Shown: positions 1-64,000 of the stretch, piece by piece | Layout of the letters: each line of letters opens with the position of its first letter | Position numbering within the stretch: the first letter of the stretch is position 1 | Translations under genes and position numbers: made by a program | Notes under the pieces: generated by a model | The model's input: only the letters and a program-made list of their open reading frames with translations | What the model was told of the DNA's origin: nothing | The model's database searches: none | Source of the DNA: a virus | Lineage: Duplodnaviria; Caudoviricetes | Strand: one strand, 5' to 3' | Virus record (IMG/VR): IMGVR_UViG_3300027817_000001 | Coordinates: 793-64,792 of that record | Length of the DNA stretch: 64,000 nucleotides

Positions 1-1
1 G

Positions 2-592
2 CCCGTTGCCGAAAAGCCAGCCGATCCCGCGGCTGCGGCCGTCGATGCCGCCGCTGCAGCTGCGGAGCCGGTCAAGCTCGAACCGGTGGTCTACGAATAC
101 GCGCTGCCCGAGACCATCAAGCTCGACGACACCGCCAAGACCGAGTTGCACACTGCGCTCGATGCGTTCCGCGCCGACCCGTCCAAGGGCGCGCAAGGCC
201 TGATCGACCTGCACAACAAGTCGATGCAGGAATACGCCGACAGCCTGGCACGTGACCAATGGACCAAGTTCGGCGAGACCCGCAAGGGCTGGCAGACCCA
301 GGTCATGGCCGACGAAGAGCTCGGCGGTGCAGGATATGAGACCAGCATGGGCGCGGTGGCGCGGATGCGCGATCTCCTGGTGCCAGCGTGGCGGCGGGAC
401 GCCTTCGACGAGATGCTGACCATCACCGGCGTCGGCGACCACCCCGAATTTCTGCGCCTGCTGCACAACGCGGCGCGAATCTACGACGAGGCGCCGATGC
501 CGCCCCCAGGGCCGCGTCCTCCCGCCGACATCGGAAAGCCGCAGGGTCGTGGCCTGCGCGGTCTCTATCGTTCCAACCAGGGCCGCCAGTAG
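2..592 (+). CDS. capsid scaffolding protein (5' partial)
   Basis: Frame open from window start; Ala/Pro-rich N-terminus; helical ...GVGDHPEFLRLL motif typical of BPP-1/epsilon15-like scaffolds; directly upstream of the major capsid gene. Confidence 0.75.
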   Translation, partial: PVAEKPADPAAAAVDAAAAAAEPVKLEPVVYEYALPETIKLDDTAKTELHTALDAFRADPSKGAQGLIDLHNKSMQEYADSLARDQWTKFGETRKGWQTQVMADEELGGAGYETSMGAVARMRDLLVPAWRRDAFDEMLTITGVGDHPEFLRLLHNAARIYDEAPMPPPGPRPPADIGKPQGRGLRGLYRSNQGRQ

Positions 593-616
593 TGCCCACG
601 ACACTAGGAGCTTGAC

Positions 617-1663
617 ATGGCAACTGGCCAATGGCCAACACTTTCGGATGTGGCCACCCGCACCGATCCCGCCGGCGACATGCATGTCATCGCGGAAATG
701 CTCTCGCAGTCCATCGCGCTGGCGAAAGACCTGTATATGGTCGAGTCGAGCGAGATGTTCGGGCACGAGTTCGCGTTCCGCACGTCGATCCCGGCTGGCT
801 CCTGGCGCCAGATCAACCAGGGCGTCCCCTACAGCAAGTCGACCACCGCGAAGTCCCGCGTCGGCCTCGGCACGCTGGAGGATTATTCCCAGGTCGACCG
901 CCTGCTCGCCGAGGGCAGCGGCAACACCGAGCGCTTCCGTGAAACCGAGGACGTCGCGTTCCTCGAGGGCATGGGGCAGACGGTCGAACAGACCGCATGG
1001 TACGGCAACACGTCGGTCAACCCGGCACAGTTCCAGGGCCTTTCGACCTTCTACAACACCGTTGCGACCGCGAACGCGCAGAACGCCGCGAACGTGATCG
1101 ACGGCGGCGGCACCGGCAACTCGAACACATCGATCTGGCTGCTGTGCCACGGCGCGCGAACCTTCCACGGCCTCTACCCGCGGTCGACCAAGGCCGGGCT
1201 GTCCATGGAGGACAAGGGCGACACGGTTCCGGGCTTCGATTCGCTCGGCAACCGGTTCGAGGCCTATACCTCGTGGTTCCGGCACATGATCGGCATCGTG
1301 CCGATCGACTGGCGGTATTGCGCGCGCGTCGCCAACCTCGACGTGACCAACGCCGGCTTGGCAGGGCCGAATGCCTACGACATCTTCGCCGGCATTCGCC
1401 AGCTCTTGCTGCTGCCGCCGACCCTGACGTCCGAGTCGTCCGGCATCACCGAAGTCGATGCACCGGATGATCCGGCACCGGGCATCCGGCCCGTGATCTA
1501 CACCAACCGCACCGGCCGGCACTGGATGGACGTACAGGCCATGCGCGACCGGAACGTGCTGCTCCGGCTCGAGGACTACGCCGGCAAGCCCTGCGACGGG
1601 ATCAACGGAATTCCGATCAAAATTAGCGACCAACTTTTGACCACAGAAAATCGAGTGGTCTAA
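617..1663 (+). CDS. major capsid protein (BPP-1 Bbp17/epsilon15 gp7-like)
   Basis: 348 aa; AGGAG RBS; motifs RTSIPAGSWRQINQG, LEDYSQVD, IDGGGTGNSNTSIWL, DWRYCARVANLD, GIPIKISDQL. Confidence 0.92.
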   Translation: MATGQWPTLSDVATRTDPAGDMHVIAEMLSQSIALAKDLYMVESSEMFGHEFAFRTSIPAGSWRQINQGVPYSKSTTAKSRVGLGTLEDYSQVDRLLAEGSGNTERFRETEDVAFLEGMGQTVEQTAWYGNTSVNPAQFQGLSTFYNTVATANAQNAANVIDGGGTGNSNTSIWLLCHGARTFHGLYPRSTKAGLSMEDKGDTVPGFDSLGNRFEAYTSWFRHMIGIVPIDWRYCARVANLDVTNAGLAGPNAYDIFAGIRQLLLLPPTLTSESSGITEVDAPDDPAPGIRPVIYTNRTGRHWMDVQAMRDRNVLLRLEDYAGKPCDGINGIPIKISDQLLTTENRVV

Positions 1664-1671
1664 TCAAGGAC

Positions 1672-2418
1672 TTAGAGAAGTCGTCCATGTTTACGAGCCC
1701 ATTCCATCGCATCATTCGCTCCTTTGCTGGCGTTGCATCGCCGGCAGAGCAGTTGAAGATTGGGACGGTCATTCCTGCCGCCGAGCAGGATGGGCTTGAT
1801 GTGGTCGACTTCCATCTTGGTCTTTCGTCGGCACCACGCGCATTTTCCCTTTTGAAGGATGCGCAACTCGGCAATGTCTTCTGCCGTGAAGGTTCCGCCG
1901 TTGCTGTTGCGTCGCGCGCGGTAGTTTTGAGTGATGATCACTTGGCTGGCCCTAACGTGCTCAATATTGGCTTCGCGCCAAGCCTTCATCGCAGCTTTCA
2001 CTCGCTCCGGATTCTTGTCCGCCCACCGCTTGACCTCGGCGCGATGGCCGGTCGGGTCGGCTGCGCGTCGGCGTCGCGCGCCAGCGGCCATATGGCCGGG
2101 GTTTCGGTCGTTCCATCGTTTGCATCGGTCAATCGAGCATTGCACGCAGATGCCGTTCGAGACGAAACGCTTGTCGTGGCCGTGCTTGCAGGCTTTGCCG
2201 GTCGCGTAATGCAGATCGCCGACCGCGCGCGCCGCGACACGGTTCGGATGCTCTGGTCGCTTGGCTGCAGAACTCAGCGTGTTGCGCACGGCGCAGGTCG
2301 AGCACAGGCCATTGGCTGTGTATCGCTTGACGATGTGCCCGTTTCGGCACGGTTTGCCGGTGAAGTAGAATCGTTCTCCCGCCGCACGTGCGGCCTCTCG
2401 CTCTGGTACCCGCTTCAT
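1672..2418 (-). CDS. HNH endonuclease with two N-terminal Cys/His zinc-finger repeats
   Basis: Two repeats of Y-TGK-C--GH---R---NG-C--C; C-terminal CAWC...VDHIKP..LGGRNDRPNLQLLCRRCNASK; GGAGG before ATG 2418; antisense to late operon. Confidence 0.88.
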   Translation of the reverse strand: MKRVPEREAARAAGERFYFTGKPCRNGHIVKRYTANGLCSTCAVRNTLSSAAKRPEHPNRVAARAVGDLHYATGKACKHGHDKRFVSNGICVQCSIDRCKRWNDRNPGHMAAGARRRRAADPTGHRAEVKRWADKNPERVKAAMKAWREANIEHVRASQVIITQNYRARRNSNGGTFTAEDIAELRILQKGKCAWCRRKTKMEVDHIKPILLGGRNDRPNLQLLCRRCNASKGANDAMEWARKHGRLL

Positions 2419-2477
2419 CGGCCCTCCGGTGTGTCGAGTATCTTGATAGCTCAACCGGCCTGAAAGGAACAGAGCCT

Positions 2478-3065
2478 ATGATCACCGATGCACTTCTTGC
2501 CTTCGTCCCGCTGGGCGCGCCGCTGTCCCTGGTCGGCGCGGCCGGCGTCGCCATTCCGTCGTCCCAGATCATCGACCTGCTCGGCGCCGGTGTCGGCGTC
2601 AACCCCGCTGCTGCAGGGCAGATCTGGGGCAACACCACGAACTTCGGCCAGGCCGATGCGATGGGTGTCGGCAACCAACGACCCGAACTCAACGTCACGG
2701 TGGGCACCGCGCTCGCTGGCGCGGCGGGCCTGACGCTGAACGTGAAGCTGCAGGGCGCGCCCGATCCTGGCGCGGCCGGCAACTGGACGCCGACCAACGC
2801 CTCGTTCGTCAACCTGGGCGGACAGGACGGCATCACCCTGGCACAGGGCGCGGCCGGTACCGTCATTGCCCGCCTGCCCTGGCTGCCGCCGTTCCCGGTC
2901 AACCTGCGCCCGCGCTTCCTTCGCCTGCTGTTCTCGCCGGTGTCGAACGGCGGCGCCGATCCGTCCGGTGCGTTCACGGCCGGTACGATCGCCTCCGCGT
3001 TGGTGGTGATGAGCCGCGACGACTATTTCGCCTCGCAGCAGCCGCGGAATTTCACCGTCTCGTAA
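2478..3065 (+). CDS. capsid cement protein (Bbp16-like)
   Basis: Starts MITDALL; beta-rich; ends with RFLRL motif; follows major capsid gene. Confidence 0.75.
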   Translation: MITDALLAFVPLGAPLSLVGAAGVAIPSSQIIDLLGAGVGVNPAAAGQIWGNTTNFGQADAMGVGNQRPELNVTVGTALAGAAGLTLNVKLQGAPDPGAAGNWTPTNASFVNLGGQDGITLAQGAAGTVIARLPWLPPFPVNLRPRFLRLLFSPVSNGGADPSGAFTAGTIASALVVMSRDDYFASQQPRNFTVS

Positions 3066-3081
3066 CAGGCGGTCCATCTCG

Positions 3082-3104
3082 GGGACGCCGATGATCGGCG
3101 TCCC
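3082..3104 (+). terminator. GC-rich hairpin after cement gene (possible terminator or processing site)
   Basis: gggacgccga-tga-tcggcgtccc 10-bp stem, weak U-tract. Confidence 0.45.
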
Positions 3105-3127
3105 ATTATCCGTAAGGGACAATGGTT

Positions 3128-3949
3128 ATGACCGAAGAAGTTGCCCAAAAGAGCAAGGCGGGACGCAAGTCTCGCGCCACGATCGAAGCCGAGATGACCA
3201 GTTCACCATCGTTTCAGGCCGCGGTGCAGGCCGCGGTGCAGGAGCAAATCGCCTCGCTGATCCCGCAGCTGCAGGCCGCGCGTGCCATTGCCGGCACCGC
3301 GCCGGAAGCCAACGACATGAGCCAGATGCAGGCGCTCGCCCTGGCGATCTCCGAACTCACCACGCAGGGCACCGGCAAGGTCCGCGTCGCGCCCGAGGTG
3401 CTGATGAAGCGTGAGCAGGCCCGCGAGCGGATGACCAAGCTGATCATCGCGGCGCGCGCCGAGAAGAAGGTCCCGACCTATCAGCTCCGGAACAAGGTGC
3501 TGCTCAACGAGCGGCTGATCGAGCCGATGTGGAGCGGTTCCGATCACGTTGCGCGGCCGACCGAGATCGATTTCTGGGGCGTCCCGAACGACGCCATGGT
3601 GCCGGTCAACGACGTGGCGAAGGAGATCTTCACCGCATTCAAGGATTCGGTCGGCTCGGTGCACGGCGTCAAGGGCGTCGAGAACGGTCTGCCGAAGGAG
3701 GACGATCTCGGCATCACCCGTGGCGGATTGGTGGTGCGCAACACCGCGATCAACTCCGGCATCCGCAAGGCCACGCCGGAGCGTCCCGCATGGGAAGGCC
3801 CGATGCCGGCCTATGAGGACGAGGCGCCGCAGACCACCGGCGATCCGGCCCACGAGCCGCTGCGGGTGCACAACGACACGGCGAAGGGCAAGTTCTCGCC
3901 CGTAAACGTGCTCGGCACCATTCAGCCGCCAGCCCAGCAGACGGTGTAA
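3128..3949 (+). CDS. hypothetical head-module protein
   Basis: GC3-rich ORF, AAGGGA RBS, co-oriented in structural operon. Confidence 0.7.
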   Translation: MTEEVAQKSKAGRKSRATIEAEMTSSPSFQAAVQAAVQEQIASLIPQLQAARAIAGTAPEANDMSQMQALALAISELTTQGTGKVRVAPEVLMKREQARERMTKLIIAARAEKKVPTYQLRNKVLLNERLIEPMWSGSDHVARPTEIDFWGVPNDAMVPVNDVAKEIFTAFKDSVGSVHGVKGVENGLPKEDDLGITRGGLVVRNTAINSGIRKATPERPAWEGPMPAYEDEAPQTTGDPAHEPLRVHNDTAKGKFSPVNVLGTIQPPAQQTV

Positions 3950-3952
3950 CGG

Positions 3953-4852
3953 ATGGGTCAAGCAGCTCCCGAAGGCGTCGGCGGCTCTGGTCTCCCCCCC
4001 GCGGGAGACCAAGCCAATGCGGTGGTCACCGGCACGATTGTCGGGGTCGGGCCAACGCAGCCGTTTGCCTTCCGGGGGCCGATGAACGTCGCCGCATGGG
4101 GCTCGGTCCTGGCTTCGCTCACCACCACGGCAGGGTCGTTGACCGCGGGCGTGGCATCGGCCACCGGGATCGCGGCGGGATATGCGATCAATAGCGTCAA
4201 CGTCCCGCGCGGCACGACGGTCGGCGTGCTGGCCGGCACCGTCGTGACGCTGGCCGTGCCGCCGATCACGCTGCGCGGCCGCGCCGATGGTGTTGACGGC
4301 AACGTCACCATCGCGAACGCGCCTGGCGGGCCGACGATGGCGTCGCTGGTCGGCGCACTGGTTTCCGCCGATCCGCGCTTGGGCGTGCCTGTCGGCACCA
4401 CGGTGCTGCGTGTTATGCGCGAGAAGGTCGACCCGACCAGCCTGACGCCGGGCGTCGACGGCATCGTGACGCTGTCGAACCCGCCAACCCCGCTGACCGC
4501 GTTCAAGCAGCAGGCTTTCAATTTCTTCAGCTTCGTGAGGAACGGCAATGCGATCACCGCGACCGGCGCTGACGCGGCCGCGATCTTCACCGGGGCCGGG
4601 GTGAACTTCACCGGATCGATCCAGCTCGAGCGCAGCTTTGACGGCGGCCAGACCTGGCTGGTGTGCAATATCGGGGGCGGCGGGACGCTGGCGATCTACA
4701 ACGCCGGCACGCCGGTGAACCTGACCTTTGGCGAGCCGGAGAAGCAGGTGCTGTACCGCTGGAACTGCACGGCGCTGGGCGCCGGCGTGATCAACTATCG
4801 ACTGTCGGAGACCGGCGGAGCTGCCGAGTCGCTGGCGATGCAACTGATCTGA
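3953..4852 (+). CDS. putative head decoration/fibre protein
   Basis: Beta-rich, Gly/Thr-rich; C-terminal FTGSIQLERSFDGGQTW motif common in virion proteins. Confidence 0.6.
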   Translation: MGQAAPEGVGGSGLPPAGDQANAVVTGTIVGVGPTQPFAFRGPMNVAAWGSVLASLTTTAGSLTAGVASATGIAAGYAINSVNVPRGTTVGVLAGTVVTLAVPPITLRGRADGVDGNVTIANAPGGPTMASLVGALVSADPRLGVPVGTTVLRVMREKVDPTSLTPGVDGIVTLSNPPTPLTAFKQQAFNFFSFVRNGNAITATGADAAAIFTGAGVNFTGSIQLERSFDGGQTWLVCNIGGGGTLAIYNAGTPVNLTFGEPEKQVLYRWNCTALGAGVINYRLSETGGAAESLAMQLI

Positions 4853-4862
4853 GGAGATGGTG

Positions 4863-5234
4863 ATGAAGAAGGTTCTTGGGTTTCTGGCGATCGCCATCCT
4901 GATGGGCGTTGGCGCCGCGCTGGCGCAGACCGGCGGGTTCGGAGCAATCCAGACGTCGCCGGTTGTCGTGCCCGGCTTCATCGACTTCAACGCCGGCCCG
5001 CAGGCCTCGGCGATCCGCGCGACCGGCGGCACGTTCACCTGCACATCGGCAGGAACCATTGTGGTGCCCGCTGCTGCGGTTACCACCAACTCGGTCGTCA
5101 TCACGTCGCTGAAGTCGGCGACGAGCGCGGCCACGGCTGCGGTCTACATGTCCGCCCTCACCGTCGGTACGGGCTTCACTGTGAAGTGCAGCACTTCCGA
5201 CGTTTCGGTCTACAATTACTGGATCTTGGGTTAA
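4863..5234 (+). CDS. signal-peptide-bearing beta-rich virion-associated protein
   Basis: MKKVLGFLAIAILMGVGAALA|Q Sec signal; GAGGAG RBS; two Cys. Confidence 0.7.
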   Translation: MKKVLGFLAIAILMGVGAALAQTGGFGAIQTSPVVVPGFIDFNAGPQASAIRATGGTFTCTSAGTIVVPAAAVTTNSVVITSLKSATSAATAAVYMSALTVGTGFTVKCSTSDVSVYNYWILG

Positions 5235-5261
5235 CGGCCGCAGGGCCTGAAGGAGAGAGCT

Positions 5262-5759
5262 ATGCGCATTCACAAGGGTATCCTCGCCGCGGGAATCGCC
5301 GCTGTCATGGCCGGCCTGGGCTTCGCCGCGATGGCGCAGTCCGCCAATCCGCTGGTCTCGGCGATCGGGCAGGCCGACCAGGTCCAGATCATCCCCGGAG
5401 GCATCGCTTCGGCGCGCAGCACTTACGGGAACGCGGGTTGGGTCGGCGGCTTGGAGCAGTATTCGTTCCAGGTGCCGCTGACCGGCTTCGCGATCACCAT
5501 TCCGAACCACACCTCGTTGATGATGATCAACCCGGCCGGCACGCTCGCCACCGGCACGTTCACCATGGAACCCAATCCGAGCGATGGGCAGCGCGTGTGC
5601 ATCGTGAGCACCCAAACGCAGACGGCCGTCACGATTGCTGCAAATACCGGGCAGACAATCGGTGGACTTGCCGTTCCTGCCGCTGGCACCGCCAACGTTC
5701 GCATGTGCTTTACCTACATCGCCAGCACGGCGACGTGGTATCACTACACGATGAACTGA
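5262..5759 (+). CDS. signal-peptide-bearing fibre-tip-like protein
   Basis: MRIHKGILAAGIAAVMAGLGFAAMA|Q; INPAGTLATGT..P..DGQ motif seen in phage fibre proteins. Confidence 0.7.
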   Translation: MRIHKGILAAGIAAVMAGLGFAAMAQSANPLVSAIGQADQVQIIPGGIASARSTYGNAGWVGGLEQYSFQVPLTGFAITIPNHTSLMMINPAGTLATGTFTMEPNPSDGQRVCIVSTQTQTAVTIAANTGQTIGGLAVPAAGTANVRMCFTYIASTATWYHYTMN

Positions 5760-5760
5760 T

Positions 5761-5934
5761 ATGCCTCCAGTCTCGCAAGCGCAGCGCCGTTGGGCGTTTG
5801 CGAACAAGGACAAGGACACGAAGGAAGGGCGCGCGGCGAAGGAGTTCGCCGACGCCGATCCGGGCGGCAAGCTGCCGGAGAAGAAGAAGCCGAAGAAGCT
5901 GCGCGACATGTACAAGGGCAAGTCCGATGGCTGA
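5761..5934 (+). CDS. small basic protein (57 aa)
   Basis: MPPVSQAQRRWAFANKDK...KEFADADPGGKLPEKK; GC3-rich; below ORF-track cut-off. Confidence 0.7.
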   Translation: MPPVSQAQRRWAFANKDKDTKEGRAAKEFADADPGGKLPEKKKPKKLRDMYKGKSDG

Positions 5935-6127
5935 CTGGATCAAGAAGGGCGCTTCGAAGCACCCTGGCGCCTTCAAGAAGAAGGCCGAGGCCGCCGGCGA
6001 GACCACGCGCGAGTTCGCCAAGGAAAAGGCCGATGCGCCCGGCAAGCTCGGCAAAGAGGCGCGATTCGCGGAGAACGCAATGGGCGCGGCGCGGAAGTCG
6101 CGGCTGCCCTACAAACGGAAGGACTGA
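5927..6127 (+). CDS. small basic protein (WI-K-PGA family)
   Basis: MADWIKKGASKHPGAFKKK; overlaps previous stop. Confidence 0.7.
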   Translation: MADWIKKGASKHPGAFKKKAEAAGETTREFAKEKADAPGKLGKEARFAENAMGAARKSRLPYKRKD

Positions 6128-6130
6128 TCC

Positions 6131-6502
6131 ATGGCTGAAGGTGAGAAGAAAAAGGGCGGTCTCCGCGGCATGTACGGCAAGGGCAAGGGCGAGAAGAAGC
6201 CCGAGCCCAAGAAGGAGGCCGAGTCCAAGCCGAAGGGCGGCGAGGAGAAGCCGGCCGGCGGCGAGATGTCGCCGATGATGGCTGCCCATAAAAGGCACGA
6301 GGCCGAGCGCCGCGACATGCACGGTACGCACCGAGAAGAGCACCGTAAGATGGCCGCTCGCCATGAGAAGGAGCTGAAGGAGGCCGCCGCGATGCAGGAG
6401 GCCCAGGCCAGCCAGGCCGCGCCGGCCCCGGGATCCGGTGATGCGCCCGCCGCTCCCGCCGCCGGTGGCGTCCCGGTTGCCGCCGCGCCGGCAGGAGCGT
6501 AG
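6131..6502 (+). CDS. Lys/Glu/His-rich hypothetical protein
   Basis: AAGGA RBS; HE-E-R-MH helical repeats. Confidence 0.7.
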   Translation: MAEGEKKKGGLRGMYGKGKGEKKPEPKKEAESKPKGGEEKPAGGEMSPMMAAHKRHEAERRDMHGTHREEHRKMAARHEKELKEAAAMQEAQASQAAPAPGSGDAPAAPAAGGVPVAAAPAGA

Positions 6503-6505
6503 CCC

Positions 6506-6802
6506 ATGGCCGGCTGGTCCAAAATGGTGTCGATGGAGCTCGACGACGAAGACAAGCTCGACTTCTGCTCGCCGATCCCGTGCGACCGGCCGGATTATCC
6601 CTATGGTCTCCGCATCACGTTTTGCGACAAGGAGCTAAAAAAGCTCGGATTGTCGAAACCTGACATCGGCGACATGATCGATATGCGGGCCTTCGGCGTT
6701 GTCACGTCATGCTCATCTGAGCAGGTCGAGGGGGGTGAGGAGCGGGTTCGGGTTGAAATCCAGATCCAGCGCATCTCCGTCGAGAACGAAGCCAACGAAT
6801 AG
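6506..6802 (+). CDS. capsid staple protein (epsilon15 gp10-like)
   Basis: YPYGLRI...ELKKLG and VEIQI motifs. Confidence 0.7.
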   Translation: MAGWSKMVSMELDDEDKLDFCSPIPCDRPDYPYGLRITFCDKELKKLGLSKPDIGDMIDMRAFGVVTSCSSEQVEGGEERVRVEIQIQRISVENEANE

Positions 6803-6812
6803 GAGACTACCC

Positions 6813-7349
6813 ATGCCGCTGCCACGCGATTACTTCACTCTCAACGACGACCAGTTCAACAAGCTCGTCGAGCTTCTGACGCCCGGCTACCAGCTCGCGC
6901 AGTCCTACCTGGCCGACCTGAACCATCGCCGGACCGTCGAGGCCCAGCGGCAGGCCGAGGATGCGGCGAAGGCCGAGGCCGACGAGCGCGCGCGCCTGCT
7001 GTCCGAGGACAATGCACGCGTTGCGGCGCAGCAGCGGACCGAGGCGGACGCCCTGGCCGCGGACCGGCGCAGGCAGGCCGAGATCGAGGCGCAGCAGCGC
7101 GCCGAGGCCCAGGCCAGCGAGGAAGAGCGGGAAGCCGCGCTCCGGACCCAGCGCGAGGAAGCCGAGCGCATCGAGGCGGAAGCGGCGACCCAGCGCGGGC
7201 AGATCGCGGAGCAATCCGCAGTCGCGCGCGAGCAGCGGACCGCGACCGAGACGGCCGAGTTTAACGCTGAACACGAACACGAAAAGGCCATGGCTGCCCA
7301 AGGATCGACTGCCAACCGGCAGCTCACGCCGGGCGCCATCGTCGAATAA
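6813..7349 (+). CDS. coiled-coil hypothetical protein
   Basis: AGGAG RBS; EAQR-rich helical repeats. Confidence 0.7.
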   Translation: MPLPRDYFTLNDDQFNKLVELLTPGYQLAQSYLADLNHRRTVEAQRQAEDAAKAEADERARLLSEDNARVAAQQRTEADALAADRRRQAEIEAQQRAEAQASEEEREAALRTQREEAERIEAEAATQRGQIAEQSAVAREQRTATETAEFNAEHEHEKAMAAQGSTANRQLTPGAIVE

Positions 7350-7377
7350 TTGCGAATCAGACCTTGGGGTGGGGAAT

Positions 7378-9420
7378 ATGACGCGTTTCGTCCGTTCGAT
7401 CTGCGCCGCCGTGGCCTTGCTGGCCTCGGCGGCTTCCGCTTTTGGGCAGTCCTCAATCCTGCAGGGCGGGCCATGGGTGCCGGGCCACGCGCCGATGTAC
7501 GTCGGACAGGGCATGAGCCAGCCGATCGTGCAGGACAGTGGCGCAGCCGGCTCTCCGACGGCCGGCATGGGGCTTTCCGAGCTTCTGATGGTGGCCCGCG
7601 GCACCGGGACTGGGCCGTATCCTGGTCAAGGCACTGGCCCGCTCGGCACGATCAACTGTGAATATGACGGGCCGGCGCCGAACAACCATTATCTGTGTTT
7701 CTCGCCGAATGCCCAGGGCGGCGCGCTGATCGCGACCGGGGCGAGTGGCACGGCCACGGCGCAGCCGCTGTGCTTCAACGTCAATGGGGCTCCGTTCTGT
7801 CTCGGCGGCGGCAGCGGAACGGCGATCGCCACCTACACCGCGCCGACCGTGGTGGGCGTCTTCCCGTGCTGGAGCACGACGAGCGGCAACCTCGCGGGGT
7901 GCTCGAACGGCGCTGCCACGCTGGTCGGCAATCCATCGGCATCCCCCGGCAACCCTGTGGCGTTCACCATCCCGAGCCTGCCAGCTCGCGGCGCGCCGGA
8001 TGCGAACAACGACAAAATACCGATCCAAAATAACTCGACTGGCGCCATCAATTACGTGACGCCAGGTCAGATTGCGGTTTCGGCGACGGCTGGCGTGTCA
8101 TCGCTCGGCGGAGTTACGGGGGCGATCACGCTCGGCTCCAACATGCAGATTGTCGGACAGCAGCTCAACGCTGTGGTGGGCGGCTCAAGCGGGCAGATCC
8201 TCTACAACAACGCTGGCGTGTTCGGAGGATTCACTGCTGGTGGCGACTGCACGGTGGTGCCATCCACCGGCGTCTTTACTTGCCTGAAGGTCAATGGTGT
8301 GAATTTCGGCACCTTTGCCACGGCGAATGCCGCGACGCCGCCCGCGATCGGCGGCACCACGCCTGCCGCTGGATCGTTCTCCAGCCTGACCGACACTGGC
8401 ATCACCGGGTCGACGCAGTGTGTGCAGGCTAATTCCAGTGGCACCTTTGCTGGCGCTGGGGCTGGATGTGTGAGCCTAAGCGGCAACAATGCATGGACTG
8501 GCAACAATTACTTCGGCGGCATCCCTCTGTTCGACGTTCTCTCTGCAGCCCATGGATGCGCCGCAGCCGATCCGACAGGAACAACCGATTCGACTGCGTC
8601 GATTCAGTGCCACATTGATTATTTGAACAGCACTTATGCTGGCGGCATTGTTTGGTTGTCACCTGGAAATTATCTGGCTGCATCAACGATCCATGTCTCC
8701 GGCGGAGTTTGGATCAAGGGTGCCAGCATTGACAGTGCCGCCATTCATACGAACACCGATACTAACGTTTTGTCCTTTTATATCACCGGAGGGACATGCC
8801 CTTCGGGGGGCATGAATGCCGGTCTCGATAATATCAGCGTCTATGGCTACCAAAATGCAGGTGCAGGGCAGCCAACGGTCAAGGTTGGTGCGAATTGTCT
8901 CGTCAACTTCTACAGCAGCAGGCTGTGGTTTGGTGCACAGGGACTTAATACGGCAGGGACTGATGGCTTATGCTTCAATACGACCATCGCCGGATACACA
9001 GAAAATGTGTTTAGCTCTGGGTCGAATTGGTATGTACGCTGTAAGCTTGACTCGATTTCGACTGGAATACCGTCTTTTTCCTCATTCGTTCAGGGAGCCA
9101 ATGCTGCTGGCTTGGCTGTCGCTGAAAACTACTTTGAGGAGACTGATTTGTCAGTGGCTGGATCTGGCGCGACATGGTCTCTTTTCTATGATGACGTGAA
9201 TGGGAATGGCTACCTGAAGTTTGTCAACTCAATCTTTGATAGCCCGGTTCTTATCAACCACGTAGCTAAAGCCATGATGGTTTCGGCAACGTTTGGCTCG
9301 ACGGTCGCCCACAATTCAGGCTCAATGTCAGTTGTCGGATCAACATCCATCTCCGGATCGTTGACAATTACGGGGGCTGGCGGAAGATCCTGCGCAGGAA
9401 ATTTAGGAATCACCTGTTAG
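7378..9420 (+). CDS. tail spike/fibre with N-terminal signal peptide and C-terminal pectate-lyase-like beta-helix
   Basis: MTRFVRSICAAVALLASAASAFG|Q; ADPTGTTDSTASIQ...GGIVWLSPGNY beta-helix entry motif; many Cys; lower-GC 3' half. Confidence 0.75.
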   Translation: MTRFVRSICAAVALLASAASAFGQSSILQGGPWVPGHAPMYVGQGMSQPIVQDSGAAGSPTAGMGLSELLMVARGTGTGPYPGQGTGPLGTINCEYDGPAPNNHYLCFSPNAQGGALIATGASGTATAQPLCFNVNGAPFCLGGGSGTAIATYTAPTVVGVFPCWSTTSGNLAGCSNGAATLVGNPSASPGNPVAFTIPSLPARGAPDANNDKIPIQNNSTGAINYVTPGQIAVSATAGVSSLGGVTGAITLGSNMQIVGQQLNAVVGGSSGQILYNNAGVFGGFTAGGDCTVVPSTGVFTCLKVNGVNFGTFATANAATPPAIGGTTPAAGSFSSLTDTGITGSTQCVQANSSGTFAGAGAGCVSLSGNNAWTGNNYFGGIPLFDVLSAAHGCAAADPTGTTDSTASIQCHIDYLNSTYAGGIVWLSPGNYLAASTIHVSGGVWIKGASIDSAAIHTNTDTNVLSFYITGGTCPSGGMNAGLDNISVYGYQNAGAGQPTVKVGANCLVNFYSSRLWFGAQGLNTAGTDGLCFNTTIAGYTENVFSSGSNWYVRCKLDSISTGIPSFSSFVQGANAAGLAVAENYFEETDLSVAGSGATWSLFYDDVNGNGYLKFVNSIFDSPVLINHVAKAMMVSATFGSTVAHNSGSMSVVGSTSISGSLTITGAGGRSCAGNLGITC

Positions 9421-9990
9421 ATGCCAGTCACATCTAACGACGTCGCCAACCAAGCAATCTTGATGATCGGCGGCAATCAGCCGCTGGTCACCGGGTTGGC
9501 GCCGACGTTCGACAACTCCACCACAGGCAAGGCGCTGCAGAAGCTTTACGTCCCCTGCGTGCAGACGGTCGGCCGGCAATTTGGCTGGGACATGGCGCGG
9601 CGTCTGATCGCGCTGACGCTATCCGGCAACCCGGCGAATGTGCTGTGGCAGTTCGAGTACCTCTACCCGGCGAACGGCGTCCAAATCTGGCAGCTCGTGC
9701 CACCGGTGATCTCGGACCCGAACAACCCGCTGCCGACCACCTATTCGGTCGGGAACACCCTGGTCGGAGGGGTACAGACCAAGGTGATCTGGTCAAACCT
9801 CCAGGGCGCGCTGGCGAATTACAACAACAACCCGACCGAGAATGTCTGGGATCCGGGTTTCCGCGAGGCGGTGGTGCGGCTGCTCGCGTCCGAGCTGGCA
9901 ATGGCGATCGCCGGCAAGCCGGACGTCTCCCAAGGCTACCTTTCCAGCGGTGGCGCTTTTGAAAAGATCGCTGAAAGCAGGGATAGCTGA
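9421..9990 (+). CDS. tail adaptor/tubular protein A paralog 1
   Basis: DVANQA...WDMARR...WQFEYLYP...WDPGFREAVVRLLASELA. Confidence 0.8.
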   Translation: MPVTSNDVANQAILMIGGNQPLVTGLAPTFDNSTTGKALQKLYVPCVQTVGRQFGWDMARRLIALTLSGNPANVLWQFEYLYPANGVQIWQLVPPVISDPNNPLPTTYSVGNTLVGGVQTKVIWSNLQGALANYNNNPTENVWDPGFREAVVRLLASELAMAIAGKPDVSQGYLSSGGAFEKIAESRDS

Positions 9991-10610
9991 TGCCTCTCGC
10001 CCTAAGCTCGCCATCCGACATCATCAATCTGTCCCTGACCCGGATCGGGTACAAAGGGGATCGCGTTGGATCTCTGTATGAGGGGTCGGAGGCGTCCAAG
10101 TACGCGCTCGACATCTACGCCCAGACCAGGGATCAGATGCTGCGCGCCGGCGATTGGGGATTTGCTGAACGGAACGTCAACCTGACGCTGCTCAAGCAGG
10201 CGCCAGCCTCCGGCTATTTCCCGCCGAGTTCGTGGGATGGGACGGTCAATCCGCCGCCACCATGGCGTTACGAGTATGCTTATCCTCAGGATGCTTTGAA
10301 AGTTCGCTCGGTCAAGCCGGTGCCGATGTTCGTCATGGATTTCGATCCTCAGCCGAGGCCATTCGCGGTCGAGAACGACAATTATTTCGTCCCCTCCCAA
10401 AAGGTGATCCTCACCAACGTACCGAACGCCCAATTGGTGTATACAGGACAGGTCACGGACCCGCAGGTCTGGGAAGCCGATTTTGTCGATGCGCTGTCTG
10501 CGCTTCTTGGTAGGCTTTTGGCTCCGGTTCTGCTCAATATGGATGCTGCGAAATTTGCAGCGGCTGACGCGGCGCAGGCCGAGGAGAAGGCCGACGCACT
10601 ACGAGGATAG
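9990..10610 (+). CDS. tail adaptor/tubular protein A paralog 2
   Basis: DIINLSL...WGFAER...WRYEYAYPQDALK...WEADFVDALSALL. Confidence 0.8.
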   Translation: MPLALSSPSDIINLSLTRIGYKGDRVGSLYEGSEASKYALDIYAQTRDQMLRAGDWGFAERNVNLTLLKQAPASGYFPPSSWDGTVNPPPPWRYEYAYPQDALKVRSVKPVPMFVMDFDPQPRPFAVENDNYFVPSQKVILTNVPNAQLVYTGQVTDPQVWEADFVDALSALLGRLLAPVLLNMDAAKFAAADAAQAEEKADALRG

Positions 10611-10621
10611 AAAAACGACAA

Positions 10622-10683
10622 GGGCCACAACCCGTTTGCACCGGGGAGCGGCCCTCTAACCACAACGATGAGGAGCATCGAAG
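10622..10683 (+). promoter_or_regulatory. structured leader of EndoVII gene, RBS in hairpin loop
   Basis: gggcc...ggccc stem followed by cgatg-AGGAG-catcg hairpin 4 nt before ATG. Confidence 0.45.
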
Positions 10684-11211
10684 ATGGCTGAAGCCGGAAT
10701 ATCACATGTAATTATTGAGTGCACTAAGTGTCTCAAGCCAAAGCATCAATGCGACTTCTTTCTTGATAAGAGGCGCAAGTACCCAGCATCCATAAAACAG
10801 CCGTGCAGGTTATGCACGTCGGATAAAGTCAAAGCGCAAAGGTCGATAAATCCAGACCGCATACGACTTCAAGAGCGCGAATCGTGGAAGCGCAGATTTG
10901 ACATCAATGGAGAAAAGAAACGGTTCAGCGCGATGGGGTGGCGCCTAAAATACAAATTTGGGATAACCTTGGCCGACTTCTTGGCTATGATCGAAAAACA
11001 GGAAGGTAGATGCGCGATCTGCCAGATCGATGTCAAATCGCTTACGATCGGGAAAGGTCGTAGAGAGGCCGCCTGCGTTGATCACGATCACGAAACAGGT
11101 AAAATTCGAGGCGTGCTCTGCCATTCGTGTAACACTGGAATTGGTTTGTTGGGAGATAGCATTGGTATACTTGAAAAAGCGATCAAGTATCTAAAGGAGA
11201 GCTCGCCATGA
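10684..11211 (+). CDS. endonuclease VII-family (homing-type) nuclease
   Basis: CTKC...CRLC; KYKFGIT; CAIC...VDHDHETGKIRGVLCHSCNTGIG; lower GC. Confidence 0.88.
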   Translation: MAEAGISHVIIECTKCLKPKHQCDFFLDKRRKYPASIKQPCRLCTSDKVKAQRSINPDRIRLQERESWKRRFDINGEKKRFSAMGWRLKYKFGITLADFLAMIEKQEGRCAICQIDVKSLTIGKGRREAACVDHDHETGKIRGVLCHSCNTGIGLLGDSIGILEKAIKYLKESSP

Positions 11212-12107
11212 GTGGGACGCCAGCCGACATCGCGAATCAGGCGCTTGATGCCGCTGGCATTGATGCCACGATCGGTGATTTAGAAGAGGGTACAAAGCCG
11301 GCGCAAGTTCTCTTGCGAGCTTATAGCCAATGCTTGAGGCAGTTGCTCAGGGCGTGTCCGTGGGATTTCGCACGAACTCAGGCGCCGCTGGTCTTGCTTG
11401 GCGACGCGACTGGCAACACGATCGGCGTTGGCAACCATATCCAAGAGCCATGGATTTATTGCTACCGGTATCCGATCGACTGCATGAAGCTTCGCTATAT
11501 CCCCTGGAATTACGACCAGCACGCCGGCACTCCGCCGGGCAACATCGCGATTCCGACGAATATCCCGTTGACCACGGCGACCGGGCTTCCGAACTTCGTC
11601 GGTCGCCGGCTGCGGCCGAGCCGCTTCCTGATAGGCAATGACCCGAACTATCCGTCTCCTCCTGGATCCTCGTTCGGCGAGGTGCAGGGCGAATCGCCGG
11701 TAGGCTCGACCGTCATCATGTCGAACGTGCAGAAGGCGATCGGCATCTACACCCGATTCTTGCCTTATCCCAGCAATTGGGACCCGCTGTTTCGCGCGGC
11801 GTTCGTGTCCTATCTGGCGAGCGAGATCGCGCTGCCGCTGGCGAAGATGTCCGTGGTCGGCGCGAAGCAGGCGCTGCAGCTCCGCAAGGAGAACATAGAG
11901 ATCGCGAAGGCGAAGATCAAAGAGGCCCGGGTCATCGACGGGAACGAGCAGATGGCATCGAGCGATATCTCGGTGGATTGGATGCGCACGCGGCGCAGCG
12001 GTGGCTGGGGCACAGGCCGCGGCGGCTGGGGCGGCGGCGATGAAGGCCCGGGCACCTATGGCGGCGGCTATGACAGCCTAGCACTGGCTGACGGGAGCGT
12101 GTTCTAG
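11208..12107 (+). CDS. tail adaptor/tubular protein A paralog 3
   Basis: DIANQAL...WDFART...WIYCYRYPIDCMK...WDPLFRAAFVSYLASEIA. Confidence 0.8.
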   Translation: MSGTPADIANQALDAAGIDATIGDLEEGTKPAQVLLRAYSQCLRQLLRACPWDFARTQAPLVLLGDATGNTIGVGNHIQEPWIYCYRYPIDCMKLRYIPWNYDQHAGTPPGNIAIPTNIPLTTATGLPNFVGRRLRPSRFLIGNDPNYPSPPGSSFGEVQGESPVGSTVIMSNVQKAIGIYTRFLPYPSNWDPLFRAAFVSYLASEIALPLAKMSVVGAKQALQLRKENIEIAKAKIKEARVIDGNEQMASSDISVDWMRTRRSGGWGTGRGGWGGGDEGPGTYGGGYDSLALADGSVF

Positions 12108-12110
12108 GCC

Positions 12111-15100
12111 ATGGCAACACCGGTCATAAGCCCGTCGGCGTTCACGACTGGGGAGGTTTCGCCGAGCCTGTTCGGCAATGTCACGCTTGCGCGCATGCAT
12201 GCGGCGGCGAGCACCATGCGCAATTTCTTTATTCGGTACTCTGGGGGCGCCTATTCCCGGGCCGGGACGGCGCTGGTCGGGCTCTCAAAGCAGACCGGGC
12301 GCAGCTATCCGCCGCGGCTGATCCCATTTCAATTTTCGATCAACCAGGGGCTCTCCCTGGAGTTCGGCAACTTTTACATGCGGGTGGTGCTGAACGGGGC
12401 CTTTGTGACCGAAGGCCCTCTTGAAATCACATCGGCGTCAAACACTGACCCTGTTGCTCTTGGTCTGAATAACGTTGTTGGTGCGCTATCCGCGACGGCG
12501 AACACTGGCGGCGTGTCTTCCTCGTATGTCACGGGCGATACGGTTACCGTGGCTGGTGGAACGCACACCAGCCAGGCTTCATTTTTGGTGGCAAATACTC
12601 AGATAGCGAGTTTGGCGCCAAATGCTCTTGGCAGCGGGTATACTCCTGGTGATCTGATCACGCTGGCCGGCGGCAGCCCGCTCACTGAAGCCGTCGTGCA
12701 GGTAGCAAGCACGCAGGTTCTGTCAGCGACGCTCGTATCTGGCGGCCATTTAGCGACGTTAGCAAACGGTTCTTATTCCGCGACAGGCACGACGGGAGCC
12801 GGCACCAGATTTACTTTAAACGTCACGGTAAATACCAACGTCGTGACCGCCATCAACTCAATCACATCAAACGGATCGTATAGCACGAATCCAGCGAACC
12901 TTGGCGCTGAGCCAATCTTACTAACTGGATCGGGTAGCTCTGATACGAACCCGGTTGTTTCGCTTGTGATGAAGATTCGTTCTGTCGCATTATCCAACCG
13001 CGGATCGTATGCAGTAAACTCTGCGACGCTGACCCAGGCCTCGACAACTGGTAGCGGGACTGGCGCCACATTTAATTCAGCGATCTTTGCTCCAAACAAC
13101 CTAACAGTTGTCAACGCAGGATCATATACCGTTGTGCCGGCTAACCCCGCGACCCAGGATTCGACGAGCGGAAGCGGCGCTGGCGCGACCTACAATGTGG
13201 TTTGGAGTGCTGGCTATTCCCTGACTGCTGGAGACTGGATCTTTGTCCAGGGTGTCACCGGCATGGTTCAGCTCAATAACCAAGTCTTTGTTGTGCAGGG
13301 GAGTGGTTCAAACGTTTCGCTATTTGATGCCTACGGCAATTCTGTAGACGGAACGCTTTTTGGAGCGTGGACCGGTGGCGGTACAGTATCGCGGATCTAC
13401 ACCGCAGCCACAATCTATAGCGAGCAGGATCTGAAATATTTGAAATTCACGCAATCGGCTGACGTCATGTCGATCTGCTGCGTGAACCAAGACACCAGGG
13501 CCGAATATCCGCCGCAAGATCTGTCAAGAATATCGGACACTAATTGGGTTTTCTCGCCAGCGGTTCCTGCGCCTTCGGTGTCGCCTCCGCAATTCACCAA
13601 TATCATCGCGAACGGGACTGGCAACACCAATTATGCCTATGCTGTCACAGCGGTGAGCATGGTCGACGGCACAGAGAGCGTTGCGTCGCCGATTGCGATC
13701 GGAGCCAACTTTGTCGACATAGCCACCACGGCAGGAACGATCTACGTCTCGTGGTCCGCCGCCGCCGGCGCCAATCAATACAACGTCTACAAGGCTACGC
13801 CGAGCCAGACATTTCCCGTCCCTGGAGCTGCTCAGTTTGGGTATGCTGGATCTGCCTACGGCTTGCAGTTTATTGACAGCAATATTGTCGCGGATTTCTC
13901 TCAGGTGCCACCGACCCACAAGAATCCTTTTGCGCGAGGGCAAATCGTGGGAGTAACGGCAATTAACGGCGGCTCAGGATATTCGACAGCGACGGCCAGT
14001 GTACCTTCTGCCACTGGATCTGGGGCGGTCATTCAGCCCATTATTTCCAGCTTTGCGGTAGCAGCCTATCTCGTGCTTGATGCGGGCAGCGGTTATCAAC
14101 CGAATGACCCTATCGTTGTCGTTGGTGATGGGGCAGGAGCGACTGCTCGTCTTGTTGTTGGCCCACAGACCGGCACATATCCTGGTGTCGTCGCATACTT
14201 CCAGCAGCGCCGCGCCTATGCCTCGACGATCAACCAGCCCGACACGTATTTCATGTCGCAGCCTGGCGCGTTCACGAATTTTGATTCCAGGACGCCGCCG
14301 ATCGCGAGTGACGCGATCACGGGAACGCCGTGGTCGGAGGAGGTGAACGGAATTCAATTCATGGTGCCAGTGACTGGTGGCTTGATCGCGATGACGGGCC
14401 TTGAGGCCTATCTCGTGACCGGCACCGGGGGCAACGTGTTCTCGCCCCAGCCCCTCGCGCCGGCCAGCCAGCAGGCCCAGCCCGAAGGCTTCAACGGCTG
14501 TTCTCCGACCATCCCACCGATCCGCATCTATCAAGACGTGATTTATGTGCAGGCGAAGGGCTCGACCTATCGCGATTTCGCGTTTGATGTGTCAAACTAT
14601 ACCTACACTGGCGTCGACCTCACGCTGAATTCGTCTCACCTGTTCATCAACAACACGATCCTGCAACATGCGTGGTGTGAGGAGCCGTTCAAAGTTTTGT
14701 GGGCGGTGCGCGACGACGGCGTTCTATTGAGCTTGACCTATCAGAAAAAGGAGCAGGTTGCGGGCTGGGCGCGGCACGACACCAATGGGCAGTTTGTCAG
14801 CGTCTGTTCGGTGACCGAGCCGCCGATTGACGCGCTCTACCTCGCGGCAAGTCGACCGTTTAACGCGATGCTCTCGACCTACACGATTGAGCGGATTAAC
14901 TCGCGCCTTTGGAACTCGGTTGAGGACGTGTGGTGCGTCGATTGCGGGCTGAGCCTTGCGCAGCAGAGCCCGAACGCGACGCTGCAGGCGATCATTCCTG
15001 CGACCTATGGCGGGATTTCCGGCGTCACCAATCTGATCGGCGGATCGGGCTATTCCGTTGCGGCCACCGCAAGCGTGGTAGATGCACCGCTCGGCAACAA

Positions 15101-16031
15101 CGACGCCGGAGGGCCTGGAACAGGTGCCACCGCGACATTGACCATTGTGGGGGGCGTCATCACGGCGATCACGTTCCCGACCCCAGGATCCGGCTATCGC
15201 AACCCGCAGCTCGTGATTTACGACCCAGCCGGCAGCGAGGGCGGCTCGGGGGCCTCGGCGCAACTGACTTTGAGCACCATCGTGCAATTCCAGGCCTCAA
15301 GCGGCGTGCTTTCCGGCTTGACCGGGTATGATTTGCGGATGGGTGGCGGAATCGCAAGGATCACGTCGATCGTGTCCCCGACCCTGATCAATGCGACAAT
15401 GACAACCCCGTTCAGCGCGTTCCAGGCCAATGGCGGCGGGACGGTGCAGCCAGCGACATCGGGCAACTGGACGGTGTCACAGCCGATCACGGTGGTGAAC
15501 GGGCTGGATGTGCTGGCTGGGCAGACCGTGACAGGAATTGCTAACGGGCAGGTGATCACGCCGCGGGTGGTGAATGCGCTCGGGCAGATCACGCTCGACC
15601 AGCCGGCCAGCCAGGTGACGGTCGGCCTCGGCTTCCAAGCCCAGTTGCAGAGCGTCTATCTCGACGCGGGCGAGCCTACGGTGCAGGGTCAGCGGAAGAA
15701 GGTAGGCGCGGTCACCGCGCGCGTGGAGGCGTCGGGACCGTTCTTGATCGGGTCGAACCAGCCGGACGGGTCGACCGTGAGTCCCATGCAGGTCGCGCCG
15801 ATCTGGAGCAATTTGACCGCGGCGCCGACCGGAGCAATCGCGCCATATCCCGGCTCCGCAGTGCCGCTCTATACCGGCGATATCCGAATTCCGGTGCAGG
15901 GCGGATTCCAACGGCCGGGACAAGTCGCGATTCAGCAGGATTTGCCGCTTCCTGTGCAGATCCTGGCGTTCATTTCCGAAGCATGGGAGGGTGACAACCC
16001 GGCCCAGGCCGCCCCTCAAAAACAAGGGTAA
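12111..16031 (+). CDS. tail nozzle/tubular protein B with inserted beta-repeat domains
   Basis: FTTGEVSP, LIPFQFS, LEFGNFYMR, TQSADV, YPGVVAYFQQR, EQVAGWARH motifs; 1306 aa with G-GSGY repeat inserts. Confidence 0.88.
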   Translation: MATPVISPSAFTTGEVSPSLFGNVTLARMHAAASTMRNFFIRYSGGAYSRAGTALVGLSKQTGRSYPPRLIPFQFSINQGLSLEFGNFYMRVVLNGAFVTEGPLEITSASNTDPVALGLNNVVGALSATANTGGVSSSYVTGDTVTVAGGTHTSQASFLVANTQIASLAPNALGSGYTPGDLITLAGGSPLTEAVVQVASTQVLSATLVSGGHLATLANGSYSATGTTGAGTRFTLNVTVNTNVVTAINSITSNGSYSTNPANLGAEPILLTGSGSSDTNPVVSLVMKIRSVALSNRGSYAVNSATLTQASTTGSGTGATFNSAIFAPNNLTVVNAGSYTVVPANPATQDSTSGSGAGATYNVVWSAGYSLTAGDWIFVQGVTGMVQLNNQVFVVQGSGSNVSLFDAYGNSVDGTLFGAWTGGGTVSRIYTAATIYSEQDLKYLKFTQSADVMSICCVNQDTRAEYPPQDLSRISDTNWVFSPAVPAPSVSPPQFTNIIANGTGNTNYAYAVTAVSMVDGTESVASPIAIGANFVDIATTAGTIYVSWSAAAGANQYNVYKATPSQTFPVPGAAQFGYAGSAYGLQFIDSNIVADFSQVPPTHKNPFARGQIVGVTAINGGSGYSTATASVPSATGSGAVIQPIISSFAVAAYLVLDAGSGYQPNDPIVVVGDGAGATARLVVGPQTGTYPGVVAYFQQRRAYASTINQPDTYFMSQPGAFTNFDSRTPPIASDAITGTPWSEEVNGIQFMVPVTGGLIAMTGLEAYLVTGTGGNVFSPQPLAPASQQAQPEGFNGCSPTIPPIRIYQDVIYVQAKGSTYRDFAFDVSNYTYTGVDLTLNSSHLFINNTILQHAWCEEPFKVLWAVRDDGVLLSLTYQKKEQVAGWARHDTNGQFVSVCSVTEPPIDALYLAASRPFNAMLSTYTIERINSRLWNSVEDVWCVDCGLSLAQQSPNATLQAIIPATYGGISGVTNLIGGSGYSVAATASVVDAPLGNNDAGGPGTGATATLTIVGGVITAITFPTPGSGYRNPQLVIYDPAGSEGGSGASAQLTLSTIVQFQASSGVLSGLTGYDLRMGGGIARITSIVSPTLINATMTTPFSAFQANGGGTVQPATSGNWTVSQPITVVNGLDVLAGQTVTGIANGQVITPRVVNALGQITLDQPASQVTVGLGFQAQLQSVYLDAGEPTVQGQRKKVGAVTARVEASGPFLIGSNQPDGSTVSPMQVAPIWSNLTAAPTGAIAPYPGSAVPLYTGDIRIPVQGGFQRPGQVAIQQDLPLPVQILAFISEAWEGDNPAQAAPQKQG

Positions 16032-16036
16032 TCCAG

Positions 16037-16669
16037 ATGCGACGCCTTCTTGCCGTTCTGTTTTCTCTCCTCGCCTCGTCCGCCGTGGCTCAAATCCCGG
16101 GCGGTGGCGTCAACCAGTCCGGCACGGTGACGACGGGTGACTGCGCGAAATGGCTCGGCTCTGGCGTGATCGCAGATGCTGGTGCGGCCTGCGCTTCCGG
16201 TGCACCGTCAGGCCCGGCCGGAGGTGCGCTCAGCGGGACCTACCCCAACCCGCAATTAAGCGCCGCGCGCACGTTTTCGACGCCAGCAGCGCCGACCGGG
16301 ACCAGCAGCACAGCCGCTCCCATCATGATGGGGCTTGCCGGGTCGATCACGCCCGCCTCGTCTGGGAAAGTTCTTATATCGGTCCCGGCGCAGTTGAACC
16401 AGACCACCGCAAACGATGGCTGCTTTATCGCGATCAGGACCGGCACCGGCGCGACTCCGGTGAATGGAGCAGCGGCAACAGGAACCGTCGCATCGGTAGC
16501 GGTGGGCTGGTTTGCACCAGCCGCAAATTCCTTCGCGCCGGTCACCCCTATGGGATACGTGACTGGCTTGGCTATCGGGACTCCGTTGTGGATCGATGTG
16601 ACGTTGCAGGCAATTACCGGCGGCTCATGCTCTGTGACGTCTGTCGGGATTATCGCCATTGAGGAATAA
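16037..16669 (+). CDS. signal-peptide-bearing fibre-like protein
   Basis: MRRLLAVLFSLLASSAVA|Q; GPAGGALSGTYPNP motif of phage fibres; 4 Cys. Confidence 0.7.
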   Translation: MRRLLAVLFSLLASSAVAQIPGGGVNQSGTVTTGDCAKWLGSGVIADAGAACASGAPSGPAGGALSGTYPNPQLSAARTFSTPAAPTGTSSTAAPIMMGLAGSITPASSGKVLISVPAQLNQTTANDGCFIAIRTGTGATPVNGAAATGTVASVAVGWFAPAANSFAPVTPMGYVTGLAIGTPLWIDVTLQAITGGSCSVTSVGIIAIEE

Positions 16670-16687
16670 TGGTGTTATTGACGTGGG

Positions 16688-17149
16688 ATGGGGCGATTTG
16701 AGACCATTCCAGGCCGTCAATTCCACTGCGGGGCCATAATTCGGCGCCTGCGTGCCGAGCATCGCGCCGCCATTGCGACGCTTGGCGTCTCTCCGCATCG
16801 CAGCCTGCGGTCGAATTTCGACATTTCGATGTTTACGAGAGCGTGGCTTGTCGACGGCGAGCTCGCCGGTCTGGGCGGCGTGACCGGATCGGAGATCTCG
16901 TCAACTGGGTATGTCTGGCTGGCGCTATCCGAGCGAGCCACGCGATTCCCGGTCGAGATCGTGAAAGAGACCCAACGGCAAATGGCGCGCATCCTGCTGA
17001 CCAAGCGCGAATTGGTGACGCTGATCATTCCCGAGGATAAGACATCACTTCGATTTGCAACATGGCTCGGATTTGAGACCGTGGACCCAACGCCGATCCC
17101 GTGCGGCTCCGGCCGTGCCATGCTGATCCGATATACCACAGGAGACTGA
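16688..17149 (+). CDS. GNAT-fold acetyltransferase-like protein (T7 gp13-like position)
   Basis: GYVWL, SLRFATWLGF motifs; lies between nozzle and internal virion genes. Confidence 0.75.
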   Translation: MGRFETIPGRQFHCGAIIRRLRAEHRAAIATLGVSPHRSLRSNFDISMFTRAWLVDGELAGLGGVTGSEISSTGYVWLALSERATRFPVEIVKETQRQMARILLTKRELVTLIIPEDKTSLRFATWLGFETVDPTPIPCGSGRAMLIRYTTGD

Positions 17150-17152
17150 TCC

Positions 17153-17713
17153 TTGGCATTCGCTCCATTGCTTGCAGTTGCGGCGACCGGCCTTTCCGCG
17201 GTCGGCGCGGTCGAGGGCGGCATCGCATCCAAGAACGCTGCCGATTACCAGGCACAGGTCTCGGCGAACAACGCCACGATCGCCAACCAGAATGCGGCCT
17301 ATGCCATGGCATCCGGTGAGGCACAGGCGGCCAACCAGAGCCGGAAGGGCGCGGCCAATATCGGCCAGATCAAGGTGAAGCAGGCCGCCAGCGGGGTCGA
17401 CGTGAACAGCGGGTCGGCCGTGGACGTGCAGACCGGCCAGCGCGAAACCAATCAGCTCGACACCGAGACCGTGCTCAATAATTCCGAACTGCAGGCGTAC
17501 GGTTATCGTACCCAAAGCACGAATTTCCAAGCTCAATCCCAACTCGACACGATGCAGGGCGAGCAAGCCGAGGAGGCGGGCTATCTGAAGGCCGGCGGGG
17601 ATCTCCTATCTGGTGCATCAGGGGTCGGAGGGAAATGGACTGGGCTCACCAGCAACAATCTCGGCAGCTCGCTCATGGGCGGCGGCAGTCCGTCAGGCTA
17701 CGGCACGGGTTAG
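17153..17713 (+). CDS. internal virion protein (T7 gp14-like)
   Basis: TTG start after AGGAG; hydrophobic Gly/Ala N-terminus; AASGVDVNSGS motif. Confidence 0.75.
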   Translation: MAFAPLLAVAATGLSAVGAVEGGIASKNAADYQAQVSANNATIANQNAAYAMASGEAQAANQSRKGAANIGQIKVKQAASGVDVNSGSAVDVQTGQRETNQLDTETVLNNSELQAYGYRTQSTNFQAQSQLDTMQGEQAEEAGYLKAGGDLLSGASGVGGKWTGLTSNNLGSSLMGGGSPSGYGTG

Positions 17714-17716
17714 ACC

Positions 17717-20293
17717 ATGGCAGAACCTATCCCCACGAGTGACGGCGTCGCGAGCGTCGCCCCGGCATCGACAACCCCGGATGACTACGAGCACATCACG
17801 GCCAACCCGGAGGCGTTCGGCGGCGGCGTGGCGCAGGGCCTCAGCGCGTTGGGCGCAGGCGCAAAGACGGCGGCAGACTTCTATCAGCACGCCGCATCTG
17901 ACGACGCCAGTAACCAGTTCCAGGACTTCGCCACCAAACTGCTGCACGGTGATCCGAGCAAGCCCATGACCGGGCCTGACGGCATGCCTGTCATGGGGCC
18001 GGACGGCAAGCCGATGCCCGACACCGGCTATCTCGGCACGCGCGGCCGAACCGCGATGGATCAGCGGCAGGGCGCCGAGCAGGCCCTCGACGCGCAGGAA
18101 AAGCAGCTCCGCAGCAATCTCAGTTCGCCCGAGGCGCAGCTCCAGTTCGACAATTTCGTCCGCAGGTATCGATCGCAGACCGCCGAGCGGATTGGCTCGC
18201 ATGCTGACCAGCAGTCGACGACTTGGTATTCCCAGGTCAACACCGATACGGCCAAGCTGGCAATGGAGCACATCGCCAACAACTTCGACAATCCGAAGGA
18301 GATCGCGGCCGGCGCGGCGGATCTGACCAACGCCTACGTCAAGAATGCTCAGCTGCAGGGCGCCACACCGGACAGCCCACAGATGAAGGAAGCGTTGCTA
18401 TCGGCGCGACGCGATGCCCTGGACTCCCAGCTCAACGCCATGGCGGTGAAGGATCCGGCGCGGGCGCTGGCGGTGCTGGACAAGAACAAGGAGATCGCTG
18501 GCACCAAATACGACGAATTGTCGACCCGGTTCCGCAGCCGCGCCCAGCAGCAGCAGGGCTATGACATCGCCGACCAAGCGATCAAGGAGACCTATGCGAA
18601 ATCGGCGCCGCAAGGCGGGTATCAGCCGATAGTGCTGACCCAGGCCGGGGCGCCGTACGGCATTTCCGGAAGCTATTTGCAGCGTGTGCAACAGCTCGAG
18701 ACCGGGGCAAACCCGAACCAGACCAGCGAGACCGGGGCCAAGGGGCCGTTTCAGTTCATCGATTCCACGGCAAAGCGATACGGCCTGAACGATCCGTTCG
18801 ATTACCAGAAGGCCGCCGATGCTGCGGCGCGCCTCGCCGCTGATAACAAGAACGAATTGAACCAGCGGCTCGGCCGGCCGCCGACCGACGCCGAACTCTA
18901 CCTCGCGCATCAGCAGGGCGCCAGCGGGGCGGCGGTGCTACTGGCCAACCCGAACACGCGCGCCGGTGACCTTGTCGGCGATCGTGCCATCCGGGTGAAC
19001 GGCGGCGATCCCAACGCGCCCGCGTCACAATTCACGAGCATGTGGGCGGCAAAGTTCGTCGGCGCGCCGGGGCAAGCTGTCGCAACGCAGAAAGCTATGG
19101 CGTTTCAATCCATCCTGTCGAACCCTGACATCAGTCCAGAGGTTCGAGCCCATGCCCTGCAGCGTGTCCAGCAGGAGATGCAGGCAAACCAGATCGCGCA
19201 GGAGCAGGACGCCAAGGCGCAGAAGGCCAAGACCGACGCGATGCAGACCGATCTGGTGCGCCAGATCATCAACGGGACCGGCCCCGACATCATCGGCAAG
19301 ATCGCCGATTCGGGACTTCCTGCGGCTGAGATGGAGAACCTGTACAAATTCGCCACCAACGAAGGTGGGATCCAGGACGATCAGCGCTATGGACCGGGCT
19401 ACACCGCGGCATTCAAGCAGGTGCTGTCCAACCCAGACGATCCTTCGCACATCAGCACGGCCGGCGAGATCATCGCTCGAGGTGGGCCAGGAGGGGATCT
19501 GACCAAGCGCGGCGTCACCGAGCTGCTCGGCGTCATGGAGAAGATCAAGAAGCAGCCGGATCAGGCCGGCATCGCCACGGTGAAGTCGAAGCAGCTCGAT
19601 TATTACCTGGACAAGTTTGCAGTCGACGAAAACAGCATATTGGCCGGACTTCCCAACGTAACAATCAAGCGCGACCAGAAGGGCAAGGACCGGTTCAACC
19701 ACGATTTCGTCCCGGCGTTCGAGGCGGCCTATTCGCAATGGGTGGGACAGGGCAAAGACCCGATGGACTTTCTGACCGACAACAAGAAGCTCGACGACAT
19801 CATGAACCGGGTCTATCCGCCGTCGGAGCGGGCCGCGGACGCGATCAAGAAAAGTCCTGTGCCAGAGAAGCCGCCGCCGGCGCCGGAGGGCGCCGCGCCG
19901 CAGTCCTGGGACCATCTGATGGCGTCGCCGCCGAAGCTCAGGACCGGCGACCCGGTGCCGCTTGACAAATGGGGTGCGGTGCTGACCTGGCTGGCGCAGA
20001 ACCCGACGCCCGAGAACAAGGCCGCGTTCGATGCAAAGTTCGGACCGAGCGGCTATACCTCCGACATGGTGCTGAAGCGGCTGCCGCACGCCGCCGTGGC
20101 CGAGCCGGCAAAACCGGCAGAGAAACCAGCCGCGCCGCAAGCCACTACTCCGGCTGCGCCCGAATCGTCCGACGAAAACCCGTTCCTGAAAAAGATCAAG
20201 GACGACAACAAGCTGAGCCCGGCCGAGATCGAAGAACAGAAGAAGAGAACCGAAAATGCCGAGCCGATCGTGCAGGTCGGCATTCGCGGCTGA
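17717..20293 (+). CDS. internal virion protein with lytic transglycosylase-like domain
   Basis: LETGANPN...GAKGPFQFIDSTAKRYGL...LYLAHQQG lysozyme-like motifs within a helical protein. Confidence 0.8.
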   Translation: MAEPIPTSDGVASVAPASTTPDDYEHITANPEAFGGGVAQGLSALGAGAKTAADFYQHAASDDASNQFQDFATKLLHGDPSKPMTGPDGMPVMGPDGKPMPDTGYLGTRGRTAMDQRQGAEQALDAQEKQLRSNLSSPEAQLQFDNFVRRYRSQTAERIGSHADQQSTTWYSQVNTDTAKLAMEHIANNFDNPKEIAAGAADLTNAYVKNAQLQGATPDSPQMKEALLSARRDALDSQLNAMAVKDPARALAVLDKNKEIAGTKYDELSTRFRSRAQQQQGYDIADQAIKETYAKSAPQGGYQPIVLTQAGAPYGISGSYLQRVQQLETGANPNQTSETGAKGPFQFIDSTAKRYGLNDPFDYQKAADAAARLAADNKNELNQRLGRPPTDAELYLAHQQGASGAAVLLANPNTRAGDLVGDRAIRVNGGDPNAPASQFTSMWAAKFVGAPGQAVATQKAMAFQSILSNPDISPEVRAHALQRVQQEMQANQIAQEQDAKAQKAKTDAMQTDLVRQIINGTGPDIIGKIADSGLPAAEMENLYKFATNEGGIQDDQRYGPGYTAAFKQVLSNPDDPSHISTAGEIIARGGPGGDLTKRGVTELLGVMEKIKKQPDQAGIATVKSKQLDYYLDKFAVDENSILAGLPNVTIKRDQKGKDRFNHDFVPAFEAAYSQWVGQGKDPMDFLTDNKKLDDIMNRVYPPSERAADAIKKSPVPEKPPPAPEGAAPQSWDHLMASPPKLRTGDPVPLDKWGAVLTWLAQNPTPENKAAFDAKFGPSGYTSDMVLKRLPHAAVAEPAKPAEKPAAPQATTPAAPESSDENPFLKKIKDDNKLSPAEIEEQKKRTENAEPIVQVGIRG

Positions 20294-20304
20294 AGAGGTG
20301 ACGT

Positions 20305-23300
20305 GTGGATAAAGAACCGAGCCCGTTGGACGACATCGGCGACGTCGGACCGCCGATCGGCCAGGACACCAGCCAGAGCTTCGGACCAGGATCGGGCCCA
20401 ACCGTCCTGAACACGGTGACGGACAGCTTTGCGCCACAAGGCGGAGGAACCGGCGCCAGCGCGCTCGGCACGGCGCTGCAGGAAACCGGGCCGGCGCGGT
20501 TCGCCACACCGCTCGACGATATCGGCGAGATCGCGCCGGAAGAAGTGACGGTCAAGGGCGCGGTGACGCGCGGCGCGGTGCACGGCGCGGTGCCCGCAGC
20601 CGGCGCGATGGCTGGTGCTGGCGCAGGCGCTGAAGCGGGTGGCGCCGTGGGCGCGTTTCTCGGCCCGTGGGGCGCGCTTGCAGGCGGCGTGATTGGCGGC
20701 ATCGGTGGCGCGATCGGCGGCGGCTTTGCTGCCGACAAGGCACAGGACTACACGCTATCCAAGCTGCCGGATAGCTTTGTGGATGCGTTCGGCCAAGGCG
20801 AGAGGCAGCAGCGGCTCGACCAGCAGGAACGACCCGTTGCCTCGTTTGTCGGCGGCATGATTCCGTTCGCGCTGACCATGCAGCCGACCAAGTTGGCTTT
20901 TAGGGCCACGGGCTTGCCGGAAAATGCCACAACCATTCAAAAGCTGATGGCGAACCCAGTCACGGCCCGACTGTTCGGCGGCGGTGTGATGGGCGGGATG
21001 GAGCTGGGCCAAGAGGCGGCACAGGGCCAGGTCGACTGGCGCAAGGTCGGCATCGCGACCGGATTCGGCGTTGTGTTCAACAAGCCGAACGCGTTGGGCG
21101 AGGCAATCACAGAGATGGGCGCATCGCCGGCGCGGCGGATGCTCGGCCGGCCAGAACCGGCGGCGCGGCCGCCGACCATCGCACAGGCCGGCGACACCAA
21201 GATCATGGGCCCGGGCATCACCGAGGCGGTGTTCCAGGGCAGCCACGAGCAGGCGCCGGAAGCCGCGATGACGGCGCAGCAGACCGCGCGCGACGAGCAG
21301 GCGGCCCGCGGCGAGCACCCGGAGCCGAATCCGGCTGACATCGCCCGGCAGATGGAGCCGGAACTGTTCGCTCGCTATGACGATCTGGTGAGCCGTCGGG
21401 ATGCGTTTCGTAAGTGGATTGACGATTACAACCGACCGTCGCCCGAGGCCATAGCCGAGGTTGATGGCAGGGTTGCTGATCTGCAAAAGCAACTCGACGA
21501 GCATGTCGCGGAGCGCGGCGGATATGCGGCTGGGCCTGAGGCCCGGCGGCTGCGCGCGCAGATCAGGGAGACACAGAAAGAGCGCGACGAATTGGCGGGG
21601 CGGGCAGCAACGTTCTCGCGCGGCGAGGCGCAGGACACCGCAGACCTTGCTTTGGCCCGTAAGCATTTGATGGATACCGACTTCGAACTTAGGGACGTCC
21701 AGAAAGAGGTCGCGGCCGCACATCGGCGCGCCGCCGACGCCGCCGGCACCGAGACCGTCCCGGCCGAGCCGCACGCCACCATCGCCGACATGCTGGCAGA
21801 ACAGGAGAACGCACCCAATGCCCAAGCGCCAGAACAAGGAGCCGGAGCATCTGGCGTTCCAGCAGGCGGTGAAGCTGGGCCTGAAGCCGGAGCAGTGCCT
21901 GGAGCTGCTGGTGCTGTCGTTTCTGGCCCTCAACGTTCCATTGGCGATCAGCGCGCCTTCATCGCGGACGACGTCGCCCGACGATTGATCGCCGCGGGGC
22001 GTCCGGAGGACGAAGCTCGAGCGGCGGCTCAATTGGTCGCGTCGCGCTATGTCACGCGCGCCGGACGGTTCGAGGGCAAGCTTGGCTCGGCCGAGGAGCT
22101 TTATGCCAAGGAGAGCGCGGCTATCGCGGGCCCCGGCGGCAAGGCGCTCCCGCCGGCGTTTCCACCGCGCGAGGTGACCGAAGCGGCGGAGACCGCTGCT
22201 CGCGTGAAGGCCGCGACGCCAGCCGCTCAACCGGGCATTCTTGCCAACGATTTCGAGAGCGCTGACCGGATCAAAAACGAGTGGCGAAAGGCCACCCCAT
22301 TCACCGGATCGGTTGAGGATTTCATCGCCGCGTCGAAGCCCAACCAGGAATCGCTGGCCGCGGTCGGCAAGCAGCTGGCGGATGAACTCGGGCTGACGTT
22401 CAAAGATCCCGGCGTCAAGGCGGACGGGCCGGGCAAGGGACTGGATCGGCTGCAAAGCAAGGCAAAGCGGTTCGGCGCGATCGGCTCGGTGACCGACCAG
22501 GTGCGAGCCGGGTTCGACGTGAAGACGCCAGCGCAGGCAGACCAGATCGTGCAGAGGATGGGAGAGAAATTCCAGGTGACGGACGAGGGCTGGCAGATGA
22601 CGCCGGCCGGGTATTTCGACCGGAAAGTCTATGTCCGATTCCCGGACGGCATGATTGGCGAAGTCCAGATGTGGCCGCCCGGCATGCTTGCCACCAAGAA
22701 GGTTGGACACAAGCTGTATGAAGGCGCGCGCGAGCTGCCGCCGTGGCATCCGCTGATTCCGGAGTTCAACCGGACGCAAGCCGAGGTCTACGAGCCGGTG
22801 CGTGCCGCGCTTTCGGCCGAATGGAATGCGGTTTTGGGCAGGGGCGGCAACGAACCGAACCTCTTGGCGAATGCCCCCGCTGAGAGCACGGCGGCATTGG
22901 ATCCGACGTCGGCAGCGTTAACTTCTTCCCACGAGCCTTTGACCAGCGCCCATGCCTCCGAAGGAGTCCAGAAGGCCGGGAGCCCGTCCCAAGAACAGGC
23001 TTTGATGTCTGACATGTTTGGGATCTCCAACGAAAATGTAGGAGAACATGCGTCCCCCGTCAACGCCGCATTGACCGCTCGCGACAAAATCGACGAACTT
23101 TCTCCGGCCGAGCAGAAGACGCAGCTGCCGACATATACCGCAGCGGCCGAGCAATCGCCGCAGGGCCGCGACCAGCCGGCCGGCGTGTTCATGTTCGACC
23201 CCACCAAGCTTGAGGTCGACGCCAAGCGCTTCCAGTTCAAGACCGGCGGGGACGAATACGGCGTCACCGGCGCGTTGCGCAACGTCCAGAAATGGGATCC

Positions 23301-26300
23301 GGCCAAGGCGCAATCGATCATTGTGTGGGAGCAGGCGGACGGCAAGCTGTTCGTGGCCGATGGTCACCAGCGTTCCGGGCTCGCTCGCCGCCTGGTCGAA
23401 CAGGGCAAGGCGAAGGACGTCCAACTGCCGGGCGTGCTCTACCGCGAGAAGGATGGCATTTCCGCCGACGACATCCGCGCCATTGCGGCCGTGACAAACA
23501 TTGCCAACGGCTCGGGCAAGGCGATCGACGGCGCCAAGGTGCTGCGGGAGCGGCCGGACCTTCTCGACGAATCGCTGCCGCTGTCCGCCGGCAAGGGCAA
23601 GCAGGCCGCGGCGCTGGCGCGGCTCGGTGACGAAGCGTTTCGGATGGTGGTCAACGATGTGGTGCCGGAGCACTATGGTGCCGTAGTCGGCGACCTGCTG
23701 CCGAAAGATCCGGACCGCCAGGTGGCCGCGCTGAAGGCGATCGCGCGGTTCGAGCCGAAGAACGCGGACGAGGCCGCGGTGCTGACCCAGCGCGTGGCCC
23801 AGGCCGAACTGGCGAAGAAGGAGGAGGGCGCGCAAACCTCCATGTTCGGCGACCTTGAGACGCCAGAGTCGACCGCCGGCGAGGAGATGAAGATTGTTGG
23901 CCGGGCGATCGCCGACCTCAAGAAAGACAAGTCGCTGTTCGCGCGCGTGCTCGCAAATGCGGAGCGGATCGAAAAAACCGGCTCGACAATTGAGCGCGAG
24001 GCGGCGCAGAATGTCTCAAACGACGCTGAGGTTTTTGCCAAGACGCTAACATCAGAGGCCTATTCCTCGGGACCGGTGCGCACCGAGCTCGTGGCGGCCG
24101 CAAGGGACCTGAAAAATGGAAAATCATCCATCGGAGAAGCTACACAGCGAATACTCGCTGCCCTCCGGGAGCAGGCTGAGACGCATGGCGCTGATCGGAA
24201 TGGCGCTGTCGGAGCAGGGGCGAAAGAGCGAGAGCTCGCCCAAACCGACGTCGAAAGGGTCAAGGACCACGAAGGCTACCCAATCGACCGAGGCGAAATA
24301 AGCCACGATTTGCATGATGAGTGGGCGGACCTGATCCGCGATCTAAAGGAGGGCGGCGAAGACGTCCCGTCGTCCCCGGCGCTGCGCCTGGCGCTTAAGA
24401 AGTTCGATGATCTGATCAAGCAGAACGATTCGCGGCTGGTCATCCGGCGTGGCCAGATCGCCGACGTCATAGGCTCGCTCGAAAAAGCCAAGACCGACAT
24501 CGCCGAGAAATTCGAGACTGGCAGCGGCCGCGCCACGGCGAAAAGCCTGTCCGGCCGCGTGATCGAGGCCAAGATCGACGACGAGATTGTGGGGCTGCGC
24601 CGCACCGAGAAAGAGCTGCAGGACTTCTTTGGCGAGGAGGAGCCGGGCGACCTGTTCGCAGCCGAGCCCGGCGCCGAAGGCAAGCCGCAAGCCCTGATCC
24701 CGGGCGTCGCGCCGGTCACCGCGCGTGACCGCATCCAGGCGCTGGCCAACAAGCCGCTTGCTCCAAAGAAGGCGCAGAAGGCCGCCGATGAAGGGCTGTT
24801 CGGCTCGTCGAAGGATCAGAAGGAACTGTTTCAGCACAAAGCAGATCACGATGATGATCTGATTAGAATGCTTAGAGGCGCTCTGGAAACTGACGAATAC
24901 AGCTCAGTTGATAGTGCCGGAAGACGTGTTCCTGCATCTTCCCGCGAACTACTTGATCGCATGTCCAAAAAATACGGGGAAGACACTGATTTAGATCAGT
25001 GGTCAGAGAAAGATTACGACGCATATTTTGCTGCAGTCGACCGTGAAGCTGCAGTCAATAGCGAGACATTGGAAAATGCTGGAATAACGCAATCTTCAGC
25101 CAAAGCAGCCAAAGATGATGGCTTTGATACTTCACGGGAGTTTTGGCATGGCACGACGCACGGAATATTCACGGATTTTCGAGAGTCGACTGCTGAGAAC
25201 GACGTATTAGGGCCGGCCATCTATCTCGGATCAACAAAGGGGCTTTCAGATTTCTATGGTCCTGGCCGCGGCGGTGACCTGCTCGGCCCATTCCATGTCC
25301 GCGGGAATATCGTGAACGAGAACACGATGGTACCGAGGGATCCAGACAAGTATCCGGGGCAGATGGCGAAAGCGTCTCAGGTCATGGGGACGCTCAAGCT
25401 CGCTCTGGAAGACAAGCGAATGCGTGCACCATGGGGCAAGGACATGACACCAGCGCAATATGCGCGCGAGTTCTGGAAGCGGCGCGGCGTCGATGGCTAC
25501 GATTCCGGTTTTGAAGTCGCAATATACGACCCGAAGAACATCAGAGCTGGGTTTTCAATTGATGGCGGCACAATTCGCCCATCGACAGAACTCAATCAAG
25601 TCATGCGCGGCAAGATCAAGATCGGCTCCGGCCGTCCGCTGATCTCGCTGCTCAAAGATGCCAACGCCTCGACCTTCATCCATGAGACCGGCCATGAGTG
25701 GCTGGAGCAGATGGTGAAAGATGCCGCGCACCCCGACGTTTCGGATGTCGTGCGCAAGGACATGGCGTCCACGCTGGAATGGATGGGATTGGAAAAGCCA
25801 GAGGACCTGCAAGAAACTACCAAAGCTGGAAAATTGACTGCCAGAGCAACAAAGGCTCACGAGAAATTCGCCCGTGGATTCGAGCAATACATGCGCGAGG
25901 GCGTGGCTCCATCGAAAGAACTCGCCGGCGTATTTGCGCAATTCCGCAACTGGCTGCTCCAGATCTATCAGAGCCTGAAGGGTCTCGGATCAGAGATCAG
26001 CCCGGAGATCCGCGGCGTGTTCGACCGCATGCTGGAGATGGAACCGCAGCGCACCGTCATTGCGCCGGAGCGGCTGCAGCCCGATCTGCTGCACGACATC
26101 CACGAGGCCGACGCGGCACACACTCCGCCGCACGAGGCCGAGCCGGCGATGGACCGCATCATTGCGGAACGAGATCGCTACATCACAGAGCAACCCCCGG
26201 AGATTCAGCGTGAGCTCGAAGCCGCAGCCCAGAAAGTCCAAGCCGCAGAAGGACCAGCAGGAGAAGCCGCAGGCGCTCCCGGAGAAGCTTTCGCAAGCCC

Positions 26301-29013
26301 TGGCGGACCGGGACAAATGGGCGAAGGTGGCGGCGGACCCGGACCTGAGCCCGGCGGCGGCGGTGGTGGCGAGGAACATGCAGCGCAGCAGCCAAGCAGC
26401 GGCGGCGCTGGGGCAGAAGGCAACGCCGGACCAGACCCTCGATCCCAACTTGATCGTGACCCTGGGACTGCCCTCGCCCCCGGGCCAGCAGCCTCCGTTG
26501 GCGGGCGATCTTCCCCCTTCACCGACAAAGCCGGAAACATTCGGCTAGAGAACCTGACGAACAGCGCGGACGTCAGACAGGCCATCCACGACGCGGCCGA
26601 CGAGAGCAACGACTTCATCGGCGACCGTCGGGGCGTGGTCACCGACGGTCAGGTCTCCGATCTCGCCAACGACATCGGTCTGCCCGGCGCGATGGACATG
26701 GTGTCGAAATGGGTGAAGGGGCAGGCCTACAACGCCGAGCAGGTGGTGGTGCTCCGTAGGCTGCTGCGCTCCTCGGCGGTTGATCTGTCCGAGAAGATGA
26801 AGCAGGCCGCGATCGGCACTGACGAGGACGTGATGGCCTACGCCGAGGCTCGAGATCGGCATCAACTCATTCAGCGGACCGTCACAGGCGCCACGGCAGA
26901 GGCCGGCCGGACGCTGCGGGCATTCCGGAACATCGCTGGCGAGGAAGGTTCGGCGGCCAAGGCCATTGATGAGCTGGTGAAGATCGGCACCGGCAAGACG
27001 CTGTTTCAGCTCAAGGCTGAGGCGAAGATGGGCGCCAAGCTCGACACCCCGGAGAAGATTTCGCGGTTCATGCAAGATGCACAGAAACGCAACTTCGGCC
27101 GTGGCGTGCTGGAATATTTCGTCAACGCGCTGATCTCGGGACCTATTACCCACATCACCTACGGCGTCGGCAATGAGGTATCGTCGATCCTGCGCGCCGG
27201 CCCGGAGACCCTTGCGGCAGCGGCGATCGGCAAGGTCCGCCAGGCGCTGGGCCGCGAGGGCGAGGTGGTGCACGCCGGCGAGGCGCTGGCGCAGTACAAA
27301 GCACGCTACGGGACCATTCCGGCCTCAATCCAATCCGCTATGGAGGCGGCCAGGACCGGCATGACGACGCTGTTGCCCGGGGAAGAGATCGCACCGGGCC
27401 ATGGCGCCCTGACCCCGTTCGAAGGCGACGCCAGCCTTGCAACTGCAAAATCCATAACCAACGCGCCGGTGTCATGGAACGAGGCGATGGGGAGCGCGTT
27501 CGGCGCGGTACGCGGGATCAAGGATGCGTTCTGGGTCGGCGGCACGCTGAATGACAAGCCGATCGGGCTGGAATATTCGCCCCTTGGCCAGATCCCCGAC
27601 GTGCGGGTGAGTAGCGTCAACATCCCGATCGGCACCGCGATTCGGCTGCCCGGCCGGCTAGTCGCGGCCGAGCACAGCTTCTTCCGCACCGCAAACTATT
27701 CCATGGAACGCGCCGCGGAGGCCTACCGCGCTGCCACCGACGAAGGCCTGACCGGAACGGCGCGAGACCAGCGCATCGCCCAGATCGAACTCAACCCGAG
27801 CCAGGAGCAGATGGACCGCTGGATCACGGCTTCAAGTCACGCCACGCTGATGGGCCAGGGCGGCGCGTTCGTGCGCAAGCTCAGCGCGATGATGAACCAC
27901 GAATTCAATGTCCCGGGCATCGGCCCGACCCCGCTGCTGAAGTTCATGGACCCGTTCATCAAGATCTCGGGCAACATCATCGACCAGTCCCTGGTTCAGC
28001 GAACCCCGATCGGTTTGCTGTCGACCGAGCTGCGCGCCGACCTGATGGGGAAAAACGGGACCATTGCCCAGGACAAGGCGCAGGCCCGGATGCTGGTCGG
28101 AACTGGGCTGGCGTTGCTCTCGGGCAGCCTTGCGGCGCAGGGCTATGTGACCGGCTCGGGCCCGTCGGACCCCAAGGAAGCCGCGATGTGGCAGCTGGCC
28201 GGCAACCAGGCGCACAGCGTCAGGATCGGGGATTTCTGGTATCAGATCAACAAGCTTGGACCCTATGGCGTGCTGACCGGGATCGCGGCCGACCTCTACG
28301 AGGTGGCGCACGACGCTACGGATGGCGACATGCTGAAAGCTGCGATGCATTTGCAGCACGCGTTCACCCAGAACATCCTCGACGAATCGTTCATGAAAGG
28401 CCCATCTGACCTGATCAAGGCGGTGGACGATCCCGGCCGCTATGGTGAGAACTACATCAAGAGCTTCGCGTCATCGTTCACCCCGTTCTCGTCTGGCCTC
28501 TACCAGCTCAACCGGATGAACGATCCCTATCAGCGGGAAACCCGGTCCGTGGTCGACGCGATCAAGGCCAAGGTTCCGGGCCTGTCCGAAACACTGATGC
28601 CGCGGCGGGACGTGTGGGGCCAGCCGATGCCGAGCCGGGAGGGCGCCGGATACCTCACATCGATCTACGTGCAGAAGATGAACGCGGACCCGGTGAACCA
28701 AGCCATGCTCGATGCGCAGTTCTTCCCCGGGCAGGTCGAGAAGAAAATCCGGAACATCGAACTGACTCCCGAGGAATACGACGATTTTGCTCGGATTGCT
28801 GGAACTTTGACCAAGATCAACTTGGACAAACTTGTCGCATCACCGATGTGGCAAGATATGCCTTTGGGAGCCAAGCAAGACTGGATCAAGCTCGCGGTAG
28901 AGCAGAACCGTGAGATCGCGCGCGGCATCATCATGTACAAGCTCTACCCGCACATTTGGATCGACGCTCAAAAGCAAGCTGCCCAATGGAAGGTGGAGGG
29001 GAAGAAGCGATGA
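20305..29013 (+). CDS. giant polyvalent internal virion/DNA-ejection protein (RelA/SpoT-like, ParB-like, ART, zincin domains)
   Basis: 2902 aa; N-terminal glycine zipper; KGLDRLQSK..TDQVR..GYFD..EVQ..HKLYE (~22.4-22.8 kb); FVADGHQR (~23.35 kb); FWHGT..GPAIY..EVAIYDPKNIR (~25.1-25.55 kb); ASTFIHETGH (~25.68 kb); last position of ejection module. Confidence 0.88.
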   Translation: MDKEPSPLDDIGDVGPPIGQDTSQSFGPGSGPTVLNTVTDSFAPQGGGTGASALGTALQETGPARFATPLDDIGEIAPEEVTVKGAVTRGAVHGAVPAAGAMAGAGAGAEAGGAVGAFLGPWGALAGGVIGGIGGAIGGGFAADKAQDYTLSKLPDSFVDAFGQGERQQRLDQQERPVASFVGGMIPFALTMQPTKLAFRATGLPENATTIQKLMANPVTARLFGGGVMGGMELGQEAAQGQVDWRKVGIATGFGVVFNKPNALGEAITEMGASPARRMLGRPEPAARPPTIAQAGDTKIMGPGITEAVFQGSHEQAPEAAMTAQQTARDEQAARGEHPEPNPADIARQMEPELFARYDDLVSRRDAFRKWIDDYNRPSPEAIAEVDGRVADLQKQLDEHVAERGGYAAGPEARRLRAQIRETQKERDELAGRAATFSRGEAQDTADLALARKHLMDTDFELRDVQKEVAAAHRRAADAAGTETVPAEPHATIADMLAEQENAPNAQAPEQGAGASGVPAGGEAGPEAGAVPGAAGAVVSGPQRSIGDQRAFIADDVARRLIAAGRPEDEARAAAQLVASRYVTRAGRFEGKLGSAEELYAKESAAIAGPGGKALPPAFPPREVTEAAETAARVKAATPAAQPGILANDFESADRIKNEWRKATPFTGSVEDFIAASKPNQESLAAVGKQLADELGLTFKDPGVKADGPGKGLDRLQSKAKRFGAIGSVTDQVRAGFDVKTPAQADQIVQRMGEKFQVTDEGWQMTPAGYFDRKVYVRFPDGMIGEVQMWPPGMLATKKVGHKLYEGARELPPWHPLIPEFNRTQAEVYEPVRAALSAEWNAVLGRGGNEPNLLANAPAESTAALDPTSAALTSSHEPLTSAHASEGVQKAGSPSQEQALMSDMFGISNENVGEHASPVNAALTARDKIDELSPAEQKTQLPTYTAAAEQSPQGRDQPAGVFMFDPTKLEVDAKRFQFKTGGDEYGVTGALRNVQKWDPAKAQSIIVWEQADGKLFVADGHQRSGLARRLVEQGKAKDVQLPGVLYREKDGISADDIRAIAAVTNIANGSGKAIDGAKVLRERPDLLDESLPLSAGKGKQAAALARLGDEAFRMVVNDVVPEHYGAVVGDLLPKDPDRQVAALKAIARFEPKNADEAAVLTQRVAQAELAKKEEGAQTSMFGDLETPESTAGEEMKIVGRAIADLKKDKSLFARVLANAERIEKTGSTIEREAAQNVSNDAEVFAKTLTSEAYSSGPVRTELVAAARDLKNGKSSIGEATQRILAALREQAETHGADRNGAVGAGAKERELAQTDVERVKDHEGYPIDRGEISHDLHDEWADLIRDLKEGGEDVPSSPALRLALKKFDDLIKQNDSRLVIRRGQIADVIGSLEKAKTDIAEKFETGSGRATAKSLSGRVIEAKIDDEIVGLRRTEKELQDFFGEEEPGDLFAAEPGAEGKPQALIPGVAPVTARDRIQALANKPLAPKKAQKAADEGLFGSSKDQKELFQHKADHDDDLIRMLRGALETDEYSSVDSAGRRVPASSRELLDRMSKKYGEDTDLDQWSEKDYDAYFAAVDREAAVNSETLENAGITQSSAKAAKDDGFDTSREFWHGTTHGIFTDFRESTAENDVLGPAIYLGSTKGLSDFYGPGRGGDLLGPFHVRGNIVNENTMVPRDPDKYPGQMAKASQVMGTLKLALEDKRMRAPWGKDMTPAQYAREFWKRRGVDGYDSGFEVAIYDPKNIRAGFSIDGGTIRPSTELNQVMRGKIKIGSGRPLISLLKDANASTFIHETGHEWLEQMVKDAAHPDVSDVVRKDMASTLEWMGLEKPEDLQETTKAGKLTARATKAHEKFARGFEQYMREGVAPSKELAGVFAQFRNWLLQIYQSLKGLGSEISPEIRGVFDRMLEMEPQRTVIAPERLQPDLLHDIHEADAAHTPPHEAEPAMDRIIAERDRYITEQPPEIQRELEAAAQKVQAAEGPAGEAAGAPGEAFASPGGPGQMGEGGGGPGPEPGGGGGGEEHAAQQPSSGGAGAEGNAGPDPRSQLDRDPGTALAPGPAASVGGRSSPFTDKAGNIRLENLTNSADVRQAIHDAADESNDFIGDRRGVVTDGQVSDLANDIGLPGAMDMVSKWVKGQAYNAEQVVVLRRLLRSSAVDLSEKMKQAAIGTDEDVMAYAEARDRHQLIQRTVTGATAEAGRTLRAFRNIAGEEGSAAKAIDELVKIGTGKTLFQLKAEAKMGAKLDTPEKISRFMQDAQKRNFGRGVLEYFVNALISGPITHITYGVGNEVSSILRAGPETLAAAAIGKVRQALGREGEVVHAGEALAQYKARYGTIPASIQSAMEAARTGMTTLLPGEEIAPGHGALTPFEGDASLATAKSITNAPVSWNEAMGSAFGAVRGIKDAFWVGGTLNDKPIGLEYSPLGQIPDVRVSSVNIPIGTAIRLPGRLVAAEHSFFRTANYSMERAAEAYRAATDEGLTGTARDQRIAQIELNPSQEQMDRWITASSHATLMGQGGAFVRKLSAMMNHEFNVPGIGPTPLLKFMDPFIKISGNIIDQSLVQRTPIGLLSTELRADLMGKNGTIAQDKAQARMLVGTGLALLSGSLAAQGYVTGSGPSDPKEAAMWQLAGNQAHSVRIGDFWYQINKLGPYGVLTGIAADLYEVAHDATDGDMLKAAMHLQHAFTQNILDESFMKGPSDLIKAVDDPGRYGENYIKSFASSFTPFSSGLYQLNRMNDPYQRETRSVVDAIKAKVPGLSETLMPRRDVWGQPMPSREGAGYLTSIYVQKMNADPVNQAMLDAQFFPGQVEKKIRNIELTPEEYDDFARIAGTLTKINLDKLVASPMWQDMPLGAKQDWIKLAVEQNREIARGIIMYKLYPHIWIDAQKQAAQWKVEGKKR
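21818..21988 (+). CDS. nested +1-frame ORF (56 aa) inside giant gene
   Basis: AGGAG 21803-21807; MPKRQNKEPEHLAFQQAVKLGLKPEQCLELLVLSFLALN...; GC-ending codons in this frame while host frame turns A/T-ending. Confidence 0.6.
   Translation: MPKRQNKEPEHLAFQQAVKLGLKPEQCLELLVLSFLALNVPLAISAPSSRTTSPDD
22788..23015 (-). CDS. nested antisense ORF (75 aa), candidate antitoxin of RelA/SpoT-like domain
   Basis: MSDIKACSWDGLPAFWTPSEAWALVKGSWEEVNAADVGSNAAVLSAGAFAKRFGSLPPLP...; GGAG 9 nt upstream; promoter upstream. Confidence 0.7.
   Translation of the reverse strand: MSDIKACSWDGLPAFWTPSEAWALVKGSWEEVNAADVGSNAAVLSAGAFAKRFGSLPPLPKTAFHSAESAARTGS
23035..23063 (-). promoter_or_regulatory. sigma70-like promoter for nested antisense ORF
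   Basis: Minus strand TTGACG (23063-23058), 17 nt, TACATT (23040-23035). Confidence 0.7.
24116..24301 (+). CDS. nested +1-frame ORF (61 aa) inside giant gene
   Basis: AAGGGA 8 nt upstream; MENHPSEKLHSEYSLPSGSRLRRMALIGMALSEQ...; host frame locally A/T-ending. Confidence 0.45.
   Translation: MENHPSEKLHSEYSLPSGSRLRRMALIGMALSEQGRKSESSPKPTSKGSRTTKATQSTEAK
26210..26548 (+). CDS. nested +1-frame ORF (112 aa) inside giant gene
   Basis: GGAG 26199-26202 before GTG; ...EKLSQALADRDKWAKVAADPDLSPAAAVVARNMQRSSQAAAALG...; host frame here is a Gly/Pro/Glu low-complexity linker. Confidence 0.6.
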   Translation: MSSKPQPRKSKPQKDQQEKPQALPEKLSQALADRDKWAKVAADPDLSPAAAVVARNMQRSSQAAAALGQKATPDQTLDPNLIVTLGLPSPPGQQPPLAGDLPPSPTKPETFG

Positions 29014-29202
29014 CAAAAGAAAACCGCCCTTTCGGGCGGCCATTCTCCCCTTTCAACCTCTCCAGCCATAAGCAAGGATCAGACGGTTGCCAGCACACCA
29101 CGGGGACCAGCACTGGTTGGTTGGGCGCTTCCATACACTCCATCTGATTGACGTTCAAGTCAAACGTCCGTAAGTTCGCCATAATTTTGTAGGGGCACCA
29201 AT

Positions 29203-29754
29203 ATGTTCAGCATCGTGTCACTGAAGGCAGCCAACGAGCAGCGGTTGAGCGCCAAGGAACGAGCGCTATCGCACGCTAGGCTGCTTGAGGTGCTTGGGTA
29301 CGATCCCGAAACAGGGCTGTTCTTCTGGAAAAAGCGCATTTCGATCAGGATTACGGTCGGAGCGATTGCGGGTTCAGATACGGGAAAGGGCTACATCGAA
29401 ATAGGGATTGATGGCCACAACTATTTCGCCCACCGGCTAGCTTGGTTTTATGAAAAAGGTGAATGGCCGAAAGGTCAGGTTGACCATAAAGATACGATAC
29501 GAACAAACAATAGAATCAAGAACCTGCGTGATGCGACTCACGGTCAGAATGTCAACAACTCTGGCGTCAGGGCGAATAATACCAGCGGATACAAAGGGGT
29601 TTCTTTCGCCAAGAACCTCAAGAAGTGGCATTCTCGGATTATGAGCGAAGGGCAGCTTTATCTGCTGGGATACTTCGACACTCCAGAAGAAGCCTATGAG
29701 GCTTACTGCCGCAAAGCCAAGGAACTTCATGGTGAATTTGCGAGGATAGCATGA
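29203..29754 (+). CDS. HNH-AP2 homing endonuclease
   Basis: YDPETG, AHRLAW, VDHKD..RTNNRIKNLR, NNTSGYKGV, LGYFDTPEEA..AY..LHGEFA. Confidence 0.92.
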   Translation: MFSIVSLKAANEQRLSAKERALSHARLLEVLGYDPETGLFFWKKRISIRITVGAIAGSDTGKGYIEIGIDGHNYFAHRLAWFYEKGEWPKGQVDHKDTIRTNNRIKNLRDATHGQNVNNSGVRANNTSGYKGVSFAKNLKKWHSRIMSEGQLYLLGYFDTPEEAYEAYCRKAKELHGEFARIA

Positions 29755-30278
29755 CCGCATCTAACTTTACCAAAAGTCTTGCCCTTGTCCTCAAGTCAGA
29801 GGGAGGCAACGATGATGATCCGGCGGATCACGGTGGTCGCACCTCGCGCGGCATCACGCAGCGCGAATACAGCGCCTGGTGCAAGGAGCACGGCAAGGCT
29901 GGCGGTGATGTCTGGAAAGCCGCCCAGGCCGATATCGACGCGATTTATCATGGTGAATATTGGAACCCATGGTGCGACCTGATTCCGATTGGCAGCGACT
30001 ACGTGTTCTTTGACATGTGTGTGAACGCTGGTCCGAACCGGGCGATCATCCTCGGGCAGCGCGCGCTCGGCGTGAAGGACGACGGCCGCGTCGGCCCGGT
30101 CACGCGGGCCGCGTTTGACGAGGCGATGGCCGACCCGGTAAAGCTGCTCGAAGCATACACTAATGCCAAGCGGAATTTCTATCGGTCGCTGCATCAGCCC
30201 AAATTCATAAATGGCTGGCTCAATCGAACGCAAAAGGTTCATGACGCAGCCTTGGCGATGATCAAGGGGGCATCATGA
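29751..30278 (+). CDS. endolysin, glycoside hydrolase family 108
   Basis: SEGG.DDDPADHGGRTSRGIT; FDMCVNAG; DDGRVGPVT; FINGWLNR. Confidence 0.92.
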   Translation: MTASNFTKSLALVLKSEGGNDDDPADHGGRTSRGITQREYSAWCKEHGKAGGDVWKAAQADIDAIYHGEYWNPWCDLIPIGSDYVFFDMCVNAGPNRAIILGQRALGVKDDGRVGPVTRAAFDEAMADPVKLLEAYTNAKRNFYRSLHQPKFINGWLNRTQKVHDAALAMIKGAS

Positions 30279-30484
30279 GATTCCTTTTCGTTTGCGCTTT
30301 GGCTGGAACAATGATCGGCATCGGCCTGGTTGGCGCGCTGCGGCTGGCCTATCCTGACTTCGCGGCGCTGCCGGCGGTAACGACGGCGCCGGCCTCCGAG
30401 ATTGGCGGGTGCGGGTCCAGTTCGCTCGTTGGGCCTCAGCCGAGCTGCGCACCGGGTACAACGACGGGGAACGCACGGCGGTGA
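30275..30484 (+). CDS. small membrane protein of lysis cassette
   Basis: N-terminal hydrophobic helix; ATGA overlap with endolysin. Confidence 0.5.
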   Translation: MRFLFVCALAGTMIGIGLVGALRLAYPDFAALPAVTTAPASEIGGCGSSSLVGPQPSCAPGTTTGNARR

Positions 30485-30639
30485 ACTGGATCAATATTGG
30501 GTTGCTCGCTATGTTTGGCCTGGGACCTCTTGCCATAACGGCATTCCTGGCCGGGTGCCGCCGTTTGAAAAAGGCCGATACCCGCGACTACCCCGACAGC
30601 GATCCAACCGAGGCCCCGCCTAAGAGGAGGTCGTTTTGA
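30481..30639 (+). CDS. small possible lipoprotein (o-spanin candidate)
   Basis: GTGA overlap; hydrophobic stretch ending FLAG|C lipobox; Pro-rich tail. Confidence 0.4.
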   Translation: MNWINIGLLAMFGLGPLAITAFLAGCRRLKKADTRDYPDSDPTEAPPKRRSF

Positions 30640-31139
30640 TTCGTCTCCGCTTCGTCACCTGTGACGACATGCTGTCCCGCCTGATCCGCACCCAGGCGGG
30701 CATTTCCATGCCGTTCACGCCGAGCCATACGGAGGCGCTGTCCCAGGACGGCCAGTCCTATATCGGCGCCCATTATGACGGCGGGATCCAGGCGCGCCCG
30801 GTGGGCTATGACGCGGCGCAGGTCATGACGCTGCCGGATGGCCGAAAGGCCGACATCATCGTCTCGCTGCCCTGCACGGATGTTCAGGAAGCGGCGTTTT
30901 ACGCCTTCGTTAATTCCAAGATCGATGAGCCATACGACTGGAAATCGATTCTGTCGTTCGCCGCGCCGGACATCAACCTGCATCTGACCGACCATCTGAT
31001 CTGCTCGGCGTTCATGACGGCCGGGCTGCGCGCGGCCATGTGCGAGTATTTCCCGCTTCCGTTGACTGTGCCGTTCCACCACATCTCGCCGCGGGACCTG
31101 CTGCTGATCCTGAGTTCACACGTTCAAATCGACCACTAG
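30636..31139 (+). CDS. permuted papain-like (YiiX/YebB NlpC/P60) amidase
   Basis: PSHTE ... PYDW ... LICSA ... ISPRDL; GAGGAGG RBS. Confidence 0.75.
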   Translation: MIRLRFVTCDDMLSRLIRTQAGISMPFTPSHTEALSQDGQSYIGAHYDGGIQARPVGYDAAQVMTLPDGRKADIIVSLPCTDVQEAAFYAFVNSKIDEPYDWKSILSFAAPDINLHLTDHLICSAFMTAGLRAAMCEYFPLPLTVPFHHISPRDLLLILSSHVQIDH

Positions 31140-31150
31140 GAGATCACCCC

Positions 31151-32149
31151 ATGGAAGGCCAGCCGAAATTCACTTACGACTTCGTTATGGGCCAGCTGCG
31201 AATGACTCTCGTGGCTGGCCTTGCGTTCGCCGGCGGCAAGGGCTGGCTCACGCCGACCGACGCCGGCGCGCTCCTGGCGATCGCGACCGCCGCCGGTCCC
31301 TTGGCCGTGCCGTGGGTATGGTCCATCATCACCAACCTGGGCAAGGTGCATGTCGGATCTGGCAGCGCCGCAGCAGAGGTGGCGAAGGTCGAAGCGATCT
31401 CGCCGGCCACCGCCGTCAATGCCGCCGCCGTCGTGTCGAACGCACTCGGCAAAGCGGCGGGGCTCCTCCTGGCCGCCATCCTGCTCGCCTCCATCATTCC
31501 CGCATCGCCCGCGAGCGCCCAGACTGGCACCCGTCGCGCGACACAGGCGACGCCGGCGCAGCCGAAGCAGACCAATGGCCTTCCCTGCGATCCGGCAAAC
31601 TTGCTGCCGGGCTGCAAGACGGCACAGGCCGAGATCGATGGCCGATCGCCTACCGATGCGCTGCCCTGCATGGACATCTCGATGCTTACGAAGCTCACGC
31701 TGCAGAACCTGATGCCGACCACGGTCGCATGCATCCAGAAGGCGAACAACAAGCTGGTGACGGACACGCAGCGTGCGCTTGATTCGGCCAAGGCCTTCAA
31801 GAACAGCGCATCAGGCACGGCCGGCGCCGCCGTCGGCGACAACGACGCCATCAACTGCCTGACGCCAGCCTTGGCCCTGTTCCAGGCGGCGATGATCATT
31901 CCGGCCGTGCCCGCGCAAGATGCTGTCCTGAACGCCGATGGAACGGTCAAGACGCCGGCCGTTGCCGCGGTCGACGCGATCGAACCTGGGCCGATCTTGC
32001 TCGGGCAGAAGTTCCGCGAATTCGTCGAGCTGGGTGGCCTGACGACCTGCAAGAATGTCGTGAATTACTCGGTTCAGGCTGTTGCCGCTGCTGGAGCAGG
32101 CGATCTTGCAACCGCGGCGACTGGAGCTGCCCTGATCGCGCCGAAGTAA
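31151..32149 (+). CDS. holin-like N-terminus fused to Cys-containing extracytoplasmic domain
   Basis: GQLRMTLVAGLAFAGGKGW..(TM2)..WVWS holin-like; third hydrophobic segment ending ASA|Q; AGGAG RBS. Confidence 0.6.
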   Translation: MEGQPKFTYDFVMGQLRMTLVAGLAFAGGKGWLTPTDAGALLAIATAAGPLAVPWVWSIITNLGKVHVGSGSAAAEVAKVEAISPATAVNAAAVVSNALGKAAGLLLAAILLASIIPASPASAQTGTRRATQATPAQPKQTNGLPCDPANLLPGCKTAQAEIDGRSPTDALPCMDISMLTKLTLQNLMPTTVACIQKANNKLVTDTQRALDSAKAFKNSASGTAGAAVGDNDAINCLTPALALFQAAMIIPAVPAQDAVLNADGTVKTPAVAAVDAIEPGPILLGQKFREFVELGGLTTCKNVVNYSVQAVAAAGAGDLATAATGAALIAPK

Positions 32150-32155
32150 TTTTGA

Positions 32156-32446
32156 ATGACCGCAACGCCTCTCCTCGACATGATTTTGCAGCACGGCGGG
32201 CCCTTTGGATTGGGGCTCGCCGTCGGCATGCTGATGTGGCTGCTCGAGCACCAGGGCGGCATGGGCAAGGACAAGATCATCGCCGCCAAGGACGTGGTCA
32301 TCGCCGAGCTGAACAAGCAGTTCGTGGAGCTCCACAAGGAGACCTTGGGCGCGATGAACGCGTCGACCCAGGTGAACCAGTCCGTCGACAAGGCCGTTAC
32401 CGCGATCTATGCTGTGCTGACCTCGCCCATTGGCAGAAAGCGCTGA
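32156..32446 (+). CDS. TM plus coiled-coil protein (lysis region)
   Basis: One N-terminal TM, helical C-terminus. Confidence 0.6.
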   Translation: MTATPLLDMILQHGGPFGLGLAVGMLMWLLEHQGGMGKDKIIAAKDVVIAELNKQFVELHKETLGAMNASTQVNQSVDKAVTAIYAVLTSPIGRKR

Positions 32447-32447
32447 C

Positions 32448-32654
32448 ATGATCTGCGCCCTTCCAATCAATGTGCACGATCTGATGCAGGAGGTGCGCGC
32501 CGCTCGGCGCCGGGTCACCGACACTGCAAATCAGGCATCCAAGCGTGTCAACGAGCTTGATATCGCACTTGAGCCTTATCGCGCCGCGCCCGACCCTCAC
32601 ACCGCCCTGATCGAAGTCCTGTTCAACAGCCGCTCACTGGAAAGAGACGATTGA
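32448..32654 (+). CDS. hypothetical protein
   Basis: Compact ORF in operon. Confidence 0.55.
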   Translation: MICALPINVHDLMQEVRAARRRVTDTANQASKRVNELDIALEPYRAAPDPHTALIEVLFNSRSLERDD

Positions 32655-33067
32655 TGGCGAATTTCATCCTCGAGGTTGCCAACAACGTCCGTGTGATCAA
32701 CCAGCAAACGACGTGGGTCTTCCTGTTCTATTTCCTCGTGCACGGCATCTGGTATCCAGGTCCAAGGGGAATCGCGCCGGCCGACATCCGCCGCTTCGTG
32801 TTCGGCCTGGCGCTCGGCATGTTCCTGCATGACACCGGCGGGCTGATCATCGGATACACGGTGTGGGTATTCCGGGCCATGGGGATCGGCGGAGGGGCCG
32901 GCCATCCCTCTCCCGCCTCGGTCTATGGCATGGTCACTGGCCAGCTGACGATCGCCGTGGCGCATATCCTGATCGTGGCGGTGCTGTCGTTCAGCCGGTT
33001 CGGCTGCAAGCTGTGGGTGGGGCTGGTGCTGGCCGATATCGCGTATCTGGCCTGGGTGCTGTCCTGA
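32651..33067 (+). CDS. multi-pass membrane protein
   Basis: About four hydrophobic segments. Confidence 0.6.
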   Translation: MMANFILEVANNVRVINQQTTWVFLFYFLVHGIWYPGPRGIAPADIRRFVFGLALGMFLHDTGGLIIGYTVWVFRAMGIGGGAGHPSPASVYGMVTGQLTIAVAHILIVAVLSFSRFGCKLWVGLVLADIAYLAWVLS

Positions 33068-33255
33068 TGCTCTGGGTCGCCGTTCTGGCCGTCCTGGCGA
33101 CCGCCGAGCCATCCCAGCTGCCGCCCGGCTATACCTGCGCCGATGTCCGCCGGCTGGTTGCCGAGCACGGCAGGCTGGCCTCGATCGAGTGGGCGCTGAA
33201 GCAGGGCTGGTCTCCGCAGCAAATTTGGCTGGTCAGGCGCGAGTGCCGGGTTTGA
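33067..33255 (+). CDS. small secreted protein with two Cys
   Basis: MLWVAVLAVLATA|EP...TCADVR...ECRV. Confidence 0.5.
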   Translation: MLWVAVLAVLATAEPSQLPPGYTCADVRRLVAEHGRLASIEWALKQGWSPQQIWLVRRECRV

Positions 33256-33427
33256 ACCTGATGGCCTGCCGGTTGGCCTCGTAGTTCTGATGGATCAAGT
33301 ATCGCCGCTCGTCCCGGTCCGGCACCAAGCGCAGGATGGAGGCGATGAACACATCATCGGAGAACTCGCCGACGCGGTATCGCTCAACGAGTCCCGATAG
33401 CTTCTCCTGGCGTTCGTCGGCGGTCAT
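33233..33427 (-). CDS. hypothetical protein
   Basis: Last gene of leftward arm; ATGA-coupled. Confidence 0.55.
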   Translation of the reverse strand: MTADERQEKLSGLVERYRVGEFSDDVFIASILRLVPDRDERRYLIHQNYEANRQAIRFKPGTRA

Positions 33428-33639
33428 GATCTGGTCAGAAGTGTTGCTGCTGAAAAGGCAACGGAATCAACGATTTGTTTAGGGTCACAGCGCCGCCAAT
33501 CCACACGGCATTCGTCAATCTCGCCATGACAGAACACGCGGTAGACGATTTCGCCGGTGCAGCTATCCTCCCACACCTCCCACTTGCGCACTTCTATTCC
33601 GCATTGCGAGCATCTGATCTTAGCGGCTTCGGCGGTCAT
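33424..33639 (-). CDS. small Cys-rich protein
   Basis: CSQC...FCHG; coupled overlaps. Confidence 0.55.
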   Translation of the reverse strand: MTAEAAKIRCSQCGIEVRKWEVWEDSCTGEIVYRVFCHGEIDECRVDWRRCDPKQIVDSVAFSAATLLTRS

Positions 33640-33947
33640 TTTCCGATCCGCTCAATCATCTCGCGGGCGCAGTCCTGCCAGCCGAGGAGGCGTTTATTGG
33701 CGTCTTCACACGCCTCCAATTTGGCCTTCAATGTTCTATTTTCCACTCTGAGAGCCGTGTTCGAATCGCTGAGAGAATAGTTCCCTTCGAACGCCGCTCG
33801 TAGTTCATCCTTGGCTTGATCCCGCTCCTTGACCAACTGCTGAATGCGAGCGACCAGCATATCGCAAGTCCTCCTCATGTTCGCGATCGTGACCTTCGGA
33901 TCTTCCCCCTTCGGGGTGCGCGGCGGGCGGACGGTGGATTTAGGCAT
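33636..33947 (-). CDS. coiled-coil hypothetical protein
   Basis: AAGGAG RBS; helical. Confidence 0.6.
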   Translation of the reverse strand: MPKSTVRPPRTPKGEDPKVTIANMRRTCDMLVARIQQLVKERDQAKDELRAAFEGNYSLSDSNTALRVENRTLKAKLEACEDANKRLLGWQDCAREMIERIGK

Positions 33948-34818
33948 GTGGTGCTCCTTGTTTGATCTTGGCGCAGTGCTCGGCGAGCTCTCTGCGTAAC
34001 ATACGATTCGTGCCAACCTTGATCTTGAGATGCACGCGCGTCGCGATCTGATCCGTCGCGTCGTAATATTCGAGGGCCTTCACGTGGTCGGTTTGCTTCT
34101 CGATCCATGATCGGCAGGCGGCGACATATTCGTCTTCGGTTTGTGGGCCAACCGCTCGTGGTGGCTCAGCAGTTGGTCGATCCTCGCCTGGATTTTGTTC
34201 TCCTTCCGGCTGTTGCCCAGGTGCCAGCTGCCGCACGACCGGCACCGATACGGGCTCAGCCCTTTGTTCTTCAGCTTGCGGAGCGCGATCGTTGCTCCTT
34301 CGAGGTTCTTGTGACACGCCTTTCCGCTCTTGCACGCCATCGGACTTCCCTTTCGGTTGCGGGGCGAACACGTCCATGCCGAGCATGGTGCAAATCTCCG
34401 CCTTAAGCGCGCCCTCTTCCATTCCTGGTAAGTACTGCGTAATCACGACATGGGTACAGCGGCGCAGCAGCCGGATCCAGGTATCGGCGGACAGGTTCGA
34501 GACCGACCGCGGTTTCAATTCGGTCTCTTGTGTGAGATGATGAGTAACAGCCTTGTAGTGGCGGGCATTCAACAGAAGTTGCTTACGGCAGTCTTCCTTG
34601 TCCAGGAATCGGTCCTCTGGCGAGTTATCAACGATCTTATCCAACAGCGCGAAGAAGAATCGCAGATATTTCAAATTGCTAGGAACGGTGCACTCTGCCT
34701 TGATGTCCACGTCATGCGGCAGGCTGCTCCATTCCTCATCGAAGATGCCGGCCGCGTCGAGGAATAGGCCGACCTCGCCGGGCTGCGCCTTGCGCTTTCG
34801 GAGAATTAGTTCGGCCAT
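33940..34818 (-). CDS. DUF1367/NinB-like protein with long linker and C-terminal domain
   Basis: LRFFFALL...PRSVSN motif; in recombination arm. Confidence 0.55.
   Translation of the reverse strand: MAELILRKRKAQPGEVGLFLDAAGIFDEEWSSLPHDVDIKAECTVPSNLKYLRFFFALLDKIVDNSPEDRFLDKEDCRKQLLLNARHYKAVTHHLTQETELKPRSVSNLSADTWIRLLRRCTHVVITQYLPGMEEGALKAEICTMLGMDVFAPQPKGKSDGVQERKGVSQEPRRSNDRAPQAEEQRAEPVSVPVVRQLAPGQQPEGEQNPGEDRPTAEPPRAVGPQTEDEYVAACRSWIEKQTDHVKALEYYDATDQIATRVHLKIKVGTNRMLRRELAEHCAKIKQGAPHA
34080..34340 (-). CDS. nested +1-frame zinc-finger protein
   Basis: MACKSGKACH...PYRCRSCGSWHL; AAAGGGAAG RBS; entirely within 33940..34818. Confidence 0.7.
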   Translation of the reverse strand: MACKSGKACHKNLEGATIALRKLKNKGLSPYRCRSCGSWHLGNSRKENKIQARIDQLLSHHERLAHKPKTNMSPPADHGSRSKPTT

Positions 34819-35039
34819 CAGTTGGCCTCGTCTGATTTATTCCGCTCCGGATGCCTCTCTGGGAATCGCTCAAACATCAGAAACATCAGCGGACCGGCGA
34901 TCATGGCTGGGTAGAACATGCAGTAAGTCCACACGTCTCGCCAAATCGGCATGCCGAAGGATGTGACCATTTCATTCGCTTGGCGGATGTGTCCAACGAT
35001 GCCGCAGAGCATCCAGAGTAAAATACCGATCTTAACCAC
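34818..35039 (-). CDS. small membrane protein
   Basis: Two hydrophobic segments; GAGG RBS. Confidence 0.5.
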   Translation of the reverse strand: MVKIGILLWMLCGIVGHIRQANEMVTSFGMPIWRDVWTYCMFYPAMIAGPLMFLMFERFPERHPERNKSDEAN

Positions 35040-35151
35040 AGTAAAACCTCATCATCAGATCTCGCACGAGGGGGATCGAGAGCCACGCGGCGGCGGTAAG
35101 CAGAACCGCAGCCGCCACCGCGACGCAGGCAGCACGAAGCACCAGCAATTC

Positions 35152-36387
35152 CTAAGATCCGTCAGCGTTCAGTTCTTCCAGCCGCTTGCCATACGCCTCG
35201 GCCAACTCGGTGTAATCCGGCGGCATCCATTCCTTGGCGTCCGGCTCGATCTGCGCGTTCCAGAAGGTCTCAGCCTCCCCGCCGTCGGACATGTGCCTGA
35301 TCTTGTCCAGCGCCCAAGTGAAGCGCGATTCGTAGTCCTTCTTGATGTCCGGCCCTTCGCGCTTCGGCACAACCGTGATAGGCCCGCTGCTGATCGGGTC
35401 ATCCTTCGGCGGGGTCACCGCGCCATGGACCTGGACCTCGTCGCCTGGGCGATATTTGTCCGAGCCGTGCGAGAATGTAGCCGATTTCTGAGCTTCACGA
35501 GTGACAATACGCTCGTGAAGCCTCGGGGCACCTTCAGCAATCTTGCCGAGCAGTTGGCTATTCAGCGTATGCCAGGCGATCAAATCGCCATCGTTCCTTG
35601 CGCCTTGGATCGATTCGATATACCGCTCCACCCACTCCGGAAATTTCTCCTTCGCAAACGGTGCCAGATAGACCGGGCCGGTGTCATCGTTCTTGACCTG
35701 CTCGACCTCGGATGGGCTCGGCACGCGGCGCTGCTGCTGGACCTGCTGCACGGGCTTGGCTCGCACCTCGCCGGTTTCCGCATCGTGGTCTGACGCGGTC
35801 GAGGCCTGCGCCATCTCATCGCTGGTATAGAGCCCGGACAGCTCCTGTGGGAAGGCCTTGCGCAGCGCCAGCGCCTCGGCGCACTTCGCCACCATGATGT
35901 CGGCCATCTTGACCCACATCATCGTCGCCGAGCCGTCACGCTTGGTCTGGACATACGACTTGTAGCGCGCGACGCCCCAGCAGACTTCTTTGAAGTCGTG
36001 GCGCAGCACGCCGACCTTGGATGCGACCGGCGGCGTGTCGAGCAGCCACACGTCGGTCCAATTGCCATCAGCGCCGCACCAGAACGGCCCGACCTGTCCG
36101 GCGTATTTGTTCGTGCGCTCGGCGATCAGCCGGAACCCGTCGATCGACGTCTGCGTCTGCATGACCTCGATTTCGGTGCGGCTATGCGAATCCCACTGCT
36201 TGCGCTTGATGGCATAGATCTGACGCGCAAACGGATCGAGCCCGGTGCGCTTGCACTGATGCAAGAACATCTGCAACTCGTCGTCGGTCCCGCCTTTGCA
36301 AATCGTCCTTTTAATCAGTCCGATCTGATCGGAATCGAAATTCGTGGAAACCGCCGTCGATTGCGTCGTCGTGGTAAGCTGGTTCAC
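35152..36387 (-). CDS. bet: single-strand annealing recombinase, Bet family
   Basis: [18 protein letters not shown]; [12 protein letters not shown]; [26 protein letters not shown]. Confidence 0.92.
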
Positions 36388-36457
36388 TGGTCGTCCCTCC
36401 AATGTCCGGCCGCCACTATCGGCGACCGGCGGAATATCGTCAACGGATCAGTTTGCG

Positions 36458-36889
36458 TTAATCCCGAAGCTTCATCTCGCAATTGAGGTGCATGGTCACG
36501 CCATAGCCGTCCTTTGCGCGCCGGGCGAATTCATCCGTCAACGAGACCGCGATCGACTTCACGTTCTTTGACAGCTGTGCCTCAATCTGCTTGGCGATTG
36601 CAGGCCGCAGAGCGTCGACCTTGGCCTGCACTGCGTCCAGCGTGGCTTTTCGGATCAGATCCTGAGCCAACCATTCCACAAACGGAATGCTGTTGTTGCT
36701 GGAATAGCGATCAACCTCGCCGCGACTGTCGACCTTTCTGGTCAACGCTGCCGCAACAATGCCCTGGATGGCTGTATCGGCTCCGATCAGAGATTCCGTC
36801 AACTTGGCCGCGATCGCCTCGCGCGCCATTTCGCCGAAATCCACCCCAGGCATTTCGATGTTCAAACTCGCCTTTGCCTTTTCAGTCAC
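36458..36889 (-). CDS. hypothetical protein
   Basis: 143 aa helical ORF in leftward operon. Confidence 0.6.
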   Translation of the reverse strand: MTEKAKASLNIEMPGVDFGEMAREAIAAKLTESLIGADTAIQGIVAAALTRKVDSRGEVDRYSSNNSIPFVEWLAQDLIRKATLDAVQAKVDALRPAIAKQIEAQLSKNVKSIAVSLTDEFARRAKDGYGVTMHLNCEMKLRD

Positions 36890-38010
36890 GATACCTTGCT
36901 CCTCTCCTGAATGGTCGCCCCGTCGACCGGAAGGCCAGCGGTGACCGCCCGCTGCGCCAGGGACATCAGCACTTCTCGGACCTCCGGCGCTGCCTTGAAC
37001 TGGGCGAACGCCTTGTCCACGTCAATTTCGGTCACGATCCGCTGCAGCTTGACCTTGGCCGCCCGCGCGCCTGGCGCCTTGATCTGGGACGACGGTGGTG
37101 GAGCGTTCGATGCCCCCGGCGCGACGTGCTCGGGATCCACCTTGGCGATGCTGCCCGGCTCGGCACCCTTCCACTCGGCATCGCGCGCTGCCTGCTCCTG
37201 TAGGCGCTTCGTCTCCGCCTCGGCGCGCTTCACCGCCTCGCGCTTCACATCCTCCCATGCCCCCATGGCTTCGCCGAGCTTGGTCTTGGCCTCGTCCGCC
37301 TCATCCCGAAGCGGAAACCAGATCGCCCGCAGGGCCTTCTGCTGCTCGAGCAATGGCCGGTTGGCCTCCTCGTAATGCCCGGCCGCCTCGCCACGCAATT
37401 CAAGGAACCGCGCCTGCAGGCCGCGCGCCGCCGAGGATTGCTCGTCGCTCTCGATCTTGGGAAACGCGGCGAGCTCGGCCTTGAGTGCATCGAGGCGCTG
37501 CTTGATGGCGATCTGCGGCGGAATGACAAGGGAATCATCATTCTGCGCAAGGAAGGCTTCGGCTTCCTCAACCAAAACATCCGTCCGAGCGGCTTGTATG
37601 GCGCTGTATGTCTCAAGCGCAGCAGTCCCGTGGATTTCATTGAAATCCGGCCACGGCTCGCCGCGCTCGGCGACTGCGCGCCAGACCTCTTCCGTGATCG
37701 GGTGTCGAACGAAACTGGTCCACGCCTCGTTGCGCTCGTCCTCGCCGACGATCCGATGACTGATCTGGCACATCACCTCGCCATCAGCGAGCCCTAGCAT
37801 GACGGGATGGAATCCAACCGTCTTCCACTGGCCGTTGCTCTGGCCGGCCGCGTTGAGCTTGCGTTCCTTGATCGGCAGGCGGTAGCAGCCCACATCGAGT
37901 TCTGTGGGCTCCGTCGATGGCCAAAGCTCCTTCGGCCACTTTTTCGGGTCGGTGACGCCCGCCTGGACCTGAGCCAGACGGCTTCGCCACAGTGCATATG
38001 ATGCCTTCAT
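36886..38010 (-). CDS. hypothetical protein with C-terminal coiled coil (Gp157/Gam-like position)
   Basis: Long helical region ending VDGATIQE; next to bet. Confidence 0.55.
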   Translation of the reverse strand: MKASYALWRSRLAQVQAGVTDPKKWPKELWPSTEPTELDVGCYRLPIKERKLNAAGQSNGQWKTVGFHPVMLGLADGEVMCQISHRIVGEDERNEAWTSFVRHPITEEVWRAVAERGEPWPDFNEIHGTAALETYSAIQAARTDVLVEEAEAFLAQNDDSLVIPPQIAIKQRLDALKAELAAFPKIESDEQSSAARGLQARFLELRGEAAGHYEEANRPLLEQQKALRAIWFPLRDEADEAKTKLGEAMGAWEDVKREAVKRAEAETKRLQEQAARDAEWKGAEPGSIAKVDPEHVAPGASNAPPPSSQIKAPGARAAKVKLQRIVTEIDVDKAFAQFKAAPEVREVLMSLAQRAVTAGLPVDGATIQERSKVS

Positions 38011-38303
38011 TACGTCCCCTCTTTTTCAGTTTCCATCGCGCGCAGTTTTTCCATGTCTGTCTCAAAGAACGTGACAGGGTTCTTTTCAGACCAGACAGCC
38101 AGGCCGTGCCTCATGCCCTGACATACAGGACCGGCGACCTCTCGCTGAATGGCATCTCGAATATGCTGCTCAGCATCGGCGCGGTCGTAATCGCACCCGA
38201 TAAACATTCCGGCGGCAGGATTTGCGTAATTGTGAACCGTGTCACCTCCCGCCAAAATGCTGATTGCTTCCTCTGGCGTCAAAAGTATCTTTTCATCATT
38301 CAT
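38010..38303 (-). CDS. hypothetical protein
   Basis: MNDEKILLTPEEA...GMRHGLAV; AAGGGG RBS. Confidence 0.55.
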   Translation of the reverse strand: MNDEKILLTPEEAISILAGGDTVHNYANPAAGMFIGCDYDRADAEQHIRDAIQREVAGPVCQGMRHGLAVWSEKNPVTFFETDMEKLRAMETEKEGT

Positions 38304-38490
38304 GCTTCGTCCCCTTGAACTTGTTCTTGACGTACGAGCCGAAGTAACCGCCGACCGAGTCGGCAACCATCAGATCGCGGTGAATGTGCGCCGGCACGTC
38401 GTGATAGCTCCACGTCGCGCCGCTCTTGAACTTGATCGTCAGCGTCGTGCCCTCATAGCCGACGTGACTGATATTGCTGCTGTGCTTCAC
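38296..38490 (-). CDS. KTSC domain protein
   Basis: SSNISHVGY..TLTIKFKSGATWSYHDVP...ADSVGGYF. Confidence 0.88.
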   Translation of the reverse strand: MKHSSNISHVGYEGTTLTIKFKSGATWSYHDVPAHIHRDLMVADSVGGYFGSYVKNKFKGTKHE

Positions 38491-38876
38491 TTCCTACATG
38501 ATCGCTCCTTCTTCGGAAATCCGCGGCTGCGGATCTTCTGCCTCTGTGACTTCGGCTTGCGCGGCTTCACCGTCTTGCGCTTCTGGCGCGGCCGACCGCC
38601 GTCACCTCCGAACTCAATCCAGTAGAGCCTGTGGGCCACCCAAAACGGCTCAATCCCATGGCTCTCGTAGAACCTTTCTTCGTTCATACCGTGCTGCTCG
38701 GTGTGGTGCTTCGCGCACATTGGCAGGGCGCGCTGATCGTCCGGCTTCTTCTGCAGTGCCCGGAACCCGATCCGGATGTGGCAGGCCTGCGTCTCGCCTT
38801 CCTTCCCGCAAACACAGCACGGCTTGGTGCGGAGGAAGGCGAGGAATTTATCGTCGTGGAGCCTCGGCCGACTCAC
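38487..38876 (-). CDS. DUF968-like HNH-type nuclease
   Basis: FLAFLRTKPCCVCG..ACHIR..KPDD..ALPMCAKHHTEQH. Confidence 0.75.
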   Translation of the reverse strand: MSRPRLHDDKFLAFLRTKPCCVCGKEGETQACHIRIGFRALQKKPDDQRALPMCAKHHTEQHGMNEERFYESHGIEPFWVAHRLYWIEFGGDGGRPRQKRKTVKPRKPKSQRQKIRSRGFPKKERSCRK

Positions 38877-39082
38877 TTTTTGTCGTCCCCTACAAGCCAA
38901 GACATCAGGCGGTAAAATATGAAACCCCATGCCGGTATGCTGGCAAGCAGGTACAAGGACTGCGCCGGTGTGAGCGCCTCTGGATGGGGCCATATCGCAG
39001 GCAGCACTTGGCCCATCAGGAACAATGTCAGGGAGACCGCGCCTCCCCATTTTAATGCTAATCGAACGTTCTCGTTGCTCAT
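38873..39082 (-). CDS. small membrane protein
   Basis: Two TM segments. Confidence 0.5.
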   Translation of the reverse strand: MSNENVRLALKWGGAVSLTLFLMGQVLPAIWPHPEALTPAQSLYLLASIPAWGFIFYRLMSWLVGDDKK

Positions 39083-39170
39083 GTCGGCAGTCCCACCCAG
39101 CACGCCACCCAGATCGCGAGCAGCCCGGCCGCGAACAGCACCTGAGCTGCGATGTTCAGCCACGGCATAA

Positions 39171-39479
39171 TCAGGACTCCGCGCGCTTGAGATCGGAGAC
39201 GGCGTAGGTATACATAATGGCGTCGATCTCGACCCATGCTTTGCCATTGCGAATGGCGACCAGTTCGCCAAGGCACTCATAACCGAGATCGTAGGTCCAT
39301 ACCTTATCCCCGACCTCGATGCGCGCCAGCACCAGCGTCGCAGCCTCGGGCTTGACCCAGATCGGACTGCCGATCGCATTGGCGATCTCAAGCGAGATAT
39401 GCTCGTCGCCCTCGTCTGGGCTGAACCGCACCGTCCCCTGGATTGAAACGATGTCGCCCTTGCGGAACTTGGTTGCCAT
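39171..39479 (-). CDS. tandem SH3/KOW-like small protein
   Basis: FRKGDIV and IEVGDKV repeats; AAGGGA RBS. Confidence 0.55.
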   Translation of the reverse strand: MATKFRKGDIVSIQGTVRFSPDEGDEHISLEIANAIGSPIWVKPEAATLVLARIEVGDKVWTYDLGYECLGELVAIRNGKAWVEIDAIMYTYAVSDLKRAES

Positions 39480-39546
39480 GTCGAACGTCCCTTCGTTTGG
39501 CTGCTACTTCATGAGATGGCCGGGCTTTTGTCACCCGGCCGGGGGC

Positions 39547-39756
39547 TCAATCGGCGACATTCGGAATATTTGATGTCACCATGCGACGAACCACGCGCTC
39601 AGCTTGGCGCTTGTCTTCCTCTTTCTGCTCAGTCACCAGCCAATCCGGGCATGCACCGCCATTGCGGCCATAACCGCCGTCTTTCTTGGTGATCAAGCCG
39701 GTACGCCGCATATGCTCGATTTTCGACTCCACGTAACCATATGAATAATGCGCCAT
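39547..39756 (-). CDS. hypothetical protein
   Basis: GGAGG RBS; 69 aa. Confidence 0.5.
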   Translation of the reverse strand: MAHYSYGYVESKIEHMRRTGLITKKDGGYGRNGGACPDWLVTEQKEEDKRQAERVVRRMVTSNIPNVAD

Positions 39757-39839
39757 CTCAATTCCTCCCGAGGGCCTATCCCTCTATTAGCTCAAGCCCG
39801 GAAGCCGAAGCGCCGGGCGTGAGATCGATGTGGGAGGGG

Positions 39840-39989
39840 TCAAGCGAGGCGGCGCCAACCCTTCGTCGGATGCCACTGGCGGCGCTTGCCATCAGGGTCG
39901 ATGCGCGTCGAGATACGCCGAAGCGGCGTTCCTGGTGTGCCCTTTTCGGCAGACGACTTGATGATGCGATTGAAACGACGAATGCTCAT
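39840..39989 (-). CDS. small basic protein with HPTKGWR motif
   Basis: AGGAG RBS; MSIRRFNRIIK...WHPTKGWRRLA (49 aa). Confidence 0.55.
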   Translation of the reverse strand: MSIRRFNRIIKSSAEKGTPGTPLRRISTRIDPDGKRRQWHPTKGWRRLA

Positions 39990-40027
39990 TGGTAGCTCCT
40001 GCTTGCGTGATATAGTATGTAGTCGGA

Positions 40028-40228
40028 TCAGGCCGGAAAGAGCTTGATGCGCTCACCAAGGACGTCTAGATACTCTCCCATCAGATCGCGCTGCCTCCGC
40101 AGCAGCTGTTGGTTTTCCAGATCGAGCGAGGTAAAAGCTTCGCCTTTGCAGATGAATGCTGTCAGCTTTGTAAGCTTCTCGCGAAGCTCGTTGGCCTCGG
40201 CAACAACTCGTTCTTCGTGGGGCTTCAT
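40028..40228 (-). CDS. crAss001_48-like helical protein (candidate immune-signal sponge)
   Basis: HEERVVAE..EL.EKL.KL.AFI...F.SL...LL..Q...M..Y..VL.ERI. Confidence 0.75.
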   Translation of the reverse strand: MKPHEERVVAEANELREKLTKLTAFICKGEAFTSLDLENQQLLRRQRDLMGEYLDVLGERIKLFPA

Positions 40229-40259
40229 TGCACTTCTCCTGTTTGAGTGTGTCGTTGGA

Positions 40260-40436
40260 TCAGGCGGCGGCCCGCCTCGCCAAGTCGAGAGCCTTGACGC
40301 ACTTCTCGTGCTTGGCTGGCGAACAGTGCAGCCGCGCCAGCGCCGCGGCCACTTCCAGCCACATCAGGCCGATCGTGAACTCCTTGGCGATGAGCGCCTG
40401 CATGGCGCGGCGGAGGAGAAAGTTGATTTCGATCAT
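40260..40436 (-). CDS. hypothetical protein (58 aa)
   Basis: AGGA RBS; GC3-rich frame MIEINFLLRRAMQALIAKEF... Confidence 0.5.
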   Translation of the reverse strand: MIEINFLLRRAMQALIAKEFTIGLMWLEVAAALARLHCSPAKHEKCVKALDLARRAAA

Positions 40437-40494
40437 GGCGGGGTTCCTGTGTGCGATAGAAGATCAGGGCGGTGCCCGGCAGCGAAGCCAGGCT

Positions 40495-40731
40495 TCAAAT
40501 CAGTAGGGTGCGGCCAAGCTCAGTGATGACGATGTCATCGCCGTCATGCTCGACCAGGCCGAGGTCAACCATGTTGGGGTGGCTGGTAGGCATCTCGCCG
40601 GCAAACAACTTGCTCGGGAGGCCAGCATAAGCGACCCGGCCGCCATGCTCGACGAGGTAAGAGAGAACCCGCCGATCCATCTCGATGAGATCAACCGCGA
40701 CGGCGATCATCTGGTTCACGGTCTGGGTCAT
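40495..40731 (-). CDS. small winged-helix-like protein, first gene of leftward arm
   Basis: GGGGAG RBS; LGLVE....ITELGR. Confidence 0.55.
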   Translation of the reverse strand: MTQTVNQMIAVAVDLIEMDRRVLSYLVEHGGRVAYAGLPSKLFAGEMPTSHPNMVDLGLVEHDGDDIVITELGRTLLI

Positions 40732-40764
40732 GTCGGTCTCCCCAAAATTTCGATCTCAACAATC

Positions 40765-40840
40765 GTCAATCTAATTGCTTGCGGACAGATGTCAATGATA
40801 AAAATTGCATGCCACCAACATTTTTGCTATGCCAGTGGCT
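40765..40840. promoter_or_regulatory. divergent promoter region
   Basis: AT-rich; minus TTGACA-16-TAGATT; plus TTGCAT(40805)-17-TATGCC 7 nt before ATG 40841. Confidence 0.6.
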
Positions 40841-41182
40841 ATGACAGAACAGCGATCCGCAATCCTGCAGGCCTATGACCGCGTGATTTCGCGGGTGATA
40901 GACCTTTACTCTCAAGAACATGGCACGACGCGTGGCGCGCTCAGTTGGCTTGCCACGCAGATCGAAACATCGCGGCAAAACATCGACAATTGGGGTAAGA
41001 AATCCGGAATCCCGCCGGCCCATGTCGAGACCATCCAGAAAATCACCGGACTAAAAAAGGACGAGATTCGGCCCGACACCCTCATTGTCGAGGTGCCCAA
41101 AAAAGCATGGAGCCGACTCGCTCCTAAGGAACTCGTCGACCAATCCACCATCCACAGCACAAAGGGACGCAAATATGGCTAG
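40841..41182 (+). CDS. Cro/YdaS-like HTH regulator
   Basis: [44 protein letters not shown]. Confidence 0.8.
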
Positions 41183-41447
41183 CTATGCGGTTGCCGCCGA
41201 CCAGCTCAAATCCATTATTGAACGGATAGAACGACTTGAGGAAGAAAAGCGCGCGATCGGCGATGACATCAAGGACGTCTACACCGAGGCTAAAGGCAAC
41301 GGGTTCGACACCAAGGCCCTGCGTGAGATCGTCCGGATGCGCCGGCAGGACCCGAACGAGCGGCAGGAAGCCGAGACCGTGCTGGAGGTCTACATGCAGG
41401 CCTTGGGCATGCTCCCGCTGTTCGGTGCGGCTGAGAAGGCGGCCTGA
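41175..41447 (+). CDS. gapR: GapR/DUF2312 nucleoid-associated protein homolog
   Basis: [17 protein letters not shown]...[26 protein letters not shown]...YMQALGM. Confidence 0.92.
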
Positions 41448-41806
41448 TGACCGAGACCGTCATCACCCTTTCCATGCCCCCGAGCACGAACAATCTGTTC
41501 CTGAACGGCCGCGGCGGAGCAGCGGGCCGCCCACGTTCGCCAGAATACCGAGCCTGGGCCAAAGAGGCGGGCTGGGCTTTGGCCTCTCAGCGGCCTCGCG
41601 CCGTGCCGGGACGGGTAGTCCTGCTGATCGAGATCGAGGAACCGAAGACGAAACACCGGCAGGACTGCACGAACCGGATCAAGGCGGTGGAGGACCTGCT
41701 GGTCGACCACGGCGTGATCGAGGGGGACGACCAGAGATTCGTTCGGGCAGTGACCGTTCGGTGGGCAGATGTTGCCGGTGTGCGGGTGACGGTGCAATCC
41801 GAATGA
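41447..41806 (+). CDS. rusA: RusA-like Holliday junction resolvase
   Basis: PPSTNNL...DCTNRIKAVEDLLV..GVIEGDD. Confidence 0.82.
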   Translation: MTETVITLSMPPSTNNLFLNGRGGAAGRPRSPEYRAWAKEAGWALASQRPRAVPGRVVLLIEIEEPKTKHRQDCTNRIKAVEDLLVDHGVIEGDDQRFVRAVTVRWADVAGVRVTVQSE

Positions 41807-42390
41807 CCTGGCCGTTCGGTGCGATGCGCCCGCTGTCCTATGACGTGCTGATGGCCGATCCGCCCTGGAGCTTCGAGAACTGGTCCGAGGCCGGCGAGGC
41901 CAAGAACGCCAAGGCGCAATACGACTGCATGCCGACGGCGGACATCTGCGCTATGCCGGTCGGCCAGCTCGCGCGCGGAGACGCCTGGCTGTGGCTTTGG
42001 GGCACGTTCCCGATGCTGCCGGATGCGCTCCGCGTCATGGAGGCGTGGGGTTTCCGCTACGTCACCGGTGGGCCATGGATCAAGCGCGGCCGCTCTGGCA
42101 AGCTCGCATTCGGGAATGGCTATGTTCTTCGATCGTGCTCGGAAATCTTCCTGCTGGGCAAGTGCGGCGATCCTGGCACGCTCAACAAGTCGACGCGCAA
42201 CGTGATCGAGGCGCCGCGGCGGCGGCATTCGGAGAAGCCAGACGAGGCCTATGCGGTGTGCGAATCACTGTTTCCGGCCATGAAGCGAGCCGATATCTTC
42301 TCGCGCACAGACCGCCCCGGCTGGGATGCATGGGGTAATGAGGTAGGGAAATTCAATCCGCAGTGTGCCGAGCCTTCGTTGATACACTAG
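41803..42390 (+). CDS. MT-A70 family adenine methyltransferase
   Basis: MADPPW; LWLWGT; AWGFRY; HSEKP; FSR..RPGWDAWGNE. Confidence 0.92.
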   Translation: MTWPFGAMRPLSYDVLMADPPWSFENWSEAGEAKNAKAQYDCMPTADICAMPVGQLARGDAWLWLWGTFPMLPDALRVMEAWGFRYVTGGPWIKRGRSGKLAFGNGYVLRSCSEIFLLGKCGDPGTLNKSTRNVIEAPRRRHSEKPDEAYAVCESLFPAMKRADIFSRTDRPGWDAWGNEVGKFNPQCAEPSLIH

Positions 42391-42934
42391 CCATAGCTAT
42401 TGCAAACCGTCACGAATCTGCCCTACAAAAGCACGGGCCCCGAGGTGGTAAACCTCGAGGCCCAAGCTAAGGTCCGACCGAGTTGGAAGCTCGCCGGATT
42501 GGACTACCCGAGAATAGATGCTGCGCGGCATCGGATAGTGATCATTGATTTAGGCTGTTCGCGCCTATTCGTCAATGCAACCTCCCCAACCGCCACATCA
42601 ATAATCGGTTCCTAAGACCGCGAGTGATCGCGGCCGGAGCTTTGCTGTGCTGTTGGGTGTCGCTCGGTGGTCCCGCCCCATAGAAGCCAGGATGAGCCGC
42701 ACGGCGCTGCGGGGGCGAACGGAGGGTATGGCCCTCCCCTCTTTTGAACCCATTTTCGGGGCCCGCGATCCCAGAGAAGACCTGCAAGGGCGCCTCCCAT
42801 GCAGGCCGGCAAGAACCGGAAAACCAGTATTCGGCGAGCCAATCGGCTTGCTCCTCTTGGCAAGAGGCAGGGAAGCCCGAGGAGGGTATCTCTGGAAGAA
42901 AAGGGAGAAGTCGTCTAAATTTTGGAGGGTTCCA

Positions 42935-43693
42935 ATGGCTGAAACAACTGAGATCGCGTGGTGTGATTCGACGTTCAACCCGTGGATCGGGTGCCAGAAA
43001 GTCTCGCCTGGCTGCGACAACTGCTATGCCGAGACGCTGATGGACAAGCGTTATCACAAAGTCAAATGGGGCCCGCACGGCGAGCGAAAGCGCACCAGCG
43101 AGGCGAACTGGAAGCAGCCGCTGCATTGGGCGCGCCGTGCGGCTGTAGCCAAAGCCAAGGCTTGGGCTAATTGCGAGCCAGCGCCCGAGCGGCCGCGCGT
43201 GTTCTGCTCGTCGCTTGCGGACTGGCTCGACAATCAAGTTCCAAGGCAATGGCGCAACGAGCTCGGCACGATGATCTGTTCGACGCCAGAGCTTGATTGG
43301 CTGTTGCTGACGAAACGCCCAGAAAATTACAAACGATTAGCTCCTTGGAATCTAGACGAAATCCCATCGAATGTTTGGATCGGATTCACGGCCGAGGACC
43401 AGGAGCACTATGATCGCCGGTGGGCGATCGTGCGCGATATCCCGGCGCGTGTGCGTTTCTGCTCCTATGAGCCGGCGCTGGGGCCGTTGGAACTGTCCGG
43501 CTCAGTTCATCCGGACTGGATAATCTGCGGCGGCGAGAGCGGGGCAGGATATCGCGACATGCCGGAGGAATGGGCGGACCAAATCCGGTATGAATGTGGT
43601 GTGGCCGGCGTGGCGTTCTTCATGAAGCAGATGGCGGGCAAGAAGCCGATTCCATATCGGCTGCAGGTTCGCGAATTTCCGGAGGTTCGCTGA
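42935..43693 (+). CDS. DUF5131 (phage Gp37/Gp68) protein
   Basis: IAWCDSTFNPWIGCQKVSPGCDNCYAE; LLTKRP; WIICGGESG; FFMKQ; GGAGG RBS. Confidence 0.92.
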   Translation: MAETTEIAWCDSTFNPWIGCQKVSPGCDNCYAETLMDKRYHKVKWGPHGERKRTSEANWKQPLHWARRAAVAKAKAWANCEPAPERPRVFCSSLADWLDNQVPRQWRNELGTMICSTPELDWLLLTKRPENYKRLAPWNLDEIPSNVWIGFTAEDQEHYDRRWAIVRDIPARVRFCSYEPALGPLELSGSVHPDWIICGGESGAGYRDMPEEWADQIRYECGVAGVAFFMKQMAGKKPIPYRLQVREFPEVR

Positions 43694-43920
43694 TGCCCGC
43701 CACCACACCTGAAGCCCTCGCCCGCAAGGCCGAGACCAAGCGCCGGCGCCGCCGTGAAGCCACCGAGGTGGTGCGGATCAAACTGCAGAAATCCGACTGG
43801 CCGCGCTACAAGATCGCGGCGCGGAAGATGCGTGGGAAGCTGCCGGACATGAGCAAGGCCGAGCTGCGGGACATGCTGGCGCAGGCGGCGCAGAACACGG
43901 CGGGGGCGCAAGATGCCTGA
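43693..43920 (+). CDS. small basic hypothetical protein
   Basis: GGAGG RBS; ends LRDMLAQAAQNT. Confidence 0.55.
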   Translation: MPATTPEALARKAETKRRRRREATEVVRIKLQKSDWPRYKIAARKMRGKLPDMSKAELRDMLAQAAQNTAGAQDA

Positions 43921-44302
43921 GCGAATCCAGCGTAAGCGCACTCCGGGTTGGAAGAAGCCAGAAAACACAGTCTACGTTGGTCGCGGTAGCAAATGGGGAA
44001 ATCCTTTCGTCGTTGGTGAACCGTCAGGAATTTTTGATGGCAAGGATGGTCGATGCCTCGGCATGCGCGACCAGCCAGAAATTCTCATTCCATCTCTCGC
44101 GCTTGAGCAGGTGATGGAGTTTTACCGCAATGCGGTCGAAGGCTACATTAAGCCAGAAATGTACCCAGCCGGCCATACCTTCAGCAATATCATTCGGCCA
44201 CATAGCAGACTGCGCGAGTTACGCGGTAAAAATTTGATGTGCTGGTGTGCGCTAGACAAGCCATGCCATGCGGACATCCTGCTGGAAATTGCCAATGCAT
44301 GA
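43913..44302 (+). CDS. DUF4326 protein
   Basis: RIQRKRTPGW..YVGRGSKWGNPF...LRGKNLMCWC..PCHADILL. Confidence 0.88.
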   Translation: MPERIQRKRTPGWKKPENTVYVGRGSKWGNPFVVGEPSGIFDGKDGRCLGMRDQPEILIPSLALEQVMEFYRNAVEGYIKPEMYPAGHTFSNIIRPHSRLRELRGKNLMCWCALDKPCHADILLEIANA

Positions 44303-45689
44303 CGTCCAACTCGAACAGTCCATCCTTGGGTGCGTGCTGATGCGCAACGACCTTTTCCCGGTGATCGAGGAGAAGGTCAAAGCCGCCGATTTCTTCGAGC
44401 CGGTCCATACGAGCATCTTTGAGATCGCGTCGTCCATGATCGGCATGGGCAAACTGGCGAACCCGCTCACGGTCAAGCCGTTCCTGCCGTCAGACATGAC
44501 GATCGGCGAATTGACCGTGAGCCAGTATCTCGCCCGGCTCGCGGCCGAGAGCTGCACGGCGAACGAGGCGCCGCACCTCGCCGGGGTGATTCGCGATCTG
44601 GCGGATCGGCGGACCATTGCCGCAGTGGGCGAGCAGTTGCGCGGCGTGCAGGCGGATCCGACCGAACTGGCCTCATGGGGAGTCGAAGAGTTGGACAAGG
44701 TCGCGGTGTCCAGGAGCACCAAGGCCACGCCGGCGGTGTCGGCCGGGGAGTCGGCGGCGCGCGCGCTGGACGCGATCGCACAGGCCTATCAGCTCGACGG
44801 GGCAATCACCGGGATCAGCTACGGCCTGCCCGAGCTCGACGCCAAGACCAACGGGCTGCAGCGGGGGCAGCTGTCAATTTTGGCTGGCAGACCCGGAATG
44901 ATGAAAACCGGAATCGCATTGTCTGCGGCGCGCCGCATGTCGGAAGCTGGTTACAAGGGACTGTTTTTCTCCCTTGAGATGACGGACACGCAGCTTACTC
45001 CGCGCATTTTCTCCGACATTATTTTCGAGACCAAAGAGGTTCACTATACCCGAATGCTGGCGGGACAGGTATCGGAAGCTGAGTTCACGCTGATCCGCGA
45101 CGCTGCACTGACGCTGGAAAGCTGGCCCTTGCAGATCGAGCAGGACGACGTAAGCCTGTCGCAGATAGCGACCCGCGCCCGTCAGCGAAAGCGCAAGTAT
45201 GGATTGGACTACATCGTGGTCGACCACATCGGCCATGTCCAATCGGCGGACCGCTATCGCGGAAACAGAAACCTGGAAATATCGGAAATTTCCGGCGGCC
45301 TGATGCGCCTCGCCCGAGAATTGGATATCGGTGTTTTGGCGCTAAACCAGCTAAGCAGAGCGGTCGAGGGGCGCGACAACAAGCGCCCGACGCTTTCTGA
45401 TTTGCGTGACAGTGGCAGTCTCGAGCAGGACGCGGCGATCGTAATGTTCGTCTATCGCGAGGCCTACTACCTGCAGTACCAGGAGCCGAGGCCCGGAACG
45501 CCGGAGCACGGCGTTTGGCAGGAAAAGATGATCGCCTGTCTAAACGACATCGAAATAATCATCGGCAAGCAAAGAAATGGGCCTACGTGTACCGTGCAGG
45601 CCTACGTCAACCCCGCCTGCAACGCCGTCCGGCCGAAGGGCTGGTATCGCGACTTCGCCCAGCAATCCACCGAGGAATTTGCATTTTAA
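44295..45689 (+). CDS. dnaB: DnaB-like replicative helicase
   Basis: EQSILG; GRPGMMKT; FSLEM; IVVDHI; LNQLSRAVEGRDNKRPTLSDLRDSGSLEQDA; KQRNGP. Confidence 0.92.
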   Translation: MHDVQLEQSILGCVLMRNDLFPVIEEKVKAADFFEPVHTSIFEIASSMIGMGKLANPLTVKPFLPSDMTIGELTVSQYLARLAAESCTANEAPHLAGVIRDLADRRTIAAVGEQLRGVQADPTELASWGVEELDKVAVSRSTKATPAVSAGESAARALDAIAQAYQLDGAITGISYGLPELDAKTNGLQRGQLSILAGRPGMMKTGIALSAARRMSEAGYKGLFFSLEMTDTQLTPRIFSDIIFETKEVHYTRMLAGQVSEAEFTLIRDAALTLESWPLQIEQDDVSLSQIATRARQRKRKYGLDYIVVDHIGHVQSADRYRGNRNLEISEISGGLMRLARELDIGVLALNQLSRAVEGRDNKRPTLSDLRDSGSLEQDAAIVMFVYREAYYLQYQEPRPGTPEHGVWQEKMIACLNDIEIIIGKQRNGPTCTVQAYVNPACNAVRPKGWYRDFAQQSTEEFAF

Positions 45690-45703
45690 CCGAGGAACCA
45701 TCC

Positions 45704-46156
45704 ATGACAGCACAAGTGCTTGAGCTATTCCCGGACATCGCGCCAACCCATATCGACCCACCGAAGAAGCCGCCGCGCAAGCCGCCAGCCAAGAAGGAGC
45801 GCTACTCGCCCGAGTTCGAATCGTTCTGGTCGCAGTATCCCCGCAAGCTAAACTGCTCCAAGCTGATGGCCTTCCGGGCATGGAACAAGCTTGACGACGA
45901 GGAGCAGGTGCAGGTTCAAGCCGTCCTGCCCGTGTTCGTCCGCATGATGCGCGGCAAGGACGAGCAGTATATCGCCCACGCTGTGAGGTGGCTCAACCAG
46001 AAGCGGTTCGAGACGATCGTGATCCCGCCATCGGCGCCGTCGGCATCGGCGCCAACGGTCGATTGGGCGAAGGCCAAGCGGATATTTGAGGCCACGGGCA
46101 GATGGGCAGCCGAGCTCGGACCTGAACCTGGCGCGCCGGGGAGCCGCTGCCCATGA
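45704..46156 (+). CDS. replication-initiator C-terminal-domain-like protein
   Basis: FESFWSQYPRK..SK..A..AW.KL...YIAHAVRWLNQKRF; GAGGA RBS. Confidence 0.65.
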   Translation: MTAQVLELFPDIAPTHIDPPKKPPRKPPAKKERYSPEFESFWSQYPRKLNCSKLMAFRAWNKLDDEEQVQVQAVLPVFVRMMRGKDEQYIAHAVRWLNQKRFETIVIPPSAPSASAPTVDWAKAKRIFEATGRWAAELGPEPGAPGSRCP

Positions 46157-46755
46157 TTGCCGCTCTGTTCGTCGATCCAGCCGGATGCTATTCCGAGCTT
46201 CCAGACGTAGAATTCTGGGGACCAGATCGCGATGCGCGCTTCTACCGCGGCCCGCATCCCATCGTGGCGCATCCGCCGTGTGAGCGCTGGGGCCGATACT
46301 GGCACGGCTCGCCGCGCAAGCCGCATCAATATCAACTTGGTGATGATAACGGCTGCTTTGAGGCTGCCCTGCGGTCCCTGGTGCTGTGCGGTGGCGTGCT
46401 CGAACACCCGGCCTATTCGAAAGCATGGGACGCGTTTGATCTGCCAAAGCCTGATCATCGCGGCGGCTGGCGCCTCGCTGGCGGCTTTGCTGTCGCTCAC
46501 GTTGAGCAAGCGCACTATGGGCACATAGCGCGCAAGGCGACTTGGCTGCTTGCGCACGAACCGTGCATGCTTCCAGAATTGATCTGGGGGCGGGCCGAGC
46601 AACGCCTGTCGCCTATTGCCGTCGAGAGGCACGGATATGAAAAAGCTCGGCGGTCGGGCGTCATGGCCTATGGCAAGGACAGGTCCAGGATCAGGGCGGC
46701 CACGCCGATTCCGTTCCGGGACCTTCTTATAAAAATCGCCAAATCGTCAAATTGA
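46153..46755 (+). CDS. divergent C5 cytosine methyltransferase-like protein
   Basis: IVAHPPC catalytic-like motif; VLEHP; Q..YGH.ARKATWL; R.ATP..F. Confidence 0.6.
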   Translation: MIAALFVDPAGCYSELPDVEFWGPDRDARFYRGPHPIVAHPPCERWGRYWHGSPRKPHQYQLGDDNGCFEAALRSLVLCGGVLEHPAYSKAWDAFDLPKPDHRGGWRLAGGFAVAHVEQAHYGHIARKATWLLAHEPCMLPELIWGRAEQRLSPIAVERHGYEKARRSGVMAYGKDRSRIRAATPIPFRDLLIKIAKSSN

Positions 46756-46759
46756 TCCG

Positions 46760-46787
46760 TTGACATTCTCCCGGAAGCTTCTATGAT
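46760..46787 (+). promoter_or_regulatory. sigma70-like promoter
   Basis: TTGACA-16-TATGAT in intergenic gap. Confidence 0.6.
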
Positions 46788-46827
46788 TTGTTTGCAAGAG
46801 GCGACAGCAACACGACGGGAGATGGAC

Positions 46828-47058
46828 ATGAATGAGAGCACCAAATTCACCCGCATCATTCTTCCTGATGGGAATGGCAAGACTGTTTCAGGCCAGCTTG
46901 GCTTTCAGGTTGGCGAGCGCATCATGAAGGGCGATGTGGCAGAATGGCCGGAACTTAGCGGTTATCGCGTTTATGCGCGTCAGTTCGGGATTGGTGGGCG
47001 TTGCAATTATCGCGGTGAATATGAGTCTGGAACTTGCATGAACTTGCTAGTTAACTGA
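46828..47058 (+). CDS. hypothetical protein
   Basis: GGGAG RBS, downstream of promoter. Confidence 0.5.
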   Translation: MNESTKFTRIILPDGNGKTVSGQLGFQVGERIMKGDVAEWPELSGYRVYARQFGIGGRCNYRGEYESGTCMNLLVN

Positions 47059-47102
47059 CACCTCCGGCCGCGCGAATGCGGCCCAACCACCGAGCGACTA
47101 GC

Positions 47103-47312
47103 ATGACCATGAGCGAATGCATGAAAGCGGCGCACGCCGAGGCCCGGAGCATCATCGCGGCGCGGAGCCGGATGGAAGGCCCGATCAGCTACCGAGAGGC
47201 GATAAAGTTCGGCCTTCGGCGGGTGTACAACAAGCTGCTGACGGATCGCAACATGGCGATCATCGCGGCGCAGGCGGAGACGCCGAAGTTCATGTGGCTG
47301 AGGGGGTGGTGA
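47103..47312 (+). CDS. hypothetical protein
   Basis: MKAAH...SYREAIKFGLR small phage family. Confidence 0.55.
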   Translation: MTMSECMKAAHAEARSIIAARSRMEGPISYREAIKFGLRRVYNKLLTDRNMAIIAAQAETPKFMWLRGW

Positions 47313-47623
47313 TGACGGACAAGATTGAACATTCGCCGCTGCCGTGGTTTGCTGATCCGGACGACCGCGACGGGATGGAATGGAACATCCATATCGTAGA
47401 GCACGATCGCCCACATATGCGCATCTGCTTCATGTCTCGCGGAGATGAGAGCGCAGCCAATGCCGCCCTGATCGTCAAGGCTTGCAATGCCCATGCGAAG
47501 CTCGTCGCGGCCCTGGAGAAGATCGCAAGCGGCACAGAGGATACGGTTTTTCCATTTAGATGCTTGCCTGACAGCGAGATGAAGCGCATCGCGCGTGACG
47601 CCCTCGCCAGCCTCAAGGAGTGA
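47312..47623 (+). CDS. hypothetical protein (HSPLPW...ANAALI family)
   Basis: Common phage accessory motif. Confidence 0.65.
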   Translation: MTDKIEHSPLPWFADPDDRDGMEWNIHIVEHDRPHMRICFMSRGDESAANAALIVKACNAHAKLVAALEKIASGTEDTVFPFRCLPDSEMKRIARDALASLKE

Positions 47624-47629
47624 GCCATC

Positions 47630-47761
47630 ATGCGACACGAGAAGGTCTTGACCATGCACAGCGCGCCGGTCCGGCCCAGGCCGGGCATCCAGACGAAGCT
47701 GATCAACACGGCGGCCGGCCATCCGTTTGCCTTGGAACATAATGGAAATGCCTATAATTGA
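47630..47761 (+). CDS. small hypothetical protein (43 aa)
   Basis: AAGGAG RBS; GC3-rich; overlaps HNH start. Confidence 0.45.
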   Translation: MRHEKVLTMHSAPVRPRPGIQTKLINTAAGHPFALEHNGNAYN

Positions 47762-48413
47762 CATGATTGGATATAGGTGCGGGCGATTACAGGTAATCGC
47801 CAGAGCGACCAATTCTAAAGGCGGTAAAGCGCGCTGGCTGTGTAGATGTGATTGCGGGAATACGACCGAAACAAGCAGTAGCAACTTAAAAGCCAGAGAC
47901 ACGGCTTCTTGTGGATGCGCTAAGATTGAGCAGCTTAAAGCTAGATCGAAAACGCATGGAAAGTCGGAAAGTAAGGAGTATTATACTTGGCTTAACATGA
48001 GAAGTCGGTGCAATGATAGTCGAAGCTCGCAGTATTATAAATACGGGCAACGAGGGATCTCCGTGTGTGACAGGTGGAACAAAATAGGAGGCGGGTTTGA
48101 GAACTTTCTCTCCGACTTGGGGCCATCTCCGTCGCGTAACCACTCTATTGAGAGGATCAATAATGACGGTAACTATGAGCCTGGGAATTGTCGCTGGGCT
48201 ACAGATTTAGAGCAGGCAAACAATAAAAGAAACACGGTCTATGTAGTTTACCATGGAGAGCGGATGCCTCTTATGACCGCGATTCGAGTTTCGAAAACAA
48301 AACTTGATCGCAAGGTTATTCTCAATCGCATAAAGCGCGGCTGGGAGATTGATGATGCGATTGACCGACCTTCCCTCACCATAAAGAAAAAGGACGATCT
48401 CAATGCCGATTGA
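47748..48413 (+). CDS. HNH-type homing endonuclease
   Basis: WLCRCDCG; SCGC; YGQRGISVCDRW; HSIERINNDGNYEPGNCRWAT..EQANN; low GC. Confidence 0.88.
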   Translation: MPIIDMIGYRCGRLQVIARATNSKGGKARWLCRCDCGNTTETSSSNLKARDTASCGCAKIEQLKARSKTHGKSESKEYYTWLNMRSRCNDSRSSQYYKYGQRGISVCDRWNKIGGGFENFLSDLGPSPSRNHSIERINNDGNYEPGNCRWATDLEQANNKRNTVYVVYHGERMPLMTAIRVSKTKLDRKVILNRIKRGWEIDDAIDRPSLTIKKKDDLNAD

Positions 48414-48597
48414 AGATTTCGCCCGGCAGATCGCCGGCAAGGTGTTCCACGCCGAGCTGCGCGCGTCACGCATGTTGGGCGGCGGCGAGAAGGCGGCGTT
48501 CCAGTCCGCGTTCGATGCGCTCGACGCGACGTATGCCGCGGTGTTCGCGGCCGAGCGGCCGGCGGTGCTGACACAGTTCCGGCCGGTGAGGGCCTGA
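48403..48597 (+). CDS. hypothetical protein
   Basis: AAGGA RBS; GC3-rich. Confidence 0.55.
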   Translation: MPIEDFARQIAGKVFHAELRASRMLGGGEKAAFQSAFDALDATYAAVFAAERPAVLTQFRPVRA

Positions 48598-48599
48598 AC

Positions 48600-48959
48600 A
48601 TGCCTCGCATGATCTCCTTTTCCATGACGACACCGCAGTTCATCGCCGGCACCAAGGATGTGACCCGCCGCATGGGATGGCTCACGCTGAAGGCTGGCGG
48701 CACGTTGATGGCCGTCGAGAAGGCCATGGGCCTCGGCAAAGGCGGCAAGGTCAAGCGGCTAGGCCTGATCCGCGTCAAGGACGTTCGGCGCGAGCCGTTG
48801 CGACGCATGGTTGATGATCGCGCATACGGCGTACAAGAGTGCGAGCGTGAAGGGTTTCCGCAGATGACAACGAAGGGCTTCGTTGAGTTTTTCTGTGACA
48901 GCCACAAAGGCTGCAAACCGGACACCATCGTCACCCGCATCGAATTTGAGAAAGCCTGA
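48600..48959 (+). CDS. ASCH/PUA-like protein
   Basis: ISFSMT...GTKDVTRRMGW..LKAG; EGFP; VTRIEF. Confidence 0.7.
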   Translation: MPRMISFSMTTPQFIAGTKDVTRRMGWLTLKAGGTLMAVEKAMGLGKGGKVKRLGLIRVKDVRREPLRRMVDDRAYGVQECEREGFPQMTTKGFVEFFCDSHKGCKPDTIVTRIEFEKA

Positions 48960-48962
48960 CCC

Positions 48963-49472
48963 ATGGACCACGACAAGATCGAAGCGGTGCTGAAGAAGCT
49001 GGACCATCTCCAGCAAGGCAACGATCTGTTGCCGTTCTCACAGCGCACCGTCGAAGCTGCCGCCGATCTCATCCGCGATCTCCGCACCGAGAACGGCAAC
49101 CAGGAAACGAAGATCGTGGATCTGGAGGAGAAGGTTGAATCGGCAGCGGAGCCAGCGGCGTGGCAGTCCAGAGTTAGGATTGGTGGGAATTGGTCGAAAT
49201 GGCGAGAAATTGACGGCGACCTTGGCGAGCAGAAGAAACGAATGGCATCAATGGCTGAGCAGGGGAAGTTTGAGGTTCGCCCCCTCTACATCGCCGACAA
49301 CGCGGCACTGATAGCAGCAGTGCCGGCTTTGGTGGAGGCGTTGGAGAACATCTTGCGCGCAGAACTGGATTTCCGATCCACAATGCCGCCGGATTGGGAA
49401 GGCGACCCATTGCAAAGCGCATGTGATGTTGCCCGCGCCGCCTTCGCCTCGATCGGGAGGGCGCAGAAGTGA
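48963..49472 (+). CDS. hypothetical mosaic accessory protein
   Basis: EAAADLI; EPAAW...EVRPLY; NAALIAA modules. Confidence 0.6.
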   Translation: MDHDKIEAVLKKLDHLQQGNDLLPFSQRTVEAAADLIRDLRTENGNQETKIVDLEEKVESAAEPAAWQSRVRIGGNWSKWREIDGDLGEQKKRMASMAEQGKFEVRPLYIADNAALIAAVPALVEALENILRAELDFRSTMPPDWEGDPLQSACDVARAAFASIGRAQK

Positions 49473-49825
49473 AGCTCAGTCCAACAGAATACAAAATTCT
49501 AAACCGCTTGACTCTTGTGGTCGGCGAAACGCTTCCGCGCGAATGGCTGATGCCATCTACTCGACGTATCGCCAGCAAGATGCGCATGCGCGGTTTGCTC
49601 AGCAAACGCGCCTGGGACAGGGGCGAAGTCGTTGCCACTGCGCTCGGGAAGCGCTCGTATAGCTACGGAAAGAGGTGACATCATGCACGACGCCCTGAAA
49701 TCCCAACTCCCCCGGCCTGACCTTAGCGACGCCATCCGAGAGCGGGATGGGCGGATTGCTTGGCTCGAATCCGAGGTCGCGCGGCTTGATGCCGTGATTG
49801 CCGGGATGAAGAAGGAACGTCAGCC

Positions 49826-50737
49826 ATGAGCGACGGCCTGAAGGATCATCTGCATACCGTACGGAAGAAGCTGATGCAGCTTTCTAAAGAAGATCTTGTT
49901 GTCGAGCTGCTTGGCGCGCTCCAAGCAGCTGTTGACATCAAGAAGGATTCCGCTGCCCGCATCGCCTCTCTGGAGGCGCAGCTTGCTGATAGCACCGACA
50001 AGGTAACTGCATGGAACAAGATTGCGGAGAAGAACGCCCGCATCGAAGCGCTGGAAGCGCAGTTGGCGGAGGCGCGGAAGGCGCTGGATGTCGCCGCCGC
50101 TGATTTGGTCGGATGCTGCAAGGACCCGGAAGCGCCGTTTGTCGCGGAAGCGGTCCGTCGCATTTGCGATGCCAAAATCGCCGCCTCCCCAAGGACCCAT
50201 CAACGGGATCAGGATCATGAGCGCACCGCGCCGATCACTTATTGCTGGAATGGCAATGGCTGCAGCCGCAGCAGGGTTGTTAGCAGGCGCCGAGATACGA
50301 GCCGAGCCTCGTTCCCCGGCTCCGATCAAGAAGCGCCAGTCGCGCAAACAAGCCAATCGGTCCAAGAAACAATATCTGCTGAAAGGCATCCGACCATGAG
50401 CGAGAACAACGCAAGGCTGGAGCTGGCGGACGAACTATCCACGCTTCGCACGAAGCTTCTGAGCGCGCGTGACTTATCCTTATTGGGACGTGCAGTCGCC
50501 GCGCTCCGCTCAAGTGCGGAGCCGGTGGCAGCCGCAAGTAGTGGCGATGGCCAGTTGCTACGACATCATCTTGAACGGCTCGCGAACACCAAGATGGACA
50601 TGTCGATGTTGGTTTGGAACACGATATCGAACGACATCCTTCGCATCGCTGACTCGCTCGCCGCACGGCCACGAGTACACCGAGCAAAACACTCGCATCA
50701 GCCCGAAGGGAAGTCGTTCCTGCCGGGCGTGCGATAA
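49826..50737 (+). CDS. hypothetical coiled-coil accessory ORF, probably several coupled small genes (internal starts 50217 and 50396)
   Basis: RIASLEAQLA repeats; RBS-preceded ATGs at 50217 (other frame) and 50396. Confidence 0.45.
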   Translation: MSDGLKDHLHTVRKKLMQLSKEDLVVELLGALQAAVDIKKDSAARIASLEAQLADSTDKVTAWNKIAEKNARIEALEAQLAEARKALDVAAADLVGCCKDPEAPFVAEAVRRICDAKIAASPRTHQRDQDHERTAPITYCWNGNGCSRSRVVSRRRDTSRASFPGSDQEAPVAQTSQSVQETISAERHPTMSENNARLELADELSTLRTKLLSARDLSLLGRAVAALRSSAEPVAAASSGDGQLLRHHLERLANTKMDMSMLVWNTISNDILRIADSLAARPRVHRAKHSHQPEGKSFLPGVR

Positions 50738-50825
50738 AATATCGCGGATTGCGATGGTCGGCCAAGAGATCCGCACTTAATCGCGCCCGCGCAGCGATTG
50801 CGTAGAGGATGAGGAGAAAAAAACC

Positions 50826-51041
50826 ATGGGTGATCGAAAAGAACTGCAGTCCCCGCTCCGTCGCGCCAAAATAGGCGTCTCGAATTGGCTCGGGGCATTG
50901 CCGGAAGGTGCAAAATTGGATGCGGAAATTGCCCTCGATAAGCTGATCGAGGTTGCCGAGCGCGAGATCGAGCAGGCTTACTTCGACGGAAACAATCACC
51001 GAGCCGGCGCGGAACGCATGCGCCCGTTCCTGCCCAAATAG
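50826..51041 (+). CDS. hypothetical protein
   Basis: GAGGAG RBS. Confidence 0.55.
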   Translation: MGDRKELQSPLRRAKIGVSNWLGALPEGAKLDAEIALDKLIEVAEREIEQAYFDGNNHRAGAERMRPFLPK

Positions 51042-51116
51042 TCACCCACGACGACTGCCAACCTGTAAGGATGGCGCTGAACCGGGCGGTTTCATTTCAT
51101 TGCCGACCCGAAACTA

Positions 51117-51150
51117 GCTGGGAGCACCGCAAATGGGCTCCCAGCCCTCT
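51117..51150 (+). terminator. hairpin after rightward early arm
   Basis: gctgggagc...gctcccagc 9-bp stem followed by cctctt. Confidence 0.4.
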
Positions 51151-51187
51151 TGCCCGTCGCTGATCTCCTCTGCTATCCATAGCAGCC

Positions 51188-51451
51188 ATGGGGACACCAA
51201 TGCAATCAACGGCTTGCCACGAGTACAGCGTCGTTCAATACTGCCCATGGACGGGCAGTAAGTGCACCTGCACCACATTCCCATGGACGGTCGACAACCT
51301 GATCCCTCGACGGTGTGAGATGGGGATTTCGCTAGACCTTATTCCTTTGCGGAAGGTGCGCCAGCCGCTCAAGGCCCTGTACGAGATTTACAAGGCTGAG
51401 CTGGAGAACGGCACATACGATTACACCGATCCAAAATGGGCGGTGCGATGA
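51188..51451 (+). CDS. small Cys-rich protein
   Basis: ATGA-coupled to terS. Confidence 0.45.
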   Translation: MGTPMQSTACHEYSVVQYCPWTGSKCTCTTFPWTVDNLIPRRCEMGISLDLIPLRKVRQPLKALYEIYKAELENGTYDYTDPKWAVR

Positions 51452-51987
51452 AGCCTAGGAAGAAGCCAAAGGCTAAGCAGGCCGCCGAGCCAAAACGAGG
51501 CCGCGGCCGGCCCAAAGGTATCACTGCCTACCGGCCAGAGTTCGTGCCATGGGCCGCAAAGGCATTCGAAGCCGGCATGACCGACTTCGAAGTGGCACAG
51601 CTGCTGCGAGTATCGGAAAAAACCCTCAACCACTGGAAGCTCGACCACCCCGAATTTCTTTCCGCCCTAAAAACCGGCAAACACGTTCCCGACGAGCGCG
51701 TGGTCAGAACCTTATTCCACAAGGCCACCGGCTATTCCTACGAGGCCGAGGAGGTTTTCTGCCAAAACGGCGTCGTGACCCGCGTTCCCGTGGTCAAGCA
51801 CGTCCCGCCCGACACCACCGCCATGATTTTCTGGCTGAAAAACCGCCGGCCAGCGGAGTGGCGCGACCGGCACGAGACGCAGATGAACGTGAGCGTGAGC
51901 CTGGCGGAGCTGGTGAACCTCTCGTTCCGTCCTGACCTGCCCGAGCCGAAGGTGATCGAGCACGAGCCGGACGAATCCGAGAAATAG
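51448..51987 (+). CDS. terS: terminase small subunit
   Basis: GRP..YRPEF...GMTDFEVAQLLRVSEKTLNHWKLDHPEF...ATGY...PPDTTAMIFWLKNRRPAEWRD. Confidence 0.88.
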   Translation: MKPRKKPKAKQAAEPKRGRGRPKGITAYRPEFVPWAAKAFEAGMTDFEVAQLLRVSEKTLNHWKLDHPEFLSALKTGKHVPDERVVRTLFHKATGYSYEAEEVFCQNGVVTRVPVVKHVPPDTTAMIFWLKNRRPAEWRDRHETQMNVSVSLAELVNLSFRPDLPEPKVIEHEPDESEK

Positions 51988-52024
51988 TATTGAAACTGTT
52001 TTAAAACCGTGTCATGGTTCGGCT

Positions 52025-52456
52025 ATGGCAAATGCACCTTCCAAATTGGACCAGCTGCGCGCCTTGAGAGAGGCGAACGTGGCGCGGTCGAAGCCAAACC
52101 CATTGCAAGACACGGCGCGCGGTCGAGATCCGGCGCCAAAGAGTTCTGACGGCGGCACGGGAAGCAGACGTGCAAAGGAAGGGCTTGGTCCAGACCCTGA
52201 TCGCGCCGGAGTTCACCGGGTGAACCGCGATCTAAATCACGGCCTTGCTGGAGTAGCGCCCAGCCCGTCAGAAGCCAAACGCAAGACCGGGCGCCCGCGG
52301 ATCGGCGAGATACGTGACAGGCCGTGGGAAGCGGCTGGGATGTCGCGCTCGACGTGGTATCGCCGCAAAGCCGAAGCTGAAGCTGAAGCCGAGGAGATCG
52401 GCGCCGCCGCAGCGGCAGCGCTGGATCGCCGCAAGGCAGAGGAGCGTGGAAACTAA
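52025..52456 (+). CDS. HTH-containing protein
   Basis: PWEAAGMSRSTWYRR; TTGAAA-17-CATGGT just upstream (possibly leaderless). Confidence 0.65.
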   Translation: MANAPSKLDQLRALREANVARSKPNPLQDTARGRDPAPKSSDGGTGSRRAKEGLGPDPDRAGVHRVNRDLNHGLAGVAPSPSEAKRKTGRPRIGEIRDRPWEAAGMSRSTWYRRKAEAEAEAEEIGAAAAAALDRRKAEERGN

Positions 52457-52579
52457 CAGTTTCCGGGGAATGCGAGGAGGCCAGACTTCCAGGAACAGCT
52501 CCTCAAAGCCCGGCGAGCAGCGCGGCCGGATTCACTCCATCGGCGCCGCGCGGGCGCTCAATTCAGGGAGGGATGAGAG

Positions 52580-52990
52580 ATGAATGAGAAATTGATCAAG
52601 TTGGCAGCAACGTGCGAAACGGCGACGGGTTCTCTCCGAGTGCTCGATTTCGAAATTCATATTGAGGCCATTGAAGATGGCATTTGGCCGACGATGGATA
52701 GACACGGCCGGATCATCAATCCTGATGCAAAAATGTCGGACTACCTTGCAGCATACCGGAGCGTGATTGACTCCGACGATCAGGACTTTGACCTCCCGCG
52801 CTACACCGCTTCTTTGGACGCAGCGCTGACACTGGTGCCTGAAGGGTACGACTACATCATTGAGCACACGAATGGTGGTCTGACGATCTGTGCCAGGGTT
52901 GGTCACAATGATCCAGATAAAAACTCGTGGGGCGAGACGCCTGCCCTCGCTCTTTGTGCTGCCGCCCTGCGTGCGAGGGCAGCACTATGA
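52580..52990 (+). CDS. hypothetical protein
   Basis: PRYTASLDAALTLVP...TPALALCAAALRA phage family. Confidence 0.7.
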   Translation: MNEKLIKLAATCETATGSLRVLDFEIHIEAIEDGIWPTMDRHGRIINPDAKMSDYLAAYRSVIDSDDQDFDLPRYTASLDAALTLVPEGYDYIIEHTNGGLTICARVGHNDPDKNSWGETPALALCAAALRARAAL

Positions 52991-53498
52991 CCGCCGCAGC
53001 GCTCCTATTCACCGTGCTCTGCGGCTACCTGCTCGGCAGGATCCACGAGAACGAGCATTTGGCGCGGAAGGCGAGGAGGGGAAGATGATCAAGGTATTCA
53101 GGTCCACTTGGCGCAATCGTTGGCATGTCTACGAGGTCGATACTGGCGGCAAGGTCTGGCTCGCTTCGTTTCGTAGCGCGCGCGCAGCATACGACTGGGC
53201 TAATTCAGAGACCAAGCCTTGCCGGTGATGATCTACTTCGCCGAGGGCCTGATCTGGCTAGGCATATATGCGGCTGGCATCGGGATTATTGAGGGAGCAA
53301 GACTACGATGATCGTATATTATGCAATATTGTTGTGGCTCGATACTTGGATTATCATGAGTTCGATTGAGAAAGTTCAGAAGATAGCGCAAAGCCATCTC
53401 AACTGGCATGCAGCCTACTCGGACTGGGAGCGTGAGAAGTCGAGGACAATCACGCAATCCAGCCCTCGCGCGCGGCTGAGCTATCGTCGGCGCCGAGC

Positions 53499-53708
53499 AT
53501 GACCCCATCGCCCGGCCAGATCTGGAAAGACAACGACAAGCGCATCGATCGCTACGTGCGCATCACGGGCATCGGCGCGGAGTTTGTCCGAATGGTGCGG
53601 GTGAACGAGGATGGGACGGATTACCCGAAGGCGTATAACACGGCGTCGCGGGCGGCCAGGTTCAGGGAGCCGGGCAGGAACGGTTTCACATTCGTGAGAG
53701 GACAATGA
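53499..53708 (+). CDS. hypothetical protein
   Basis: PGQIWKDNDKR motif. Confidence 0.6.
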   Translation: MTPSPGQIWKDNDKRIDRYVRITGIGAEFVRMVRVNEDGTDYPKAYNTASRAARFREPGRNGFTFVRGQ

Positions 53709-53938
53709 GCGACCGCAAATGGATTCGCTGCCGCTACTTCAAGCCGCAGCCGACGCAGGTCAAATGTGAGGTTTGCCGCGAGCCGTTCAGCTACGTTCGT
53801 CGATCCAAGCCGCGCCGCTACTGCTCGGTCTGCGCGCATGAGGTCAGGCTGAAGCAAATGCGAAACTGCAACGCACTCATCCGGAATTTAGAGCGCGCTG
53901 CGAGGGAAACAGTGACGCGCAAGGAGATATTGCGATGA
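53705..53938 (+). CDS. small zinc-finger protein
   Basis: CEVC...YCSVC. Confidence 0.55.
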   Translation: MSDRKWIRCRYFKPQPTQVKCEVCREPFSYVRRSKPRRYCSVCAHEVRLKQMRNCNALIRNLERAARETVTRKEILR

Positions 53939-54171
53939 GATTGATCTGCGTGGACGCAACATATGCGACATGTGGTCTCGCCGTCGGCAATGAATACGAG
54001 CGTCTTGCAGTTGATGCTCGCGGTATGGTCAAGGTCGACTGTTGCGAGCTGCATAGCAGACCAGGCGACGGGTTTTGGTATAGAAGTCGCTTCCGCCCGG
54101 TTCGCAAGACCGACATCAGTTGCTTCCGCGCGATGCTCGACACCACCAAACACAAGGAGCCGGTCGGATGA
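53935..54171 (+). CDS. hypothetical protein
   Basis: LICVDA...RFRPVRKTDISCFRAML family; AAGGAG RBS. Confidence 0.6.
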   Translation: MRLICVDATYATCGLAVGNEYERLAVDARGMVKVDCCELHSRPGDGFWYRSRFRPVRKTDISCFRAMLDTTKHKEPVG

Positions 54172-54386
54172 TCGTGGATGTGGAACCGGGCGATGTATAC
54201 GCGGACGACAACGGCAAGCTCTGGCGCGTCGTCGGCGTCTTCCATGAGCCATCTGTGAGCATGGAAGAAATCGAGCACACCGTGCCTGACAATCCGCTGC
54301 GGGTAACTGGCGGCATGAGCGGTCTGATGTGGCATAGATTCCGCCGCATCTTTCGCCCGGAAAAGCGCAAGGAACTGGTCGGATGA
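54168..54386 (+). CDS. hypothetical protein
   Basis: AAGGAG RBS; ATGA coupling. Confidence 0.55.
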   Translation: MIVDVEPGDVYADDNGKLWRVVGVFHEPSVSMEEIEHTVPDNPLRVTGGMSGLMWHRFRRIFRPEKRKELVG

Positions 54387-54646
54387 GTGAGCTTTACGGT
54401 CGCGGTCCTTTGATGGATGCTTTGCCGGGACTGAAGTCGATGCGCATGTCGCCGCGCGGGAAATGGAAGGCCGCATGGCGCCAGGTTCGCATCCTCCGGC
54501 GCGAAACTTCCAAGGCTCAACGTGACATGCTGATCTTTGGAACCGGATACGTGTTCGTGAGCGGGGACGGCTTCATCAACCATGTTCTGCCCGACGCGGT
54601 CCTGATTGGGTCTGACGGCAGCATCACCAGGAAAGGCGCGCTATGA
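54383..54646 (+). CDS. small protein composed of portal-like motifs
   Basis: YGRGPLMDALPGLK and AQRDMLIFGTGYVFV match portal YGRSPCMTALGDNK and AFQDLALFGTAPFII. Confidence 0.7.
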   Translation: MSELYGRGPLMDALPGLKSMRMSPRGKWKAAWRQVRILRRETSKAQRDMLIFGTGYVFVSGDGFINHVLPDAVLIGSDGSITRKGAL

Positions 54647-54846
54647 ACCACAACCTCGGCTGCGGCCACTGCAACCGCCCTCTGGAGGATTGCGACTGCG
54701 GCGTGGACTACGAGATCGCGTACCGGCCAAGTCTTGAGACGGAGGATGACGATTTTGCGCTATTTGCGCCCGTCCTCATCTTCTTCGGCGTGGTCATTGC
54801 TTTGACCGGGATTGTCACATGCTTCATCATGTGGGGCGATTTCTAG
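54643..54846 (+). CDS. small Cys-rich membrane protein
   Basis: CGHC..CDC plus C-terminal TM. Confidence 0.5.
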   Translation: MNHNLGCGHCNRPLEDCDCGVDYEIAYRPSLETEDDDFALFAPVLIFFGVVIALTGIVTCFIMWGDF

Positions 54847-55217
54847 CCGTGACCGTAGCGCGCAACCCATCGTGGAAATCGCAGGCAAAGCGTTGCATAA
54901 GCTGCCCGTGGCTGTTCAGCTGCAGGGCGGAGGACGAGGACCGCACGCGCTGCTGGCCTGCACGAGCAAGATGGGCGAGCTGCGGTTAAGGCCAGAGCCT
55001 TATAAGCATTCTGAATCAGAAGTGTCTGAGGTAAAAGAATGGGCGAAGTCGTGAACATGATGGCTCAGAAGCGTCTGATTCGAGAAGCGCGAGAGGCGAG
55101 AGCGAAGCGGAAGGCTGAGCGGAAAAGCGCGGCCGATCGGCTTGTTGAACATCTGACGCCGCATAGACTAGCAGATGGCTCATATCTGCTGCCTGGCGGA
55201 ATTGATGACATGGAGGT

Positions 55218-55502
55218 GTGACGATGAAAGAATGGCTATCAATCGATAGTGCTCCGCGCAATATGACCGAGATCGAGGTAATGGACCCTGATTGCGGTCA
55301 GTTTCTAATGCGGTGGAATCCAGCCGGCCATAATCCGATTTTTCAGAAAGAATACGGGAATGGGATATGGGAGTGTCCTGGCGGAAATTTTACGTGGAGC
55401 GAGGACGAAGGATGCGGGCCGCGATATTGGCGGCCAGCGCGCGGCGGTCACCGCGCATCACTAGGAGAGCAGAATGGATTACGCCAAGGCGACACAGCAT
55501 GA
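55218..55502 (+). CDS. DUF551-like protein
   Basis: WLSIDSAPR...PRYWRP. Confidence 0.6.
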   Translation: MTMKEWLSIDSAPRNMTEIEVMDPDCGQFLMRWNPAGHNPIFQKEYGNGIWECPGGNFTWSEDEGCGPRYWRPARGGHRASLGEQNGLRQGDTA

Positions 55503-55791
55503 CGCGGAGAAATACGCCTACAAAACCGATGCTCCGGCGCAGACCGCATTGGATTCGATCCACGCGCAGCTGCGCGCTAGCTTCGATGAGCTCGTGGCAA
55601 TTCAAGACCGCATCAGTGGTGTGCTCAACCGATCATTCGGCGAATCGCCATCGACGGCGAGCGAAAGCTCTCCCAAGCCGCGGCCGGTCCGAAGCGGCGC
55701 CCTCGGCAACATCGAAGACGGCCAGGACAACATCAGGGAGATGATCTCCAATATCAGCAGCCAGATCGCCCGGCTGGAAACCATTGCCTGA
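55474..55791 (+). CDS. helical hypothetical protein upstream of terL
   Basis: AGGAG RBS; coupled to terL. Confidence 0.65.
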   Translation: MDYAKATQHDAEKYAYKTDAPAQTALDSIHAQLRASFDELVAIQDRISGVLNRSFGESPSTASESSPKPRPVRSGALGNIEDGQDNIREMISNISSQIARLETIA

Positions 55792-57269
55792 TGGGTGACC
55801 CCAACCTCGAAGCAGGTTCAAATCTGAAACGGTGGCGGGAGCATCCCGCCGCCTACGTCGAGGAGCGCTTCAAGGTGAAGCCTGACCCAGCGCAGGCCGA
55901 AGCGCTTGAGGCGTTCCCGAACAATCCCCGCATCGCGCTGCAGGCCTGCACAGGAGCGGGCAAGACCAGCACGCTCGCTTGGCTGGGCTGGAATTTCATG
56001 CTGACCAGGCCGTACCCGATCGTCGGCGCCACATCGATCTCGGGCGACAACCTCAAGGCCAATCTTTGGACAGAATTAGCCCGCTGGCGCAATGTCGACC
56101 CGATGCTGAACGAGCTGTTCGACCAGACCACGAAGTCGATCACCAACCGCCAATCCCCCGAAACGTGGAAGATGGAGGCGCGGACATGGGACAGATCGGC
56201 CGACGCGGCGAACATCGGCAACTCGCTGCGCGGCATCCACGCGCAATACGTCATGTGGCTGTTGGACGAGACTGGAGGTTATCCCGACGCGATCCTGCCG
56301 ACGTGCGAAGCAATCTTCTCGGGAAGCCCGAAGGAGGCGCACATTGTGCAGGCCGGCAACCCAATCCGCCGCGCAGGGCCGCTGTGGAAGGCCGCGAGCT
56401 CGGGGCGCAAATCCTGGTACGTGATTGAGATCACCGCCGACCCTGACGCGCCGAACCGCACCCCGCGCGTGTCGGTGGAGCATGCCCGCCAGCAGATCGC
56501 GGATTGGGGCGGCCGCGAATCGCCCTTCGTGATGGTGAACGTGCTCGGCAAGTTCCCGCTGGCTGATTTCAACGCGCTGATCTCGACCGAGGAATGCGAG
56601 GCGGCGATGAAGCGCTATTACCGCCCCGACGAGATCGGCGACGCGGCGCGCGTGATGGGCATCGACGTCGCTGCCGAGGGCGACGACGCGAGCGTGATCT
56701 TCTGCCGGCAGGGCCTGCAGAGCTTCCCGATGATCAAGAAGCGGAACATCAACTCGACCCAGGGCGCCGGCCTGGTCGCGCGCAAATGGGAGGATTGGGG
56801 CGCTGACGCCGCATTCATCGACATGACCGGCGGGTTCGGTGCGGGCTGGTTCGACAAGCTGGTCGAGTTGCACAAAGCGCCGATCGGCGTGCAGTTCGCC
56901 GGCGAGGCGCACGAGAGCTCGCGGTATTTCAACAAGCGGACCGAGATGTATTTCGACGCCTGCGAATGGATCAAGCGGGGCGGCGCGCTGCCACCGAGCC
57001 CGGAGATCACTGCGGCGCTGACCCAGACGCTCTACACCTTTAAGGGCGATCGGCTGCTGCTCGAGCCCAAGAAGCTCGTGAAGCAGAAGCTCGGCTATTC
57101 TCCCGACGAGGCGGACGCGCTGGTGCTGACCTTCGCGGAGCCGGTGGTGCGGGCGTCGCGCACGCTGGTCAAGCCGCGGCACACCGCCAATTATGACCCG
57201 TTCCGCGAGGCGAACGCGGGCTTCAACCTGAAATCGGCCGTAGATTCGTCATACGACCCGTTCAAATAG
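55791..57269 (+). CDS. terL: terminase large subunit
   Basis: ACTGAGKT Walker A; WLLDE Walker B; GNP; GIDVAAEGDDAS nuclease; SPDEADAL. Confidence 0.93.
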   Translation: MGDPNLEAGSNLKRWREHPAAYVEERFKVKPDPAQAEALEAFPNNPRIALQACTGAGKTSTLAWLGWNFMLTRPYPIVGATSISGDNLKANLWTELARWRNVDPMLNELFDQTTKSITNRQSPETWKMEARTWDRSADAANIGNSLRGIHAQYVMWLLDETGGYPDAILPTCEAIFSGSPKEAHIVQAGNPIRRAGPLWKAASSGRKSWYVIEITADPDAPNRTPRVSVEHARQQIADWGGRESPFVMVNVLGKFPLADFNALISTEECEAAMKRYYRPDEIGDAARVMGIDVAAEGDDASVIFCRQGLQSFPMIKKRNINSTQGAGLVARKWEDWGADAAFIDMTGGFGAGWFDKLVELHKAPIGVQFAGEAHESSRYFNKRTEMYFDACEWIKRGGALPPSPEITAALTQTLYTFKGDRLLLEPKKLVKQKLGYSPDEADALVLTFAEPVVRASRTLVKPRHTANYDPFREANAGFNLKSAVDSSYDPFK

Positions 57270-57279
57270 GGACGACACC

Positions 57280-57807
57280 ATGAACGCACCTTTGAAGGAA
57301 ATGCCGCGCTACGTGAGCCACAAGACGGTTCACGCGCTCAAGATTGCCGCGATCGAGATTCACGAGGACAAGTCGGCCACGATCGCGCCTGTGGATGGCG
57401 GGATCGGCTCAGCGTTCCAAACCAAAGCTGGCTGGGCCGAGCGCTTCACCGGCTCCGAGGAGGACAAGGGATATTTCGTTCAATATGCCGACGGCTTTGC
57501 CTCATGGTCGCCGACGAAGGCGTTCGAGGAAGGCTACACGCGCGAGGGCGAAGCAAAGCAGCACGCAGGTCTGCCGGTTTCCGGCTACAAGCCACAGAAC
57601 TCATATGCCGTCAGCATGGTGAACGCGAACAAGCACATGGAGGAGGAAATCCTCCGGCAATTGGACATGATGGCGAAGGACGACCAGTTGAAGGTCGATC
57701 ATCGCTGGCTTGCAATCGGCCGGACGGCGATCGAGCAGGCGTTCATGGCGATCAACCGCGCGATCTTCAAGCCCGGCCGCGTCGCGCTGCCCGGCGACAG
57801 CGAGTAA
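57280..57807 (+). CDS. two-domain anti-defence candidate: GY-V-Y-DG--SWSP domain fused to Acb2-like domain
   Basis: N: RYVSHKTVHALKI...GYFVQYADGFASWSPTKAFEEGY; C: GYKP...VNANK...RWLAIGRTAIEQAFMAINRAIFKP. Confidence 0.78.
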   Translation: MNAPLKEMPRYVSHKTVHALKIAAIEIHEDKSATIAPVDGGIGSAFQTKAGWAERFTGSEEDKGYFVQYADGFASWSPTKAFEEGYTREGEAKQHAGLPVSGYKPQNSYAVSMVNANKHMEEEILRQLDMMAKDDQLKVDHRWLAIGRTAIEQAFMAINRAIFKPGRVALPGDSE

Positions 57808-57884
57808 CATAGGACACAACAACCCCTAGCAACCAGCCGCCCGATGCGCTACTTTCGCGGGTGCATCGGGTGGGGCTTGCAGAA

Positions 57885-58487
57885 ATGACAAAATGGATTC
57901 GGGTGACGCTCGCGGCCATAGCCGGTGTCGTCGCAATCGCCCTGCTCGCTTCTCCCCCGACGTCCGGCCAGATCCGCGATCCCGCCATGCCAGGGCCTCA
58001 AGGTCCGGCCGGCGCGAGCGGAACCCCAGGCTCCCAAATCTGGCAGACCAACGGCGTGCCGAGCCCGGCGATCGGCGCGAACACCGACCTTGCGGTGGAT
58101 ACGACCACGGCGAACGTCTACCAGAAGGAGGCAGGAGCTTGGACCGGGCCGACCATGAACCTGAAGGGGCCGACCGGAGCGACAGGGGCAACAGGCTCGC
58201 AGGGACCGCCAGGCGCCGCGGCTGGGTCCTCGCAGATCACCACGAACACCGCCGGATCAGGAACGTGGACCTATCCCGCGACGTGCAATTCGAGCTCGAA
58301 GTTCTGGGCGCAGGCTCAGGTCCCGGCCGGCGCGGCCTCGGTGAACGTATGGAATGTCGGACCGCCGACCTCGACCACGCAGACGTTCCAGATCAGCCTG
58401 CAGGTTGTGGTCTCGGTGGTTGGGATCAACGTGCTGCAGCTCAACTCCACGCCGGGCGCGACGACCTTGAACGTGTTCTGCCAATAG
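57885..58487 (+). CDS. signal-peptide-bearing collagen-repeat protein
   Basis: Hydrophobic N-terminus ending TSG|Q; GPQGPAGASGTPG and GPTGATGATGSQGPPG. Confidence 0.7.
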   Translation: MTKWIRVTLAAIAGVVAIALLASPPTSGQIRDPAMPGPQGPAGASGTPGSQIWQTNGVPSPAIGANTDLAVDTTTANVYQKEAGAWTGPTMNLKGPTGATGATGSQGPPGAAAGSSQITTNTAGSGTWTYPATCNSSSKFWAQAQVPAGAASVNVWNVGPPTSTTQTFQISLQVVVSVVGINVLQLNSTPGATTLNVFCQ

Positions 58488-58519
58488 AATAGGCTGAGCT
58501 GAGCAAACGAGGGGACATC

Positions 58520-58885
58520 ATGAGCATCGTCTACAATTACGGCGACATCGGCGCGCAGATGAAGGGCGACACGTGGTGGGAGCCGGAGAAGCCGGAGCCG
58601 AGCCTGCCTGCAATCGCGGAACCTCAGACCGAGGTCGAGCGATGCAAAGCCGATCCGCTATATTTCGCCAAGGAGTTCATGGCGGAGCAAGTCGCATCAT
58701 TCGCAGCGCGTCGCCAAGCCGAGAATGCGGCTTTCCTTAAAGGCCTTTCGCAGAGCACTCATGAGACGTTCATTTATCGTACGTCTCTCCCGCCCGGCTC
58801 ATGGCGCCGTCTTCGACCGCTGGCCGAGAAAGGCATGAGTCACGGCTCTTGCCCCACCGGAAAAATCAACCTCCACGGCAAATAG
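58520..58885 (+). CDS. small protein with terminase-like and capsid-like motifs
   Basis: GAGGGG RBS; EVERCKADPLYFAKEF; HETFIYRTSLPPGSWRRL. Confidence 0.65.
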   Translation: MSIVYNYGDIGAQMKGDTWWEPEKPEPSLPAIAEPQTEVERCKADPLYFAKEFMAEQVASFAARRQAENAAFLKGLSQSTHETFIYRTSLPPGSWRRLRPLAEKGMSHGSCPTGKINLHGK

Positions 58886-58895
58886 GCACGATCCC

Positions 58896-58924
58896 TAGAC
58901 AATTACCCTGCCGGAACATACTAT
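58896..58924 (+). promoter_or_regulatory. sigma70-like promoter upstream of portal unit
   Basis: TAGACA-17-TACTAT. Confidence 0.5.
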
Positions 58925-58956
58925 CCCGGCGATTTTAACCGGCGGGGTCTCCATCC

Positions 58957-59166
58957 ATGAGCTTTCTTGCTCCATCAGCACCAGCGGCGCCCCCTCCTCC
59001 CCCGCCGCCTCCGACCCCGCCGACGCTGGCCGATTCGTCGATACAGGCCGCAGGAGCAGCCCAGAGAGCTGCCGCAGCGTCAGCCGGTGGAACGGTCAAG
59101 ACCTCGGTACAGGGCGCTCCGGATCCACAAACCACGAGCGGGTCGAAAGCCCTTTTTGGCTCATAG
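58957..59166 (+). CDS. small Pro-rich virion protein preceding portal
   Basis: PPPPPP, TS.QG, K.LFG pattern typical of pre-portal gene in this phage group. Confidence 0.7.
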   Translation: MSFLAPSAPAAPPPPPPPPTPPTLADSSIQAAGAAQRAAAASAGGTVKTSVQGAPDPQTTSGSKALFGS

Positions 59167-59169
59167 AGC

Positions 59170-61002
59170 ATGAACGCCATCCCGGAAGCGAGCCAGTTCA
59201 CCCGGCCCCAGTACGTGAACATGGGGCCCAGCCTGCTGTCGCAGCAGCCCGCCACGACCAGCTTCAAGGCTCAGCCGGACAGCTTCAAATGGGGTGTGAT
59301 CTTCGACCACCTGGAATCGCGGCTCGGCTCGCTCAGGATGTGGCGGACCAGCTGGTATTTCTACTGGCGCTCGCTCGCTCAGTTCTTCATGCCGAAGCGA
59401 ATCACGTGGTTCGAGCCCGTAGCCAACCGGATGAACCGGGGCAACCCGATCAATGACGCGATCATCGACTCGACCGGAACGCTCGCGCTGGAGACCTGCG
59501 GTGCCGGCATGTGGTCCGGCCTCACCAATCCGGCCCGGCCATGGATCAAGCTCGAGAGCGCGCTGCCATGGGTCAAGCTTGATGCTGATGGGCAGGAATG
59601 GGTCGACGACACCGAGCAGCGGATCTACACCGTCCTGGCAGGGTCGAACTTCTACAATCAAATGGCGCAGGCGTTCCAGGACTTGGCACTGTTCGGCACC
59701 GCGCCGTTCATCATCTACGAGGACTTCGAGGACGTCATCCGGCTCTACCTGCCCTGTGCGGGGGAATATTACCTCGGCGCCGGCGCGCGGCTGTCGGTCG
59801 ACACGCTCTATCGCGAGTTCACCTACACCGTGTCTCAAATCGTCGAGATGTTCGGCCTCGACGCGTGCCCAGCCGAGATCCAGAAGCAATGGGCCGAGGG
59901 CGGCGCGAGCCACGACATGGAGTATGTCGTCGCGCACGCGATCGAGCCGAATTACGCGCTGCGCAACACCGGGAGCGGCAAAGCCGACATCAAGGTGGTG
60001 CCGGCAATCTTCACTTATCGCGAGGTCTACTGGCTGAAGGGCAAGAAGACGCCGCAGCCGCTGAGCGTGGCCGGGTTCCACGGAAAGCCATTCGGCGCGA
60101 TGCGCTGGTCGACCGTCTCGAACGACGCCTACGGCCGATCGCCCTGCATGACGGCGCTGGGCGACAACAAGCAGGTGCAGCAGGAGACCAGGCGCAAGGC
60201 TGAATTCATCGAGAAGCTGGTCCGGCCGCCGATGGGCGCCAACCCTGAGCTGAAGAACGAACCGAGTTCCATCATCCCCGGCAACATCACGTACACCAAC
60301 ACCGAGGGAGGTAAGAAGGGCTTCTGGCCGCTGTTCGAGGTCCAGCCGGCTGCTCTGGCGCCGATGATCCAGGACATCAAGGACGTCAACGCCCGGGTCG
60401 AGAAGGCCCTGTTCGTCGACGTGTTCATGGCGATCACCCAGATGGAGGGCGTGCAGCCCCGGAACGAGCTGGAGCTCACCAAACGCGACCTCGAGCGGCT
60501 GCAGAAGCTCGGGCCCGTGATCGAGCTGGTCGAGGCCGAGCTGCGGATCGCGCTGGAACGGGTCATGGACATCATGGACCGCCGGAAGATGCTGAAGGCC
60601 CGGCCCGCCTCGCTGCTCAAGACGCCGATCAAGATCTCGTTCCTGTCGATCATGCGAATCGCCCAGCAGTCCTCGGTCGCGGTCGGGCTGAAGGACTTCT
60701 TCGCGACCATGGGCGGGCTGAGCTCGGCGGCGAAGGCCGCGGCAGTCCCGGATCCGCTTCGCAAGGTAAACCTGGCCAAGGCGGTCGACAAGTTCGCCGA
60801 CGCGATGAACATCCCGGCCGATCTGCTGTTCACCGACGACGAGGTGGCGCAGCACGACAAGGCACGAGATCAGGCAATGCAGCAGCAGCAGGCGCCGCAG
60901 CAGGCCATGGCCGGCGTGCAGGCCGCCAAGACGCTGAGTGAAACACAGGTGGGCGGCGACAGCGCGTTGAGTGCGCTGCTCGGCCATGGCGGAGCACAGT
61001 AG
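59170..61002 (+). CDS. portal (head-tail connector) protein
   Basis: DSTG..A; GLTNPARPW; SNFY..DLALFGT; YGRSP; LGPV. Confidence 0.93.
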   Translation: MNAIPEASQFTRPQYVNMGPSLLSQQPATTSFKAQPDSFKWGVIFDHLESRLGSLRMWRTSWYFYWRSLAQFFMPKRITWFEPVANRMNRGNPINDAIIDSTGTLALETCGAGMWSGLTNPARPWIKLESALPWVKLDADGQEWVDDTEQRIYTVLAGSNFYNQMAQAFQDLALFGTAPFIIYEDFEDVIRLYLPCAGEYYLGAGARLSVDTLYREFTYTVSQIVEMFGLDACPAEIQKQWAEGGASHDMEYVVAHAIEPNYALRNTGSGKADIKVVPAIFTYREVYWLKGKKTPQPLSVAGFHGKPFGAMRWSTVSNDAYGRSPCMTALGDNKQVQQETRRKAEFIEKLVRPPMGANPELKNEPSSIIPGNITYTNTEGGKKGFWPLFEVQPAALAPMIQDIKDVNARVEKALFVDVFMAITQMEGVQPRNELELTKRDLERLQKLGPVIELVEAELRIALERVMDIMDRRKMLKARPASLLKTPIKISFLSIMRIAQQSSVAVGLKDFFATMGGLSSAAKAAAVPDPLRKVNLAKAVDKFADAMNIPADLLFTDDEVAQHDKARDQAMQQQQAPQQAMAGVQAAKTLSETQVGGDSALSALLGHGGAQ

Positions 61003-61022
61003 GTTTTAACCAGGGGGACGAC

Positions 61023-61271
61023 ATGGATACCGAGACCGAACCACGCACGGTGAGCATTGAGGACATCTTTCCGGGAGTTCTGACGCTGCGCGAGCGCCAG
61101 GTGCTCGCCTTGTCCGTGAAGGGCCATGGCATGAAGCTGGTCGCCATGTCGCTCGGCATCAGCCCGCGGACAGTCGAGGACCACCGCATCAACATCTACC
61201 GCAAGACCGGCCTCGACAACATGATGGCGCTGTCGCATCGGATCCTCGGCCTGCCGAAGGTGGTGGCCTAA
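61023..61271 (+). CDS. LuxR-type HTH regulator (stand-alone)
   Basis: LTLRERQVL...KLVAMSLGISPRTVEDHRINIYRKTG. Confidence 0.88.
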   Translation: MDTETEPRTVSIEDIFPGVLTLRERQVLALSVKGHGMKLVAMSLGISPRTVEDHRINIYRKTGLDNMMALSHRILGLPKVVA

Positions 61272-61537
61272 TGCCCAAGCAGCCGGTGTTCGGAGATATC
61301 CTGCGGGCCGCGCGCGAAGCGCAGGGCCTGTCACAGAGGCAGCTCGCGGCCAAGGCCGGCGTGCCGCGGACCAATGTCAGCAGGATCGAGAACAGCAGGA
61401 TCTATCCGAGGCTGCAGACCATGCGGCTGCTGGCGGCCGGGCTCGGCGCCCAGCTCGTGATCGGGTTCAAGCCGGACGATACCGCGGCACCCGCGCCGGC
61501 ATCGGATCAGGATCATCCCCAAAGCACGCGCGCTTGA
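61271..61537 (+). CDS. XRE-family HTH regulator
   Basis: LRAAREAQGLSQRQLAAKAGVPRTNVSRIEN..P.L.T...LA.GLG. Confidence 0.88.
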   Translation: MPKQPVFGDILRAAREAQGLSQRQLAAKAGVPRTNVSRIENSRIYPRLQTMRLLAAGLGAQLVIGFKPDDTAAPAPASDQDHPQSTRA

Positions 61538-61627
61538 TCCCGCACCCGGTGCAGAACGCATAGCACTTCGGGCCGCCGGCGGATTTGAGGTCCGCCGGGG
61601 CGCAGTCGTCGCAGAGTGGTGGCTGGG

Positions 61628-61918
61628 TCATGGCTTCACCTTCTCTGCTTCGATCATGGCCCGATACACTTGGCAAGCTTGCTGCACACACCGATTTATA
61701 GGAACACAGTCCAAAGCACCTTGCCCGAAATCAATCATTTTCTTAGTCGGCTCTACCGGAACTATGGCATAGCCTGCCGCTTCGATCGCAGTCATGGCAA
61801 CCTCAGCAAGCCTGTTAAACCTTCTGGTGTCACTAAAATTAAGGCTAGCTAACGGCACCGTTGGGTGCCAGTGATCTCCAACGAACGCTTGAGCTATCTT
61901 CTCTTTCAGTTCGTTCAT
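61628..61918 (-). CDS. hypothetical protein
   Basis: GYAIVPVEPTKKM...YRAMI family. Confidence 0.6.
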   Translation of the reverse strand: MNELKEKIAQAFVGDHWHPTVPLASLNFSDTRRFNRLAEVAMTAIEAAGYAIVPVEPTKKMIDFGQGALDCVPINRCVQQACQVYRAMIEAEKVKP

Positions 61919-62148
61919 TTCAGCATCTCTCCCACCATGGCCCGAGCGCGCCACAGGCTCGGGAAACTGGCATCCCATTCCGGACCCGCCTCGACGTAGA
62001 TCGAGCCGTGGCATTCCGGGTGTGAGTCGGCGAATCTCACGGCTTCAGAAATGGTCCGCACGGTGCAGGGCCGGAGGCTGTAGCGGGAATGCACGAACCA
62101 GCCAGTGCATACGAGGGCGATCGCCGCGATGATGATCTTGACGGTCAT
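61915..62148 (-). CDS. small membrane-anchored protein
   Basis: N-terminal TM; ATGA coupling. Confidence 0.45.
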   Translation of the reverse strand: MTVKIIIAAIALVCTGWFVHSRYSLRPCTVRTISEAVRFADSHPECHGSIYVEAGPEWDASFPSLWRARAMVGEMLK

Positions 62149-62375
62149 CGGCACACCATCGGGCAGCACGCAGCGGCGCCCCAGCCCGGAGGGGGCTTGC
62201 ACCGCTCCCACGGACTGCGCGACCGAAGCAGCTTCGCGAGGGCCTTGTTTGGTGGCCTGGACGCGGCGTCGTCGATGGCGCGGCCGAATGCGCCGGAAGG
62301 GTCGGAAAGCATGACCACCCTGGACTGCGCGTCGGCGAATGTGCCGGGGAAGGTCACGGGTTTTGGCTTCTTCAT
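62145..62375 (-). CDS. DUF1778/TacA-like antitoxin C-terminal fragment
   Basis: VVMLSD...AF.RAIDD...PPNKALAKLLRSRSPWE; AAGGAG RBS; no RHH domain. Confidence 0.55.
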   Translation of the reverse strand: MKKPKPVTFPGTFADAQSRVVMLSDPSGAFGRAIDDAASRPPNKALAKLLRSRSPWERCKPPPGWGAAACCPMVCR

Positions 62376-62566
62376 GTGGTCTCTCCTTGGGTTGGAACGC
62401 GACGCAGTTCAAACAGGTGGCACAGGGTCGGGCCGCCGGCCTCCCATGTGACGGCGGCCCAGTCGGTCTCAGGGTTGAAGCTGTCCAGCACGCCGAACAC
62501 CCGTGCGCCGCGGTATTTCATCTCGACGCGGTCGCCGATCTCGGGGAGATCCTTGGGGCGTTTCAT
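62372..62566 (-). CDS. small SH3-like protein
   Basis: EIGDRV...VTW; AGGAG RBS. Confidence 0.55.
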   Translation of the reverse strand: MKRPKDLPEIGDRVEMKYRGARVFGVLDSFNPETDWAAVTWEAGGPTLCHLFELRRVPTQGETT

Positions 62567-62577
62567 GCGACGTGCTC

Positions 62578-62838
62578 CTATAGGTAAAGGTCATCGCGGT
62601 CGATATCTCGGCACCAGCAGCCAGCCTCAATGAGAGCTTCGCCGATCCAGCGCCAGAACCGATAGCGAAGGGGCACACGGACCGGTAATTCGAGAACCGC
62701 AAACTTGATCGGCTCTGCCCAGACAGAATCACCGAAGATGCCTGCGCGTCTGTGCTCCTCCTGCATTTTGGCATATGTCTCGTTGGGGACGCGGACGCGA
62801 TCGATCGCGTCCTGATTGACTCGCTCCAAATCTTTCAT
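62578..62838 (-). CDS. hypothetical protein
   Basis: AGGA RBS; 86 aa. Confidence 0.55.
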   Translation of the reverse strand: MKDLERVNQDAIDRVRVPNETYAKMQEEHRRAGIFGDSVWAEPIKFAVLELPVRVPLRYRFWRWIGEALIEAGCWCRDIDRDDLYL

Positions 62839-62950
62839 TGCTGATGTCCTATCATCTGATAGCGCACGGGAACACGGCCAGCCTGATATCCAAAGAGAAA
62901 CCCAATGCAGTAGATGCAAAGCGCTCCCAGCAAGATAATAGTGCCGTTCT

Positions 62951-63175
62951 TCATGCGACGTGCTCCGTGTTCTTCTTGACCCATTCCTCGACGTCCGTCC
63001 GGCGGTAATAGACCCGCGACCACCGCACGCGGTTGAACGGCGGACCGCCGCCGGCGTTGTTGTTCGATGCCAGATTGTTCAGCCGCCCGACCGAGATCGG
63101 GTAGCCGAGATGGGCGAGATACGTGGCGCACTCGCCTCGGGACAGGAACTCTTTCTTTTCGAGAGGGTGGCTCAC
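62951..63175 (-). CDS. excisionase/AlpA-like HTH protein
   Basis: FLSRGECATYL...GGGPPF...RVYYRRTDVEEW. Confidence 0.8.
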   Translation of the reverse strand: MSHPLEKKEFLSRGECATYLAHLGYPISVGRLNNLASNNNAGGGPPFNRVRWSRVYYRRTDVEEWVKKNTEHVA

Positions 63176-63423
63176 CGCAGCGCCTCGTCGATCATCTCGT
63201 GCCAGCAGACCTCGGCATCGTCGTAATCCGTCATGACGTCGCGGCCGCTATCCAGGACAGCCTTCGTTGGCTCGCGCATGCTCGCGATCGCAGCGTGCTG
63301 TGCTTCAATCATCCGGTCGCGGAAATCTTGCGGCATTTGCTCCCAAGGAGGCTCCAAGGATTCGACGCCTTCAATCCATTTCGCATAGGCGGCTTGGGCG
63401 GCGCGCTCAACCATCTCGCTCAT
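63172..63423 (-). CDS. hypothetical protein
   Basis: EMVERAA...AAIASMREPT...MIDEAL family. Confidence 0.65.
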   Translation of the reverse strand: MSEMVERAAQAAYAKWIEGVESLEPPWEQMPQDFRDRMIEAQHAAIASMREPTKAVLDSGRDVMTDYDDAEVCWHEMIDEALR

Positions 63424-63538
63424 GTCTTTGCTGTCCTTATTCGCAGCGGATGTTTTGCTTTAACACGGTTTAATGCGAATTTCAAAAGCCCGGAACACGC
63501 CTTGTAGATGTGCCTGATTTCGCCCACTAATCGGCCCC

Positions 63539-64000
63539 ATGGGGAACCTGACCGAGCGAGAGATATTCAGTTGCCTTGCCGAGAACTTCCGCCTCGCCGC
63601 GGAGGATTGCGACAAGCTGGCGACGCGTCCGCGCAAGGGCCGGGCCTATTCCTCGCTCCGTGACAAGCTCGAGCTGGTCGAGGGTGCCTGCCGCCAGGCC
63701 GCCTACTGGCGCGAGGATACCCGCTGGCTCCAGATCGGTCAGATGATGGCCGAGGCCCACAAGCGCGCCGGAGACTGGCTGCGCGGCATCAAGGTCGAGG
63801 GCTCGCCGGTGCGAGTCAAGATCGCGCCGGGCCACATGCACCCGCTTTTCGTCAAATTGGCCGAGAACCTGCGCGCGGCGCAGGCCAGGGCCGAGGAATT
63901 CCGCACCAAAGCGACCGGGAAGATTGGGACGATCCTTCCGGAAGCGCAGCCCGCCCCGCATCGCGACACGGTTCCCACCGGATGGCGAAAGACAGGCTCC
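63539..64000 (+). CDS. hypothetical protein (3' partial), probably resumes head module
   Basis: MGNLTEREIFSCLAENFRLAAEDCDKLA...; GC3-rich, open to window end. Confidence 0.65.
   Translation, partial: MGNLTEREIFSCLAENFRLAAEDCDKLATRPRKGRAYSSLRDKLELVEGACRQAAYWREDTRWLQIGQMMAEAHKRAGDWLRGIKVEGSPVRVKIAPGHMHPLFVKLAENLRAAQARAEEFRTKATGKIGTILPEAQPAPHRDTVPTGWRKTGS

Follow-up and report, generated by a model that had tools for sequence, protein, structure and literature searches.

In the spanin gene pairs of lambda (Rz/Rz1) and T7 (18.5/18.7), the smaller gene of each pair is embedded entirely in the larger one, read in the +1 frame from a start codon and an SD motif of its own. A similar layout is seen in the window analyzed here, 64,000 nucleotides of IMG/VR record IMGVR_UViG_3300027817_000001 from an uncultured phage (Duplodnaviria; Caudoviricetes). 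Three short ORFs, which we term L1, L2 and L3, are nested in one giant gene on the same strand, each in the +1 frame and each with its own start codon and SD-like motif, and all three proved to be in place as first described (Table 1). Several features set the locus apart from the spanins. As read from their sequences, the nested products carry neither a lipoprotein signal nor a lipobox cysteine (L2 and L3 have no cysteine, and the single cysteine of L1 has no lipobox context), so that a two-component spanin with an embedded o-spanin was rejected as a reading. The host gene appears to encode an ejected virion protein rather than an i-spanin, and it holds several nested genes, one of them antisense, at places where the host reading is a disordered spacer.

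The host protein also invites comparison with other large phage proteins. With T7 gp16-type ejection proteins it shares a homologous C-terminal region of about 830 aa and a fitting gene order, but it has about 2070 extra N-terminal residues. In size and multi-module delivery with the DNA it resembles the polyvalent proteins of phages and conjugative elements, which are very large multi-module proteins delivered with the DNA (Iyer et al. 2017, PMC5512222), although Pfam finds none of the enzymatic domains expected of that class. The main text of that paper makes no mention of overlaps, linkers or low complexity, and has a single, unrelated passage on reading frames. Viral overprinting in general (reviewed in PMC8227390 and PMC6195259) places two frames under selection, one of them atypical in composition and coding for protein that is of low complexity or disordered, and the overlapped frame varies less at synonymous sites; the locus in the window shares those traits. 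In the usual picture, an old gene acquires within it a small accessory ORF that is new. In the window, by contrast, the small ORFs have the genome-typical codon pattern and in-frame homologues, so that the linker of the large gene looks like the newer reading.

Table 1. Location of the host gene, its C-terminal domain and the nested ORFs in the window
Feature	Positions	Strand	Remarks
Host gene, 2902-aa giant internal (ejected) virion protein, putative	20305..29013	+	From ORF listing
L1: AGGAG (21803-21807) and ORF, ATG, 21818..21988, 56 aa	21803..21988	+	+1 frame; weakest nested ORF
CSW: antisense ORF, ATG at 23015, 75 aa, GGAG 9 nt upstream	22788..23015	-	Conserved
L2: AAGGGA (24102-24107) and ORF, ATG, 24116..24301, 61 aa	24102..24301	+	+1 frame; conserved
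L3: GGAG (26199-26202) and ORF, GTG, 26210..26548, 112 aa	26199..26548	+	+1 frame; conserved family
gp16-like C-terminal domain of host protein	26518..29010	+	Directly 3' of L3; from tblastn and phrog_6651

The giant gene and codon usage in its linkers

Upstream of the host gene are tail-tube-like genes and the gene for a transglycosylase-containing internal virion protein, as indicated by PHROG matches (tail protein; transglycosylase/internal virion protein). The C-terminal 820 aa of the host protein match 35 GenBank phage records by tblastn at 21-32% identity, the annotation in these records being mostly "internal virion protein (D)", and the C-terminus matches phrog_6651 (E 1.3e-25). Homology of the C-terminus and position in the structural module both agree with membership of the T7 gp16-like proteins, and by these sequence comparisons the C-terminal ~830 aa are the sole part of the protein with a supported identity, that of a T7-type internal virion protein. 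Pfam returned no families at E<=0.01 for the whole 2902-aa protein and sub-threshold noise for seven segments; three phmmer searches of PDB gave 0, 2 (E>=0.36) and 0 matches, and megablast found no match to the gene among GenBank phages. The preliminary description had named RelA/SpoT, ParB-like and HETGH zincin modules. The HETGH (HExxH-type) motif is present, but the RelA/SpoT and ParB-like assignments find no support in the Pfam and PDB sequence searches.

Over the whole gene, GC content at host codon positions 1, 2 and 3 is 0.68, 0.47 and 0.75. It becomes 0.88/0.68/0.34 in the L1 stretch (21805-21954) and 0.92/0.70/0.44 in the L3 stretch (26230-26379), where the coding-type pattern is lost from the host frame and sits in the +1 frame. 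As had been suggested from the codons, the host-frame GC3 bias is lost across L1, L2 and L3 (z -6.0, -3.2 and -6.0). With the amino acid sequence kept fixed, GC3 of the host frame is 0.40 at L1 against 0.75 expected, 0.55 at L2 against 0.72 and 0.51 at L3 against 0.75, with values as low in 0, 7 and 0 of 5000 permutations, respectively. A Gly/Ala-rich control stretch at 20560-20760 is unshifted (0.75 against 0.76 expected). The same change is seen in single codons: GCG accounts for 1/12 Ala codons in the L1 stretch and 1/20 in the L3 stretch, compared with 138/330 elsewhere, and CCG for 0/6 and 1/14 Pro codons, compared with 96/144 elsewhere. No tandem repeats were found in the linkers.

Openness of the +1 ORFs was discarded as evidence because it is expected from the amino acid sequence. 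L1, L2 and L3 stay open in 3441, 1739 and 4150 of 5000 synonymous permutations (35-83%), and the host gene has 17 +1 stretches of at least 50 codons where 17.7 are expected. A simple codon log-odds frame plot favours +1 at many places along the gene and is too noisy to be used alone.

Conservation of the nested ORFs

To sample independently of L3, related loci were fetched through the gp16-like domain of the host with two patterns, one of which overlaps the 3' end of L3. The 36 viral loci so obtained, together with locus L005, make 37. For locus fetching, a 6-sequence alignment took the place of a 20-sequence one (A1), which proved too diverse. An L3-HMM matches 20 of them, always in the +1 frame directly upstream of the gp16-like domain, and has no match in the other 17; the +1 frame is broken in locus L031. 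A start codon stands at the N-terminus of the family in 18 of the 20 matching loci and, with the window counted, in 19 of 21 copies (15 ATG and 4 GTG). SD-like cores lie 6-9 nt upstream of 16 of these 19 starts, compared with 936/5700 background positions (16%), and in 19 loci, all but L026, the L3 stop lies no more than about 50 nt from where the gp16-like domain starts. The genes that contain L3 are giants of 1604 to more than 4164 codons, with 785 to more than 3300 codons upstream of L3.

In the window, the GTG start of L3 is internal to a longer open ORF (26060..26548), and the last codons of L3 overlap the start of the gp16-like domain. Its product is predicted to have a basic N-terminal tail, a helical hairpin at residues 23-71, modelled by AF2 with pLDDT 82-95, and a Pro-rich tail. 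An exhaustive phmmer search of the database identified 81 relatives at E<=1e-3, a count ascertained on intact ORFs; 11 reached E<=1e-10, and most are about 100-125 aa long. The N-terminus, core and C-terminus of the family are all conserved, and its C-terminal motif overlaps a conserved host motif. Matches of ~110 aa probably derive for the most part from the same nested locus in related phages, so the 81 relatives do not represent 81 independent contexts. There is no L3 paralogue in the same genome, and tblastn gave no match among 50,697 GenBank phage records. A fold search with the model returned no matches at E<=0.001 in BFVD and PDB, and in the ESM Atlas nothing exceeded a score of 0.84, the matches being to unnamed viral clusters. 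No Pfam or PHROG family was found for the nested products, and the nested genes are unannotated in every GenBank phage matched.

The ORF at 24116, judged the weakest of the three in the preliminary description, instead ranks second, and the weakest is L1. L2 has a conserved N-terminal portion of ~32 aa followed by a basic Ser/Thr/Pro/Lys tail, and is kept in all four loci that hold the region (the window, L002, L005 and L014) at 59-61 aa, each time starting with ATG behind a motif of the AAGGGA or GAGGGA type. When the entire host gene was scanned without bias, L2, L3 and one other segment alone were flagged.

Synonymous differences in the host frame are reduced inside L3 (14/84 against 294/640, p=9e-8; p=0.0045 and 0.07 in other comparisons) and L2 (6/35 against 294/640, p=5e-4; 4/22 against 537/1147, p=0.006), by Fisher tests that are pairwise, compare related sequences and use simple counts rather than a codon model on a tree. 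Across 19 nested L3 ORFs, the sequences differ at host codon positions 1/2/3 by 0.483/0.478/0.445, against 0.383/0.320/0.620 in the single-coding domain next to them. Amino acid identity in the L3 columns is 0.387 in the +1 frame and 0.292 in the host frame, and the host frame is open in 19/19 loci, compared with a per-locus probability of 0.00-0.42 given the +1 protein alone.

L1 has an ATG, an SD-like motif and a similarly placed stop in the three loci that hold its region (the window, L005 and L014). Its synonymous differences are 10/33 against 537/1147 outside, which by the same kind of test is borderline (p=0.043), and the scan did not flag it. Identity is 0.39 in the +1 frame and 0.43 in the host frame, and the conserved 3' half of L1 overlaps a conserved host segment. 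A word-indexed search among proteins of similar length found no relatives of the window or L005 version, and the L1-like ORF of L005 had no tblastn match among 50,697 GenBank phage records. For L1 alone, a composition artefact, in which Gly/Ala/Pro/Glu low complexity leaves no room for +1 stops and its use of A/T-ending codons is fortuitous, is a serious, if not quite an even, possibility.

On the antisense strand, which the preliminary description had included in the nested layer, one ORF is conserved. This ORF, CSW, occurs in all three loci that hold the region (the window, L005 and L014), each time beginning with ATG behind an SD-like motif and ending at a similar place. The long antisense ORF 20755..22779, in contrast, is not conserved and was rejected as a codon-bias artefact, a gap between rare TTA, CTA and TCA codons. 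Third codon positions of CSW coincide with those of the host frame, so that its synonymous differences (21/46 against 537/1147) fall at shared positions; selection cannot be assigned to CSW from substitutions, since conservation of one strand implies that of the other. An AF2 model built from a 5-sequence alignment (mean pLDDT 83) predicts a small beta-rich domain. In PDB it had no fold matches at E<=0.001, and the ESM Atlas gave no usable match. The best fold matches to the L3 and CSW models were generic helical hairpins and SH3-like small barrels, all at E>=0.1.

Bacterial or mobile islands also encode stand-alone membrane proteins in which the L2, CSW and L3 modules are joined in a single frame. 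The 355-aa proteins L004 and L008 consist of L2-N, CSW, L3-core and a hydrophobic (TM-like) C-terminal region, in that order, and the 353-aa protein L009 of Bradyrhizobium of L2-N, L3-core, CSW and a region of the same type; a further protein, P0051, has two L3-cores and Mrr_cat. L2 matches L004 and L008 from Met1 onward (66% over 32 aa), an L2-HMM matches L009 (E 1.5e-17), and CSW shares 68% identity with L004 over 68 aa (residues 52-119 of L004; E 1e-26). A 68% match to CSW lies in a Bradyrhizobium genome, which is no more than a lead to the host of the phage. The stand-alone fusion had no tblastn match among 50,697 GenBank phage records, and none among plasmids. Neighbours of the membrane-anchored fusion are a resolvase, AbiU2 and a methyltransferase. 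Fusion of L2, L3-core and CSW in one polypeptide points to a joint role rather than one for each module. The idea of one small partner per enzymatic module is thus not borne out; it is opposed also by the fixed place of L3 at the gp16-like junction despite variable upstream parts.

Readings of the linker stretches

The linker stretches of this internal-virion-protein gene are very probably dual-coding. The proposal that conserved alternative-frame genes lie in the linkers and would be missed by annotation is supported by the relatives of L3 and L2, by their conserved starts, SD-like motifs and stops in homologous loci, and by the lower synonymous change of the host frame within them; an SD-like motif also precedes every listed start of L1, L2 and CSW. 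The host frame would read these stretches as Gly/Ala/Pro/Glu-rich spacers that need only openness and flexibility, and the same DNA would carry small genes that are complete in themselves, an SD-like motif and a start codon included. The set would comprise L3, L2, the antisense CSW and, less certainly, L1. We infer from sequence that the nested ORFs are translated, presumably by internal initiation on late structural mRNA.

The linkers might instead have been built from pieces of a foreign small-protein gene, inserted out of frame or inverted, which are no longer expressed and whose coding signature is fading. The stand-alone proteins do have the modules in one frame, while in the giant gene they are spread over several frames and both strands, as capture of fragments could readily explain; the CxxC..CxxC segment present in the L005 counterpart of L1 is missing from L1 of the window; and gene families remodelled out of frame are reported for E. 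coli (PMC8788219). We nevertheless consider this origin quite unlikely, since at 36-60% identity of the host domains unselected sequence would be unrecognisable, whereas the L3 start, stop placement and SD-like core are kept at that divergence and synonymous sites of the host frame show greater conservation within L2 and L3 than elsewhere.

Less probable still is that ribosomes on the giant ORF slip into the +1 frame within the linker and so produce, in place of a free small protein, a truncated giant protein ending in the L3 hairpin. In several loci the open +1 stretch reaches far upstream of the family start (by 78 codons in the window and by 153 in L014), and in locus L006 the host and L3 readings share one frame. 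However, homology begins exactly at the conserved ATG or GTG preceded by the SD-like motif, and the upstream +1 reading is rich in Arg, Ser, Thr and Cys and resembles junk. L006 has several more frame breaks relative to its relatives and was set aside as probably an indel-rich assembly. A composition artefact for the nested ORFs as a whole is the most improbable reading, for although it accounts fully for ORF openness and for a frame plot that favours +1 widely, GC3 is normal in the Gly/Ala-rich N-terminal part of this gene, L3, L2 and CSW have sequence relatives, in-frame ones included, L3 and CSW have confident predicted folds, and for L2 and L3 it is contradicted by the L3 relatives, the synonymous tests and the +1 retention in 20 of 37 loci.

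Origin and significance of the nested genes

If the linkers are dual-coding, the genome-typical codon pattern of the small frames and the two confidently predicted folds (L3 and CSW) suggest that these frames are the primary or older reading and that the linker reading is the overprint. The products of L2, L3 and CSW may act together, as the fusion of their modules in the stand-alone proteins implies. That they serve the ejection protein or the virion interior as late-expressed partners is a guess, and a rather doubtful one. A broader scenario, more speculative and on balance unlikely, is that the giant ejection proteins of this phage clade were assembled by extending the reading frame through small genes that already existed, which survive as overlapped genes in the linkers; that the L2, CSW and L3 products form one set working with the ejection protein; and that bacterial mobile islands captured this set as a membrane-anchored fusion, in one case fused to an Mrr nuclease, which would act as a decoy or sensor against such phages.

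The L3 family comprises at least 81 sequence clusters and has no Pfam or PHROG model. The stand-alone proteins suggest that ejection proteins of phages are connected with rare membrane proteins from bacterial islands of the defence type. In GC-rich phages, genes of this kind would systematically escape gene callers that do not allow nesting on the same strand. If the nested ORFs are translated, one phage gene would contain up to four unannotated genes, and the locus would be a clean natural case in which the reading of the larger gene is the overprint. The "disordered linkers" of giant multi-module virion proteins could then encode folded small proteins.

The host gene and its internal ORFs

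The virus record (64,792 bp) has direct terminal repeats, and the window covers nearly all of it. The host gene encodes 2902 aa in the ORF listing. Genes upstream of it match the PHROG tail-protein families phrog_394 and phrog_376, which we take to be equivalents of the T7 tail-tubular proteins A and B, and a transglycosylase-domain internal virion protein (PHROG match). These neighbours, together with matches of the C-terminal ~830 aa of the host protein to "internal virion protein" families, identify it as a giant ejection protein in the gp16 position. Of the enzymatic modules assigned to it in the preliminary description, a HETGH motif was found, and the RelA/SpoT and ParB labels were not confirmed by Pfam and PDB sequence searches. 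In a low-GC stretch of the gene (0.46-0.55 overall; host aa ~1491-1670), where the +1 frame has no long ORF, host GC3 is 0.41 versus an expectation of 0.73 (z -9.4). The close relative L002 lacks a counterpart of host aa ~1511-1754. The stretch resembles a foreign module of recent acquisition.

Features of the host gene and related loci (window coordinates unless another sequence is named)
Feature	Location	Strand or frame
Host gene	20305..29013	+
gp16-like domain	26518..29010	+
L1	21818..21988	+1 to host
L2	24116..24301	+1 to host
L3 (GTG start)	26210..26548	+1 to host
CSW	23015..22788	antisense
Rejected 674-aa ORF	20755-22779	-
Low-GC stretch	24775-25314	
Scan intervals	24115-24234; 26215-26424; 26695-26814	
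L1 counterpart	L005 760-960	
Tandem L3-type ORF	L007 259-855	
Single-frame locus	L006 5632-6270	
L004 fusion, match to L2	residues 1-44	
L004 fusion, match to 23009..22806 of the window	residues 52-119	-
L004 fusion, match to L3 core	residues 137-199	
L009 fusion surroundings	L009 1281-1994, 7874-9166	
L004 fusion surroundings	L004 9412-10206, 3360-4727	

The three +1 ORFs and their upstream SD-like motifs are as previously described. Their openness is uninformative, because synonymous permutations of the host gene often keep them open (3441, 1739 and 4150 of 5000 for L1, L2 and L3) and long +1 stretches are at expectation in this gene (17 observed versus 17.7). The shift in host codon usage reported at these ORFs is real: given the amino acids, it is far beyond chance in the permutations. 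Host GC3 is 0.40 in L1, 0.55 in L2 and 0.51 in L3, versus 0.75, 0.72 and 0.75 predicted by the amino-acid sequence, and values as low arose in 0, 7 and 0 of 5000 permutations, respectively. GCG and CCG host codons are almost absent from the L1 and L3 stretches, and a Gly/Ala-rich control stretch of the host gene has normal GC3, without the shift. The +1 frame of L1 and L3 displays the GC1/2/3 pattern of an ordinary gene.

L3 in related viruses

Searched exhaustively with phmmer, a set of 1.84 billion representatives yielded 81 relatives of L3 at E<=1e-3, including 11 at <=1e-10; the majority, with lengths of about 100-125 aa, have an N-terminus, conserved core and C-terminus in common. The database proteins P0001 and P0003 bear junk-like N-terminal extensions akin to the window's +1 reading upstream of L3, and therefore derive from the same nested situation. 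L3 is also nested in the +1 frame of giant ORFs at the related loci L002, L003 and L005. So as to sample independently of L3, 36 viral loci were gathered via the host gp16-like domain, although one of the two search patterns overlaps the last codons of L3; L005 brought the sample to 37. The L3 HMM matched at 20 of these, in every case (20/20) in the +1 frame relative to a host ORF of 1604 to >4164 codons. At 19 of the 20, L3 ends within about 50 nt of the start of the gp16-like domain, the exception being L026 (about 840 nt upstream). Host GC3 in the nested stretch is 0.36-0.63, and at 20/20 loci host GC1 is higher there. The expected conservation of the start was found, with a start codon at the family N-terminus in 18 of 20 loci (15 ATG and 4 GTG among 19 starts, window included). 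An SD-like core lies 6-9 nt upstream of 16 of the 19 starts, versus 936 of 5700 random positions (16%), and in most such loci overlaps conserved host Pro-Glu-(Val/Ile) codons. Eight of the 17 loci without an HMM match were inspected by eye: in L022, L023, L025 and L027 the +1 ORFs are shorter and carry a similar motif, the +1 frame of L031 is broken, and L033, L036 and L045 have no L3-like +1 ORF.

Among 19 nested L3 ORFs, pairwise differences at positions 1/2/3 of the host codons amount to 0.483/0.478/0.445, versus 0.383/0.320/0.620 over the 200 codons that follow in each gene, and amino-acid identity over the L3 columns is 0.387 in the +1 frame versus 0.292 in the host frame. The host frame is open at 19/19 loci despite a probability of only 0.00-0.42 per locus when nothing but the +1 protein and the codon usage of the region is given, so the host reading is maintained too. 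Both readings of the L3 stretch are maintained, and L3 is very probably an overprinted gene with a predicted protein product.

Host-synonymous differences inside and outside the nested ORFs
Pair	ORF	Inside	Outside	p
window-L002	L3	14/84	294/640	9e-8
window-L002	L2	6/35	294/640	5e-4
window-L005	L3	17/59	537/1147	0.0045
window-L005	L2	4/22	537/1147	0.006
window-L005	L1	10/33	537/1147	0.043
window-L003	L3	16/38	376/675	0.07

A whole-gene scan of the window, L005 and L014 flagged only three intervals at p<1e-3. The last of these, within the gp16-like domain, has 15/64 host-synonymous differences (p=4e-4) and no + strand ORF of at least 50 aa in the ORF listing; its reduced divergence may be a chance result or may reflect an antisense feature or an RNA element.

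Two other arrangements of L3 were observed. On the 1.4-kb contig L007, an upstream gene stops just before a tandem double L3-type ORF of 199 codons, a stop is present in the host-like frame, and an AlpA-like protein lies downstream on the opposite strand (by eye); this context is non-nested, yet a host-like reading persists at the 3' end. In L006 the host and L3 readings share one frame, with several more frame breaks versus relatives; either the assembly is rich in indels or the in-frame arrangement is natural.

L2, CSW and L1

The start and SD-like motif of L2 proved conserved as anticipated, with an ORF of 59-61 aa that begins with ATG behind a comparable motif in 4/4 loci, and L2 is probably overprinted, with a predicted product. 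CSW is 74-82 aa long with an ATG and SD-like motif in 3/3 loci, and the window and L014 share its stop position. AF2 models CSW with confidence (mean pLDDT 83, 5 sequences). Differences number 21/46 inside CSW versus 537/1147 outside, counts from which selection on CSW is unassignable because its third codon positions fall on those of the host. Overprinting by CSW is plausible and rather favoured for this predicted product. The longer antisense ORF just spans an interval free of the rare host codons TTA/CTA/TCA (aa 151 to 872); relatives place these codons elsewhere, so the ORF is unconserved and a codon-bias artefact.

L1 is conserved at 56-66 aa in 3/3 loci, and word-indexed searches of database proteins of similar length returned no relatives of it. 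Its identity in the +1 frame (0.39) is not above that of the host frame (0.43), and its conserved half coincides with a conserved host segment. An overprinted L1, again a predicted product, is plausible, with chances evenly balanced. The L1 counterpart in L005 has a CxxC..(11)..CxxC motif with the look of a zinc ribbon, absent from the window's shorter L1.

Stand-alone fusion proteins and possible function

A 355-aa stand-alone gene on the viral contig L004, present also on L008, has three matches to the window, the antisense one at 68% identity (E 1e-26). A Bradyrhizobium genome (L009) carries a 353-aa gene in the order L2 N-terminal part, L3 core, CSW and a hydrophobic (TM-like) C-terminal region; NCBI annotates a shorter version of its product as a hypothetical protein. 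The fusion is rare, with matches in 4 of 301 genomes of the same family, three of them weak. Another protein, P0051, combines two L3 cores with an Mrr_cat nuclease. Both fusion genes adjoin a serine resolvase; a tyrosine integrase is also near that of L009, and an MT-A70 methylase and HEPN_AbiU2 near that of L004. These surroundings are of the mobile-element or defence-island type.

Full-text literature searches listed nothing on nesting of genes within those for internal-virion or polyvalent proteins, and a term search of Iyer et al. 2017 (PMC5512222; main text) found neither overlap nor linkers mentioned. Searches of Pfam, PHROGs and the ESM Atlas with the nested products gave no usable match, and fold searches with the L3 model (BFVD and PDB) and the CSW model (PDB) none at E<=0.001. 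L3 is predicted to form a helical hairpin (residues 23-71, pLDDT 82-95) between disordered tails, basic at the N-terminus and Pro-rich at the C-terminus. The proposal that each enzymatic module has its own small partner is not supported: the place of L3 before the gp16-like domain is fixed while the upstream modules vary, which argues against a module-specific partner. The fusion of the L2 N-terminal part, L3 core and CSW in stand-alone proteins suggests that the three may act together. Our guess is that the nested products would be late-made partners of the ejection protein.

What the first reader, a model, noticed from the sequence alone, without database searches (positions are those of the whole stretch)
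58520..58885. 121-aa chimera carrying a terminase N-terminal motif and a major-capsid motif: second candidate decoy
Seen: HETFIYRTSLPPGSWRRL (58760-58813) matches the phage's own capsid HEFAFRTSIPAGSWRQI (764-814), and both are preceded by LSQS. The DNA differs at silent sites (cgc/cgt, tcg/tct, tcc/tca), which suggests conservation at the protein level. EVERCKADPLYFAKEF resembles the first helix of large terminases (own TerL: NLKRWREHPAAYVEERF). Known: capsid and terminase are triggers of CapRel-, Lit- and Avs-type defences. Inference: a multi-epitope mimic placed between terL and portal. With 54383..54646 it suggests a general strategy of self-fragment decoys covering portal, terminase and capsid.
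Basis: partly seen in the sequence, partly recalled or inferred. Interest (0 to 1): 0.83.

Follow-up and report, generated by a model that had tools for sequence, protein, structure and literature searches.

The report
Small phage protein copying capsid segments
A soil phage carries a small accessory gene, part of a rare gene family, whose product repeats the most conserved peptide stretches of the phage's own coat protein; it may act as a molecular stand-in for that coat protein, but its function has not been tested.

Summary
The ORF at 58520..58885 (121 aa) is real and the capsid resemblance is far beyond chance. The terminase resemblance is not supported.

- **Two capsid copies, not one.** The protein copies two segments of the phage's own GP7/BPP-1-type major capsid protein: the spine helix (capsid 97-129, ORF 54-86) and the first E-loop strand plus tip (capsid 48-66, ORF 80-98). 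Their order is reversed relative to the capsid.
- **Statistics.** A capsid-family HMM ranks this frame first among 911 non-capsid frames (E 9.3e-5; next 0.16). None of 2000 shuffles reaches the observed alignment score.
- **A family.** Thirteen relatives (58-163 aa) share a conserved N-terminal ~25 residues. In 11 of 14 members the capsid-HMM score beats all 300 shuffles. The capsid-like segments vary in number, order and spacing; one member has three.
- **Conserved residues.** The E-loop copy keeps the capsid's near-invariant P, W and R.
- **Context.** The gene sits in a variable terL-portal island, two genes from an Acb2/Tad1-type gene. Five of five complete relatives lack it.
- **Mechanism (inferred).** Most likely a soluble competitor for a partner of the capsid E-loop/P-domain, plausibly a capsid-sensing immune protein (about 0.4). 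The main rival is direct action on capsid assembly.

The parts
58520..58885 (+). ORF121, a 121-aa accessory protein (the stop codon is included in the coordinates)
   Evidence: Listed as an ORF. The in-frame codon score is -4.01, against -4.39 and -4.49 in the other two frames, and GC3 is 0.70. All 14 family members start with the same M-S/D-I residues.
58509..58514 (+). GAGGGG Shine-Dalgarno-like site, 5 nt upstream of the ATG
   Evidence: Read directly from the sequence.
58520..58603 (+). Conserved N-terminal module (aa 1-28), the family signature. It is followed by a Pro/Glu-rich linker.
   Evidence: Invariant M1, I3, K15, D17, W19 and W20 across 14 sequences. Mean pairwise identity is 0.61 over aa 1-22 in 11 members. 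It shows no similarity to the capsid.
58679..58777 (+). Spine-helix-like segment (aa 54-86)
   Evidence: Matches capsid HMM positions 97-129 at 13.9 bits. It lies inside the only confidently modelled element of the ORF, helix 46-83, with block-mean pLDDT 87-96 over residues 51-80.
58757..58813 (+). E-loop-like segment (aa 80-98). It overlaps the previous segment by 7 residues.
   Evidence: Matches capsid HMM positions 48-66 at 8.9 bits. hhalign of the family against the capsid family gives probability 94.5% and E 8e-8 over 27 columns.
58814..58882 (+). C-terminal tail (aa 99-121). The model is low-confidence here.
   Evidence: The same tail occurs in P0003, and a related one in P0010: 3 of 14 members. 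pLDDT is below 50 for residues 102-121.
617..1663 (+). Major capsid protein of the GP7/BPP-1/epsilon15 type, the model for the copied segments
   Evidence: Pfam PF20911, E 6.6e-91. PDB 3j4u at E 5.6e-60 and 3j40 at E 3e-55.
758..814 (+). Capsid aa 48-66: the first E-loop strand (model E49-57) and the start of the loop tip
   Evidence: AlphaFold2 model with pLDDT 76.9. This is among the most conserved stretches in 72 capsids.
905..1003 (+). Capsid aa 97-129: the spine helix (model H104-129) and its lead-in
57280..57807 (+). Neighbouring accessory gene with an Acb2/Tad1 hairpin domain
   Evidence: Pfam PF24729, E 2.2e-14, 53.8 bits against a cut-off of 27. Acb2 (PDB 8ixz) at E 0.015.
57861..58487 (+). 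Neighbouring accessory gene, collagen-like with a hydrophobic N-terminus
   Evidence: Weak Pfam Collagen and PHROG collagen-like tail hits.
55791..57269 (+). Large terminase, the left border of the variable island
   Evidence: phrog_2, E 3.3e-20. Conserved in L005, L008, L098, L099 and L103.
58957..59166 (+). Conserved Pro-rich 69-aa core gene, the right border of the island
   Evidence: Present upstream of the portal gene in L002, L005, L008, L099 and L104. phrog_831, E 0.0015.
59170..61002 (+). Portal protein
   Evidence: Pfam PF12236, E 5.7e-105.

Best explanation
**Shown.** ORF121 is a genuine late-operon accessory protein of a rare family. Each member has a conserved ~25-residue N-terminal module and a Pro/Glu linker. 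This is followed by a largely disordered part built from short copies of the most conserved peptide segments of the GP7/BPP-1-type major capsid protein. In ORF121 these are the spine helix followed by the first E-loop strand and tip.

**Inferred.** The protein works as a soluble, monovalent stand-in for the capsid's E-loop/P-domain. It occupies a factor that normally binds newly made capsid protein. The most plausible factor is a host capsid-sensing immune protein of the Thoeris, CBASS or CapRel kind. ORF121 lacks the rest of the capsid that such a sensor needs for activation, so sensing would be blunted. The Acb2-like sponge encoded two genes upstream would mop up the signalling nucleotide.

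Confidence in the descriptive part is about 0.9. The figure given is for the decoy mechanism.
For: **The match is not chance.**
- See the BLASTP, shuffle and phmmer tests in the observation check.
- The capsid HMM (72 sequences) ranks this frame first of 911 non-capsid frames, at E 9.3e-5 against 0.16 for the next.
- In 5 of 5 related complete phage genomes, the only six-frame matches of ORF121 are these two spots of the capsid gene.

**The feature is family-wide and selected.**
- Twelve of 14 members hit the capsid HMM, and 11 of 14 beat all 300 shuffles.
- P0010 scores 41.7 bits with three segments.
- hhalign gives E 8e-8.
- The copies keep the capsid's near-invariant residues: P59 in 10 of 11, W63 in 11 of 11 and R64 in 9 of 11. 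The proteins are otherwise only about 35% identical.

**The similarity is at protein level, not from a recent duplication.** Nucleotide identity is 65% and 44% in the two segments, and there is no blastn match.

**The gene is accessory.**
- The island between terL and the Pro-rich gene differs in L002 and L005 and is absent in L008.
- Five of five complete relatives lack the gene.

**Counter-defence context.** An Acb2/Tad1-domain gene lies two genes upstream.

**Published precedent.**
- ThsB1 binding needs the capsid E-loop Trp, while ThsB2 recruitment needs the distant P-loop (PMC12578639, section 9 read).
- Capsid mutations escape CBASS in phages that lack acb2 (PMC10419184, passages read).

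**Model.** The ORF is one confident helix plus disorder, the sort of architecture seen in proteins that bind partners through linear motifs.
Against: - No binding partner is known, and the host is unknown (soil metagenome).
- Known capsid sensors are activated by binding, so a copy could trigger rather than block them.
- The spine helix is sandwiched inside the folded P-domain (PMC3863775, passages read). It is therefore an unlikely surface epitope of native capsid.
- Every family cluster is a singleton, so the family is rare.
- One relative (L100) has only the N-terminal module. It sits between the scaffold and capsid genes of a phage with a different capsid type, and it does not resemble that capsid (E 1.3). 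This points towards a head-assembly role for the constant module.
- GC3 is lower than in core genes: 0.70 against 0.85-0.89.
Confidence: 0.4

Rival explanations
1. Capsid-assembly modulator. The copies of the E-loop strand and spine helix dock onto the phage's own capsid protein, or that of a related phage. They would occupy the sites where a neighbouring subunit's E-loop or P-domain would sit. This would delay or cap polymerisation, tune head assembly, or poison the assembly of competing phages with the same capsid type.
For: - All five loci with context place the gene in the head and packaging module. It lies directly after terL in L098 and L103, in the terL-portal island in the window and in L099, and between scaffold and capsid in L100.
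- It is on the same strand as the late genes and tightly packed with them, with no promoter-like site upstream.
- In BPP-1, E-loops and P-domains of neighbouring capsomers join head to tail into the non-covalent chainmail (PMC3863775, passages read). The copied elements are therefore inter-subunit contact elements.
Against: - The gene is dispensable: 5 of 5 complete relatives with 68-82% identical capsids lack it.
- The number, order and spacing of the segments vary between members, which fits a defined structural docking mode poorly.
- A self-poisoning inhibitor made together with the capsid would need extra regulation.
Confidence: 0.25
2. Packaged head-internal protein. The conserved N-terminal module is a targeting peptide that brings the protein into the procapsid, and the capsid-like segments help it sit on the inner shell. 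It would be ejected with the DNA and act early in the next cell.
For: - The N-terminal ~25 residues are the only universally conserved part, followed by a flexible linker.
- The gene is located in the head module, including the N-module-only relative next to the scaffold and capsid genes in L100.
- N-terminal capsid-targeting peptides of T4 internal proteins are a recalled precedent; no call supports this.
Against: - No similarity to any known internal or ejection protein. Pfam, PHROGs and NCBIfam give no hit.
- No proteomic data exist.
- The spine helix faces the inside of the shell only as part of the fold, so a copy has no obvious docking site.
Confidence: 0.1
3. Evolutionary debris. The gene is a scrambled remnant of a captured capsid gene fragment fused to an unrelated small ORF. 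It is drifting and has no function tied to the capsid-like segments.
For: - GC3 is lower than in core genes.
- Every family cluster is a singleton.
- In L098 the spine-like segment lies in another reading frame, a compensated double frameshift.
- P0004 and P0015 lack capsid HMM hits.
- A related phage (G001) carries a different small ORF with a 50-residue copy of the capsid C-terminus (E 1.3e-11). Capture of capsid fragments therefore happens in this clade.
Against: - Members that are only about 35% identical overall keep the same capsid-invariant residues. Drift would have erased 18-33-residue similarities.
- The segment order is permuted, so simple deletion of a captured gene cannot explain it.
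- The start codon, RBS and open frames are intact in 13 cluster representatives.
- The L098 frameshift is compensated, so the E-loop copy stays in frame.
Confidence: 0.12
4. Chance resemblance between a short ORF and a 348-aa protein.
For: The segments are short, 19 and 33 residues. Database-wide searches do not bring up capsids at significant E-values.
Against: See the shuffle, HMM-ranking, family-wide and profile-profile tests listed under the best explanation.
Confidence: 0.01

Closest known systems
GP7/BPP-1/epsilon15-type major capsid protein (Pfam PF20911; PDB 3j4u, 3j40)
   Same: ORF121 shares two short stretches with it: the spine helix and the first E-loop strand and tip. These include the near-invariant P, W and R.
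   Different: ORF121 has 121 aa, not about 340. It has no Pfam hit at E <= 0.1, the two segments are in reversed order, and the rest of the HK97-like fold is absent. The model shows one helix plus disorder. It is not a capsid protein.
Capsid sensing by Thoeris ThsB1/ThsB2 (Roberts et al. 2025, PMC12578639)
   Same: The E-loop of an HK97-fold capsid protein, with a critical Trp, is the contact for the sensor. ORF121 copies exactly an E-loop strand and tip with a Trp.
   Different: That study used a staphylococcal system and an unrelated capsid family. No phage-encoded E-loop copy is described in the sections I read (abstract, section 9). No Thoeris system of this phage's host is known.
Acb2/Tad1 nucleotide sponges
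   Same: They are small phage accessory counter-defence proteins. One with this domain lies two genes upstream in the same island.
   Different: ORF121 has no similarity to them. Any action would be at the sensing step, not on the signal.
Gol peptide of T4 gp23 and Lit; Bas11 Gp54 and CapRelSJ46
   Same: A short capsid peptide, or a small phage protein, is what a defence protein binds. Gol/Lit is recalled and comes from no call. For Gp54 I read a passage of the review PMC13728456.
   Different: Both are triggers, not blockers. The title of the primary paper, which is recalled, calls the capsid protein and Gp54 two disparate proteins. Whether Gp54 resembles its capsid was not tested here.
Phage-encoded mimics that neutralise defence, such as antitoxin mimics (ICP1 Gp145, passage in PMC13728456) and DNA mimics such as Ocr (recalled)
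   Same: The general logic is the same: a small protein imitates the natural ligand of a host protein.
   Different: Those imitate host antitoxins or DNA. Here the imitated object is the phage's own structural protein, as a mosaic of linear segments.

Membership tests
Major capsid protein GP7 (PF20911) | Full-length match to the family profile above the gathering score | tested here: not met
   No Pfam family hits ORF121 at E <= 0.1. A purpose-built HMM of 72 capsids matches only positions 97-129 and 48-66, for 17.2 bits in total.
Major capsid protein GP7 (PF20911) | HK97-like fold with A-domain, P-domain and E-loop hairpin in native order | tested here: not met
   The AlphaFold2 model has one helix (46-83) and the rest is at low confidence. 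The segment order is reversed relative to the capsid.
Large terminase (N-terminal region) | Significant similarity to TerL or a terminase profile | tested here: not met
   BLASTP E 16. 277 of 2000 shuffles reach the score. A 6-sequence TerL HMM gives no hit. No Pfam or PHROG terminase hit.
ORF121 family (unnamed, defined here) | N-terminal M-S-I-[VI]-x-x-[YF]...K-G-D-x-W-W module at the very start of a protein of 58-163 aa | tested here: met
   Thirteen relatives at E <= 1e-3 among 1.84 billion representatives. M1, I3, K15, D17, W19 and W20 are invariant in 14 of 14.
ORF121 family (unnamed, defined here) | At least one capsid-like segment downstream of the N-module | tested here: met
   ORF121 has two. 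Twelve of 14 members hit the capsid HMM.
Acb2/Tad1 sponges (PF24729) | Hairpin domain match | tested here: not met
   ORF121 has no hit. The match belongs to the neighbouring gene 57280..57807.
Anti-defence decoy of a capsid sensor (functional class) | Binds a host sensor and lowers its activation by capsid protein | not testable with these tools
   The host and the sensor are unknown. The class is supported only by context and published precedent.

The most novel reading that the evidence does not exclude
Phages with BPP-1/epsilon15-type heads carry a family of 'self-capsid peptide mosaics'. These are small disordered proteins that string together the invariant peptide elements of their own coat protein: the E-loop, the spine helix and a P-domain strand. 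They would act as monovalent antagonists of capsid-sensing immunity. Together with the adjacent Acb2-like sponge they would form a two-layer counter-defence, one protein blocking the sensor and the other soaking up the signal. This would be the first anti-defence strategy based on imitating the phage's own trigger.
Probability: 0.25. Interest if true: 0.9.

Novelty: new variant of a known kind. Interest (0 to 1): 0.72.

Why it matters
Capsid proteins have recently emerged as triggers of several bacterial immune systems. The known phage answers are escape mutations and signal sponges.

A phage gene family made of copies of the capsid's own most constrained peptides would be a third answer: competing for the sensor with the very elements the capsid cannot mutate. 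If instead the family acts on assembly, it would be a new kind of trans-acting head-assembly regulator built from capsid parts.

Either way the family is a compact, testable object. It is 121 aa with three obvious point mutants (P, W, R). It also shows that short self-similarities between accessory ORFs and structural genes can be real and selected.

Tried and rejected
**Terminase motif.** Rejected.

**Complex prediction.** Complex prediction of the capsid (A3) with ORF121 (A2) scored 0.00 in both runs. The verdict was 'no answer', and I make no use of it.

**Expression.** No RNA holder is listed for 57200-59300. Only two soil-metagenome DNA runs, which may be the source, hold the stretch. I did not lay reads.

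**Protein Atlas.** No usable feature hit. The structure hits all have TM below 0.5 on a poor model.

**Family and annotated-genome searches with nothing found.**
- No Pfam, PHROG or NCBIfam family for ORF121.
- No tblastn match in 50,697 phage records at E <= 1.

**Scans of sequence collections.**
- The first scans with the 4-sequence alignment found nothing in the viral, metagenome or genome collections.
- Repeats with the 14-sequence alignment found 3 viral loci and 3 metagenome loci. Two of the metagenome loci (L101, L102) have the same length and match position as viral loci L098 and L099, and I treat them as the same contigs.
- The repeat found none in 185,579 species genomes.

**Fused or longer forms.** None at E <= 0.01 among 8000 scored candidates. 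The tool itself calls this weak evidence.

**Mimicry of a different capsid type.** The L100 relative against its own Phage_capsid_3 capsid gives E 1.3, so no support.

**Lifestyle.** No tyrosine integrase in the genome. Lifestyle remains unknown.

**Literature.**
- Two full-text searches found no paper describing a phage protein that imitates its own capsid: 'major capsid protein' + decoy + anti-defense + phage gave 4 papers, and capsid + mimic + sensor + anti-phage + trigger gave 54 papers of which 15 were listed. I read listings and abstracts only, apart from the papers cited.

Full report
**What is there**

The window is bases 793-64792 of a 64,792-bp virus record with direct terminal repeats, rated complete. 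It was assembled from soil metagenomes. It has no close cultured relative: the best capsid identity among 50,697 phage records is 40.7%.

The ORF at 58520..58885 (+, 121 aa) has a GAGGGG site 5 nt before its ATG. Its codon score is best in frame: -4.01, against -4.39 and -4.49 in the other frames. Its GC3 is 0.70, lower than the 0.85-0.89 of terL, portal and capsid.

It is the third of three tightly packed same-strand genes between the large terminase (55791..57269) and a conserved Pro-rich 69-aa gene that precedes the portal gene (59170..61002). The other two genes are a 175-aa protein with an Acb2/Tad1 hairpin domain (PF24729, E 2.2e-14) and a collagen-like 208-aa protein.

**Check of the observation**

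It is not chance, as four tests show:
- BLASTP gives two local alignments with the capsid (617..1663; PF20911, E 6.6e-91), at E 4e-5 and 5e-5.
- The Smith-Waterman score of 68 is reached by 0 of 2000 shuffles (mean 29.5, max 57).
- phmmer of the ORF against all 912 stop-to-stop frames of 40 aa or more puts the capsid at E 1.3e-6 and the next frame at 0.12.
- An all-vs-all phmmer of 299 frames of 100 aa or more against the 912 frames, with default filters, lists the capsid/ORF121 pair (E 0.0017) among only 9 non-overlapping pairs below 0.01.

The terminase resemblance fails every test. BLASTP gives E 16. 277 of 2000 shuffles reach the score. A 6-sequence TerL HMM gives no hit.

**The match is two copies, not one**

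I built an HMM from 72 capsids: the window's own plus 71 of the 76 loci. Five partial loci (L043, L047, L067, L071, L089) were dropped.

Searched against the 912 frames, the ORF121 frame is the best non-capsid hit, at E 9.3e-5 and 17.2 bits. The next hit is at 0.16. The hit has two parts:
- capsid positions 97-129 against ORF residues 54-86;
- capsid positions 48-66 against ORF residues 80-98.

The two parts overlap by seven residues in the ORF and stand in the reverse of their capsid order.

In an AlphaFold2 model of the capsid (37-row alignment, pLDDT 76.9), residues 49-57 are the first strand of the E-loop hairpin, 58-75 its tip, and 104-129 the long spine helix. The capsid is 5.6e-60 from the solved BPP-1 coat protein. 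[quoted passage not shown]

Both copied stretches are among the most conserved of the capsid family. In 5 of 5 related complete genomes, a six-frame search with ORF121 finds only these two spots of the capsid gene, and no ORF121 homologue.

**A family**

A word-indexed search found 3 relatives. A profile search of 1.84 billion representatives found 13 at E <= 1e-3, ranging from 58 to 163 aa. All ten looked up are singleton clusters from metagenomes.

All 14 sequences share the first ~25 residues, with M1, I3, K15, D17, W19 and W20 invariant, followed by a Pro/Glu-rich linker. The remainder differs strongly between members.

Against the capsid HMM the results were:
- 12 of 14 members hit.
- 11 of 14 exceed all 300 of their own shuffles.
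- P0013 is reached by 1 of 300 shuffles.
- P0004 and P0015 have no hit.
- P0010 scores 41.7 bits with three segments, in fully reversed order (capsid 231-261, then 102-133, then 49-71).
- P0012 has the E-loop-like piece before a very close spine-helix copy.

Profile-profile comparison of the family with the capsid family gives probability 94.5% and E 8e-8 over 27 columns. Anchored on the motif, 11 members keep the capsid's P59 (10 of 11), W63 (11 of 11), R64 (9 of 11), T56 and N67 (8 of 11 each). Overall identity to ORF121 is about 35% for most members.

**Context elsewhere**

In three further loci the family gene follows terL. It is directly adjacent in L098 and L103, and inside the terL-portal island in L099.

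Relatives without the gene have other content there (L002, L005) or nothing between terL and the Pro-rich gene (L008). The site is therefore a variable accessory island.

One relative with only the N-terminal module (L100) lies between a gene in the scaffold position, which has no Pfam hit, and a capsid of another family (PF13252). It shows no similarity to that capsid (E 1.3).

**Origin**

The copies are not a recent duplication. Nucleotide identity is 35 of 54 and 49 of 111 in the two segments, and there is no blastn hit.

The permuted and variable order excludes a simple deletion derivative of a captured capsid gene.

In L098 the spine-like segment is readable only in another frame, and the frame returns for the E-loop copy. 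This is a compensated double frameshift or a pair of sequencing errors.

A related phage (G001) has a different 96-aa ORF with a Tat-like signal and a 50-residue copy of the capsid C-terminus (E 1.3e-11). Capture of capsid pieces into accessory ORFs therefore recurs in this clade.

**How it most likely works**

Shown: a small, mostly disordered protein (one confident helix, 46-83) made from the late operon presents linear copies of capsid elements that the capsid itself cannot change.

Inferred: it competes with newly made capsid protein for a binding partner. I favour a host capsid sensor (0.4) for three reasons:
- The gene is dispensable and sits in an accessory island beside an Acb2-like gene.
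- Capsid proteins are reported triggers of Thoeris, CBASS and CapRel (PMC13728456 and PMC10419184, passages read).
- In staphylococcal Thoeris, ThsB1 binding needs the E-loop Trp while ThsB2 recruitment needs the P-loop about 60 Å away (PMC12578639, section 9). This would make an E-loop-only copy a blocker rather than a trigger.

Against this reading:
- No partner or host is known.
- Sensors are normally activated by binding.
- The spine helix is buried in the native fold.
- The N-module-only relative in a head module hints at an assembly role.

The rivals are direct action on capsid assembly (0.25), a packaged internal protein (0.1), drifting debris (0.12) and chance (0.01).

**The wider claim**

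A 12-sequence portal HMM does rank the frame of 54383..54646 first among non-portal frames, but only at E 0.027 and 8.4 bits. The portal 'decoy' is therefore borderline and the terminase one absent. A general three-target strategy is not established.

**Verdict**

The terminase part is rejected. The decoy reading is plausible but untested.

I found no description of such a family. I rate it a new variant of molecular mimicry by phage accessory proteins, with interest 0.72.

Noticed in passing
window 57280..57807 (+): A 175-aa protein whose C-terminal part (aa 102-164) matches the Acb2/Tad1 hairpin domain: PF24729, E 2.2e-14, 53.8 bits against a cut-off of 27. It also matches Acb2 of PaMx33 (PDB 8ixz, E 0.015). 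The N-terminal half matches PHROGs of unknown function. It is a candidate cyclic-nucleotide sponge with an extra domain.
   Followed up: partly
BLASTP gives E 0.006, Pfam Head-tail_con E 0.023, and a 12-sequence portal HMM ranks its frame first of the non-portal frames at E 0.027. The result is borderline.
   Followed up: partly
L104 4555..4845 (-) = G001:C1:48554-48844: A related 64.6-kb phage carries a 96-aa ORF with a twin-arginine-like signal peptide. It is followed by a 50-residue copy of the capsid C-terminus (capsid HMM 291-340, E 1.3e-11). It lies on the opposite strand in the island between the portal and scaffold genes.
   Followed up: partly
L098 1784..2065 (+): In this family member (P0011), about 24 codons are out of frame. 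The spine-helix-like segment is readable only in another frame, and the frame returns just before the E-loop copy. This is either a compensated double frameshift or two sequencing errors.
   Followed up: partly
window 58957..59166 (+): A Pro-rich 69-aa ORF lies upstream of the portal gene. It is conserved in L002, L005, L008, L099 and L104 (phrog_831, E 0.0015) and appears to be a core head-module gene of unknown function.
   Followed up: no
window 28910..29071 (+), an alternative frame inside the 2902-aa gene 20305..29013: A frame with a K-L-P-x-G-x-W stretch matches relative P0002 at E 8.8e-4. It overlaps a very large gene out of frame, so it is probably chance.
   Followed up: no
window 58814..58882 (ORF121 aa 99-121): A C-terminal tail with an H-G-S-C-P-T-G core is shared by 3 of 14 family members (P0001, P0003, P0010). 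It is a further exchangeable module with no detected relative.
   Followed up: no
L099 9614..10105 (+): An HNH plus AP2-domain homing-endonuclease-like gene is inserted between the Pro-rich gene and the portal gene of a related phage (PF13392, E 9.3e-13; PF00847, E 2.5e-7).
   Followed up: no
window 20305..29013 (+): A single 2902-aa ORF, presumably a giant virion-associated protein. It was not analysed.
   Followed up: no
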